NCBI GenBank assembly: GCA_964016885.1
Contig: OZ024744.1
Coordinates: forward strand, 124,992,001 to 125,056,000
Source: Eledone cirrhosa
Taxonomy: Eukaryota
DNA: 64,000 bases
Direction: 5' to 3'
Shown here: in pieces, positions 1-64,000 of the stretch
How positions within the stretch are numbered: the first letter of the stretch is position 1
Layout of the letters: every line of letters begins with the position of its first letter
Translations under genes and position numbers: made by a program
The notes under the pieces: model-generated
The model's input: the letters and a program-made list of their open reading frames with translations, nothing else
Databases searched by the model: none
What the model was told of the DNA's origin: nothing

Positions 1-3000
1 CATGTACTTCTAATTACACATCGATCCGTCAACATCCGGCCGGCCCACGATCGACGCACAGGGCCGGATGGCCCGTTTTCAGTGAATTTTCACCGGAATC
101 GATCTGTAATTACTGGTACATGTGCGGAGACACATTTGCTGTGTGTGGTGTGATTTTCAAGAAAAACTGCCCATGCTAAATGAGGAAGCTGAAGTCCGCC
201 GGCGAATGGTGTGCTTCGAAGAAAACTAATTCGAAAATGACCGTTTGCAGGCGGAGTAACCTTTTCGATCGTGGGCCAGCCGCCCGTGGTGGGATCCATC
301 TGTAATTACTGGTACATGTGCGGACATACATTTGCTGTGTGTGGTGTGATTTTCAAGAAGAACTGCCCATGCTAAATGAGGAAGCTGAAGTCCGCCGGCG
401 AATGGTGTGCTTCGAAGAAAACTAATTCGAAAATGACCGTTTGCAGGCGGGGTAACCTTTTCGATCGTGGGCCAGCCGCCCGTGGTGGGATCCATCTGTA
501 ATTACTGGTACATGTGCGGACACACATTTGCTGTGTGTGGTGTGATTTTCGAGAAAGACTGCCCATGCTAAATGAGGAAGCTGAAGTCCGCCGGCGAATG
601 GTGTGCTTCGAAGAAAACTAATTCGAAAATGACTATTTGCCGGCGGAATCACCTTTTCGGTCCTGGTCCGGCCGGATCTTGCCGGATCGATCGGAAATTT
701 GTGGACCATGTTCGGAAGGCCATTGTGCATGTGTGGTGAAAAAAATTTGTGTCGAAATCTTCTCGGAAAATAACGGATCGCCGGCGGAGATTGCCATTTC
801 GATCGTGGGCCGGCCGGATCTTGTCGGATCGATTCGGACATATGTGCATCGTGTTCGCAAGGCCCTTGTCTATGTGTGGTGTGATTTTCATAAAGAAATT
901 CCGAAAAACCCAGTTTTAAATCTGATTTCGCCAAAGAATTTTGGCTATCAGATCGGGTTGAAAGGTATGGTTTCAGGTCGATCTGAAAGTCTAAAATGGA
1001 ATTCACTCGGTTAGCTAACTTTTGATATATCGGAGATATCTTTCTGAAAATCACACCACACACTCCCAATGAGTGTCTGCAAATGTACCAGTAATTACAG
1101 ATGGATCCCACCACGGGCGGCCGGCCCACGATCGAAAAGGTTACTCCGAAGCACACCATTCGCCGGCGGAATTCATTTACCATGGGCAGTTTTTCTCGAA
1201 AATCACACCACACACAGCCAATGAGTGTCCGCACATGTACCAGTAATTACAGATGGATCCCACCACGGGCGGCTGGCCCACGATCGAAAAGGTTACTCCG
1301 CCTGCAAACGGTCATTTCGAATTCGTTTTCTTCGAAGCACACGATTCGCCGGCGGACTTCAGCTGCCTCATTTAGCATGGGCAGTTTTTCTCGAAAATCA
1401 CACCACACACAGCAAATGTGTGTCCGCACATGTACCAGTAATTACAGATCGATTCCGGTGAAAATTCACTGAAAACGGGCCATTCGGCCCTGTGCGTCGA
1501 TCGTGGGCCGGCCGGATGTTGACGGATCGATGTGTAATTAGAAGTACATGTGCGAACACTCATTGGCTGTGCGTGGTATGCATTTCAGCAAGATATCTCC
1601 GTAACATCAAGAGTTATGGCTGTGGAGGCACACCTAGTCAAACGTAAACAAGCTCTGGAGCGTATACGCTTCGCGATTTTGTTTACGTTTGACTAGGTGT
1701 GCCTCCACAGCCACAACTCTTGATGTTACGGAGATATCTTGCTGAAATGCATACCACGCACAGCCAATGAGTGTCCGCACATGTACTTCTAATTACACAT
1801 CGATCCGTCAACATCCGGCCGGCCCACGATCGACGCACAGGGCCGGATGGCCCGTTTGCAGTGAATTTTCACCGGAATCGATCTGTAATTACTGGTACAT
1901 GTGCGGACACACATTTGCTGTGTGTGGTGTGATTTTCACGAAAAACTGCCCATGCTAAATGAGGAAGCTGAAGTCCGCCGGCGAATGGTGTGCTTCGAAG
2001 AAAACTAATTCGAAAATGACCGTTTGCAGGCGGAGTAACCTTTTCGATCGTGGGCCAGCCGCCCGTGGTGGGATACATCTGTAATTACTGGTACATGTGC
2101 GGACACACATTTGCTGTGTGTGGTGTGATTTTCGAGAAAGACTGCCCATGCTAAATGAGGAAGCTGAAGTCCGCCGGCGAATGGTGTGCTTCGAAGAAAA
2201 CTAATTCGAAAATGACTATTTGCCGGCGGAATCACCTTTTCGGTCCTGGTCCGGCCGGATCTTGCCGGATCGATCGGAAATTTGTGGACCATGTTCGGAA
2301 GGCCATTGTGCATGTGTGGTGAAAAAAATTTGTGTCGAAATCTTCTCGGAAAATAACGGATCGCCGGCGGAGATTGCCATTTCGATCGTGGGCCGGCCGG
2401 ATCTTGTCGGATCGATTCGGACATATGTGCATCGTGTTCGCAAGGCCCTTGTCTATGTGTGGTGTGATTTTCATAAAGAAATTCCGAAAAACCCAGTTTT
2501 AAATCTGATTTCGCCAAAGAATTTTGGCTATCAGATCGGGTTGAAAGGTATGGTTTCAGGTCGATCTGAAAGTCTAAAATGGAATTCACTCGGTTAGCTA
2601 ACTTTTGATATATCGGAGATATCTTTCTGAAAATCACACCACACACTCCCAATGAGTGTCTGCACATGTACCAGTAATTACAGATGGATCCCACCACGGG
2701 CGGCCGGCCCACGATCGAAAAGGTTACTCCGAAGCACACCATTCGCCGGCGGAATTCATTTAGCATGGGCAGTTTTTCTCGAAAATCACACCACACACAG
2801 CCAATGAGTGTCCGCACATGTACCAGTAATTACAGATGGATCCCACCACGGGCGGCTGGCCCACGATCGAAAAGGTTACTCCGCCTGCAAACGGTCATTT
2901 TCGAATTCGTTTTCTTCGAAGCACACGATTCGCCGGCGGACTTCAGCTGCCTCATTTAGCATGGGCAGTTTTTCTCGAAAATCACACCACACACAGCAAA

Positions 3001-4587
3001 TGTGTGTCCGCACATGTACCAGTAATTACAGATCGATTCCGGTGAAAATTCACTGAAAACGGGCCATTCGGCCCTGTGCGTCGATCGTGGGCCGGCCGGA
3101 TGTTGACGGATCGATGTGTAATTAGAAGTACATGTGCGGACACTCATTGGCTGTGCGTGGTATGCATTTCAGCAAGATATCTCCGTAACATCAAGAGTTA
3201 TGGCTGTGGAGGCACACCTAGTCAAACGTAAACAAGCTCTGGAGCGTATACGCTTCGCGATTTTGTTTACGTTTGACTAGGTGTGCCTCCACAGCCACAA
3301 CTCTTGATGTTACGGAGATATCTTGCTGAAATGCATACCACGCACAGCCAATGAGTGTCCGCACATGTACTTCTAATTACACATCGATCCGTCAACATCC
3401 GGCCGGCCCACGATCGACGCACAGGGCCGGATGGCCCGTTTGCAGTGAATTTTCACCGGAATCGATCTGTAATTACTGGTACATGTGCGGACACACATTT
3501 GCTGTGTGTGGTGTGATTTTCACGAAAAACTGCCCATGCTAAATGAGGAAGCTGAAGTCCGCCGGCGAATGGTGTGCTTCGAAGAAAACTAATTCGAAAA
3601 TGACCGTTTGCAGGCGGAGTAACCTTTTCGATCGTGGGCCAGCCGCCCGTGGTGGGATACATCTGTAATTACTGGTACATGTGCGGACACACATTTGCTG
3701 TGTGTGGTGTGATTTTCGAGAAAGACTGCCCATGCTAAATGAGGAAGCTGAAGTCCGCCGGCGAATGGTGTGCTTCGAAGAAAACTAATTCGAAAATGAC
3801 TATTTGCCGGCGGAATCACCTTTTCGGTCCTGGTCCGGCCGGATCTTGCCGGATCGATCGGAAATTTGTGGACCATGTTCGGAAGGCCATTGTGCATGTG
3901 TGGTGAAAAAAATTTGTGTCGAAATCTTCTCGGAAAATAACGGATCGCCGGCGGAGATTGCCATTTCGATCGTGGGCCGGCCGGATCTTGTCGGATCGAT
4001 TCGGACATATGTGCATCGTGTTCGCAAGGCCCTTGTCTATGTGTGGTGTGATTTTCATAAAGAAATTCCGAAAAACCCAGTTTTAAATCTGATTTCGCCA
4101 AAGAATTTTGGCTATCAGATCGGGTTGAAAGGTATGGTTTCAGGTCGATCTGAAAGTCTAAAATGGAATTCACTCGGTTAGCTAACTTTTGATATATCGG
4201 AGATATCTTTCTGAAATTCACACCACACACTCCCAATGAGTGTCTGCACATGTACCAGTAATTACAGATGGATCCCACCACGGGCGGCCGGCCCACGATC
4301 GAAAAGGTTACTCCGAAGCACACCATTCGCCGGCGGAATTCATTTAGCATGGGCAGTTTTTCTCGAAAATCACACCACACACAGCCAATCAGTGTCCGCA
4401 CATGTACCAGTAATTACAGATGGATCCCACTACGGGCGGCTGGCCCACGATCGAAAAGGTTACTCCGCCTGCAAACGGTCATTTTCGAATTCGTTTTCTT
4501 CGAAGCACACCATTCGCCGGCGGACTTCAGCTTCCTCATTTAGCATGGGCAGTTTTTCTCGAAAATCACACCACACACAGCCAATGA
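1..4587. repeat. CpG-rich palindromic satellite, ~1583/1584-bp higher-order unit built from 196-bp subrepeats in inverted orientation
   Basis: Near-identical ORFs recur at 422/2005/3589 (period 1583-1584) and at 299/495 (period 196). Inversion centres CACCTAGTCAAACGTAAACAA-27nt-TTGTTTACGTTTGACTAGGTG have loops at 1652-1678 and 3236-3262. Confidence 0.95.
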
Positions 4588-4633
4588 GTTTAAAATACTC
4601 ACCGTTTGATTTGGAAAAACTTAAAATGCTCAC

Positions 4634-4660
4634 ATATATATGTGTATGTATTTATCTATG

Positions 4661-4708
<48 letters not shown>

Positions 4709-5245
4709 TGTATTTATCTATGTATTTATCTATATGCATGGATATATATATATATATATATATTTATCTATGTATTTATCTATATGCATGGATATATATA
4801 TATATATATATATATGTATTTATCTATGCATGTATGAATATATAAAATATATATATATATATATGTGTGTATGTATTTATCTATGCATGTATGAATATAT
4901 AAAATATATATATATATATATATGTATGTATTTATCTATGCATGTATATATATATAAAATATATACATAAATATATATATATATATATGTATTTATCTAT
5001 GCATGTGTGCATACATATATATATATATATGTATTTATCTATACATGTATGTATATATATATATATACATATATAAGTATTTATCTATACATGTATGTAT
5101 ATATATATATACATATATATGTATTTATCTATACATGTATGTATATATATATATACATATATATGTATTTATTTATATATGTATGTATATATAAATATAT
5201 ATATGTATATAAGTATTTATCTATACATGTATGTATATATAAAAT
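4634..5245. repeat. (TA)n-based compound microsatellite with TATTTATCTAT(G/A)CATG interruptions
   Basis: Directly visible. Confidence 0.95.
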
Positions 5246-5324
5246 ATTGTCATGTTTACAAAAATATTTTTCTAATATCGTGTTTAATATTTTCTATTGT
5301 CGTCTGCTTCTCTTCTCACGTGGT

Positions 5325-5665
5325 TACTTACTCTCTCACCCTCTCTCTCTTTCCCCTCTCATACAACCCCTTCTTTCTCTTTCTTTCCCCTCTCACACAA
5401 CCTCTTCTTTCTCTCTCTTTTTGCCAGTCCCTTCTCTCACTCTCTCTCCCTCTTCCTTTTTTATCTCTTTCTTTCTGTCTCTGTTTCCCTCCTATAGACA
5501 TTCTCTCTCTCTCTTTCTGCTCTCACTCAGCCTTCTCTCTCTTTCCCCTCTCACACAGTCTTCTCTCTCTCTCTTTCCCCTCTCACACAGCATTCTCTCT
5601 CTCTCTCTCTCTTTATTTCCCCTCTCACACAGCCTTCTCTCTCTATCTATCTATCTCTCTCTCTG
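5325..5665. repeat. CT-rich low-complexity repeat (TTTCCCCTCTCACACA motif)
   Basis: Directly visible. Confidence 0.9.
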
Positions 5666-6659
5666 GAGATTTTTTAACACAAAGTCACACAAGGATTAGA
5701 AAAATGGCGATAATCACTTTGAAAGTAACAATTATGCAATAAATAGTTGTTATTGCCACGTCTCGTATCCTCCTTTGGCAATGTGTAAAATGTTAGCGAG
5801 ATCGAGTGAACAATACACAAGTTATAATACTTTACAGACGGGACTTATACAGTAGATGTAGCAAAATGCGTAGATTACGATTCTTGAGACGAGATTAAAA
5901 TATACGATTAGGGGATACTTTAAGAAGACGAGTAGATGTTTGAGTAGATTTAGCTGCTTTTTCTAGCATTTTTAGTTATACTTTGAAGCAAATTTTTTTT
6001 GTTACTATTATATTAAAAGTTATCTGGTTACGTTATTTGACTGGTATTTCTAGCATTTTACAAGGACCACGTGTGTGTTTTATTTAAGGAAGATCTAGTT
6101 GTTATTTCTGATATTTTCTTCATCAAGTTAGTTGCTATTTCCTGCATCCTCTTGAAGACAAGAAATAATAATGAATTAGCTGCTGTTTCTAGTAGGTTCT
6201 ATGGTAGTGATGAGCGTGGGAGGGAGGTTTGACTGCTATTTTTAGCAGGTTCTAAGGCATTGAGGTTTATGTTTTACGAGAGATTTGGCTGTTATTTCTA
6301 ACATGTTATAATGGAGAGAGAGAGAGAGTATAAGATATACAGAGAGAGGGAGTATAAGATATAGAGAGAGGGGAAACGGCCGATGTTTACGTTGAGAAAA
6401 CCTAATAAAATGTTATAAATGGGTTTATAAAGAATAGAATGAGATAAACAAGACAAAGTTAGATAAAATAAATCAGCTGTAAGGATATTATACGATATAT
6501 TTATAATATTTTAATATATTTTTCCTGGTCGTCTGCTGCCATTGATAGAGAGAAGAGTGGTGGGAGGTAGCCATAACAACCGTGGTAGCAGCACTGAGGT
6601 TTGTTTTTAAAGAAGTGAATACAAGAAAAACAAGCAACTAAGAATATTAATCTCTTAAA

Positions 6660-7268
6660 CCCTTCAAGATGTGTATGACAAGAAAGAAGACGTTTTAGAG
6701 TCGTATGACATAGATGATAACTGGAAATTCTTACGTGACAACTTACTGCAGGCTACTGAAGAAACTTGTGGCTGGAGCAGAGCTCCGACCAGACAGAGAG
6801 TGACCTGGTGGTGGGACAACACGGTAGATAAGGCCATTAGAGACAAAAGACTAGCATGGAACACTTGAAAAAATGGTGGGAGTAGAGACCGATACACAGC
6901 TGCTAAGAGAGAAGCTAGACGTCAGATGTACTTAGCACGCACGGAGGCTGAGAGTAGGAGGTTTGCCAATGTTCTGTGATGGGAAGATCAGAGGCGTGCG
7001 GTGTTCCACATTGCAAGGCATGGTGTCAGTGTAAATCAGGATGTTGTTGGAGATAAGTGTATCCGGAATGATGCCAGTGTACTTGGTGTCACGAATGATC
7101 AAAAAAAGGAGGCCTGGAAATATCATTATGAGAGGCTGATGAATTGTGGAGAATGAATGGGAGAGAGGGAAACTATCCCCAGTAGACCCAACAGAGGGAC
7201 CAGCTATTGAGATTGGGGAATATAGGGTACAAGAGGCAATTAAGGAAATGAAGAATGGCAAGGCTACA
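6660..7268 (+). mobile_element. Decayed RTE-clade LINE fragment (EN-RT linker region)
   Basis: Peptides WKFLRDNLLQATEETCG..TWWWDNTVDKAI and ENEWE..EGPAIEI..VQEAIKEMKNGKA, broken by stops and frameshifts. Confidence 0.8.
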
Positions 7269-7273
7269 TTTAA

Positions 7274-7494
7274 CCCTTTAGCATTTAAACCAGCCATACC
7301 TAGCCAGAATACTCTCACATCTTTCTGTTCAAACCAGCCATAACTGGCCACTCATACTGACGTTAAGGTATTGTTCTCAATATAAATAATATCAAAATCT
7401 CATAGATTCGATATTATATGAGATAATTATGTAAGATAAAGCCTTTACCACAAAAATACAATAGTATATATAGAGTAATAAAAATGCTAAAGGG
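7274..7494. mobile_element. piggyBac-type MITE (221 bp); further copies at 42499-42719, 46150-46370, 49823-50043
   Basis: TTAA|CCCTTTAGCATT ... AATGCTAAAGGG|TAAA: a 12-bp perfect TIR beginning CCC, with a TTAA-type target site (right copy mutated). Confidence 0.75.
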
Positions 7495-7789
7495 TAAAAG
7501 TAGCTTATTATTTTGTGAGCTCTTGCTACTTATTGCTCTTGTGCATCAAGAACATACACAGCTTACATTTTGTTGCTAATCTCACTGAGATCCAACTACA
7601 TCTCTTGTTTATCCATAGTTTGGAATTTCTACCTACTCCTTTCCTTTAGAATGATCAAGGCCATTTTCTTGTGGGGATCTAGGCCCTGTTTTCCTTTCTA
7701 TTTTGCCAAGTTATCTTACATCACTTTCATTCTAGACCATGCTTCCAGGTTTGGAATTTCTCCTCTAATTTTACCACAGATTAAGTGAC

Positions 7790-9310
7790 AAGGGTTCAAT
7801 CATGTGCATACAGGAGTTCCCATGGACAGCCAGTAATATGTAATAGCCTGCAGGATGATAATAAACAGAAGAGGGTTAATTACAGAGCCCTGATAGAGGG
7901 TTAATAACAGAGCCCTGATAGACTTGTTCACTCAACTCCTCACTATAGCCATCATTACTTTTAACCTTACTGACTGCTCCTCCATACATGGCTTTTACTG
8001 CTCTCACAAGCCACTCATATACCCCTAGTTTTCTAAGTTATACACCAGATTAGGGAAGGGGGAAGTCTCACAGAAGCTCTCTCTGGGTCAACAAATGCCA
8101 AGTAGAGGGGCTTATTTTAGCTAGGTACTACTCTTGCAGTTGCCACACAAGGAAGAGGACATCAGTGGTACTTTTACCTGGCACAAATCCAAACTTCATC
8201 TCATCTAGGTTAACTTGGTCCCTAATCAGCTGTGTTATAAATCTAACACCTTCATGAAGTGGTCCATCTAATATCTCTATAGTTTTCTAGCTCTAGTACA
8301 TCTCCTTTGCCCTTGTAGCAGTTGATGATGATGATACTACACCATTTATTTGGTATGACACCATTTTGTATTACATGCTGTACGATACCAGTGGTTAAGA
8401 TGTGACCCACCATCCCAGATACTTTCAGTATCTCAGCAACTATCACCAATGGACAAGATACTTTCTCTGTCTTCATATCCTTAATTACCTTACTTCATAT
8501 CCTTAATTACCTTACTGCTTACTTGTATGGCTGGACCCTCTGTTGGGCCCACTTTCCGTAGACTATCTTCCTCCCATGCATTCTCCTCATTCAGTAATCT
8601 TTCATAAAGGCATTTCCATGTTACAAAGGTTGGCTGAAAAGTTCATAGACTATCAATGATAGCATGATGCTAGAGCTGTGAAATCTTGCCTGCATTAATT
8701 TCAACTCTTCTTATTAATAACTGCATTGTTTCCTTCCAGGGACTATGTTGAAAAATAAACCTCATTTGGTCATTCCATGAGTGTATCTTGGTCTGCCTAT
8801 GAACTTTTCAGCTGACCCTATTCAGCATCAGTGAGCCCAAATGCCCCATTATCATCCTGGACACACTTTACCCCAACATCACAATTTGCCCTCACACACT
8901 GCCTCACAATCCTGAACATCTCATGTATTTCATCCTCACATCATAAAACCAACTGAAATTATATATTCTCTGCTTCCCTCCTTGCAAAGAATACTTCTTG
9001 CCTAGCTTCCTGTAGTGTACCCTCCAGCTGCCTCCATTCTGCCATTATTCCATGCCTGTCTCTTGGCCTTAACTGTCTCATCTACCCGTGTGTTTCACCA
9101 CCAAGATACTCTCCTCTCTGAAGCCCTGCTCCAGCCACAGATCTAGTTTGACACCTTCAGCAAAGGTTCTTTAAGGAACTCCCACTGTTCCCCTATATTG
9201 TATGTTTCTATTTGTTCTTCCTTACTGTTGTAAAGATCAAACAAAATATCTCTAAATTTGGAACTGGCTGAGGGGTCCTTTAACTTCCATATCCTTCTCC
9301 TCCAAGTTGC
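7790..9310 (-). mobile_element. Decayed RTE-clade LINE ORF fragment (linker plus RT N-terminal part); repeated within the 3.67-kb units
   Basis: Minus-strand peptides GPTEGPAIQV..IKDMK, IPNKWCSIIIINCYKGKGDVLELENYRDI; many stops. Confidence 0.75.
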
Positions 9311-9582
9311 CCTCAGTCTTCAAGTTCATCTAAGTCTATGAAATCACTAACTACTGGGTTATGTTGGGAGGTGCATTCTTCCCCAGGGGGTGGGGATTGT
9401 GTGTTTACAAATGTCAATATCTCATCTTCTGGTGAGGATAAAAATCTGACTGGCATGCTCCTCTGACCAATAGGTGTTGAAGTGGTTGTCGGGTAAACGT
9501 TAAGACCCTCTGATATACATATATATATATATACTAGCATGGTACCCATGCTTTCCAGCATAGAGTTACGTCTCTTTATGGT

Positions 9583-9690
9583 CTGAGTTCAAATCACGCC
9601 GAGGTTAACTTTGCCTTTCATCCTTACGGGGTCGATAAAATAAAGCACCAGTAATGTACTGGGGTCGATTTAATCGACTTTCCCCTCCTC
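9583..9690 (+). mobile_element. tRNA-derived SINE body; related pieces at ~20910-21035, 24420-24580, 35330-35390 (-), 35615-35672, 42340-42415 (-), 53953-54060
   Basis: B-box-like GAGTTCAAATC followed by TTTGCCTTTCATCCTTACGGGGTCGATAAA..ACCAGT..CTGGGGTCGAT, recurring through the window. From memory this resembles the MetaSINE-type central domain common in Octopus. Confidence 0.7.
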
Positions 9691-9730
9691 TGCCAAATGA
9701 CACACACATGCATGGTTCGGGGGAACCTAC

Positions 9731-9766
<36 letters not shown>

Positions 9767-10645
9767 GTAGGTCACTGGTTGAGTCGGTATTAACCACAGT
9801 AACTAAGGTACTCAATACATATTAGATATAGGTGTCTTTCTAATTGCTGGCCTTGTTCATAAGGTATACACAAGTATGATGTGTGTCTGTTTAACTGTAC
9901 GTGTGAAAACATCGCGAAATTGCGCCTTTTAATATTTGAATATAAACAGTTAAAAAATAATTATTTTAGTAATTTTTAAATATCGATAATGTGTATATAA
10001 ATATTAGAAATCAATTTAATTAGTTCAGTAACATTACTCGGAGTTAAGATAAACCTTCATTTGAAGAAATTCGAGATTTGACCAAATAAATAGATTATGT
10101 GATCAATAAAAAAAATATGTATACGCGCTTGAACGACGGGTTGCAGACAGTCAGGCATACAGACACATATTTTAAAGCGTGCGACGTTAAAAGTCTTACT
10201 CTCTCTCTTTTTAGATAGATAGACTTAATTAAAGCAGTTTCACTCTCTCTATATTTCATCAGCTCCCTCTCTCTTAAATTGAAAGATTCATTAAGGCTGA
10301 AATAATCTAAACAGTAACATCATTTTTCGCCAGCTCTAGCTTGCGTCCAGAGATATACACACACATATATATATATTTTTTTTGTTATCGAGTTGAGCTT
10401 TGCCAAGCATAGAATTCCAAATTTGACCATCTCCACTGAAAATGTTCGTGAAATAGTCTTTAAGAAGCAATTTAATTTTTTCCAACTGAAACTGTAAGTA
10501 TTTTAAAATTTATTTCAACATGGTCTTAAAAGATTGTTGGCTTTTTTTAAATTCATAACTATTTACTATGAAATATAAATTATTAAATCCAATTTATTTG
10601 ATAACCATGATTTGATTTTATAATTACCTGAATCACGTTAACATG

Positions 10646-10686
<41 letters not shown>

Positions 10687-10939
10687 GTGTGTGTATATAT
10701 ATATATATATAATAATTGTTTCTACGTTACGCAGTGTATTACTGGTACTGTATTTTACGATATTAAATATTAAATATTAACTATTAGATATTAAATATTA
10801 AATATTAGATATTAGATATTAAATATTAAATATGATATCCCTGAAATATATATAATGAAATAAATATGGTTTTATAAATGTAATTTCCATTTGTTTAATA
10901 TCAAATATATATATATATATATATATGTATTTATGTATA

Positions 10940-10940
<1 letters not shown>

Positions 10941-11022
<82 letters not shown>
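10941..11022. repeat. (CA)n microsatellite; paralog at 55330-55393 is shorter
   Basis: Directly visible. Confidence 0.97.
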
Positions 11023-11025
<3 letters not shown>

Positions 11026-11249
11026 GCAGACACAGACACAGAATATCGTATATATCACACACACACAATTAAGATTTGACGTGTTGCAGACAGCCAGACA
11101 TACAGAGAGATATTTTAAAGCGTGCGACCTTACATTTCTTACTCTTTCTCTTATCAAAAGAGAAAGAGTAATGCTAACACTTACGTCTACTTCACGCTCT
11201 CTTGAACCGTTACAGAAATTGCATCACATCTAATTATAACTTTGTACGT

Positions 11250-11756
<507 letters not shown>

Positions 11757-11905
11757 TAATAATAATAATAATAATGAAATGATTGTGTACAGTGCTCAGG
11801 TGCACTACAACTCATCAAAGGTGCATGTATAGTACATAGAATAATGTACAAACATCAGTAAAATGAACAGTGCACACATGTGTGCATGTGTATGGAAGGG
11901 GCACA

Positions 11906-14671
11906 TCAGGTGTAGTTTTGGCGTATTTCGGGAAGCATGAGTGTCTTAAAGGATGCAGTGTCTCGGCAGCTAACAATTGACGCAGGCAGTTTGTTCCATG
12001 TTTCAGCAACTCTGAGCGTGAAAAAATGTCTGCGAAAGTCATGGGAGCTGTGCTGTTTTCTTATCTTGTAGGCATGTCCACGTGTGTTAGACACATGGAG
12101 ATCAAAGAGGCGCTCAGGGTTGCAGTTGGCGAGATGGTTAAAAACTTTGTGGGTATTCACCAAGTCCACTGCCAGATGTCGGAGCTTCAATGAATCCATG
12201 CCCAGGGAAGCAAGGCGTTCAGAGTATGGTAGGTGTCTGATGGAGGGTATGCGCTTGGTTGCACGTCTCTGAACAGCTTCCAGGAGGTCAATGTTCCGAG
12301 CAAGATAGGGGTTCCAGACTGATGATGCGAATTCCAAGTGTGGTCGCACCATAGCTGTATACAGTTTTAAATAGATGGCTGGAGAGCGGCTAACAAAGGT
12401 CTTGCTGAGTGATGCCAAGACACCCTCGGCCTTCTTGACAATCTTAGAGACATGCTTTGTCCAACGCAAATCGTTGCCGACAGTAATGCCCAGGTCACGT
12501 TCACAAGAGGACTTTTTGATGTCAGTGTTGTGGAGGGAGTATGTGGACGCTGGATTTTTCCTTCCAAAATGCATGGTGGTACACTTGTCCACAGCCAGCT
12601 TCAGTTGCCAGTCTGTGATCCATTGCTGCATTGTGTCCAGGTCTGATTTTAGGAAAGAGTTGTAAATTTCAGGATCAGTCCTTTTGATTTCAAGGTACAG
12701 CTTGATGTCATCTGCATATTTTAGTACCGTGGCATTCTGTAAGTTGGCATCTATGTCATTAATATATGCCACAAACAAAAGAGGACCAAGAACAGATCCC
12801 TGTGGTACACCAGATGACATCTCATATGGTGAAGAATGCTGTCCTAGAACCGTGACTACTTTCCTTCGGCTGAGAATGAAGGATTTCAGCCAGTCGAAAA
12901 GATCATCCCTCACACCCATTGCAGAGAGTTTTGCCATAAGTCTTTTGTGTGGCACAGAATTAAAAGCCTTAGCAAAGTCAAGGTAAACAACATCCACCCA
13001 TGAGCCGCTGTCAGTGATCCGGGTGATGTCCTCAAGGAACTCGATAAGCTGATCACAGCAGCTGGAGTTAGGGATAAATCCAAACTGTGAGGGCCGGATG
13101 AGGCTGTGAGAGCTCCAGAAGTTCCAAAGTGTTTCTCTGACACAGGATTCCATCAGTTTGGCCATACAGCTAGTAAGACTGACTGGACGATAGTTGACAG
13201 GTGACATGCGGTTGCCCTTTTTGAACAGGGGAATGACACTGGCAGTTTTCCACTGCTCCGGAGTAGCACCATTGCTGAGACAGTATTGAAAGAAAAAAGA
13301 AAGCTGGCGCAAAAGGAAATCCCCGCCACGTTTGAGAAGCAGGTATGTCACACCATCAAGACCAGGGGAGGCATAGTTGCGCTTATTCTTAAGGTGACGT
13401 CGCAACATTGCAGGTGTAAATTCCATAGTTGTTATGGAATTTGATGTTAGAGATGGTGGAGATGGTACATTCTGGTTTTCAACAGTAAAAATACTTGCAT
13501 AGCACTCAGCAATGAGTTCTGCGCATTCCTTGGGATCGTCAGTGATCTGGCTTGTGTGGGGATTGCGAAGAGGACCAACTGGAGAGTGAGGTCTCTGCTT
13601 TGAATGAACATATTTCCAGAACACCTTACTGTCAGGATTGGTTGCGATGCACTGTTCAAATTCAAGCACTGCCTTCTTTGTCACTTGCTTGAGATGGTTA
13701 GAAGATTTATTCCGCTTTTTTCTGTTGGCATCTGATCTATGCAGTTTATATTCCCGTTCAGCGTTCCGACGTTCTTTCCTGGCAAGTCGGACTGCTGAAG
13801 TTTCCCAGATTGCACTTTTGGGGTGGTTATTTTTCCGCTTCCGTGGCACTGATGCTGCACACGCTATCCATATTGAGTCCAGGATGCTCTGGAGTATAGA
13901 GTTCACATCTCCAGAGTTATACATCTCATGCCAGTTTGGGCGCTGTAGCTCAGTGCAGTACAAGTTCCAATCCGCCCTCTTCCAATCAAAGCAAGCAGAT
14001 TGGAGATGGCTCTGGTTTTTGTTGCTGCCCTCAAGTGCCAGATTGGCAATGATCATAGCATGATCAGAGTCGCCTAGAGGTTCCTCAGTAGTACAACTGA
14101 TAACCACTTCAGGAGTAGTGGTGAAGATCAGGTCCAAAGTGTTGTCACCTCTTGTTGGAGAGGTGACTACTTGTGACCAGTTTGAGTCCAGCACTAGTTC
14201 AAGGAAATCGTTTGCACCCTGTGGCCAACGAAAGGTTTCCCAATCGATCTCAGGATGATTGAAGTCACCTGCAATAAACACATAAGTGGCTGTTTTCTTG
14301 GCAGCAACTCTGAGGATATCGCAAAGCTGTGTGTCCTGATGGTAGTTTGGGGGGCGATAAACAACACCAAGCAGAAGTGTTGACATGGTCATACGTATGT
14401 CACAGAAAAAAACTTCTTCCTGTGATTCGTTCAAATCAACGCAAGGAATTACCGAAAAGTTTGAACGAACGTAGACCATCACACCACCACCACGGCGGTT
14501 AATGCGGTCCTTGCGGAAAAGGTTGTACCCAGTAATGGTGAAAACCCCATCACAGAGTAAGGAATGTGCCCATGTTTCCGTGACTGTGATGAAGTCAGGG
14601 TCGATGCTTCTGACGTAGGATTCGAACAGATGTATCTTGTTGCATAAACTGCGAGCATTTAAGGACAACAA
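11906..14671 (-). CDS. CR1 ORF2: apurinic-like endonuclease plus reverse transcriptase (frame stays open upstream to 14779)
   Basis: 921 aa without stops. APE motifs SLNARS, VTETW, GGGV, YRPP, GDFNHP, PTRGDNTLDL, SDH. RT motifs NYRPVSLTS, QFGF, YLDFAKAF, GVPQGSVLGPLLF, YADD, ERDLG. CR1-type C-terminus VRPHLEFASSVWNP and FFTLRVAETWNKLP. Confidence 0.93.
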   Translation of the reverse strand: MLSLNARSLCNKIHLFESYVRSIDPDFITVTETWAHSLLCDGVFTITGYNLFRKDRINRRGGGVMVYVRSNFSVIPCVDLNESQEEVFFCDIRMTMSTLLLGVVYRPPNYHQDTQLCDILRVAAKKTATYVFIAGDFNHPEIDWETFRWPQGANDFLELVLDSNWSQVVTSPTRGDNTLDLIFTTTPEVVISCTTEEPLGDSDHAMIIANLALEGSNKNQSHLQSACFDWKRADWNLYCTELQRPNWHEMYNSGDVNSILQSILDSIWIACAASVPRKRKNNHPKSAIWETSAVRLARKERRNAEREYKLHRSDANRKKRNKSSNHLKQVTKKAVLEFEQCIATNPDSKVFWKYVHSKQRPHSPVGPLRNPHTSQITDDPKECAELIAECYASIFTVENQNVPSPPSLTSNSITTMEFTPAMLRRHLKNKRNYASPGLDGVTYLLLKRGGDFLLRQLSFFFQYCLSNGATPEQWKTASVIPLFKKGNRMSPVNYRPVSLTSCMAKLMESCVRETLWNFWSSHSLIRPSQFGFIPNSSCCDQLIEFLEDITRITDSGSWVDVVYLDFAKAFNSVPHKRLMAKLSAMGVRDDLFDWLKSFILSRRKVVTVLGQHSSPYEMSSGVPQGSVLGPLLFVAYINDIDANLQNATVLKYADDIKLYLEIKRTDPEIYNSFLKSDLDTMQQWITDWQLKLAVDKCTTMHFGRKNPASTYSLHNTDIKKSSCERDLGITVGNDLRWTKHVSKIVKKAEGVLASLSKTFVSRSPAIYLKLYTAMVRPHLEFASSVWNPYLARNIDLLEAVQRRATKRIPSIRHLPYSERLASLGMDSLKLRHLAVDLVNTHKVFNHLANCNPERLFDLHVSNTRGHAYKIRKQHSSHDFRRHFFTLRVAETWNKLPASIVSCRDTASFKTLMLPEIRQNYT

Positions 14672-14727
14672 TTTGTACCCTGCTCGCAGTCTATGATGGT
14701 GTGTAGAGGGTGGCAGGTTGTTCTGGT

Positions 14728-14882
14728 TTAGTTTCCCAGAGTTGTAGCAGTTTTTACATTGCCAGTTATTGTGGGTAGATCACACTCAGACCAGCTGGTA
14801 TCTCTCTTCCACGTTTCACCCGCCTTGACAAACCTCCAGATCTGCCCATCATCACGCAGACTGAAACTTTCATCTTGTGCTG
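14728..14882 (-). pseudogene. C-terminal remnant of CR1 ORF1
   Basis: Open frame AQDESFSLRDDGQIWRFVKAGETWKRD...TTLGN* ends at 14728 and overlaps the ORF2 frame; the upstream part is lost by truncation. Confidence 0.6.
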
Positions 14883-14945
14883 TATATATATATATATACA
14901 CACGTGTGTGTGTATTTATGTATATATATATATATACACACACAC

Positions 14946-14987
<42 letters not shown>

Positions 14988-15104
14988 GTGTGTGTGTGTA
15001 TATATATTTATATATATATACACACACGTGTGTGTGTATATATATATATATATATACACGTGTGTGTGTATTTATATATATATATATATACACACACACG
15101 TGTG

Positions 15105-15135
<31 letters not shown>

Positions 15136-15229
15136 GTGTGTGTATATATATATATCTGTCTCTCTCCCTGTCTCTCACTCTCCCTCTATCCCCCCTCTCT
15201 CTCTCTGTCTCTCTCTCCCCCCCCCCTCT

Positions 15230-15524
15230 CTCTCTCTAGTAGTAGAGAGAGACAAAGAGAGAGAGATATAAACGTATAACCCTAACCAAACCCTAACCCA
15301 ACCCTAACCCCAACCCTAACCCTAACCTAACCCTAACCCATCTCTCTCTCTCTCTCACCCCCTCTCTCTCTCTCTAGTAGTAGAGAGAGAGACAAAGAGA
15401 GAGAGAGATATAAACGTATAACCCTAACCCAACCCTAACCTCTCTCTCTCTTCTCTCTCTCTCTCTCCCCTCTCTCTCTCTATTCCCCCCTCTCTATTTC
15501 CCCCCCCCCTCTCTCTCTAGTAGT

Positions 15525-15555
<31 letters not shown>

Positions 15556-15640
15556 TATAAACGTATAACCCTAACCCAACCCTAACCCTAACCCAACCCC
15601 AACCCTAACCCATCTCTCTCTCTCTCTCTCTCTCTCTCTT
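15230..15640. repeat. Compound minisatellite of CT tracts, CTAGTAGTAGAGAG..ATATAAACGTATAA and degenerate (CCCTAA)n; expanded paralog at ~56200-56830
   Basis: Three units here and more in the duplicate. Confidence 0.85.
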
Positions 15641-15779
15641 TGTTTTTAACATTGTTTTGTTTTTCTTTTCTTTTCTTATTCAGATGACAAACGGCAGAGG
15701 ATACAACAGAAGAAAAGAACAAAGATAATTATTATTATTATTACTATTATTATTTGTTTTATTATAATCAAAATATGCT

Positions 15780-16400
15780 GTTAGTTAGATCTGCATTGCG
15801 TACATTTTATATAATTTATGCCAGTTCCTTTTCTGCATATCGAACATGGCCATTTCCCTGACGGAATAGAGTTTTGTCCTCTTTCGTGACACAAAGTACA
15901 GCCAGCGGCATCATTGCGGACAGACTTAATCCCGAATTGCACTGACACACTGCCTCGCAATACGGAACACCGCACGTCTTTGATCTTCTTCCCGTCGATC
16001 AGCCTCCTTGCCATGCTAAGTACACCTGACGTCTAGCTTCTCTCTTAGCGGCGGCTTTATATTCTTCTCTACTCCCACTAATTTTCCAAGCATTCCATGC
16101 TAGCCTTTAGTCTCCAATGGCCCGATCTACCGTGCTGTCCCACCACCATGTCACTCTCTGTCTGGTTGGAACTCTGATCCAGCCACAAGTTTAATCAGTA
16201 GCCTGCAATAAGTTGTCACATAAGAAAATCGAGTTCTCATGTATGTCATACGACTGTGAATCGTCTTCTTTTTCGTCATACACATATTGAAGGGCTTTCC
16301 TAAATTTCTATTTTAGTGAAATCTCTTTTAGCTTCCAGACCTTTCTTTTTTCCACATCTTCCTGTATGTCTCAATCATACCTGGAGCTGTCCAACATGAC
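15780..16400 (-). mobile_element. Rearranged RTE fragments; 15780-16130 is duplicated at 17690-18060; paralog at 56975-57595
   Basis: IPSGKWPCSICRKGTGINYIKCTQCRS, plus a reverse-complement match to the 6.7-6.9-kb RTE piece. Confidence 0.7.
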
Positions 16401-17210
16401 CATTGAAATCCCCTGCTAGCATAACGATGTCTCCGTCCTGTCATTGTGGCTGTTTGTAAAAATTGCTTGTAAATGAAGTCTTTCTTTTCTTTACCTAGCA
16501 GAAGCAATTAACACTAACCCAACTGTAACACTAACCCTAACACTAACTTATGCAGGCCTAGGTAAAGACAAGAAAGATAAAACAAGGAGTGATGCTTCTT
16601 GAATTTTGTGATGCAAGTGTTTTAACCATTTGCAAAACCAACTTCCACAAACCTGCCTCACTGCCGCCTAATAACCTACAAATCAGGCAAGCACAGAAGC
16701 CGGATTTCTCGGTAGTTAGGCAGCGAGACAGACAGATGGGGTGTGAAGTACCAGGGTGTGCCCCGGGGAGGAATGTTTCCCACAGCGTGGGTTGGTTGTT
16801 GGTGATGTCTCGGTTATCTTGAGACGGAGTGAGACGTGCAGGAATACTCTCACGGAATCGCCAAATGAGGTTTATTTTTCAACATAGTCCCTGGAATGAA
16901 ACAATGTGGTTATTAAGAAGAATTGAAATTAATGTAAGATTTCACAGATCTATGATCAATCCTTCACAGTCAGCTTACAAAGTTTTCAGCCAAACCTTGT
17001 GTATTTCCAACATTTCAAACCCTATCTAGGACTACATTATCTAATGTACAGTACAGTAGTTAGTATTAGTGGCTATCAGACATAGTGTATCTAAATGCAA
17101 CATTTTTAACATTGTTTTTTTTTTCTTTTCTTTTCTTTTCTTATTCAGATGACAGACGGCAGAGGATACAATAGAAGAAAAGAACAATGATAATTATTAT
17201 TATTATTATT

Positions 17211-17613
17211 GTTGTTATTCCTTGAATCTCAGTCATTGATGTTGGTTAACTGGAAAGTCCGTTGGAATGAATATCAAGCCACTACCTGCAGCCTCAGATA
17301 TTCAGGACGTATCGGAGGGTTCTTGCTGTTCCAAGCAAGCATGCCTTTTGAAGCGTTCCAAAAAGCGTGAAGGGGCCGATTTTCTTTAACCATCCCTGGA
17401 AACTTTTGGAGATGGACAAAAAACTGGAACACAATAGACCTGACCTGGTGGTTGTGGACAAAGAAAAAAGATCGTGTCTGATTGTGGATGTGGCCTGCCC
17501 GTTCAACACGAGAGTGCAAGAGAAGGAGAGGGAGAAAATTAACCGATACCAGGACCTAAAATGGGAGGTGAAAAGGATTTGGAACTGCCATGAAGTCAAA
17601 GTGATCCCGATTG
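17211..17613 (-). mobile_element. Dong/R4-clade non-LTR retrotransposon 3' fragment with an inverted 5' part, inserted in (TAA)n; copy at 58406-58808
   Basis: The + strand encodes the RLE segment DKKLEHNRPDLVVVDK..LIVDVACP..KINRYQDL..VIPI. The - strand encodes the C-terminus SISKSF..LQKACLLGTARTLRYVLNI*, then a 3' UTR and TAA tail. Confidence 0.8.
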
Positions 17614-17657
<44 letters not shown>

Positions 17658-18059
17658 TATTATTTGTTTTATTATAATCAAAATATGCTGTTAGTTAGAT
17701 CTGCATTGTGTACATTTTATATAATTTATGCCAGTTCCTTTTCTACATATCGAACATGGCCATTTCCCTGACGGAATAGAGTTTTGTCCTCTTTTCTACT
17801 CATCAACACTCATTCGTGACACAAAGTACAGCCAGCGGCATCATTGCGGACAGACTTAATCCTGATTTGCACTGACACACTGCCTCGCAATACGGAACAC
17901 CGCACGTCTTTGATCTTCTTCCCGTCGATCAGCCTCCTTGCCATGCAAAGTACACCTGACGTCTAGCTTCTCTCTTAGCGGCGGCTGTATATTCTTCTCT
18001 ACTCCCACTAATTTTCCAAGCATTCCATGCTAGTCTTTAGTCTCCAATGGCCCGATCTA

Positions 18060-18200
18060 CAGTTTCTGTCTCAACTCGTCTATGCTTGGTCGTTCCTGCA
18101 CATTGACATTGCACATCCAACGGAGCATGCTTGCTTCATTTCTCTCCAGCCGTCGCATGTCCTCTGCAGTTGCTGCCCGTGTCTCACTACCATGCAGCAT
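18060..18200 (-). mobile_element. RTE ORF C-terminal fragment
   Basis: MLHGSET..RRLERNEASMLRWMCNV..ELRQKL. Confidence 0.75.
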
Positions 18201-18239
18201 CGCGCATCTAAACCTGGCCCTTACCCTAACCCCAACCTC

Positions 18240-19080
18240 TTTGGTTTTCGTTTTCTCGACGGCTAGCCGCATTTCGTGATCCGCCTTTCGATTGCGCTTC
18301 CGTCGCGGCAAAAGAATTGCCTTTCCAGACCGGACCGGACCCATGATAGAAGACGTTCGTTACCGTTGGAGCAACGCAAATTACTCCTCGGTTGACGCCA
18401 AAAACGAACGCCTTCCCGCCTCGCGCCGCCTTCTCCTCGCCGACCCTCGGCCTCGACGATTAGCCACTTTCCGTCACAGCAGTAGATACGCGTCCGTCGT
18501 AATAGCCGTCATTTTAACGCAGGAGAAACGCCTAATTGCCCTGCACCGCGTTTGACGGCGATCTACGACGGCGACGATGCGCGCACTCTTCCTTGCTGCG
18601 ACGAAGGTTTCGGCTTTTCGTCGTGGACCCGGTCAGGTCATGCCGCTGACCTCGCGTTACGGCGACGCGAGAAGACGTTCGTTACCGCTGGAGCAACGCA
18701 AATTACTCCTCGGTTGACGCCAAAAACGAACGCCTCGCGCCGCCGCTTCCTCCTCGGCCTCGACGATTAGCCGCTTTCCGTCACAGCAGTAGATACGCGT
18801 CCATCGTAATAGCCGTCATTTTAACGCAGGAGAAACGCCTTGACGACGATATACGACGGGTCGACGACGCGCGCACTCTTTCTGCTGCGACGAAGGTTTT
18901 GGCTTTTCGTTGTGGACCCGGTCGGGTCATGCCTCTGACCTCGCGTTGCGTCGCCACCGCCGCGGCGGGCTTGGGTTTAGCCGTAGCTACCCTCGTTTTG
19001 CCAACGGCGACGCGAGAAGACGTTCGTTACCGCTGGAGCAACGCAAATTACTCCTCGGATGAGGCCAAAAACGAACGCTG
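18240..19080 (+). repeat. Orphan GC-rich rDNA spacer/5'ETS-like repeats (~2.3 copies of ~330 bp); paralog at 59440-60287
   Basis: Shares GAAGACGTTCGTTACCGCTGGAGCAACGCAAATTACTCCTCGG and CGTAATAGCCGTCATTTTAA.GCAGGAGAAACGCC with 25314-26560, which lies upstream of the 18S start. Confidence 0.7.
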
Positions 19081-19157
19081 AAGAGATATTGTCCATGGAT
19101 ATCGGGAATTTTACCCGCCCTAGATAGATAGATAGATAGGGATGTATGTATGTATGT

Positions 19158-19199
<42 letters not shown>

Positions 19200-19578
19200 G
19201 TATGTATCTTTCTCATTCTCTCTGTATGTATGTATGTATGTATATATATATAATTATATATTTATAGACATCCTGAAAGCTTTTTAAATGTCTGAGAGAT
19301 TGGCTAAATATGTTTTGCAGGTATGACCAGTAAGAGAGAGGTAAGTTATTTCAAAACAATTCTTTGACCATTATTTTAAGGTACTATCTCAGTGTATTTT
19401 TAAATTGACCTCTTGATAGGATGAAATGACCTGTATAATTTTTTTCATATTTAGATGGAATAGAAGAAAAACAAGAAAAATGAAATGAATTCAAACAGAA
19501 AATATACACCAATGCCAATGGAGGTATGATTTCAGTTTAATCTTAACCTAATGACCACTTTACAGAGTGTACTGGATA

Positions 19579-19661
<83 letters not shown>

Positions 19662-20109
19662 AGGAAGCTCCAACCGTTAAGGTTGTCTTTCCATTTATTA
19701 ATATATTGTGTATTTACTCCACTAAACTGTTGAGTGCTTTATATCAGTTATAAAAAAATTTCAGCTTGTTGAATCCCAAAATAGTTGTTGAAACAGCCAC
19801 AGCTCAGCCGTCGGGGTCCTGAATATTTATCATATATATATACGTATGAGTGTGTGTGTTTTGAGAATTAATAATTATATAAACAAGTTTGTAATGAACA
19901 ATTTATTTCTTATCAAAACTGTATAAACATGATATTATTTACAGTAAGAATAACAATAATAATGATGGTTTCTAGTAAAGGTGGAAGGCCAGTAATTTGG
20001 GGGAGGGGAAAGTTGATTAAATCGAAGAGAGAAAGAAAGAAAAAACAGAACGGGAAGGAGAGGGGATGGCAAGAGGTCCGGTGTCGCAGGAGAGAGGGGA
20101 GGGTGGTTG

Positions 20110-20605
20110 AGCTTTGAGTCTAGGGCAAGAGGGCAGAAATGCTGCGCCCCACGGATAAGACGGCAAAAATATTCTCGCGGACGATGGCCAGAGATACCCA
20201 ATGCAACAACCACCCAACCTCGCGGTGTTCCCTCCTCAGATGGGCTGCTGACTCTCCGATCTTTTGGAGGAGCTCGGCAGTACAAGGTCCAAGTACTCCT
20301 GGGGTCTCGACGTTGACTGGTGCAGAGAGGAAGTGGCCGGACAATCCTCGGTATTTGTTTATTTTACGTTCTTCTGCGAGGTGGGCTGCGATGCCGGGGT
20401 TTGTGACCGAAACGACTTGGAAACGAAGTTGTAGGCGGAGATTGTGTCGTAGCTGGTGGTGTCCCAGATGAGGGACCTACGTCCTTCGAATGGGAAGAGA
20501 GTGATTCCGTCGGGGCGCTTGCCATCTCCGGGACCTGTTGGCCCCAGTTGTGATGGGAAGCCAGCTGCGTCCAGGCTTCTTCTCAATATGTCGTTGACAA
20601 CGACG
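20110..20605 (-). mobile_element. CRE-like non-LTR retrotransposon C-terminal restriction-like endonuclease fragment; copy at 61307-61802
   Basis: DGKRPDGITLFPF..SLIWDTT..DT and PVNVETPGVLG..SLAIVREN..VL; frameshifted. Confidence 0.7.
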
Positions 20606-21151
20606 TGTATCTATTCAATAATTATTTGAATATTGAAATTTTAGGTTTAACTACCTTTTAAACCAAATACATTAAGAAAGGCATGACCAACACCACATCA
20701 TTTTTATTTCTATTTTGAAAGTAGGTTTATAAGTATTAAATTTCAGTAGATTCTTATATCCTTCATGGTGGTCTGGTGGGAGATACGAGAGATGGTGGAG
20801 GTTCTGGTCTGGGGTTCAATCCTGCTCAGGAGATACTCTAAGGGGGTTCATACTAAACTTCTTCAGTGTTTCTTATCTCTAGAGACAAATATATATACAT
20901 AAGGTAATCTGGTAAAGTTGTTAGAACATCACATAGAATTCTTTGTAGTATTTTTTCCAGTTCTTCAATCTGAGTTCAACTTTACTTTTCTTCCATTCGG
21001 GGTTGATAATAACGTACCAGTCAAATACTAGGGGTTAATTCTTCCTCTATATCTCTTTCTCACTCTCTGTCTGTTTTATTAAGACCTGGAGAGGTGATGT
21101 ACTCTACCAGGTTTTATAATGAGTGATGGGGTCATACCTGCCTGCTACACC

Positions 21152-21580
21152 TCTGTGTACTAAGTGTAGCATATTATATCCTTGTTCAGGGCCTTCCTGA
21201 CATTACTGTGTACTAAGGGTAGCATTTTATATCCTTGTTCAGGGCCATCTTAACATTGCTGTGTACTAAGTGTAGCATATTATATCCTTGTTCGGGGCCT
21301 TCCTGACATTAGTGTGTACTGAGTGTAGATTTTAACATCCTTGTTCTGGGCCTTCCTAACATTACTGTGTACTGAGTGTAGATTTTAACATCTTTGTTCA
21401 GAGCCTTCCTAACATTGCTGTGTACTAGGTGTAGCATATTATATCCTTGTTCAGGGCCCTCCTGACATTACTGTGTACTGAGTGTAGATTTTAACATCTT
21501 TGTTCAGAGCCTTCCTTACATTACTGTGTACTAAGTGTAGCATTTCATATACTTGTTCTGGGCCTTCCTAACGTTACTGT
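21152..21580. repeat. 53-bp minisatellite, ~8 copies (~6 in the paralog at 62349-62670)
   Basis: TGTGTACTAAGTGTAGCATATTATATCCTTGTTCAGGGCCTTCCTGACATTAC repeated. Confidence 0.9.
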
Positions 21581-21589
21581 GGAAATAGT

Positions 21590-22350
21590 AGTTTATATCC
21601 AATATGTAATATAGATATGGATTCTACAGGACTAAAACTCATTAATATGAGGGGTATTAGTAGATTATATGCCATATTTAATAGAGAAATGGCTTCTACA
21701 AGACTAAAACTCATTAATATGAGGGGTATTACAGTTTATATGCCATATTTAATACAGAAATGGCTTCTAAAGGACTAGAACTCTTTAAATTGAATAAAAT
21801 AGTAGTATATATCCTATGTTTAATACAGAAATGCCTTCTAAAGGACTCATTAATATGAGGGTATTAGTAGATTATATAACATATTTAATACAGAAATGGC
21901 TTTTAAATTCAGGGACTCGTTAATTTGATGGAAATAGTAGTGTCTATGCAATATTTAATACAGAAATAGCTTCTACAGGACTAAAACTAATTAATATGAG
22001 GGGTATTAGTAGTATATGTGCCATATTTAATACAGAGATGGCTTCTAAATGGAGGTATCTCATTAATTCGATTGAAATGGTAGTGTATATGCAATATTTA
22101 ATACAGAAATAGCTTCTACAAGAATAAAACTCATTAATATGAAGGTTATTATTACATTATATGCCATATTTAATACAGAAATCGGTTCTAAAGGACTAGA
22201 ACTCTTTAATTCAAATCAAATAGTAGTATAAAGCAATATTTACTACAGAAATGGCTTCTACAAGACTAAAAATCCTTAATATGAGGGGTATTGTTAGATT
22301 ATATACCATATTTAATACAGAAATGGCTTCTAAATGAAGAAATCTCTTTA
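21590..22350. repeat. ~71-bp AT-rich minisatellite, ~11 copies; paralog at ~62680-63440
   Basis: ATATTTAATACAGAAATGGCTTCTA recurs every ~70-72 bp. Confidence 0.88.
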
Positions 22351-23014
22351 ATTCGATAGTAATAGTAATAATAATAATAGTAATAGTAATAATACAGCCA
22401 ATTTTCCACGCAATACTTTTAGTTAGCACCCCGAACGCATAATTGGGAATATAATCACTTATTTCCTAATGTTTGTTGAGTGAGTTGGGAAAAAAAACTT
22501 GGGAAATATATTTTCAGGGTCTCAAAATCTTAAAGAGAAAAAAAAGTCCTGTGGAAGGTAGCAAAACAATTAGGAAGAAAATGGTTTGAAGTTGGTTGGT
22601 GAGTATAAGATTACAGTATCTTGTTGATTTCTATAAAGTTTACTTTTAACTGAATTGGTAAAAATGGATAAATTAGAAGACACAATATAATAACTAATAT
22701 TGTCTTCTAAAACAGGGAATAAAAATATGTTGGTGTATTGGGGGGGGGGGGGGGGTAAACATGTGAGTTAATGGGAATGTTTTTGTTTGTTTTTATTGAA
22801 ACATATTCAATCTACAGATAGGTTGTTATAGTTATTTAGTCTCGGGTCTGCCATTATCTGCAGATTTATAATTGAGGGGTGTTCCAGGTGTGACCACCCT
22901 ACATTATTCCTAGAGATTGTTACTCCTTCATTCTTCAGTCATCTTGGTCTTCTTATGAGATGGTGGTGTAGTCTTATTTATTGTTAAGGTTATGGTCTTC
23001 CTTTGTCCACACTC

Positions 23015-23056
<42 letters not shown>

Positions 23057-23309
23057 AAAGGCTTCCTTCTCTGGAAAAAGATGATTTAATATTCACAACC
23101 ATCTGTCTAATTGTTTTCTGATGAGAATAAAGTTAATCTTGCTTGTATGTCTACCTGATCAAATGACTGGCTGATATCTTGAAGTCATTTACACCACAGA
23201 ACTGTAGGAGTCTTGATCCCTCAAGCCATACCTCTAGCCATCATGTACTCCAAAAGAGTCTCACCTTGGTGCTACTCAACATGTCCATTAAATTTAGCAG
23301 CAAGGATGC

Positions 23310-24090
23310 CCTCTTCTTAGTGAGAGACAACTACAAGAGAGGTTCTTAGAGAAGAATAAGCCACTATAGTTAACTTTTGTTGACATAGAGAACCCCGATC
23401 TGTCATCTGGTGGTCCTTAAGGAAACTAGGTGTAGGGGAATGGCTTGTGAGGACAGTGCAAGCTATGTACAAGGGTGCTGTCAGTAAAGTGAGAGGAGGA
23501 ATTCCAGAAACAAAGTAGGTGTACATCAGGGTTCGGTCCTCAGTCCGCTCTTGTTCATTATAGTCCTCCCTCCCTCCCTCCCTCCCTCCCTCCCTCCAAG
23601 CCATAACAGAGGAGGAGTAGTTTAAGACTGGATGCCCATGGGAACTTCTCTATGCTGACGATCTGGTTCTTATAGCAGAATCAGTAGAGGAGCTAGCTAG
23701 AGAATAAATTCTGGCTATGGAAACAGCAGTAGTTGGAATCAAGAAGACTGAGAGTGAACCTAGCTAAGACAAAAGTGTTTATAAGTAGAAGAGAGGACAA
23801 AACTCTGATTCTGTCAGGGAAATGGCCATGTTCGATATGTAGGAAAGGAGTTGGCATAAATTCTATGAAATGTAGTACGCAATGCAGATCTTGGCTACAC
23901 AAGAGATGTAGTGGGATAGCAGGAAAACTGACTGACAGGTAGGGAGAAATACGTATGCAGTAGATGTACAGGGAAATTTGACAGAGATTGCAGTGATAGA
24001 CACATTTTTCAAATGCAGGTGGGATCTATAGAGGGAGTTGATAGCTTCTGATACCTAGGTGATCAGATTAGTAAGGGAGGAGGGTGATAT
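23310..24090 (+). mobile_element. Decayed RTE reverse transcriptase with an internal Cys/His (PHD-like) insertion
   Basis: GVHQGSVLSPLLF (~23520), LYADDL (~23650), LRVNLAKTKV, then KWPCSICRKGVGINSMKCSTQCRSWLHKRCSGI. Confidence 0.8.
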
Positions 24091-24615
24091 AAAATATATT
24101 GTTATCATGACTGTCTTTATTATTTAAATTACCTCTGTCTATTTACAGATTTTACAGAGTGTACTGGGTGCTTTTATGATGGGAGCAGCAACTCTATACG
24201 ATTTTACAGAGTGTACTTGGTGCTTTTATCATGGCACATGGCAGCAGCAGCAGCAGCAACTACGATTTTACAGAGTGTACTTGGTGCTTTTTACTCTGAC
24301 ATCAGCACTGAGGAAGTTGTCATATTTTCAGCTAAATTAATGAGTAGAAAAACCAAGTTTCTGCTACAAAAAATTCTCAGATTCAAGGGAGACATTCAGT
24401 TTAAGTATGGTATACTGTCACTAAGGCAGCAAATTGGCAGAGTCGCTAGAATATCAGATAGCATTCTTTACATTATTTGTTTCAGCTCTCTGTTCTCTCA
24501 ATTCAAATCCTGCTCAGGTCAACTTTGCCTTTCATCCATACAAAATAGATTAATAAAAGTACCAGTGTATTACTGGGGTCAATTCTTCTTCTAACTCTTC
24601 TGCACTTCCATTCTC

Positions 24616-24660
<45 letters not shown>

Positions 24661-24889
24661 GCTTCTTTAGAACACATCTGCTGTATTCAGACCTGGAGCG
24701 GAGATGGGCTCCACCAAGTTTTAAAAATTGCCCTTTAAGCGCTGTATGTCAATATGGTGCCCCTATGATTCCCTCCCTCAGGAGTTATGGGACCATAGAT
24801 ACTGTCAATTGTAAAGAATAACAGAGATATTCAGTGCTAGTGTGGTGTTCTGTCAGTTGTGGAGATTGATGAATCTAAACAGAAATATC

Positions 24890-25085
24890 AACAGCACTTT
24901 TCATTTCTGAGTAACACATTTGTTACCAAGTGCTGCATGGCTGGAATGAAAATCAGTGCTGTGAAAACCAAGACATTCATCCTCTCAAGGAAGCTTGTGC
25001 AGTGCACTCTACATGTAAATGGAGTCCCACTGAAGCAGGTAGAAAAGTTCATGTATCTCGAAGCTGTGTTCACGAGTGATGACAG
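24890..25085 (+). mobile_element. RTE-type RT C-terminal fragment (different family)
   Basis: GMKISAVKTK..VNGVPLKQVEKFMYLEAVFTSD. Confidence 0.65.
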
Positions 25086-25223
25086 AGACGGCAAAGGCAC
25101 AACACACAACAGAAGAAAAGAACAATGACAATTATTATTATTATTATTATTATTATTATTTGTTTTATTAGTTTTATTATAATAAAAATTGTGCTGTTAG
25201 TTTGCTTGCTATACCATCATGTA

Positions 25224-25316
25224 CCCTAACCCTAAACCTAACCCCAACTCCAACTCTGACCCTAAACCTAACCCCAACCCCAACCCCAACCCTAACCCTA
25301 ACCCTAACCCTAACCC
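25224..25316 (+). repeat. Interstitial telomeric repeat (CCCTAA)n, degenerate on the left and perfect on the right
   Basis: CCCTAACCCTAACCCTAACCCTAACCC abuts the 172-bp array. Confidence 0.9.
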
Positions 25317-26249
25317 ACGATAGAAGACGTTCGTTACCGCTGGAGCAACGCAAATTACTCCTCGGTTGACGCCAAAAACGAACGCCTTCTCGACGGCTAG
25401 CCGCATTTCGTGATCCGCCTTTCGATTGCGCTTCCGTCGCGGAAAAAGAATTGCCTTTATAGGCCGCCGCCGCCGCCCGACCGGACCCACGATAGAAGAC
25501 GTTCGTTACCGCTGGAGCAACGCAAATTACTCCTCGGTTGACGCCAAAAACGAACGCCTTCTCGACGGCTAGCCGCATTTCGTGATCCGCCTTTCGATTG
25601 CGCTTCCGTCGCGGAAAAAGAATTGCCTTTATAGGCCGCCGCCGCCGCCCGACCGGACCCACGATAGAAGACGTTCGTTACCGCTGGAGCAACGCAAATT
25701 ACTCCTCGGTTGACGCCAAAAACGAACGCCTTCTCGACGGCTAGCCGCATTTCGTGATCCGCCTTTCGATTGCGCTTCCGTCGCGGAAAAAGAATTGCCT
25801 TTATAGGCCGCCGCCGCCGCCCGACCGGACCCACGATAGAAGACGTTCGTTACCGCTGGAGCAACGCAAATTACTCCTCGGTTGACGCCAAAAACGAACG
25901 CCTTCTCGACGGCTAGCCGCATTTCGTGATCCGCCTTTCGATTGCGCTTCCGTCGCGGAAAAAGAATTGCCTTTATAGGCCGCCGCCGCCGCCCGACCGG
26001 ACCCACGATAGAAGACGTTCGTTACCGCTGGAGCAACGCAAATTACTCCTCGGTTGACGCCAAAAACGAACGCCTTCTCGACGGCTAGCCGCATTTCGTG
26101 ATCCGCCTTTCGATTGCGCTTCCGTCGCGGAAAAAGAATTGCCTTTATAGGCCGCCGCCGCCGCCCGACCGGACCCACGATAGAAGACGTTCGTTACCGC
26201 TGGAGCAACGCAAATTACTCCTCGGTTGACGCCAAAAACGAACGCCTTC
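25314..26249 (+). repeat. 172-bp GC-rich tandem repeat, ~5.4 apparently identical copies (rDNA spacer/ETS-like)
   Basis: ORF starts at 25490/25662/25834/26006/26178 give period 172; the array lies 360 bp upstream of the 18S 5' end. Confidence 0.93.
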
Positions 26250-26606
26250 CGGTTCGGGCGACGTAAAAGTCTGTAGCCTTTTCGCCGATCCTCGACGATT
26301 ATCCGCCTTCCGAACAACCGCCTTTCCGCCGTCACAGCAGTAGGTACTCGTCCGTCGTAATAGCCGTCATTTTAATGCAGGAGAAACGCCTAAATGCACT
26401 GCGATTGACGACGATCTACGACGCGCTTACTCTTCCTTGCTGCGACGAAGGTTTCGTTCGGCTTTTCGTCGTGGACCCGGTCAGGTCATGCCGCTGATCT
26501 CGCGTTGCGTCGTTACCGCTGGAGCAACGCAAATTACTCCTCGTTTAACGCCAACATCGAACGCGCTTCGGTTCTCGGTCGTCGTTGTTTTGTTTCGTGC
26601 GGAAGA
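26250..26606 (+). other. 5' ETS-like sequence
   Basis: GC/CpG-rich DNA immediately 5' of the 18S start; positional inference. Confidence 0.6.
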
Positions 26607-26792
26607 TACCTGGGTGATCCTGCCAGTAGTCATATGCTTGTCTCAAAGCTTAAGCCATGCAAGTGGAAGTTCATGCCGTAAACGAAAATGGTGAAACCGC
26701 GAATGGCTCAGGAACCGGATCTAATCCTCGGGACCGTATTCCTCACCGCGAGGAGAGGATAACTGTGACAATTCTAGAGCTAATACATGCAA
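26607..26792 (+). pseudogene. 18S rRNA 5'-end fragment (diverged, truncated)
   Basis: TACCTGGGTGATCCTGCCAGTAGTCATATGCTTGTCTCAAAG.TTAAGCCATGCA, GGTGAAACCGCGAATGGCTCA and GGATAACTGTG..AATTCTAGAGCTAATACATGC match universal eukaryotic 18S motifs. Confidence 0.93.
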
Positions 26793-26796
26793 TTGA

Positions 26797-29700
26797 GATC
26801 GGAGAGGGAGCGATCCGTCTGCTTGATTCCGATAACGAACGAGACATTCGTATCCGAAAGAACGTTTGTCTGGAAACTGGTGCAGTCAGTGAGTCGAAAA
26901 AAAAATATCTCGGTGGTAGTAGCAAATATTCGAACGAGACATTCGTATGCGAAAGAACGTTTGTCGGTGGTAGTAGCAAATATTCGAACGAGACATTCCT
27001 ATGCGAAAGAACGTTTGTCTGGAAGTGGCGATCCATGCCCGGTGGATAGTTGGTTCCGGGTTTTACTATGATTGTTGCAAAACAGAAACTTAAAGGGATT
27101 GACAGAATTTGCGATTCCGGAGAGAGGGCGATCCGTCTGCTTGATTCCGATAACGAACGAGACATTCGTATCCGAAAGAACGTTTGTCTGGAAACTGGTG
27201 AGTCAGTGAGTCGAAAAAAAAATATCTCGGTGGTAGTAGCAAATATTCGTATGCGAAAGAAAAGATCTCGGTGGTAGTAGCAAATATTCGAACGAGACAT
27301 TCGTAGGCGAAAGAAAAATATCTCGGTGGTAGTAGCAAATATTCGAACGAGACATTCGTATGCGAAAGAACGTTTGTCGGTGGTAGTAGCAAATATTCGA
27401 ACGAGACATTCGTATGCGAAAGAACGTTTGTCGGTGGTAGTAGCAAATATTCGAACGAGACATTCGTATGCGAAAGAACGTTTGTCTGGAAGTGGCGATC
27501 CATGCCCGGTGGATAGTTGGTTCCGGGTTTTACTATGATTGTTGCAAAACAGAAACTTAAAGGGATTGACAGAATTTGCCATTCCGGAGAGGGGGCGATC
27601 CGTCTGCTTGATTCCGATAACGAACGAGACATTCGTATCCGAAAGAACGTTTGTCTGGAAACTGGTGAGTCAGTGAGTCGAAAAAAAAATATCTCGGTGG
27701 TAGTAGCAAATATTCGTATGCGAAAGAAAAGATCTCGGTGGTAGTAGCAAATATTCGAACGAGACATTCGTAGGCGAAAGAAAAATATCTCGGTGGTAGT
27801 AGCAAATATTCGAACGAGACATTCGTATTCGAAAGAACGTTTGTCTGGAAGTTGCGATCCATGCCCGGTGGATAGTTGGTTCCGGGTTTTACTATGATTG
27901 TTGCAAAACAGAAACTTAAAGGGATTGACAGAATTTGCGATTCCGGAGAGGGGGCGATCCGTCTGCTTGATTCCGATAACGAACGAGACATTCGTATCCG
28001 AAAGAACGTTTGTCTGGAAACTGGTGAGTCAGTGAGTCGAAAAAAAAAATATCTCGGTGGTAGTAGCAAATATTCGAACGAGACATTCGTATGCGAAAGA
28101 ACGTTTGTCGGTGGTAGTAGCAAATATTCGAACGAGACATTCGTATGCGAAAGAACGTTTGTCGGTGGTAGTAGCAAATATTCGAACGAGACATTCGTAT
28201 GCGAAAGAACGTTTGTCTGGAAGTGGCGATCCATGCCCGGTGGATAGTTGGTTCCGGGTTTTACTATGATTGTTGCAAAACAGAAACTTAAAGGGATTGA
28301 CAGAATTTGCGATTCCGGAGAGGGGGCGATCCGTCTGCTTGAATCCGATAACGAACGAGACATTCGTATCCGAAAGAACGTTTGTCTGGAAACTGGTGAG
28401 TCAGTGAGTCGAAAAAAAAATATCTCGGTGGTAGTAGCAAATATTCGAACGAGACATTCGTATGCGAAAGAACGTTTGTCGGTGGTAGTAGCAAATATTC
28501 GAACGAGACATTCGTATGCGAAAGAACGTTTGTCTGGAAGTGGCGATCCATGCCCGGTGGATAGTTGGTTCCGGGTTTTACTATGATTGTTGCAAAACAG
28601 AAACTTAAAGGGATTGACAGAATTTGCGATTCCGGAGAGGGGGCGATCCGTCTGCTTGATTCCGATAACGAACGAGACATTCGTATCCGAAAGAACGTTT
28701 GTCTGGAAACTGGTGAGTCAGTGAGTCGAAAAAAAAAATATCTCGGTGGTAGTAGCAAATATTCGTATGCGAAAGAAAAGATCTCGGTGGTAGTAGCAAA
28801 TATTCGAACGAGACATTCGTAGGCGAAAGAAAAATATCTCGGTGGTAGTAGCAAATATTCGAACGAGACATTCGTATTCGAAAGAACGTTTGTCTGGAAG
28901 TTGCGATCCATGCCCGGTGGATAGTTGGTTCCGGGTTTTACTATGATTGTTGCAAAACAGAAACTTAAAGGGATTGACAGAATTTGCGATTCCGGAGAGG
29001 GGGCGATCCGTCTGCTTGATTCCGATAACGAACGAGACATTCGTATCCGAAAGAACGTTTGTCTGGAAACTGGTGAGTCAGTGAGTCGAAAAAAAAATAT
29101 CTCGGTGGTAGTAGCAAATATTCGTATGCGAAAGAAAAGATCTCGGTGGTAGTAGCAAATATTCGAACGAGACATTCGTAGGCGAAAGAAAAATATCTCG
29201 GTGGTAGTAGCAAATATTCGAACGAGACATTCGTATGCGAAAGAACGTTTGTCGGTGGTAGTAGCAAATATTCGAACGAGACATTCGTATGCGAAAGAAC
29301 GTTTGTCGGTGGTAGTAGCAAATATTCGAACGAGACATTCGTATGCGAAAGAACGTTTGTCTGGAAGTGGCGATCCATGCCCGGTGGATAGTTGGTTCCG
29401 GGTTTTACTATGATTGTTGCAAAACAAAAACTTAAAGGGATTGACAGAATTTGCGATTCCGGAGAGAGGGCGATCCGTCTGCTTGATTCCGATAACGAAC
29501 GAGACATTCGTATCCGAAAGAACGTTTGTCTGGAAACTGGTGAGTCAGTGAGTCGAAAAAAAAATATCTCGGTGGTAGTAGCAAATATTCGAACGAGACA
29601 TTCGTATGCGAAAGAACGTTTGTCGGTGGTAGTAGCAAATATTCGAACGAGACATTCGTATGCGAAAGAACGTTTGTCTGGAAGTGGCGATCCATGCCCG

Positions 29701-32700
29701 GTGGATAGTTGGTTCCGGGTTTTACTATGATTGTTGCAAAACAGAAACTTAAAGGGATTGACAGAATTTGCCATTCCGGAGAGGGGGCGATCCGTCTGCT
29801 TGATTCCGATAACGAACGAGACATTCGTATCCGAAAGAACGTTTGTCTGGAAACTGGTGAGTCAGTGAGTCGAAAAAAAAAATATCTCGGTGGTAGTAGC
29901 AAATATTCGAACGAGACATTCGTATGCGAAAGAAAAATATCTCGGTGGTAGTAGCAAATATTCGAACGAGACATTCGTATGCGAAAGAACGTTTGTCTGG
30001 AAGTGGCGATCCATGCCCGGTGGATAGTTGGTTCCGGGTTTTACTATGATTGTTGCAAAACAGAAACTTAAAGGGATTGACAGAATTTGCGATTCCGGAG
30101 AGGGGGCGATCCGTCTGCTTGATTCCGATAACGAACGAGACATTCGTATCCGAAAGAACGTTTGTCTGGAAACTGGTGAGTCAGTGAGTCGAAAAAAAAA
30201 ATATCTCGGTGGTAGTAGCAAATATTCGAACGAGACATTCGTATGCGAAAGAACGTTTGTCGGTGGTAGTAGCAAATATTCGAACGAGACATTCGTATGC
30301 GAAAGAACGTTTGTCGGTGGTAGTAGCAAATATTCGAACGAGACATTCGTATGCGAAAGAACGTTTGTCTGGAAGTGGCGATCCATGCCCGGTGGATAGT
30401 TGGTTCCGGGTTTTACTATGATTGTTGCAAAACAGAAACTTAAAGGGATTGACAGAATTTGCGATTCCGGAGAGAGGGCGATCCGTCTGCTTGATTCCGA
30501 TAACGAACGAGACATTCGTATCCGAGAGAACGTTTGTCTGGAAACTGGTGAGTCAGTGAGTCGAAAAAAAAATATCTCGGTGGTAGTAGCAAATATTCGA
30601 ACGAGACATTCGTATGCGAAAGAACGTTTGTCTGGAAGTGGCGATCCATGCCCGGTGGATAGTTGGTTCCGGGTTTTACTATGATTGTTGCAAAACAGAA
30701 ACTTAAAGGGATTGACAGAATTTGCGATTCCGGAGAGGGGGCGATCCGTCTGCTTGAATCCGATAACGAACGAGACATTCGTATCCGAAAGAACGTTTGT
30801 CTGGAAACTGGTGAGTCAGTGAGTCGAAAAAAAAATATCTCGGTGGTAGTAGCAAATATTCGAACGAGACATTCGTATGCGAAAGAACGTTTGTCGGTGG
30901 TAGTAGCAAATATTCGAACGAGACATTCGTATGCGAAAGAACGTTTGTCTGGAAGTGGCGATCCATGCCCGGTGGATAGTTGGTTCCGGGTTTTACTATG
31001 ATTGTTGCAAAACAGAAACTTAAAGGGATTGACAGAATTTGCGATTCCGGAGAGGGGGCGATCCGTCTGCTTGAATCCGATAACGAACGAGACATTCGTA
31101 TCCGAAAGAACGTTTGTCTGGAAACTGGTGAGTCAGTGAGTCGAAAAAAAAATATCTCGGTGGTAGTAGCAAATATTCGTATGCGAAAGAAAAGATCTCG
31201 GTGGTAGTAGCAAATATTCGAACGAGACATTCGTAGGCGAAAGAAAAATATCTCGGTGGTAGTAGCAAATATTCGAACGAGACATTCGTATTCGAAAGAA
31301 CGTTTGTCTGGAAGTTGCGATCCATGCCCGGTGGATAGTTGGTTCCGGGTTTTACTATGATTGTTGCAAAACAGAAACTTAAAGGGATTGACAGAATTTG
31401 CGATTCCGGAGAGGGGGCGATCCGTCTGCTTGATTCCGATAACGAACGAGACATTCGTATCCGAAAGAACGTTTGTCTGGAAACTGGTGAGTCAGTGAGT
31501 CGAAAAAAAAAATATCTCGGTGGTAGTAGCAAATATTCGAACGAGACATTCGTATGCGAAAGAACGTTTGTCGGTGGTAGTAGCAAATATTCGAACGAGA
31601 CATTCGTATGCGAAAGAACGTTTGTCGGTGGTAGTAGCAAATATTCGAACGAGACATTCGTATGCGAAAGAACGTTTGTCTGGAAGTGGCGATCCATGCC
31701 CGGTGGATAGTTGGTTCCGGGTTTTACTATGATTGTTGCAAAACAGAAACTTAAAGGGATTGACAGAATTTGCGATTCCGGAGAGGGGGCGATCCGTCTG
31801 CTTGAATCCGATAACGAACGAGACATTCGTATCCGAAAGAACGTTTGTCTGGAAACTGGTGAGTCAGTGAGTCGAAAAAAAAATATCTCGGTGGTAGTAG
31901 CAAATATTCGAACGAGACATTCGTATGCGAAAGAACGTTTGTCGGTGGTAGTAGCAAATATTCGAACGAGACATTCGTATGCGAAAGAACGTTTGTCTGG
32001 AAGTGGCGATCCATGCCCGGTGGATAGTTGGTTCCGGGTTTTACTATGATTGTTGCAAAACAGAAACTTAAAGGGATTGACAGAATTTGCGATTCCGGAG
32101 AGGGGGCGATCCGTCTGCTTGATTCCGATAACGAACGAGACATTCGTATCCGAAAGAACGTTTGTCTGGAAACTGGTGAGTCAGTGAGTCGAAAAAAAAA
32201 ATATCTCGGTGGTAGTAGCAAATATTCGTATGCGAAAGAAAAGATCTCGGTGGTAGTAGCAAATATTCGAACGAGACATTCGTAGGCGAAAGAAAAATAT
32301 CTCGGTGGTAGTAGCAAATATTCGAACGAGACATTCGTATTCGAAAGAACGTTTGTCTGGAAGTTGCGATCCATGCCCGGTGGATAGTTGGTTCCGGGTT
32401 TTACTATGATTGTTGCAAAACAGAAACTTAAAGGGATTGACAGAATTTGCGATTCCGGAGAGGGGGCGATCCGTCTGCTTGATTCCGATAACGAACGAGA
32501 CATTCGTATCCGAAAGAACGTTTGTCTGGAAACTGGTGAGTCAGTGAGTCGAAAAAAAAAATATCTCGGTGGTAGTAGCAAATATTCGAACGAGACATTC
32601 GTATGCGAAAGAACGTTTGTCGGTGGTAGTAGCAAATATTCGAACGAGACATTCGTATGCGAAAGAACGTTTGTCGGTGGTAGTAGCAAATATTCGAACG

Positions 32701-34078
32701 AGACATTCGTATGCGAAAGAACGTTTGTCTGGAAGTGGCGATCCATGCCCGGTGGATAGTTGGTTCCGGGTTTTACTATGATTGTTGCAAAACAGAAACT
32801 TAAAGGGATTGACAGAATTTGCGATTCCGGAGAGGGGGCGATCCGTCTGCTTGATTCCGATAACGAACGAGACATTCGTATCCGAAAGAACGTTTGTCTG
32901 GAAACTGGTGAGTCAGTGAGTCGAAAAAAAAATATCTCGGTGGTAGTAGCAAATATTCGAACGAGACATTCGTATGCGAAAGAACGTTTGTCTGGAAGTG
33001 GCGATCCATGCCCGGTGGATAGTTGGTTCCGGGTTTTACTATGATTGTTGCAAAACAGAAACTTAAAGGGATTGACAGAATTTGCGATTCCGGAGAGGGG
33101 GCGATCCGTCTGCTTGATTCCGATAACGAACGAGACATTCGTATCCGAAAGAACGTTTGTCTGGAAACTGGTGAGTCAGTGAGTCGAAAAAAAAAATATC
33201 TCGGTGGTAGTAGCAAATATTCGAACGAGACATTCGTATGCGAAAGAACGTTTGTCGGTGGTAGTAGCAAATATTCGAACGAGACATTCGTATGCGAAAG
33301 AACGTTTGTCGGTGGTAGTAGCAAATATTCGAACGAGACATTCGTATGCGAAAGAACGTTTGTCTGGAAGTGGCGATCCATGCCCGGTGGATAGTTGGTT
33401 CCGGGTTTTACTATGATTGTTGCAAAACAGAAACTTAAAGGGATTGACAGAATTTGCGATTCCGGAGAGAGGGCGATCCGTCTGCTTGATTCCGATAACG
33501 AACGAGACATTCGTATCCGAGAGAACGTTTGTCTGGAAACTGGTGAGTCAGTGAGTCGAAAAAAAAATATCTCGGTGGTAGTAGCAAATATTCGAACGAG
33601 ACATTCGTATGCGAAAGAACGTTTGTCTGGAAGTGGCGATCCATGCTCGGTGGATAGTTGGTTCCGGGTTTTACTATGATTGTTGCAAAACAGAAACTTA
33701 AAGGGATTGACAGAATTTGCGATTCCGGAGAGGGGGCGATCCGTCTGCTTGATTCCGATAACGAACGAGACATTCGTATCCGAAAGAACGTTTGTCTGGA
33801 AACTGGTGAGTCAGTGAGTCGAAAAAAAAATATCTCGGTGGTAGTAGCAAATATTCGTATGCGAAAGAAAAGATCTCGGTGGTAGTAGCAAATATTCGAA
33901 CGAGACATTCGTAGGCGAAAGAAAAATATCTCGGTGGTAGTAGCAAATATTCGAACGAGACATTCGTATTCGAAAGAACGTTTGTCTGGAAGTTGCGATC
34001 CATGCCCGGTGGATAGTTGGTTCCGGGCTTTACTATGATTGTTGCAAAACAGAAACTTAAAGGAATTGACAGAATTTT
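26797..34078 (+). repeat. rRNA-derived modular satellite, ~21 units of 263-467 bp with an internal 54-bp module
   Basis: Units contain 18S motifs (CGATTCCGGAGAGGG.GC; TTCCGATAACGAACGAGAC; GGTTCCGGG..GTTGCAAA..GAAACTTAAAGG.ATTGAC) and a 28S motif (GATCTCGGTGGTAGTAGCAAATATTC.AACGAGA). Confidence 0.92.
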
Positions 34079-34104
34079 CGAATCGACATCAACTCGGCTA
34101 CGGC

Positions 34105-34450
34105 TATCCCGTCGAGTACGAGAGTATCGCGGGATCAGAGCAACGGTTTGCTAGGCTGCCTCTGAGCGATAACGGCTGAACGCCTCCTCTAAGCCGGAAC
34201 CCTAGCCGGACCCGAGTTGTTTTTCGACAAGCGTCTCGACCTTCTTAAGGCCCATGCCTTAGTTTGGCGATTGCCGTCCGTTCGCCGACGGCGGCAGCGT
34301 CAGCGGAAATGCCATTCTGTGACGACTACGACGATTCGTCGTCGTCGTCGTCCATTCGATTTCCTGAAAGAGATAGAGACTAAAGTGATCAAATTGTTCG
34401 GAGTTACGTGCTTAGTAGAGCAGCTACCACACTGCAATCTATTGAGAGTT
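34105..34450 (+). pseudogene. 28S rRNA 3'-end remnant (deleted and diverged)
   Basis: AGTACGAGAG (34115), CTGAACGCCTC..TCTAAG (34176) and AGTAGAGCAGCTACCACACTGCAATCTATTGAGAG (34414-34448) appear in the correct 28S order. Confidence 0.8.
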
Positions 34451-34885
34451 TTCTGACGAACGATACAATCCGCCCACGTGGCGCCAGAAAGGGAGAAGAA
34501 AAGAAAAGTTAGACGCCGCCGATCGATCGGTTCGTTGTTTTACGTGTACACAGCTTGTGTGTGTGTCTGTATGTGATACAAGCCGCCTATCCGTCTTCCA
34601 AGTAAGTTTTGTGTGTAGACTGCGGAAAGAAATCCAATCCGCCGTCTAGGCGGTTCTGCCGCCGACCCATACTTTTGCGAGTCGCTCCCGGGAAAGACAG
34701 GCGGCAAGACGGCGTGTATACACGACGCCTTCCGTCTTCCGCCTCGAACCCGGGCAAACGTTCCTTTATTCGTCCACGCCTTCCCGCTTCGATCGCGAGA
34801 AAGTAATCAATCTGTTTTGTGTGTGTGTCTGTGTGTGATACAAATTTGTTTTCTTAATTTGATAACCATGAATTGTTTCAACACC

Positions 34886-34903
34886 GGCCCTTTTAAGGGC
34901 CAC
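34886..34903 (+). promoter_or_regulatory. Replication-dependent histone mRNA-type 3' stem-loop (orphan)
   Basis: acacc-GGCCCT-TTTA-AGGGCC-AC: 6-bp stem, 4-nt loop and AC 3' flank fit the consensus; no histone CDS upstream. Confidence 0.55.
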
Positions 34904-35480
34904 TTATATTTTCAATAATCAGTTTAAATGGGTTGCACCGTAGCCACTTGGTAATACACTGCAAATCTCCCGTCAATCTATGAAGGTTTTGTAGTAGATT
35001 AGATCAAAACACAATCAGCAAGACAGTAATGGAATGAATAATATAAACATTTGTTTATAATTAAAGCCTTAAGATGTCCCTCCCTCCCTCCCTTCCTCCC
35101 TTCCTTCCTTCCTTCCTTCCTTCCTTACGATATACACTTTAATAACATTGAAACTTATTTAATAAGTTTAAATTTTAAACACTTTTTATTCAGACGTACC
35201 GCGATAAGTAACTAGATATGTTCTAACGAATAATCCGCGATGTGGCGAGGATTACCGCGATAGGAAATTAGATACGTTCCAAAGAAATATCCGCGAAAAG
35301 TGAACCGCGATATAGCGGGTTCACCAGCCAGTGTATTACTGGTACTTTATTTTATCGACCCCCATAAGGATGAAAGGCAAAGTTAACTGTGCAATAACAA
35401 AGGGAGATAACCTCGTCTTTTTTTTTTTACGGAGTTATTTCCCTTTAAATTTTATCTATTACTTATGATGATACAATTTA

Positions 35481-35613
35481 ATCAGTTCTTAGCTGTCGAG
35501 ACACTGCATCCTTTAAAACCTCCATGGAACAAGCTACCTGCAACAGTTGTTAGCTGTCGAGACACTGCATCTTTTAAAACCTCCATGGAACAAACTACCT
35601 GCATCAGTTGTTA
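35481..35613 (+). repeat. ~61-bp tandem repeat (~2.2 copies) derived from the CR1 ORF2 3' end
   Basis: CATGGAACAA.CTACCTGC..CAGTTGTTAGCTGTCGAGACACTGCATC.TTTAA matches the reverse complement of 11946-12000. Confidence 0.8.
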
Positions 35614-35882
35614 GGGTCTGAGTTCAAATCACGCCGAGGAGGTTAACTTTGCCTTTCATCCTTACGGGGTCGGTCGGAAAACGAACCATTCCCGGTTCGC
35701 TTTCGAAGCGGGTTTCCGAAAACAGCGCTTCTCTCGACCGGGCCCGTCGTCCGCTCGGCGGTGGTTTTCATCGTCCCAGGCACGGCTAACAGGCGGAGAC
35801 GGGACAAACGCGCGTGTTCCTTTTTTTTATCAGCCGCAGCGCCGTTCGTATATATGCTTAGGTTGTTTTTTTTTTAAATATC

Positions 35883-36113
35883 CTAAGTTAAGTTGGGGCT
35901 AAGTTAAGTTGGGGCTAAGTTAAGTTGAGGTTAAGTTGAGTTGGGGTTAAGTTAAGTGGGGGTTAAGTTAAGCTGGGGTTAAGTTAAGTTGAGGTTAAGT
36001 TAAGTTGGGGTTAAGTCAAGTTGGGGTTAAGTTAAGTTGGGGTTAAGTTAGGTTGGGGTTAAGTTAGGTTGGGGTTAAGTTAAGTTGGGGTTAAGTTAGG
36101 TTGCGGTTAAGTT
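35883..36113 (+). repeat. 16-bp G-rich telomere-like repeat (GGGGTTAAGTTAAGTT)n, ~14 copies
   Basis: Directly visible; includes GTTAGG variants. Confidence 0.92.
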
Positions 36114-36115
36114 AC

Positions 36116-39100
36116 ATTCGCCGCCGGACTTCAGCTTCCTCATTTAGCATGGGCAGTTTTTCGTGAAAATCACACCACACACAGCAAATGTGTGTCCGCA
36201 CATGTACCAGTAATTACAGATCGATTCCGGTGAAAATTCACTGAAAACGGGCCATCCGGCCCTGTGCGTCGATCGTGGGCCGGCCGGATGTTGACGGATC
36301 GATGTGTAATTAGAAGTACATGTGCGGACACTCATTGGCTGTGCGTGGTATGCATTTCAGCAAGATATCTCCGTAACATCAAGAGTTATGGCTGTGGAGG
36401 CACACCTAGTCAAACGTAAACAAGGTCTGGAGCGTTTACGCTTCGCGATTTTGTTTACGTTTGACTAGGTGTGCCTCCACAGCCACAACTCTTGATGTTA
36501 CGGAGATATCTTGCTGAAATGCATACCGCGCACAGCCAATGAGTGTCCGCACATGTACTTCTAATTACACATCGATCCGTCAACATCCGGCCGGCCCACG
36601 ATCGACGCACAGGGCCGGATGGCCCGTTTTCAGTGAATTTTCACCGGAATCGATCTGTAATTACTGGTACATGTGCGGAGACACATTTGCTGTGTGTGGT
36701 GTGATTTTCAAGAAAAACTGCCCATGCTAAATGAGGAAGCTGAAGTCCGCCGGCGAATGGTGTGCTTCGAAGAAAACTAATTCGAAAATGACCGTTTGCA
36801 GGCGGAGTAACCTTTTCGATCGTGGGCCAGCCGCCCGTGGTGGGATCCATCTGTAATTACTGGTACATGTGCGGACATACATTTGCTGTGTGTGGTGTGA
36901 TTTTCAAGAAGAACTGCCCATGCTAAATGAGGAAGCTGAAGTCCGCCGGCGAATGGTGTGCTTCGAAGAAAACTAATTCGAAAATGACCGTTTGCAGGCG
37001 GGGTAACCTTTTCGATCGTGGGCCAGCCGCCCGTGGTGGGATCCATCTGTAATTACTGGTACATGTGCGGACACACATTTGCTGTGTGTGGTGTGATTTT
37101 CGAGAAAGACTGCCCATGCTAAATGAGGAAGCTGAAGTCCGCCGGCGAATGGTGTGCTTCGAAGAAAACTAATTCGAAAATGACTATTTGCCGGCGGAAT
37201 CACCTTTTCGGTCCTGGTCCGGCCGGATCTTGCCGGATCGATCGGAAATTTGTGGACCATGTTCGGAAGGCCATTGTGCATGTGTGGTGAAAAAAATTTG
37301 TGTCGAAATCTTCTCGGAAAATAACGGATCGCCGGCGGAGATTGCCATTTCGATCGTGGGCCGGCCGGATCTTGTCGGATCGATTCGGACATATGTGCAT
37401 CGTGTTCGCAAGGCCCTTGTCTATGTGTGGTGTGATTTTCATAAAGAAATTCCGAAAAACCCAGTTTTAAATCTGATTTCGCCAAAGAATTTTGGCTATC
37501 AGATCGGGTTGAAAGGTATGGTTTCAGGTCGATCTGAAAGTCTAAAATGGAATTCACTCGGTTAGCTAACTTTTGATATATCGGAGATATCTTTCTGAAA
37601 ATCACACCACACACTCCCAATGAGTGTCTGCAAATGTACCAGTAATTACAGATGGATCCCACCACGGGCGGCCGGCCCACGATCGAAAAGGTTACTCCGA
37701 AGCACACCATTCGCCGGCGGAATTCATTTACCATGGGCAGTTTTTCTCGAAAATCACACCACACACAGCCAATGAGTGTCCGCACATGTACCAGTAATTA
37801 CAGATGGATCCCACCACGGGCGGCTGGCCCACGATCGAAAAGGTTACTCCGCCTGCAAACGGTCATTTCGAATTCGTTTTCTTCGAAGCACACGATTCGC
37901 CGGCGGACTTCAGCTGCCTCATTTAGCATGGGCAGTTTTTCTCGAAAATCACACCACACACAGCAAATGTGTGTCCGCACATGTACCAGTAATTACAGAT
38001 CGATTCCGGTGAAAATTCACTGAAAACGGGCCATTCGGCCCTGTGCGTCGATCGTGGGCCGGCCGGATGTTGACGGATCGATGTGTAATTAGAAGTACAT
38101 GTGCGAACACTCATTGGCTGTGCGTGGTATGCATTTCAGCAAGATATCTCCGTAACATCAAGAGTTATGGCTGTGGAGGCACACCTAGTCAAACGTAAAC
38201 AAGCTCTGGAGCGTATACGCTTCGCGATTTTGTTTACGTTTGACTAGGTGTGCCTCCACAGCCACAACTCTTGATGTTACGGAGATATCTTGCTGAAATG
38301 CATACCACGCACAGCCAATGAGTGTCCGCACATGTACTTCTAATTACACATCGATCCGTCAACATCCGGCCGGCCCACGATCGACGCACAGGGCCGGATG
38401 GCCCGTTTGCAGTGAATTTTCACCGGAATCGATCTGTAATTACTGGTACATGTGCGGACACACATTTGCTGTGTGTGGTGTGATTTTCACGAAAAACTGC
38501 CCATGCTAAATGAGGAAGCTGAAGTCCGCCGGCGAATGGTGTCCTTCGAAGAAAACTAATTCGAAAATGACCGTTTGCAGGCGGAGTAACCTTTTCGATC
38601 GTGGGCCAGCCGCCCGTGGTGGGATACATCTGTAATTACTGGTACATGTGCGGACACACATTTGCTGTGTGTGGTGTGATTTTCGAGAAAGACTGCCCAT
38701 GCTAAATGAGGAAGCTGAAGTCCGCCGGCGAATGGTGTGCTTCGAAGAAAACTAATTCGAAAATGACTATTTGCCGGCGGAATCACCTTTTCGGTCCTGG
38801 TCCGGCCGGATCTTGCCGGATCGATCGGAAATTTGTGGACCATGTTCGGAAGGCCATTGTGCATGTGTGGTGAAAAAAATTTGTGTCGAAATCTTCTCGG
38901 AAAATAACGGATCGCCGGCGGAGATTGCCATTTCGATCGTGGGCCGGCCGGATCTTGTCGGATCGATTCGGACATATGTGCATCGTGTTCGCAAGGCCCT
39001 TGTCTATGTGTGGTGTGATTTTCATAAAGAAATTCCGAAAAACCCAGTTTTAAATCTGATTTCGCCAAAGAATTTTGGCTATCAGATCGGGTTGAAAGGT

Positions 39101-41525
39101 ATGGTTTCAGGTCGATCTGAAAGTCTAAAATGGAATTCACTCGGTTAGCTAACTTTTGATATATCGGAGATATCTTTCTGAAAATCACACCACACACTCC
39201 CAATGAGTGTCTGCACATGTACCAGTAATTACAGATGGATCCCACCACGGGCGGCCGGCCCACGATCGAAAAGGTTACTCCGAAGCACACCATTCGCCGG
39301 CGGAATTCATTTACCATGGGCAGTTTTTCTCGAAAATCACACCACACACAGCCAATGAGTGTCCGCACATGTACCAGTAATTACAGATGGATCCCACCAC
39401 GGGCGGCTGGCCCACGATCGAAAAGGTTACTCCGCCTGCAAACGGTCATTTTCGAATTCGTTTTCTTCGAAGCACACGATTCGCCGGCGGACTTCAGCTG
39501 CCTCATTTAGCATGGGCAGTTTTTCTCGAAAATCACACCACACACAGCAAATGTGTGTCCGCACATGTACCAGTAATTACAGATCGATTCCGGTGAAAAT
39601 TCACTGAAAACGGGCCATTCGGCCCTGTGCGTCGATCGTGGGCCGGCCGGATGTTGACGGATCGATGTGTAATTAGAAGTACATGTGCGGACACTCATTG
39701 GCTGTGCGTGGTATGCATTTCAGCAAGATATCTCCGTAACATCAAGAGTTATGGCTGTGGAGGCACACCTAGTCAAACGTAAACAAGCTCTGGAGCGTAT
39801 ACGCTTCGCGATTTTGTTTACGTTTGACTAGGTGTGCCTCCACAGCCACAACTCTTGATGTTACGGAGATATCTTGCTGAAATGCATACCACGCACAGCC
39901 AATGAGTGTCCGCACATGTACTTCTAATTACACATCGATCCGTCAACATCCGGCCGGCCCACGATCGACGCACAGGGCCGGATGGCCCGTTTTCAGTGAA
40001 TTTTCACCGGAATCGATCTGTAATTACTGGTACATGTGCGGACACACATTTGCTGTGTGTGGTGTGATTTTCACGAAAAACTGCCCATGCTAAATGAGGA
40101 AGCTGAAGTCCGCCGGCGAATGGTGTGCTTCGAAGAAAACTAATTCGAAAATGACCGTTTGCAGGCGGAGTAACCTTTTCGATCGTGGGCCAGCCGCCCG
40201 TGGTGGGATACATCTGTAATTACTGGTACATGTGCGGACACACATTTGCTGTGTGTGGTGTGATTTTCGAGAAAGACTGCCCATGCTAAATGAGGAAGCT
40301 GAAGTCCGCCGGCGAATGGTGTGCTTCGAAGAAAACTAATTCGAAAATGACTATTTGCCGGCGGAATCACCTTTTCGGTCCTGGTCCGGCCGGATGTTGC
40401 CGGATCGATCGGAAATTTGTGGACCATGTTCGGAAGGCCATTGTGCATGTGTGGTGAAAAAAATTTGTGTCGAAATCTTCTCGGAAAATAACGGATCGCC
40501 GGCGGAGATTGCCATTTCGATCGTGGGCCGGCCGGATCTTGTCGGATCGATTCGGACATATGTGCATCGTGTTCGCAAGGCCCTTGTCTATGTGTGGTGT
40601 GATTTTCATAAAGAAATTCCGAAAAACCCAGTTTTAAATCTGATTTCGCCAAAGAATTTTGGCTATCAGATCGGGTTGAAAGGTATGGTTTCAGGTCGAT
40701 CTGAAAGTCTAAAATGGAATTCACTCGGTTAGCTAACTTTTGATATATCGGAGATATCTTTCTGAAAATCACACCACACACTCCCAATGAGTGTCTGCAC
40801 ATGTACCAGTAATTACAGATGGATCCCACCACGGGCGGCCGGCCCACGATCGAAAAGGTTACTCCGAAGCACACCATTCGCCGGCGGAATTCATTTAGCA
40901 TGGGCAGTTTTTCTCGAAAATCACACCACACACAGCCAATGAGTGTCCGCACATGTACCAGTAATTACAGATGGATCCCACCACGGGCGGCTGGCCCACG
41001 ATCGAAAAGGTTACTCCGCCTGCAAACGGTCATTTTCGAATTCGTTTTCTTCGAAGCACACGATTCGCCGGCGGACTTCAGCTGCCTCATTTAGCATGGG
41101 CAGTTTTTCTCGAAAATCACACCACACACAGCAAATGTGTGTCCGCACATGTACCAGTAATTACAGATCGATTCCGGTGAAAATTCACTGAAAACGGGCC
41201 ATTCGGCCCTGTGCGTCGATCGTGGGCCGGCCGGATGTTGACGGATCGATGTGTAATTAGAAGTACATGTGCGGACACTCATTGGCTGTGCGTGGTATGC
41301 ATTTCAGCAAGATATCTCCGTAACATCAAGAGTTATGGCTGTGGAGGCACACCTAGTCAAACGTAAACAAGGTCTGGAGCGTTTACGCTTCGCGATTTTG
41401 TTTACGTTTGACTAGGTGTGCCTCCACAGCGACAACTCTTGATGTTACGGAGATATCTTGCTGAAATTCATACCACGCACAGCCAATGAGTGTCCGCACA
41501 TGTACCTGTAATTACACATCGATCC
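36116..41525. repeat. Second array of the palindromic 1.58-kb satellite
   Basis: Offset 36551 from the first array. Inversion-centre loops start at 36424, 38203, 39787 and 41371. Confidence 0.95.
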
Positions 41526-41604
41526 GACGACGGACAGAGTATTCGGTTTATTTTCTTGACATATTTCTTTACATATTGTCCAGGCATGCACTTTTTCCAT
41601 GATT

Positions 41605-41668
41605 AGTTCTGTTGACGGCCCGCTTTCCAAAATACCTTATCCTGTGCAACGCCGGGTACCACTGCTAG
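41605..41668 (+). mobile_element. Helitron 3' terminus
   Basis: TATCCTGTGCAACGCCGGGTA hairpin followed by CCACTG-CTAG|T; same family as the reverse complement of 44737-44790. Confidence 0.7.
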
Positions 41669-41887
41669 TATATATATGTGTATGTATATATATATATATA
41701 TATTGGTAAACGGAATAGAAAATTGTGACAAATTGTTCACAGTGAAAAATAGTTTAATTAGGAATAAGTGATAATTAGTAATAGTATTGGTTAGTATTAA
41801 GTTTTGGTTTTAAGTTTTACCGGTTGCGCATTTCTAATGCTTTTCAAAAATAATTTTGAGATAGAGCGTCCGTGATGTTTGCTCTGA

Positions 41888-41933
<46 letters not shown>

Positions 41934-42084
41934 AACAGTAGAAAGGAAAAAGATTTTTTCAGTAGAAATTGCTGAAGAGATTCTTTCAGTGTAATTTCAA
42001 AACATTAATTTATTTATAAAGTGGATATTTCCACATTTAATAATGGCACTGGGTTCAGCATTATATACATTGTCAATTGTGGAT

Positions 42085-42415
42085 TCTACTTTTGGCACAA
42101 GGGCTGCAATTATCCAGTACATTACTGGTACTTTATTATTTATACAAATAATAATTGTTTCTACTTTTGGCACAAGGGCAGCAATTACCCAGTACATTAC
42201 TGGTACTTTATTATTTATACAAATAATAATTGTTTCTACTTTAGGCACAAGGTCAGCAATTACCCAGTACATTACTGGTACTTTATTATTTATACAAATA
42301 ATAATTGTTTCTACTTTAGGCACAAGGTCAGCAATTACCCCAGTACTTTATTTTATCGACCCCGTAAGGATGAAAGAAAAGTTAACCTCAACGGGATTTG
42401 AACTCAGTCTGTAAA
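42085..42415 (-). repeat. 75-bp tandem repeat (~3.4 copies) derived from a SINE 3' region, joined to a SINE body
   Basis: CTACTTT.GGCACAAGG..GCAATTA.CCAGTACATTACTGGTACTTTATT recurs at 75-bp spacing. Confidence 0.8.
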
Positions 42416-42432
42416 GGGAGGTAACTGCTGGA

Positions 42433-45400
42433 TTAATTTGGTTAATTAAGTTAACAGAAATTATGAACCGGTTTCTACAGAGCCTTCTGGACATTTAACC
42501 CTTTAGCATTTAAACCAGCCATACCTAGCCAGAATACTCTCACATCTTTCTGTTCAAACCAGCCATAACTGGCCACTCATACTGACGTTAAGGTATTGTT
42601 CTCAATATAAATAATATCAAAATCTCATAGATTCGATATTATATGAGATAATTATGTAAGATAAAGCCTTTACCACAAAAATACAATAGTATATATAGAG
42701 TAATAAAAATGCTAAAGGGTAAAAGTAGCTTATTATTTTGTGAGCTCTTGCTACTTATTGCTCTTGTGCATCAAGAACATACACAGCTTACATTTTGTTG
42801 CTAATCTCACTGAGATCCAACTACATCTCTTGTTTATCCATAGTTTGGAATTTCTACCTACTCCTTTCCTTTAGAATGATCAAGGCCATTTTCTTGTGGG
42901 GATCTAGGCCCTGTTTTCCTTTCTATTTTGCCAAGTTATCTTACATCACTTTCATTCTAGACCATGCTTCCAGGTTTGGAATTTCTCCTCTAATTTTACC
43001 ACAGATTAAGTGACAAGGGTTCAATCATGTGCATACAGGAGTTCCCATGGACAGCCAGTAATATGTAATAGCCTGCAGGATGATAATAAACAGAAGAGGG
43101 TTAATTACAGAGCCCTGATAGAGGGTTAATAACAGAGCCCTGATAGACTTGTTCACTCAACTCCTCACTATAGCCATCATTACTTTTAACCTTACTGACT
43201 GCTCCTCCATACATGGCTTTTACTGCTCTCACAAGCCACTCATATACCCCTAGTTTTCTAAGTTATACACCAGATTAGGGAAGGGGGAAGTCTCACAGAA
43301 GCTCTCTCTGGGTCAACAAATGCCAAGTAGAGGGGCTTATTTTAGCTAGGTACTACTCTTGCAGTTGCCACACAAGGAAGAGGACATCAGTGGTACTTTT
43401 ACCTGGCACAAATCCAAACTTCATCTCATCTAGGTTAACTTGGTCCCTAATCAGCTGTGTTATAAATCTAACACCTTCATGAAGTGGTCCATCTAATATC
43501 TCTATAGTTTTCTAGCTCTAGTACATCTCCTTTGCCCTTGTAGCAGTTGATGATGATGATACTACACCATTTATTTGGTATGACACCATTTTGTATTACA
43601 TGCTGTACGATACCAGTGGTTAAGATGTGACCCACCATCCCAGATACTTTCAGTATCTCAGCAACTATCACCAATGGACAAGATACTTTCTCTGTCTTCA
43701 TATCCTTAATTACCTTACTGCTTACTTGTATGGCTGGACCCTCTGTTGGGCCCACTTTCCGTAGACTATCTTCCTCCCATGCATTCTCCTCATTCAGTAA
43801 TCTTTCATAAAGGCATTTCCATGTTACAAAGGTTGGCTGAAAAGTTCATAGACTATCAATGATAGCATGATGCTAGAGCTGTGAAATCTTGCCTGCATTA
43901 ATTTCAACTCTTCTTATTAATAACTGCATTGTTTCCTTCCAGGGACTATGTTGAAAAATAAACCTCATTTGGTCATTCCATGAGTGTATCTTGGTCTGCC
44001 TATGAACTTTTCAGCTGACCCTATTCAGCATCAGTGAGCCCAAATGCCCCATTATCATCCTGGACACACTTTACCCCAACATCACAATTTGCCCTCACAC
44101 ACTGCCTCACAATCCTGAACATCTCATGTATTTCATCCTCACATCATAAAACCAACTGAAATTATATATTCTCTGCTTCCCTCCTTGCAAAGAATACTTC
44201 TTGCCTAGCTTCCTGTAGTGTACCCTCCAGCTGCCTCCATTCTGCCATTATTCCATGCCTGTCTCTTGGCCTTAACTGTCTCATCTACCCTAGTGTTTCA
44301 CCACCAAGATACTCTCCTCTCTGAAGCCCTGCTCCAGCCACAGATCTAGTTTGACACCTTCAGCAAAGGTTCTTTAAGGAACTCCCACTGTTCCCCTATA
44401 TTGTATGTTTCTATTTGTTCTTCCTTACTGTTGTAAAGATCAAACAAAATATCTCTAAATTTGGAACTGGCTGAGGGGTCCTTTAACTTCCATATCCTTC
44501 TCCTCCAAGTTGCCCTCAGTCTTCAAGTTCATCTAAGTCTATGAAATCACTAACTACTGGGTTATGTTGGGAGGTGCATTCTTCCCCAGGGGGTGGGGAT
44601 TGTGTGTTTACAAATGTCAATATCTCATCTTCTGGTGTGGATAAAAATCTGACTGGCATGCTCCTCTGACCAATAGGTGTTGAAGTGGTTGTCGGGTAAA
44701 CGTTAAGACCCTCTGATATACATATATATATATATACTAGCAGTGGTACCCGGCGTTGCACGGGATAACGTATTTCGGAACGCGGGCCGCCATCTTCCAC
44801 TTCAGCCGGTCGCCCTAAAGTGTTGGCTATTCAGTCTACTTGAGGCCAGTTGGTGAGGGGGGGTAAAGCTTTCAGTGTGCTACTACCCTCACGGTCAAAT
44901 AGAAAGGGAGAGGAAGAAAAGTCAGCGTTAATATCGTGCTACACGTTTGAAAGGTTGGATGACCTTAGAGTTCACCAGGGTGGGGGGTTCTAAAAGTATC
45001 TATCTTGGTATTTTATCTTAGAAGTAATCATTACAGAGTGTACTGGGTGTATTTTAGTGGGCAGTAATTCCATAAAGAACACAGTATAATCTGTGGACAC
45101 AAGCCTTGCAGTGTGATTACAGGCAGGTTAATGGGAAAGATAGATTATATATGTGACATGATGTACATGAGAAGTGAGGACACAGACCACACATGAAATA
45201 GATTCCTACAACTGTCAGGGAGGCTCCCTAGAATTACAGATGACATATTTCAATATCTCGGTGATCAAGTTAGCAGTGGAGGAAGAATCTCTAAAAGTGT
45301 AATACCCAGGATAAGGACAGGCTGGAAGAAGTTTAGAGTACTGTTCCATCTGTTGACAACAAAGGGCTTCTCTCTCAGAATGGAGGCTAGACTGCTTGAT

Positions 45401-48400
45401 ACTTATGTGTGGTCTGCAATCTACACCCCAGCCATGCCCCTTCCACTACCACTCCTTAGCTATTTCTCTCCATTAATACTCCTCACATTTCAAGCAGTTT
45501 TCTCATCTCAATGAAAGAAAAATATTGGGCTCAAGAGAAGTCTTCAGTTATGCCATGGTGTGGCAACCTCCCTAGGGTTGGGCAGAGTGTAAATGAGAGT
45601 GAAATTAGGTATGAGAGGGATCAGATGCAGTATACAAGAGAGTAGATTACATTGGTATGGTCATGTGATGGGTATAAAGGATGACAGCTGTATAAAAATG
45701 TGCTGGGCAATCAAAGTTGATGGAAGTTATGAAGGCGGAAGACCTAGGATGACCTGGGATGAGGTGATAAAAGATGACTTTGCACAATTGCAACTCTCAA
45801 AGACAATGACACAGGATAGAGATCTTATTTATGTTTATTTACGTTTAGCGTAATCGATTTGTTTTCGATTTGTTTCCATATCACCACGCGTTTTATTTCA
45901 TAGTCATAGTTATCAAGTTAGAAAACAAATGAAGTTCAGGGGGCCGACACTACCGACTTTCTTAAAGAAAAACAATTTAACGCGGGTAACTACAAGATAG
46001 GCATCAGTAGTAGTAGCTCCCTAAACTGTTTCCATCCCATTCTCACTCAGGCTACTGTACCTTCAGAACACCCACCTCCACTGTTAATTTGGTTAATTAA
46101 GTTAACAGAAATTATGAACCGGTTTCTACAGAGCCTTCTGGACATTTAACCCTTTAGCATTTAAACCAGCCATACCTAGCCAGAATACTCTCACATCTTT
46201 CTGTTCAAACCAGCCATAACTGGCCACTCATACTGACGTTAAGGTATTGTTCTCAATATAAATAATATCAAAATCTCATAGATTCGATATTATATGAGAT
46301 AATTATGTAAGATAAAGCCTTTACCACAAAAATACAATAGTATATATAGAGTAATAAAAATGCTAAAGGGTAAAAGTAGCTTATTATTTTGTGAGCTCTT
46401 GCTACTTATTGCTCTTGTGCATCAAGAACATACACAGCTTACATTTTGTTGCTAATCTCACTGAGATCCAACTACATCTCTTGTTTATCCATAGTTTGGA
46501 ATTTCTACCTACTCCTTTCCTTTAGAATGATCAAGGCCATTTTCTTGTGGGGATCTAGGCCCTGTTTTCCTTTCTATTTTGCCAAGTTATCTTACATCAC
46601 TTTCATTCTAGACCATGCTTCCAGGTTTGGAATTTCTCCTCTAATTTTACCACAGATTAAGTGACAAGGGTTCAATCATGTGCATACAGGAGTTCCCATG
46701 GACAGCCAGTAATATGTAATAGCCTGCAGGATGATAATAAACAGAAGAGGGTTAATTACAGAGCCCTGATAGAGGGTTAATAACAGAGCCCTGATAGACT
46801 TGTTCACTCAACTCCTCACTATAGCCATCATTACTTTTAACCTTACTGACTGCTCCTCCATACATGGCTTTTACTGCTCTCACAAGCCACTCATATACCC
46901 CTAGTTTTCTAAGTTATACACCAGATTAGGGAAGGGGGAAGTCTCACAGAAGCTCTCTCTGGGTCAACAAATGCCAAGTAGAGGGGCTTATTTTAGCTAG
47001 GTACTACTCTTGCAGTTGCCACACAAGGAAGAGGACATCAGTGGTACTTTTACCTGGCACAAATCCAAACTTCATCTCATCTAGGTTAACTTGGTCCCTA
47101 ATCAGCTGTGTTATAAATCTAACACCTTCATGAAGTGGTCCATCTAATATCTCTATAGTTTTCTAGCTCTAGTACATCTCCTTTGCCCTTGTAGCAGTTG
47201 ATGATGATGATACTACACCATTTATTTGGTATGACACCATTTTGTATTACATGCTGTACGATACCAGTGGTTAAGATGTGACCCACCATCCCAGATACTT
47301 TCAGTATCTCAGCAACTATCACCAATGGACAAGATACTTTCTCTGTCTTCATATCCTTAATTACCTTACTTCATATCCTTAATTACCTTACTGCTTACTT
47401 GTATGGCTGGACCCTCTGTTGGGCCCACTTTCCGTAGACTATCTTCCTCCCATGCATTCTCCTCATTCAGTAATCTTTCATAAAGGCATTTCCATGTTAC
47501 AAAGGTTGGCTGAAAAGTTCATAGACTATCAATGATAGCATGATGCTAGAGCTGTGAAATCTTGCCTGCATTAATTTCAACTCTTCTTATTAATAACTGC
47601 ATTGTTTCCTTCCAGGGACTATGTTGAAAAATAAACCTCATTTGGTCATTCCATGAGTGTATCTTGGTCTGCCTATGAACTTTTCAGCTGACCCTATTCA
47701 GCATCAGTGAGCCCAAATGCCCCATTATCATCCTGGACACACTTTACCCCAACATCACAATTTGCCCTCACACACTGCCTCACAATCCTGAACATCTCAT
47801 GTATTTCATCCTCACATCATAAAACCAACTGAAATTATATATTCTCTGCTTCCCTCCTTGCAAAGAATACTTCTTGCCTAGCTTCCTGTAGTGTACCCTC
47901 CAGCTGCCTCCATTCTGCCATTATTCCATGCCTGTCTCTTGGCCTTAACTGTCTCATCTACCCTAGTGTTTCACCACCAAGATACTCTCCTCTCTGAAGC
48001 CCTGCTCCAGCCACAGATCTAGTTTGACACCTTCAGCAAAGGTTCTTTAAGGAACTCCCACTGTTCCCCTATATTGTATGTTTCTATTTGTTCTTCCTTA
48101 CTGTTGTAAAGATCAAACAAAATATCTCTAAATTTGGAACTGGCTGAGGGGTCCTTTAACTTCCATATCCTTCTCCTCCAAGTTGCCCTCAGTCTTCAAG
48201 TTCATCTAAGTCTATGAAATCACTAACTACTGGGTTATGTTGGGAGGTGCATTCTTCCCCAGGGGGTGGGGATTGTGTGTTTACAAATGTCAATATCTCA
48301 TCTTCTGGTGAGGATAAAAATCTGACTGGCATGCTCCTCTGACCAATAGGTGTTGAAGTGGTTGTCGGGTAAACGTTAAGACCCTCTGATATACATATAT

Positions 48401-51400
48401 ATATATATACTAGCAGTGGTACCCGGCGTTGCACGGGATAACGTATTTCGGAACGCGGGCCGCCATCTTCCACTTCAGCCGGTCGCCCTAAAGTGTTGGC
48501 TATTCAGTCTACTTGAGGCCAGTTGGTGAGGGGGGGTAAAGCTTTCAGTGTGCTACTACCCTCACGGTCAAATAGAAAGGGAGAGGAAGAAAAGTCAGCG
48601 TTAATATCGTGCTACACGTTTGAAAGGTTGGATGACCTTAGAGTTCACCAGGGTGGGGGGTTCTAAAAGTATCTATCTTGGTATTTTATCTTAGAAGTAA
48701 TCATTACAGAGTGTACTGGGTGTATTTTAGTGGGCAGTAATTCCATAAAGAACACAGTATAATCTGTGGACACAAGCCTTGCAGTGTGATTACAGGCAGG
48801 TTAATGGGAAAGATAGATTATATATGTGACATGATGTACATGAGAAGTGAGGACACAGACCACACATGAAATAGATTCCTACAACTGTCAGGGAGGCTCC
48901 CTAGAATTACAGATGACATATTTCAATATCTCGGTGATCAAGTTAGCAGTGGAGGAAGAATCTCTAAAAGTGTAATACCCAGGATAAGGACAGGCTGGAA
49001 GAAGTTTAGAGTACTGTTCCATCTGTTGACAACAAAGGGCTTCTCTCTCAGAATGGAGGCTAGACTGCTTGATACTTATGTGTGGTCTGCAATCTACACC
49101 CCAGCCATGCCCCTTCCACTACCACTCCTTAGCTATTTCTCTCCATTAATACTCCTCACATTTCAAGCAGTTTTCTCATCTCAATGAAAGAAAAATATTG
49201 GGCTCAAGAGAAGTCTTCAGTTATGCCATGGTGTGGCAACCTCCCTAGGGTTGGGCAGAGTGTAAATGAGAGTGAAATTAGGTATGAGAGGGATCAGATG
49301 CAGTATACAAGAGAGTAGATTACATTGGTATGGTCATGTGATGGGTATAAAGGATGACAGCTGTATAAAAATGTGCTGGGCAATCAAAGTTGATGGAAGT
49401 TATGAAGGCGGAAGACCTAGGATGACCTGGGATGAGGTGATAAAAGATGACTTTGCACAATTGCAACTCTCAAAGACAATGACACAGGATAGAGATCTTA
49501 TTTATGTTTATTTACGTTTAGCGTAATCGATTTGTTTTCGATTTGTTTCCATATCACCACGCGTTTTATTTCATAGTCATAGTTATCAAGTTAGAAAACA
49601 AATGAAGTTCAGGGGGCCGACACTACCGACTTTCTTAAAGAAAAACAATTTAACGCGGGTAACTACAAGATAGGCATCAGTAGTAGTAGCTCCCTAAACT
49701 GTTTCCATCCCATTCTCACTCAGGCTACTGTACCTTCAGAACACCCACCTCCACTGTTAATTTGGTTAATTAAGTTAACAGAAATTATGAACCGGTTTCT
49801 ACAGAGCCTTCTGGACATTTAACCCTTTAGCATTTAAACCAGCCATACCTAGCCAGAATACTCTCACATCTTTCTGTTCAAACCAGCCATAACTGGCCAC
49901 TCATACTGACGTTAAGGTATTGTTCTCAATATAAATAATATCAAAATCTCATAGATTCGATATTATATGAGATAATTATGTAAGATAAAGCCTTTACCAC
50001 AAAAATACAATAGTATATATAGAGTAATAAAAATGCTAAAGGGTAAAAGTAGCTTATTATTTTGTGAGCTCTTGCTACTTATTGCTCTTGTGCATCAAGA
50101 ACATACACAGCTTACATTTTGTTGCTAATCTCACTGAGATCCAACTACATCTCTTGTTTATCCATAGTTTGGAATTTCTACCTACTCCTTTCCTTTAGAA
50201 TGATCAAGGCCATTTTCTTGTGGGGATCTAGGCCCTGTTTTCCTTTCTATTTTGCCAAGTTATCTTACATCACTTTCATTCTAGACCATGCTTCCAGGTT
50301 TGGAATTTCTCCTCTAATTTTACCACAGATTAAGTGACAAGGGTTCAATCATGTGCATACAGGAGTTCCCATGGACAGCCAGTAATATGTAATAGCCTGC
50401 AGGATGATAATAAACAGAAGAGGGTTAATTACAGAGCCCTGATAGAGGGTTAATAACAGAGCCCTGATAGACTTGTTCACTCAACTCCTCACTATAGCCA
50501 TCATTACTTTTAACCTTACTGACTGCTCCTCCATACATGGCTTTTACTGCTCTCACAAGCCACTCATATACCCCTAGTTTTCTAAGTTATACACCAGATT
50601 AGGGAAGGGGGAAGTCTCACAGAAGCTCTCTCTGGGTCAACAAATGCCAAGTAGAGGGGCTTATTTTAGCTAGGTACTACTCTTGCAGTTGCCACACAAG
50701 GAAGAGGACATCAGTGGTACTTTTACCTGGCACAAATCCAAACTTCATCTCATCTAGGTTAACTTGGTCCCTAATCAGCTGTGTTATAAATCTAACACCT
50801 TCATGAAGTGGTCCATCTAATATCTCTATAGTTTTCTAGCTCTAGTACATCTCCTTTGCCCTTGTAGCAGTTGATGATGATGATACTACACCATTTATTT
50901 GGTATGACACCATTTTGTATTACATGCTGTACGATACCAGTGGTTAAGATGTGACCCACCATCCCAGATACTTTCAGTATCTCAGCAACTATCACCAATG
51001 GACAAGATACTTTCTCTGTCTTCATATCCTTAATTACCTTACTTCATATCCTTAATTACCTTACTGCTTACTTGTATGGCTGGACCCTCTGTTGGGCCCA
51101 CTTTCCGTAGACTATCTTCCTCCCATGCATTCTCCTCATTCAGTAATCTTTCATAAAGGCATTTCCATGTTACAAAGGTTGGCTGAAAAGTTCATAGACT
51201 ATCAATGATAGCATGATGCTAGAGCTGTGAAATCTTGCCTGCATTAATTTCAACTCTTCTTATTAATAACTGCATTGTTTCCTTCCAGGGACTATGTTGA
51301 AAAATAAACCTCATTTGGTCATTCCATGAGTGTATCTTGGTCTGCCTATGAACTTTTCAGCTGACCCTATTCAGCATCAGTGAGCCCAAATGCCCCATTA

Positions 51401-53172
51401 TCATCCTGGACACACTTTACCCCAACATCACAATTTGCCCTCACACACTGCCTCACAATCCTGAACATCTCATGTATTTCATCCTCACATCATAAAACCA
51501 ACTGAAATTATATATTCTCTGCTTCCCTCCTTGCAAAGAATACTTCTTGCCTAGCTTCCTGTAGTGTACCCTCCAGCTGCCTCCATTCTGCCATTATTCC
51601 ATGCCTGTCTCTTGGCCTTAACTGTCTCATCTACCCTAGTGTTTCACCACCAAGATACTCTCCTCTCTGAAGCCCTGCTCCAGCCACAGATCTAGTTTGA
51701 CACCTTCAGCAAAGGTTCTTTAAGGAACTCCCACTGTTCCCCTATATTGTATGTTTCTATTTGTTCTTCCTTACTGTTGTAAAGATCAAACAAAATATCT
51801 CTAAATTTGGAACTGGCTGAGGGGTCCTTTAACTTCCATATCCTTCTCCTCCAAGTTGCCCTCAGTCTTCAAGTTCATCTAAGTCTATGAAATCACTAAC
51901 TACTGGGTTATGTTGGGAGGTGCATTCTTCCCCAGGGGGTGGGGATTGTGTGTTTACAAATGTCAATATCTCATCTTCTGGTGAGGATAAAAATCTGACT
52001 GGCATGCTCCTCTGACCAATAGGTGTTGAAGTGGTTGTCGGGTAAACGTTAAGACCCTCTGATATACATATATATATATATACTAGCAGTGGTACCCGGC
52101 GTTGCACGGGATAACGTATTTCGGAACGCGGGCCGCCATCTTCCACTTCAGCCGGTCGCCCTAAAGTGTTGGCTATTCAGTCTACTTGAGGCCAGTTGGT
52201 GAGGGGGGGTAAAGCTTTCAGTGTGCTACTACCCTCACGGTCAAATAGAAAGGGAGAGGAAGAAAAGTCAGCGTTAATATCGTGCTACACGTTTGAAAGG
52301 TTGGATGACCTTAGAGTTCACCAGGGTGGGGGGTTCTAAAAGTATCTATCTTGGTATTTTATCTTAGAAGTAATCATTACAGAGTGTACTGGGTGTATTT
52401 TAGTGGGCAGTAATTCCATAAAGAACACAGTATAATCTGTGGACACAAGCCTTGCAGTGTGATTACAGGCAGGTTAATGGGAAAGATAGATTATATATGT
52501 GACATGATGTACATGAGAAGTGAGGACACAGACCACACATGAAATAGATTCCTACAACTGTCAGGGAGGCTCCCTAGAATTACAGATGACATATTTCAAT
52601 ATCTCGGTGATCAAGTTAGCAGTGGAGGAAGAATCTCTAAAAGTGTAATACCCAGGATAAGGACAGGCTGGAAGAAGTTTAGAGTACTGTTCCATCTGTT
52701 GACAACAAAGGGCTTCTCTCTCAGAATGGAGGCTAGACTGCTTGATACTTATGTGTGGTCTGCAATCTACACCCCAGCCATGCCCCTTCCACTACCACTC
52801 CTTAGCTATTTCTCTCCATTAATACTCCTCACATTTCAAGCAGTTTTCTCATCTCAATGAAAGAAAAATATTGGGCTCAAGAGAAGTCTTCAGTTATGCC
52901 ATGGTGTGGCAACCTCCCTAGGGTTGGGCAGAGTGTAAATGAGAGTGAAATTAGGTATGAGAGGGATCATATGCAGTATACAAGAGAGTAGATTACATTG
53001 GTATGGTCATGTGATGGGTATAAAGGATGACAGCTGTATAAAAATGTGCTGGGCAATCAAAGTTGATGGAAGTTATGAAGGCGGAAGACCCAGGATGACC
53101 TGGGATGAGGTGATAAAAGATGACTTTGCACAATTGCAACTCTCAAAGACAATGACACAGGATAGAGATCTT
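42433..53172. repeat. Tandem triplication of a 3651/3673-bp block (MITE + RTE fragments + Helitron)
   Basis: Units start TTAATTTGGTTAATTAAG at 42433, 46084 and 49757. Identical ORFs at 42795/46446/50119. Confidence 0.95.
44737..45022 (-). mobile_element. Non-autonomous Helitron (~286 bp); copies at 48410-48695 and 52083-52368; stub at 9534-9547
   Basis: Minus-strand 3' end ATCCCGTGCAACGCCGGGTACCACTGCTAG|T. The candidate 5' end TCTAAGATAAAA is less certain. Confidence 0.6.
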
Positions 53173-53230
53173 GAGATGTATGCAGCAATACAGAAGGCCT
53201 GCTTTCCAATGTGCACGGACTCAAACATAC
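52450..53230 (+). mobile_element. RTE 3' fragment; truncated copies at ~45100-45826 and ~48775-49499
   Basis: RIRTGWKKFR and IQESRLHWYGHVM..GGRPRMTWDEVIKDD..QDRD. Confidence 0.75.
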
Positions 53231-53299
53231 ATCTAGTAGGCCCCTCCTAACCACTATACTCCTTTCCAAACTCCCACACTCCCACTTCTGTACACACCA

Positions 53300-53870
53300 C
53301 CTTTAGACTGTAAAGTGGTAGTGTACAAGTCACAACAAAAGCACCCAGTCCACTCTGTAAAGTTGATGTGTTGGTGTCATAACAAAAGGCACTCAGTCCA
53401 CTCTGTAAAGAGGTTGTGTAAGTGTCACAACAAAGACATCTAGTCCACACTGTAAAGTGGTCATGTAGGTGTCACAACAAAAAGTACCAGTCATTATTGT
53501 AAAGTGGTTGTATAGGTGTCATAACAAAAAGCACCCAGTCGACACTGTAAAGTGGTTGTGTAGGTGTCAGAACCAAAAGCACCCAGTCCACCCTGTAAAG
53601 TGGTTGTGTAGGTGTCATGATAAAAAGCACCCAGTCCACACAGTAAAGTGGTCATGTAGGTGTCACTAAAAAAGCACCCAGTCTACTCTGTAAAGTGGTC
53701 ATGTAGGTGTCATGACAAATAGCACCCAGTCCACCCTGTAAAGTGTTCATGTAGGTGTCATGATGGAGAGTAACCAGTCCACAATGTAAAGTAGCCATGT
53801 AGCTGTCACAACAAAGCACCCAGTCCACACTGTAAAGTGGTCATGTAGGTGTCATTTCAAAAAGCACCCA
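53300..53870 (+). repeat. ~48-bp minisatellite, ~12 copies
   Basis: AAAAGCACCCAGTCCACACTGTAAAGTGGTTGTGTAGGTGTCA repeated; the related motif occurs in reverse at 24150-24300. Confidence 0.85.
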
Positions 53871-54101
53871 GGTCCATGGCTTGGCCTGCTAACCGACGCT
53901 ATACCCAAGTCGGTCGCCATGCTTTCCAGCATAGAGTTACGTCTCTTTATGGTCTGAGTTCAAATCACGCCGAGGTTAACTTTGCCTTTCATCCTTACGG
54001 GGTCGATAAAATAAAGCACCAGTAATGTACTGGGGTCGATTTAATCGACTTTCCCCTCCTCTGCCAAATGACACACACATGCATGGTTCGGGGGAACCTA
54101 C

Positions 54102-54149
<48 letters not shown>

Positions 54150-55028
54150 GTAGGTCACTGGTTGAGTCGGTATTAACCACAGTAACTAAGGTACTCAATA
54201 CATATTAGATATAGGTGTCTTTCTAATTGCTGGCCTTGTTCATAAGGTATACACAAGTATGATGTGTGTCTGTTTAACTGTACGTGTGAAAACATCGCGA
54301 AATTGCGCCTTTTAATATTTGAATATAAACAGTTAAAAAATAATTATTTTAGTAATTTTTAAATATCGATAATGTGTATATAAATATTAGAAATCAATTT
54401 AATTAGTTCAGTAACATTACTCGGAGTTAAGATAAACCTTCATTTGAAGAAATTCGAGATTTGACCAAATAAATAGATTATGTGATCAATAAAAAAAATA
54501 TGTATACGCGCTGTGACGACGGGTTGCAGACAGTCAGGCATACAGACACATATTTTAAAGCGTGCGACGTTAAAAGTCTTACTCTCTCTCTTTTTAGATA
54601 GATAGACTTAATTAAAGCAGTTTCACTCTCTCTATATTTCATCAGCTCCCTCTCTCTTAAATTGAAAGATTCATTAAGGCTGAAATAATCTAAACAGTAA
54701 CATCATTTTTCGCCAGCTCTAGCTTGCGTCCAGAGATATACACACACATATATATATATTTTTTTTGTTATCGAGTTGAGCTTTGCCAAGCATAGAATTC
54801 CAAATTTGACCATCTCCACTGAAAATGTTCGTGAAATAGTCTTTAAGAAGCAATTTAATTTTTTCCAACTGAAACTGTAAGTATTTTAAAATTTATTTCA
54901 ACATGGTCTTAAAAGATTGTTGGCTTTTTTTAAATTCATAACTATTTACTATGAAATATAAATTATTAAATCCAATTTATTTGATAACCATGATTTGATT
55001 TTATAATTACCTGAATCACGTTAACATG

Positions 55029-55075
<47 letters not shown>

Positions 55076-55328
55076 GTGTGTGTATATATATATATATATA
55101 ATAATTGTTTCTACGTTACGCAGTGTATTACTGGTACTGTATTTTACGATATTAAATATTAAATATTAACTATTAGATATTAAATATTAGATATTAGATA
55201 TTAAATATTAAATATTAAATATGATATCCCTGAAATATATATAATGAAATAAATATGGTTTTATAAATGTAATTTCCATTTGTTTAATATCAAATATATA
55301 TATATATATATATATGTATTTATGTATA

Positions 55329-55396
<68 letters not shown>

Positions 55397-55623
55397 GCAG
55401 ACACAGACACAGAATATCGTATATATCACACACACACAATTAAGATTTGACGTGTTGCAGACAGCCAGACATACAGAGAGATATTTTAAAGCGTGCGACC
55501 TTACATTTCTTACTCTTTCTCTTATCAAAAGAGAAAGAGTAATGCTAACACTTACGTCTACTTCACGCTCTCTTGAACCGTTACAGAAATTGCATCACAT
55601 CTAATTATAACTTTGTACGTTTG

Positions 55624-55696
<73 letters not shown>

Positions 55697-55702
55697 GCAC
55701 AC

Positions 55703-55735
<33 letters not shown>

Positions 55736-55738
55736 CAC

Positions 55739-55792
<54 letters not shown>

Positions 55793-55916
55793 GTGTGTGT
55801 GTGTATATATATACACACACACGTGTATATATATATATATATATACACACACACGTGTGTATATATATATATATATATATACACGTGTGTGTGTATATAT
55901 ATATATATATATACAC

Positions 55917-55947
<31 letters not shown>

Positions 55948-55950
55948 CAC

Positions 55951-56000
<50 letters not shown>

Positions 56001-56061
56001 GTGTGTGTGTGTATATATATACACACACACGTGTATATATATATATATATATACACACACA

Positions 56062-56104
<43 letters not shown>

Positions 56105-56474
56105 GTGTGTGTATATATATATATATCTGTCTCTCTCCCTGTCTCTCACTCTGCCTCTATCCCCCTCTCTCTCTCTGTCTCTCCCCCCCCCCCCTCTCTC
56201 TCCTCTCTCTAGTAGTAGAGAGAGAGAGAGATATAAACGTATAACCCTAAACCTAACCCATCTCTCTCACTCTCTCTCTCCCCCTCTCTCTCTCTTCTCT
56301 CTCTCACTCTCCCTCTACCCCTCCCTCTCTCTATTTCTCTCTCTCTCTCTCCAGTAGTAGAGAGAGACAAAGAGAGAGAGAGATATAAACGTATAACCCT
56401 AACCAAACCCTAACCCAACTCTAACCCAACCCTAACCCTAACCCCAACCCTAACTCTAACCTAACCCTAACCCA

Positions 56475-56505
<31 letters not shown>

Positions 56506-58808
56506 ACCCCCTCTCTCTCTCTCTAGTAGTAGAGAGAGAGACAAAGAGAGAGAGAGAGATATAAACGTATAACCCTAACCCATCTCTCTCTCTCTATTTC
56601 TCCCCCCCCTCTCTCTCTCTCTAGTAGTAGAGAGAGAGAGACAAAGAGAGAGAGAGATATAAACGTATAACCCTAACCCAACCCTAACCTCTCTCTCTCC
56701 CCCCTCTCTCTCTCTATTCCCCCCCTCTCTCTCTCTCTCTAGTAGTAGAGAGAGAGACAGAGAGAGAGAGATAGATATAAACGTATAACCCTAACCCAAC
56801 CCTAACCCATCTCTCTCTCTCTCTCTCTCTCTCTTTGTTTTTAACATTGTTTTGTTTTTCTTTTCTTTTCTTATTCAGATGACAAACGGCAGAGGATACA
56901 ACAGAAGAAAAGAACAAAGATAATTATTATTATTATTACTATTATTATTTGTTTTATTATAATCAAAATATGCTGTTAGTTAGATCTGCATTGCGTACAT
57001 TTTATATAATTTATGCCAGTTCCTTTTCTGCATATCGAACATGGCCATTTCCCTGACGGAATAGAGTTTTGTCCTCTTTCGTGACACAAAGTACAGCCAG
57101 CGGCATCATTGCGGACAGACTTAATCCCGAATTGCACTGACACACTGCCTCGCAATACGGAACACCGCACGTCTTTGATCTTCTTCCCGTCGATCAGCCT
57201 CCTTGCCATGCTAAGTACACCTGACGTCTAGCTTCTCTCTTAGCGGCGGCTTTATATTCTTCTCTACTCCCACTAATTTTCCAAGCATTCCATGCTAGCC
57301 TTTAGTCTCCAATGGCCCGATCTACCGTGCTGTCCCACCACCATGTCACTCTCTGTCTGGTTGGAACTCTGATCCAGCCACAAGTTTAATCAGTAGCCTG
57401 CAATAAGTTGTCACATAAGAAAATCGAGTTCTCATGTATGTCATACGACTGTGAATCGTCTTCTTTTTCGTCATACACATATTGAAGGGCTTTCCTAAAT
57501 TTCTATTTTAGTGAAATCTCTTTTAGCTTCCAGACCTTTCTTTTTTCCACATCTTCCTGTATGTCTCAATCATACCTGGAGCTGTCCAACATGACCATTG
57601 AAATCCCCTGCTAGCATAACGATGTCTCCGTCCTGTCATTGTGGCTGTTTGTAAAATTTGCTTGTAAATGAAGTCTTTCTTTTCTTTACCTAGCAGAAGC
57701 AATTAACACTAACCCAACTGTAACACTAACCCTAACACTAACTTATGCAGGCCTAGGTAAAGACAAGAAAGATAAAACAAGGAGTGATGCTTCTTGAATT
57801 TTGTGATGCAAGTGTTTTAACCATTTGCAAAACCAACTTCCACAAACCTGCCTCACTGCCGCCTAATAACCTACAAATCAGGCAAGCACAGAAGCCGGAT
57901 TTCTCGGTAGTTAGGCAGCGAGACAGACAGATGGGGTGTGAAGTACCAGGGTGTGCCCCGGGGAGGAATGTTTCCCACAGCGTGGGTTGGTTGTTGGTGA
58001 TGTCTCGGTTATCTTGAGACGGAGTGAGACGTGCAGGAATACTCTCACGGAATCGCCAAATGAGGTTTATTTTTCAACATAGTCCCTGGAATGAAACAAT
58101 GTGGTTATTAAGAAGAATTGAAATTAATGTAAGATTTCACAGATCTATGATCAATCCTTCACAGTCAGCTTACAAAGTTTTCAGCCAAACCTTGTGTATT
58201 TCCAACATTTCAAACCCTATCTAGGACTACATTATCTAATGTACAGTACAGTAGTTAGTATTAGTGGCTATCAGACATAGTGTATCTAAATGCAACATTT
58301 TTAACATTGTTTTTTTTTTCTTTTCTTTTCTTTTCTTATTCAGATGACAGACGGCAGAGGATACAATAGAAGAAAAGAACAATGATAATTATTATTATTA
58401 TTATTGTTGTTATTCCTTGAATCTCAGTCATTGATGTTGGTTAACTGGAAAGTCCGTTGGAATGAATATCAAGCCACTACCTGCAGCCTCAGATATTCAG
58501 GACGTATCGGAGGGTTCTTGCTGTTCCAAGCAAGCATGCCTTTTGAAGCGTTCCAAAAAGCGTGAAGGGGCCGATTTTCTTTAACCATCCCTGGAAACTT
58601 TTGGAGATGGACAAAAAACTGGAACACAATAGACCTGACCTGGTGGTTGTGGACAAAGAAAAAAGATCGTGTCTGATTGTGGATGTGGCCTGCCCGTTCA
58701 ACACGAGAGTGCAAGAGAAGGAGAGGGAGAAAATTAACCGATACCAGGACCTAAAGTGGGAGGTGAAAAGGATTTGGAACTGCCATGAAGTCAAAGTGAT
58801 CCCGATTG

Positions 58809-58852
<44 letters not shown>

Positions 58853-60364
58853 TATTATTTGTTTTATTATAATCAAAATATGCTGTTAGTTAGATCTGCA
58901 TTGTGTACATTTTATATAATTTATGCCAGTTCCTTTTCTACATATCGAACATGGCCATTTCCCTGACGGAATAGAGTTTTGTCCTCTTTTCTACTCATCA
59001 ACACTCATTCGTGACACAAAGTACAGCCAGCGGCATCATTGCGGACAGACTTAATCCTGATTTGCACTGACACACTGCCTCGCAATACGGAACACCGCAC
59101 GTCTTTGATCTTCTTCCCGTCGATCAGCCTCCTTGCCATGCAAAGTACACCTGACGTCTAGCTTCTCTCTTAGCGGCGGCGGCTGTATATTCTTCTCTAC
59201 TCCCACTAATTTTCCAAGCATTCCATGCTAGTCTTTAGTCTCCAATGGCCCGATCTACAGTTTCTGTCTCAACTCGTCTATGCTTGGTCGTTCCCGCACA
59301 TTGACATTGCACATCCAACGGAGCATGCTTGCTTCATTTCTCTCCAGCCGTCGCATGTCCTCTGCAGTTGCTGCCCGTGTCTCACTACCATGCAGCATCG
59401 CGCATCTAAACCTGGCCCTTACCCTAACCCCAACCTCTTTGGTTTTCGTTTTCTCGACGGCTAGCCGCATTTCGTGATCCGCCTTTCGATTGCGCTTCCG
59501 TCGCGGCAAAAGAATTGCCTTTCCAGACCGCCGTCGCCCGACCGGACCCATGATAGAAGACGTTCGTTACCGTTGGAGCAACGCAAATTACTCCTCGGTT
59601 GACGCCAAAAACGAACGCCTTCCCGCCTCGCGCCGCCTTCTCCTCGCCGACCCTCGGCCTCGACGATTAGCCACTTTCCGTCACAGCAGTAGATACGCGT
59701 CCGTCGTAATAGCCGTCATTTTAACGCAGGAGAAACGCCTAATTGCCCTGCACCGCGTTTGACGGCGATCTACGACGGCGACGATGCGCGCACTCTTCCT
59801 TGCTGCGACGAAGGTTTCGGCTTTTCGTCGTGGACCCGGTCAGGTCATGCCGCTGACCTCGCGTTACGGCGACGCGAGAAGACGTTCGTTACCGCTGGAG
59901 CAACGCAAATTACTCCTCGGTTGACGCCAAAAACGAACGCCTCGCGCCGCCGCTTCCTCCTCGGCCTCGACGATTAGCCGCTTTCCGTCACAGCAGTAGA
60001 TACGCGTCCATCGTAATAGCCGTCATTTTAACGCAGGAGAAACGCCTTGACGACGATATACGACGGGTCGACGACGCGCGCACTCTTTCTGCTGCGACGA
60101 AGGTTTTGGCTTTTCGTTGTGGACCCGGTCGGGTCATGCCTCTGACCTCGCGTTGCGTCGCCACCGCCGCGGCGGGCTTGGGTTTAGCCGTAGCTACCCT
60201 CGTTTTGCCAACGGCGACGCGAGAAGACGTTCGTTACCGCTGGAGCAACGCAAATTACTCCTCGGATGAGGCCAAAAACGAACGCTGAAGAGATATTGTC
60301 CATGGATATCGGGAATTTTACCCGCCCTAGATAGATAGATAGATAGGGATGTATGTATGTATGT

Positions 60365-60404
<40 letters not shown>

Positions 60405-60783
60405 GTATGTATCTTTCTCATTCTCTCTGTATGTATGTATGTATGTATATATATATAATTATATATTTATAGACATCCTGAAAGCTTTTTAAATGTCTGA
60501 GAGATTGGCTAAATATGTTTTGCAGGTATGACCAGTAAGAGAGAGGTAAGTTATTTCAAAACAATTCTTTGACCATTATTTTAAGGTACTATCTCAGTGT
60601 ATTTTTAAATTGACCTCTTGATAGGATGAAATGACCTGTATAATTTTTTTCATATTTAGATGGAATAGAAGAAAAACAAGAAAAATGAAATGAATTCAAA
60701 CAGAAAATATACACCAATGCCAATGGAGGTATGATTTCAGTTTAATCTTAACCTAATGACCACTTTACAGAGTGTACTGGATA

Positions 60784-60858
<75 letters not shown>

Positions 60859-63800
60859 AGGAAGCTCCAACCGTTAAGGTTGTCTTTCCATTTATTAATA
60901 TATTGTGTATTTACTCCACTAAACTGTTGAGTGCTTTATATCAGTTATAAAAAAATTTCAGCTTGTTGAATCCCAAAATAGTTGTTGAAACAGCCACAGC
61001 TCAGCCGTCGGGGTCCTGAATATTTATCATATATATATACGTATGAGTGTGTGTGTTTTGAGAATTAATAATTATATAAACAAGTTTGTAATGAACAATT
61101 TATTTCTTATCAAAACTGTATAAACATGATATTATTTACAGTAAGAATAACAATAATAATGATGGTTTCTAGTAAAGGTGGAAGGCCAGTAATTTGGGGG
61201 AGGGGAAAGTTGATTAAATCGAAGAGAGAAAGAAAGAAAAAACAGAACGGGAAGGAGAGGGGATGGCAAGAGGTCCGGTGTCGCAGGAGAGAGGGGAGGG
61301 TGGTTGAGCTTTGAGTCTAGGGCAAGAGGGCAGAAATGCTGCGCCCCACGGATAAGACGGCAAAAATATTCTCGCGGACGATGGCCAGAGATACCCAATG
61401 CAACAACCACCCAACCTCGCGGTGTTCCCTCCTCAGATGGGCTGCTGACTCTCCGATCTTTTGGAGGAGCTCGGCAGTACAAGGTCCAAGTACTCCTGGG
61501 GTCTCGACGTTGACTGGTGCAGAGAGGAAGTGGCCGGACAATCCTCGGTATTTGTTTATTTTACGTTCTTCTGCGAGGTGGGCTGCGATGCCGGGGTTTG
61601 TGACCGAAACGACTTGGAAACGAAGTTGTAGGCGGAGATTGTGTCGTAGCTGGTGGTGTCCCAGATGAGGGACCTACGTCCTTCGAATGGGAAGAGAGTG
61701 ATTCCGTCGGGGCGCTTGCCATCTCCGGGACCTGTTGGCCCCAGTTGTGATGGGAAGCCAGCTGCGTCCAGGCTTCTTCTCAATATGTCGTTGACAACGA
61801 CGTGTATCTATTCAATAATTATTTGAATATTGAAATTTTAGGTTTAACTACCTTTTAAACCAAATACATTAAGAAAGGCATGACCAACACCACATCATTT
61901 TTATTTCTATTTTGAAAGTAGGTTTATAAGTATTAAATTTCAGTAGATTCTTATATCCTTCATGGTGGTCTGGTGGGAGATACGAGAGATGGTGGAGGTT
62001 CTGGTCTGGGGTTCAATCCTGCTCAGGAGATACTCTAAGGGGGTTCATACTAAACTTCTTCAGTGTTTCTTATCTCTAGAGACAAATATATATACATAAG
62101 GTAATCTGGTAAAGTTGTTAGAACATCACATAGAATTCTTTGTAGTATTTTTTCCAGTTCTTCAATCTGAGTTCAACTTTACTTTTCTTCCATTCGGGGT
62201 TGATAATAACGTACCAGTCAAATACTAGGGGTTAATTCTTCCTCTATATCTCTTTCTCACTCTCTGTCTGTTTTATTAAGACCTGGAGAGGTGATGTACT
62301 CTACCAGGTTTTATAATGAGTGATGGGGTCATACCTGCCTGCTACACCTCTGTGTACTAAGTGTAGCATATTATATCCTTGTTCAGGGCCTTCCTGACAT
62401 TACTGTGTACTAAGGGTAGCATTTTATATCCTTGTTCAGGGCCATCTTAACATTGCTGTGTACTAAGTGTAGCATATTATATCCTTGTTCGGGGCCTTCC
62501 TGACATTAGTGTGTACTGAGTGTAGATTTTAACATCCTTGTTCTGGGCCTTCCTAACATTACTGTGTACTGAGTGTAGATTTTAACATCTTTGTTCAGAG
62601 CCTTCCTTACATTACTGTGTACTAAGTGTAGCATTTCATATACTTGTTCTGGGCCTTCCTAACGTTACTGTGGAAATAGTAGTTTATATCCAATATGTAA
62701 TATAGATATGGATTCTACAGGACTAAAACTCATTAATATGAGGGGTATTAGTAGATTATATGCCATATTTAATAGAGAAATGGCTTCTACAAGACTAAAA
62801 CTCATTAATATGAGGGGTATTACAGTTTATATGCCATATTTAATACAGAAATGGCTTCTAAAGGACTAGAACTCTTTAAATTGAATAAAATAGTAGTATA
62901 TATCCTATGTTTAATACAGAAATGCCTTCTAAAGGACTCATTAATATGAGGGTATTAGTAGATTATATAACATATTTAATACAGAAATGGCTTTTAAATT
63001 CAGGGACTCGTTAATTTGATGGAAATAGTAGTGTCTATGCAATATTTAATACAGAAATAGCTTCTACAGGACTAAAACTAATTAATATGAGGGGTATTAG
63101 TAGTATATGTGCCATATTTAATACAGAGATGGCTTCTAAATGGAGGTATCTCATTAATTCGATTGAAATGGTAGTGTATATGCAATATTTAATACAGAAA
63201 TAGCTTCTACAAGAATAAAACTCATTAATATGAAGGTTATTATTACATTATATGCCATATTTAATACAGAAATCGGTTCTAAAGGACTAGAACTCTTTAA
63301 TTCAAATCAAATAGTAGTATAAAGCAATATTTACTACAGAAATGGCTTCTACAAGACTAAAAATCCTTAATATGAGGGGTATTGTTAGATTATATACCAT
63401 ATTTAATACAGAAATGGCTTCTAAATGAAGAAATCTCTTTAATTCGATAGTAATAGTAATAATAATAATAGTAATAGTAATAATACAGCCAATTTTCCAC
63501 GCAATACTTTTAGTTAGCACCCCGAACGCATAATTGGGAATATAATCACTTATTTCCTAATGTTTGTTGAGTGAGTTGGGAAAAAAAACTTGGGAAATAT
63601 ATTTTCAGGGTCTCAAAATCTTAAAGAGAAAAAAAAGTCCTGTGGAAGGTAGCAAAACAATTAGGAAGAAAATGGTTTGAAGTTGGTTGGTGAGTATAAG
63701 ATTACAGTATCTTGTTGATTTCTATAAAGTTTACTTTTAACTGAATTGGTAAAAATGGATAAATTAGAAGACACAATATAATAACTAATATTGTCTTCTA

Positions 63801-64000
63801 AAACAGGGAATAAAAATATGTTGGTGTATTGGGGGGGGGGGGTAAACATGTGAGTTAATGGGAATGTTTTTGTTTGTTTTTATTGAAACATATTCAATCT
63901 ACAGATAGGTTGTTATAGTTATTTAGTCTCGGGTCTGCCATTATCTGCAGATTTATAATTGAGGGGTGTTCCAGGTGTGACCACCCTACATTATTCCTAG

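Follow-up and report, generated by a model that had tools for sequence, protein, structure and literature searches.

The Eledone cirrhosa genome assembly carries roughly 900 tandem copies of a ~300-bp repeat that is pieced together, out of order, from the animal's own rRNA genes. The satellite monomer is a mosaic of short 18S, ITS1 and 28S pieces of this genome, and in the window analyzed here (a stretch of 64,000 nucleotides) it occupies the middle of a deleted rDNA unit whose order is 5'ETS, 18S 1-191, mosaic array, 28S 3' end and spacer. We consider it rather probable, with some room for doubt, that the mosaic was assembled once, by error-prone repair in which templates were switched at short words they had in common, and that it is a non-functional passenger. 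Judged against the literature, in which a search returned no report of a multi-fragment 18S/ITS1/28S monomer, the array is probably a new form of rDNA-derived satellite, and a neutral one.

Composition of the relic and its monomer

A first-pass annotation, made from the letters of the window, had described an 18S 5' end at 26607 followed by about 21 tandem units and a 28S 3' end, and this layout was borne out (Table 1). The same annotation took the array for a multi-fragment rRNA mosaic standing in place of the rDNA body, which is right in outline according to our fragment map. Of the body, 5.8S and ITS2 are indeed gone, as is almost all of 18S and 28S, but ITS1 is not entirely lost, its bases 289-307 being kept. 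Only 18S 1-191 and 28S 5881 to the end persist of these two genes in the relic, which is thus no complete 45S unit, and an Rfam scan of the window returned zero rRNA at gathering score, with 5.8S absent. Flanks resembling ETS and spacer are retained as described, except that the upstream part begins at -1949, downstream of the last TATATAGGGTA, a candidate Pol I start motif. Hairpin skipping was considered as a cause of the small deletions, and the picture is mixed: three of six deleted segments fold among the best 8-15% of random windows and three do not.

Table 1. Positions of the macrosatellite unit, the relic and the pieces of the first mosaic unit in the window
Feature	Position	Strand	Details
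~38-kb macrosatellite unit, one copy with relic	1..36551	+	1-4586 recurs at 36552-41137
Telomere-like (TAACCC)n tract	25223..25316	.	left boundary of relic, joined via 4-nt overlap (ACCC)
5'ETS-derived sequence	25313..26288	+	starts at -1949 of intact unit; 5.4 identical 172-bp subrepeats; without TATATAGGGTA
5'ETS relic	26290..26606	+	-1122 to -880, followed by an ETS subrepeat and -44 to -1; ~840 bp of the ETS missing
18S rRNA 1-191	26607..26797	+	5 substitutions in 189 aligned bases versus intact gene
Mosaic minisatellite	26798..34085	+	21 units of 263-467 bp; internal 42-55-bp subrepeats; closes with partial piece A
Piece A (first unit)	26800..26811	+	18S 581-592; 575-592 in later units
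Piece B	26807..26845	+	18S 2042-2080, 38/39 identical; overlaps A by 5 nt; 10-nt word common with 28S piece D
Piece C	26847..26865	+	ITS1 289-307, 19/19 identical, 35.6 bits
Donorless piece	26866..26892	.	27 nt in first unit, 26 nt in most
Inverted ITS1 piece	26893..26907	-	copies ITS1 bases immediately after piece C; fold-back-type insertion
Piece D	26907..26945	+	28S 2083-2121 (2081-2124 in some units)
Piece E	27026..27043	+	28S 1396-1413, 17/18 identical, 29.2 bits
Piece F	27046..27107	+	18S 1843-1900, altered middle, 82% identical; piece A recurs afterwards
28S 3' end from 5881, with 32 bases of 3'ETS	34086..34506	+	28S proper 34086-34470; internal deletions of 26, 33 and 15 nt; 8% substitutions
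3'ETS/intergenic-spacer relic	34557..34843	+	best match +2071 to +2354 beyond 28S, then back-jump to spacer subrepeat
Non-rDNA flank	34842..35319	+	two pieces of a dispersed palindromic-repeat locus in non-native order; contains Rfam histone stem-loop match

Pieces were mapped against the intact 45S unit on contig C12 of the same genome, with 100 shuffled units as the chance control (best-hit bits: median 22.9, maximum 28.3). This alignment, proposed as a check in the first-pass annotation, assigns ~219 of the 263 bases (~83%) of a minimal unit to 45S rDNA, and five of the six sense pieces beat the best of the shuffles. The late-18S, 28S 2081-2124 and 18S 1843-1900 pieces reach 58-72 bits, upholding three of the four rRNA pieces originally named; the fourth, early-18S piece A (13-16 nt, 24.7-25.6 bits), falls inside the shuffle range when taken alone. 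A further piece labeled "probable mid-18S" proved to be ITS1 289-307, and 28S 1396-1413 had been overlooked in the listed order. All pieces longer than 15 nt are in sense orientation, but the claim that every piece is sense-strand fails on the inverted ITS1 piece, GTCGA(n)TA, the sole such match in 12.7 kb on both strands, although it is 13 nt long and partly an A-run. Recurrence of piece C after piece D gives a 54-bp subrepeat. The 26-nt piece had no donor within six edits in the intact and dispersed rDNA stretches searched.

The conserved core amounts to at most ~57% of 18S plus 28S (an estimate from a model and the gene lengths), and all five mature-rRNA pieces lie in it, for which the chance expectation is ~6%, a point against the repair reading. 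Core status was observed directly for piece A, and pieces B, D, E and F we take to be conserved rRNA core. There was no clear trend of piece choice toward low GC or weak folding (pooled GC 0.51 versus 0.58).

The array resembles other rDNA-derived satellites in its head-to-tail units (21 of them in the window and 505 across 32 arrays, with 917 exact marker matches assembly-wide), in its above-chance homology to the genome's own rDNA and in its location outside functional rDNA arrays, as given by marker matches on contigs C28 and C18. Neither contig has an intact 18S marker among 20 matches, or a 5.8S among the 29 matches listed. It is not an IGS-subrepeat satellite, which would derive from one contiguous segment or a pre-existing spacer subrepeat; the monomer combines seven or more pieces, drawn from 18S, ITS1 and 28S.

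Copy number, array length and public reads

Exact marker matches give 59 macro-unit copies and 917 monomers in the assembly. A single 1.78-Mb block on C28 contains 43 of the copies, spaced 28-53 kb apart (median 37.8 kb) apart from three longer intervals of 71-91 kb. The macro-unit is mostly non-rDNA, and the relic is a passenger within it. Across the 32 of 59 copies measured, arrays are 737-9,846 bp long (median 5,800 bp) and hold 2-30 units, while the 190 bp of 18S ahead of the array are identical in 31 of 32. The shortest array has two units, and neither a single-unit ancestor or intermediate nor an empty site was found in the assembly. We also considered whether the macro-unit is a long-spacer rDNA variant and rejected this, since outside the rDNA relics it has just two short dispersed-repeat matches per unit in common with the 40-kb rDNA units on C4.

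Contigs assembled from public reads contain the 18S-to-mosaic junction in run X1 and monomer junctions in runs X1, X4, X5 and X14. Contigs of the 18S 5' end in X1 have depths of 3,693-3,770 for the mosaic type and 3,633 for the intact type, contig depth not being equivalent to copy number. These junctions, which come from four studies, bear on whether the array is an artefact, be it of assembly (collapsed reads) or of laboratory work (concatenated depletion probes or universal rRNA primers). Scaffold gaps do bound the C28 block on both sides, two adjacent arrays are equal in length, and several pieces presumably coincide with common primer sites. However, the pieces have this genome's own rRNA letters and include an ITS1 stretch, the 505 monomers in 32 arrays share common natural variants and vary in subunit count, and one copy, on C18 at 6.7 Mb, runs on into other sequence across 70 kb free of gaps. 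An artefact is thus largely refuted already, and we give it almost no weight.

Between 29% and 58% of the words searched are present in runs of 11 organisms. In X4 and X5 the monomer occurs at contig depths of ~2-17 (one inner-subrepeat contig reaches 36) with 0-1 other letters, beside the runs' own, unlike rDNA; X4 also contains Eledone cirrhosa ETS at depth 4, and the monomer depth in X14 is 3.8. Sibling runs of the X7, X8 and X9 samples contain none of the words. Taken together, these data point to trace carry-over or the same species, and conservation across species was rejected. No diverged homologue showed up in the three runs of other organisms examined, and a metagenome scan for the monomer gave 0 matches.

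Junctions and origin of the mosaic

Overlaps of 4, 5, 10 and 4 nt occur at four of the 12 junctions with known donors, whereas random joins reach 4 nt in 2.1% of cases. With junction positions called post hoc, the excess has P = 8e-5, or 1e-3 when one of two dependent junctions (B/D and D/C) is dropped. Five of the remaining junctions lack overlap and have 2-7 filler bases, and three have 1-3 nt. Such microhomology or filler, in combination with a locally templated inverted piece, is characteristic of templated insertion, and the fold-back and distant inverted templated insertions described for yeast follow the same pattern as the inverted ITS1 piece (PMC11724301, in the part cited). Out-of-order joining extends into the spacer and the non-rDNA flank. 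Because of the microhomologies, the fold-back piece and this scrambling into non-rDNA flank, we favor template switching at the level of DNA, with two tiers of tandem amplification afterwards.

We infer the repair pathway and the order of events from these features as follows. A copy of the rDNA unit would have been displaced beside a telomere-like tract and a palindromic repeat, and its body rebuilt through repeated microhomology-guided switching and end joining (of the MMBIR or alternative-end-joining type), giving 18S(1-191)-A-B-C-?-inverted ITS1-D-C-?-E-F-A'-28S(3' end). Unequal exchange or slippage could then have expanded A...F into the ~300-bp minisatellite with its 54-bp inner repeat, because piece A at both ends of the chain and the two copies of piece C are direct repeats. 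The relic would next have diverged ~5% from the intact genes, and a recent tandem amplification of the whole ~38-kb neighborhood may have raised it to ~60 copies, with inner array length still changing.

An unlikely, though not negligible, alternative is serial deletion across three or four neighboring rDNA units (tandem duplication plus random loss) before the move and amplification, which would be non-functional too. Its remnants would be, in order, A-B-C-D, then C-E, then F, and lastly A'-28S end. Colinearity with the native order does hold for the opening run (18S 1-191, A, B, C, D), deletions between direct repeats preserve orientation, and dispersed rDNA with large colinear deletions exists in this genome (for instance on C10, where 18S 1651 is joined to 28S 2816). 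Loss of coding sequence from rDNA arrays is also described for a tomato rDNA-derived satellite, in the part of that account used here (PMC2679016). However, serial deletion leaves the inverted ITS1 piece and the out-of-order non-rDNA flank unexplained, and requires about ten independent deletions, each sparing just 15-60 bases. None of nine stretches around dispersed rDNA is this finely scrambled at 60-base resolution; one of them, L106, has a single out-of-order 73-bp piece.

Two observations count against DNA repair, because an RNA template would give both too: the sense bias, and the fact that all rDNA-derived sequence is confined to the interval from -2167 (last candidate start motif) to +2651 (first spacer motif), which a primary transcript could plausibly span. 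They would suit a LINE reverse transcriptase that jumped between pre-rRNA fragments (rRNA, ITS1, ETS) and inserted a chimeric cDNA that was later amplified. An APE-RT LINE with a 957-aa open frame, the only Pfam hit, lies in the same macro-unit, and 83% of human LINE-1/28S chimeras are sense in the portion of the survey cited (PMC13174262). But this LINE is ~10.5 kb from the relic and missing from the window's second macro-unit, and the relic includes spacer 2 kb beyond 28S. In the cited portion of that survey each chimera has a single RNA segment of 50-482 nt (PMC13174262), whereas the mosaic strings together pieces of 15-60 nt. Nor is the relic built like a retroposon, which would be dispersed with a LINE-type 3' tail or poly(A) and target-site duplications: copies are tandem, neither relic end shows LINE sequence or a poly(A) tail, and the relic ends in spacer joined to the palindromic repeat. 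An apparent histone mRNA end was dismissed as a sign of RNA origin, the Rfam hit sitting in one arm of that dispersed palindromic DNA repeat. We consider template jumping on RNA improbable, and retain template switching on DNA as the preferred reading.

Transcription, significance and related systems

The first-pass annotation had argued for function chiefly from an 18S-28S span of ~7.8 kb, thought to be near normal. The intact span is 10,539 bp, and that of the relic varies ~13-fold among copies. The candidate start motif is missing as well, leaving the functional proposal unsupported. Three intact loci have repeated copies of TATATAGGGTA in their spacer, the last of them at -2167, -2151 and -2119, and the motif is absent from the entire window. 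It resembles the arthropod start consensus as given in the cited part of PMC2590618, and is a candidate start motif in this species.

A selected RNA-producing locus (a pseudo-pre-rRNA, or antisense small RNAs against conserved 18S/28S sites, acting as rRNA decoy or regulator) would fit the ~900 copies of conserved rRNA sites, the retained 5'ETS relic and both rRNA ends, and the similar X1 contig depths, which hint that relic copies are about as numerous as intact genes. We regard it as very improbable given the missing start motif, the 13-fold length variation and the absence of a diverged homologue from the three runs of other organisms examined. The pieces change at the flank rate: 8 of 183 sites (4.4%) differ from the intact genes versus 81 of 1,417 (5.7%) in flanking relics (Fisher P = 0.61, of low power at 183 sites). 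CpG decay as a sign of methylation is absent (11 of 333 CpG sites changed, versus 6.5% elsewhere). Monomer RNA folds no better than shuffles (z = -0.90), and in the absence of a box C motif on either strand a multi-guide snoRNA was ruled out. No tRNA was found in the window. A protein-coding array was rejected too, as the two array frames have no Pfam family above cut-off; the same holds for 50 of the 51 frames scanned (these two and 48 others). Of the 68 listed frames, 44 went into one Pfam scan; the others overlapped, were simple repeats, belonged to the rDNA relic or had been scanned already. Six RNA runs are metatranscriptomes with 6%-7% of the words, near the 5.5% that also occur in intact rDNA, and carry no weight in either direction. 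We infer that the array lacks a function. There is a slim chance that the repair scar, composed of the best-conserved 18S and 28S sites and amplified to a copy number on a par with the genuine rRNA genes, works as an rRNA-directed small-RNA or chromatin locus via its ~900 minus-strand antisense copies. If so, these copies could guide rRNA silencing or turnover or pair with nucleolar rDNA, a novel path by which rDNA debris would become a regulator of ribosome dosage; should junction-spanning RNAs exist, the mosaic locus would be a candidate rRNA regulator.

The first origin of a satellite monomer is rarely visible, because its source sequence is usually unidentified or long diverged. Here nearly every base is traceable to a source that evolves slowly and persists in the genome, making this an unusually readable record of a satellite's birth, in which each step, first the repair scar, then the 54-bp subrepeat, the ~300-bp minisatellite and finally the 38-kb macrosatellite, could be read and dated against related species. 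The ~900 conserved rRNA-site copies and ~60 near-identical 18S 5' ends could also distort rDNA copy-number estimates in Eledone cirrhosa and mislead FISH with 18S/28S probes and universal-primer PCR.

Several known systems share parts of this picture. Plant IGS-derived satellites (tomato, Nicotiana, Vicia, Vigna), as described in the parts cited, likewise are tandem repeats that originated in an rDNA unit undergoing decay, lost most of its coding sequence and multiplied at a distance from the functional genes, and the expanded 172-bp ETS subrepeat parallels them (PMC2679016, PMC8724763). In those accounts the monomer is a pre-existing spacer subrepeat and coding sequence is eliminated, whereas here the monomer is new, mainly coding 18S/28S plus ITS1 in non-native order, and nested in a 38-kb repeat. 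Human displaced rDNA pseudogenes or orphons also persist in a region rich in repeats as decaying remnants of spacer, 18S and 28S; as far as the cited part describes them, they decay by substitution and deletion as degraded near-full-length units (PMC5381670), in contrast to a scrambled core amplified ~900-fold. SINE28 and the 28S/LINE-1 chimeras similarly consist of sense rRNA fragments copied into the genome and multiplied, but in the passages cited they are dispersed, with one rRNA segment and LINE hallmarks (PMC10946416, PMC13174262), unlike this tandem, multi-fragment array, which shows neither poly(A) nor a LINE tail. Complex templated insertions at double-strand breaks, with which we group MMBIR and polymerase-theta end joining, share with the mosaic short fragments, microhomology at some junctions, an rDNA donor, and two pieces of one locus in inverted orientation to each other. 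In the yeast examples cited each such event occurred once, in experimental cells, and involved two to four fragments (PMC11724301, PMC11372161), whereas in Eledone cirrhosa at least seven pieces were fixed in the germ line and became a satellite monomer.

Composition of the mosaic monomer

The outline proposed in the first-pass annotation, an 18S 5' end and a 28S 3' end enclosing a tandem rRNA mosaic, holds: 21 tandem units, spaced at 263–467 bp, lie between the two terminal pieces. We mapped the monomer to the intact 45S unit on contig C12 by BLASTN (word size 7), using as control 100 shuffled units, none of whose best hits scored above 28.3 bits. Pieces B to F exceed this maximum, with B, D and F at 58–72 bits; piece A alone does not score above chance. 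Piece E had been missed in the earlier listing, and a segment read as probable mid-18S is actually ITS1 (piece C). Nor are all pieces in the sense orientation, since an inverted 13-nt piece corresponds to the ITS1 bases directly 3' of C, a unique match on both strands of 12.7 kb. For the 26-nt piece after C, no donor was found in the intact and dispersed rDNA stretches compared. Units run A-B-C-?-inverted ITS1-D-(C-D)n-C-?-E-F, and a partial copy of A closes the array, just ahead of the 28S end piece; by our count, donors account for 219 of the minimal unit's 263 bases.

Coordinates of mosaic pieces and neighboring features
Feature	Donor position	Window position	Remark
18S start piece	18S 1–191	26607–26797	
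28S end piece	28S 5881 to 3' end	34086–34470	
Piece A	18S 575–592		24.7–25.6 bits
Piece B	18S 2042–2080		38/39
Piece C	ITS1 289–307		19/19, 35.6 bits
Piece D	28S 2081–2124		
Piece E	28S 1396–1413		17/18, 29.2 bits
Piece F	18S 1843–1900		82%, middle altered
Palindromic satellite		1–4586; 36115–41526	1.6–1.9-kb unit
LINE-type element		11906–14779 (-)	957-aa open frame
Second 5'ETS relic		18252–19078; 59450–60285	one per macro-unit
Flank segments		34842–34914; 34936–35319	
Separate 28S relic	28S 691–895	35678–35884	87% identical
~3.65-kb tandem unit		42433–53172	three copies

Copy number and genomic setting

The mosaic array is real DNA. Contigs built from reads of the public run X1 (organism A, which may be that of the assembly) hold the 18S-to-mosaic junction across 76 bases with one other letter. 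Monomer junctions occur in runs X4, X5 and X14, from three other studies, and the head-to-tail joint in X4 and X5; their low depth and near identity suggest carry-over or reads of the same species, so these three bear out the monomer's existence, not its conservation. None of the contig pieces listed for the runs spans the whole array.

The window corresponds to C28:124,992,001–125,056,000 of a 3.0-Gb animal genome. Across that genome the exact 18S-to-mosaic junction is found 59 times: 43 copies on C28, within 124.72–126.45 Mb at a median spacing of 37.8 kb, a single copy on C18, and another 15 spread over five small contigs. The monomer marker occurs 917 times (positions listed for the first 100). 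In the 32 of 59 copies measured, arrays span 737–9,846 bp (median 5,800; 2–30 units). The ~7.8-kb span, earlier taken as close to that of a normal unit, is neither of that length nor constant among copies: in the intact unit on C12, 10,539 bp separate the start of 18S from the end of 28S (18S, 2,876 nt; 28S, 6,342 nt). The 190 bp of 18S upstream of the array are identical in 31/32 copies; for the 28S relic, 400 bp are identical in 27/32 by an ungapped count.

The C28 block has 200-N scaffold gaps at both ends, which leaves its placement uncertain. On C18, by contrast, the copy runs into other sequence unbroken and adjoins a long array of the palindromic satellite that also makes up part of the ~38-kb macro-unit; this region may be the true locus or heterochromatin. 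The satellite has internal inverted arms and 196-bp subrepeats, and its array beside the C18 copy exceeds 60 kb (C18:6,746,545 to beyond 6,810,000).

Microsatellites, short tandem repeats and dispersed repeats fill the rest of the macro-unit, together with a LINE in some of the copies. No tRNA was found in the window, and apart from the LINE no Pfam family passed the cut-off in the frames scanned. The LINE, encoding an APE endonuclease and reverse transcriptase, is inserted in a TA repeat; the first C28 unit carries it and C18 has part of it, but the window's second macro-unit and the last C28 unit lack it. The ~3.65-kb tandem unit belongs to the second macro-unit; the first has part of one. 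That the macro-unit is a long-spacer rDNA unit was rejected on comparison with rDNA units.

The upstream relic begins at -1949, where it abuts a (TAACCC)n tract. The second 5'ETS relic is less deleted, has a TAACCC-like tract ahead and shows none of the main relic's derived junctions; the separate 28S relic directly abuts a SINE-like piece. An Rfam histone 3' stem-loop match at the first flank segment (also, for example, at 4876–4988 of assembly stretch L064) is part of a dispersed palindromic repeat with arms of ~110 bp, a 41-bp loop and a stem-loop in each arm; its pattern has 108 genome matches, ~60 in macro-units and many others at C18 4.9–12.7 Mb.

Intact rDNA and the question of function

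Intact 45S units are carried by C12, C25 and C4. Their rRNA genes are greatly expanded (stretches L029–L031, C12:25,084,001–25,114,000); this expansion and a SINE-like sequence in the flank would suit an octopod cephalopod. Dispersed rDNA copies are numerous (L106–L114; C1, C2, C3, C6, C10) and mostly colinear with deletions; L113 and L114, on different contigs, are 100% identical copies of 18S 1–411 only.

Repeats of ~710 bp make up the intact spacer, each with a candidate start motif (92 copies in 80 kb of C12). This motif, TATATAGGGTA, appears in three intact loci at spacer intervals of about 700 bp, with its last copy upstream of 18S at -2167, -2151 and -2119; in stick insects, a similar motif has been put forward as a start site and spacer promoter (PMC2590618). 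The window has zero copies of this candidate motif. Mosaic pieces differ from intact genes at 8/183 sites and flanking relics at 81/1,417 (P = 0.61), a comparison of low power at 183 sites that gives no indication that selection has kept the pieces similar to rRNA, and the fold of the monomer RNA is no more stable than those of shuffled sequences (z = -0.90). One hint of function is the roughly equal depth in X1 of mosaic-type and intact-type 18S 5' contigs, contig depth not being copy number. Most likely the satellite is neutral.

Origin and relation to known systems

Among the 12 junctions with both donors known, four overlap by 4–10 nt, three by 1–3 nt, and five have 2–7 filler bases. Overlaps of ≥4 nt arise in 2.1% of random joins within the unit, giving P = 8e-5 for the observed junctions, which were called post hoc, or P = 1e-3 with one of two dependent junctions dropped. 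The ends of B and D share a 10-nt word; this accounts for the way D leads back to C, from which the 54-bp subrepeat follows. The main period is accounted for by the presence of A at either end. Out-of-order joining extends past the rDNA into the flank, where both flank segments have their match in a single dispersed locus, but with their order reversed.

Because of the junction overlaps, the inverted ITS1 piece and this flank scrambling, we favor assembly of the monomer through DNA-level template switching and end joining, which is a reasonably probable origin. Serial deletion across neighboring rDNA units seems unlikely. Less likely still is reverse-transcriptase jumping on pre-rRNA, with which the sense bias of the pieces and the confinement of the rDNA parts to a plausible primary transcript would agree. 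All five mature-rRNA pieces appear to lie in the conserved core (chance ~6%, a rough estimate), a location for which template switching and end joining do not account.

At yeast breaks, inverted templated insertions like the ITS1 piece here are described (PMC11724301); rDNA is among the donors there, and a single insertion can combine two to four fragments (PMC11372161). In plants, satellites that arose from subrepeats of the rDNA spacer are well established (PMC8724763, PMC2679016), as are displaced rDNA pseudogenes (PMC5381670) and rRNA-bearing retroposons (PMC10946416, PMC13174262). A passage from an octopus rRNA preprint (PMC13321053) has no bearing on the mosaic monomer, and among the papers listed by full-text searches of mostly open-access main texts there was no monomer of several 18S, ITS1 and 28S pieces. 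The satellite is a member of the rDNA-derived satellites whose architecture is new as far as the open full-text literature shows.
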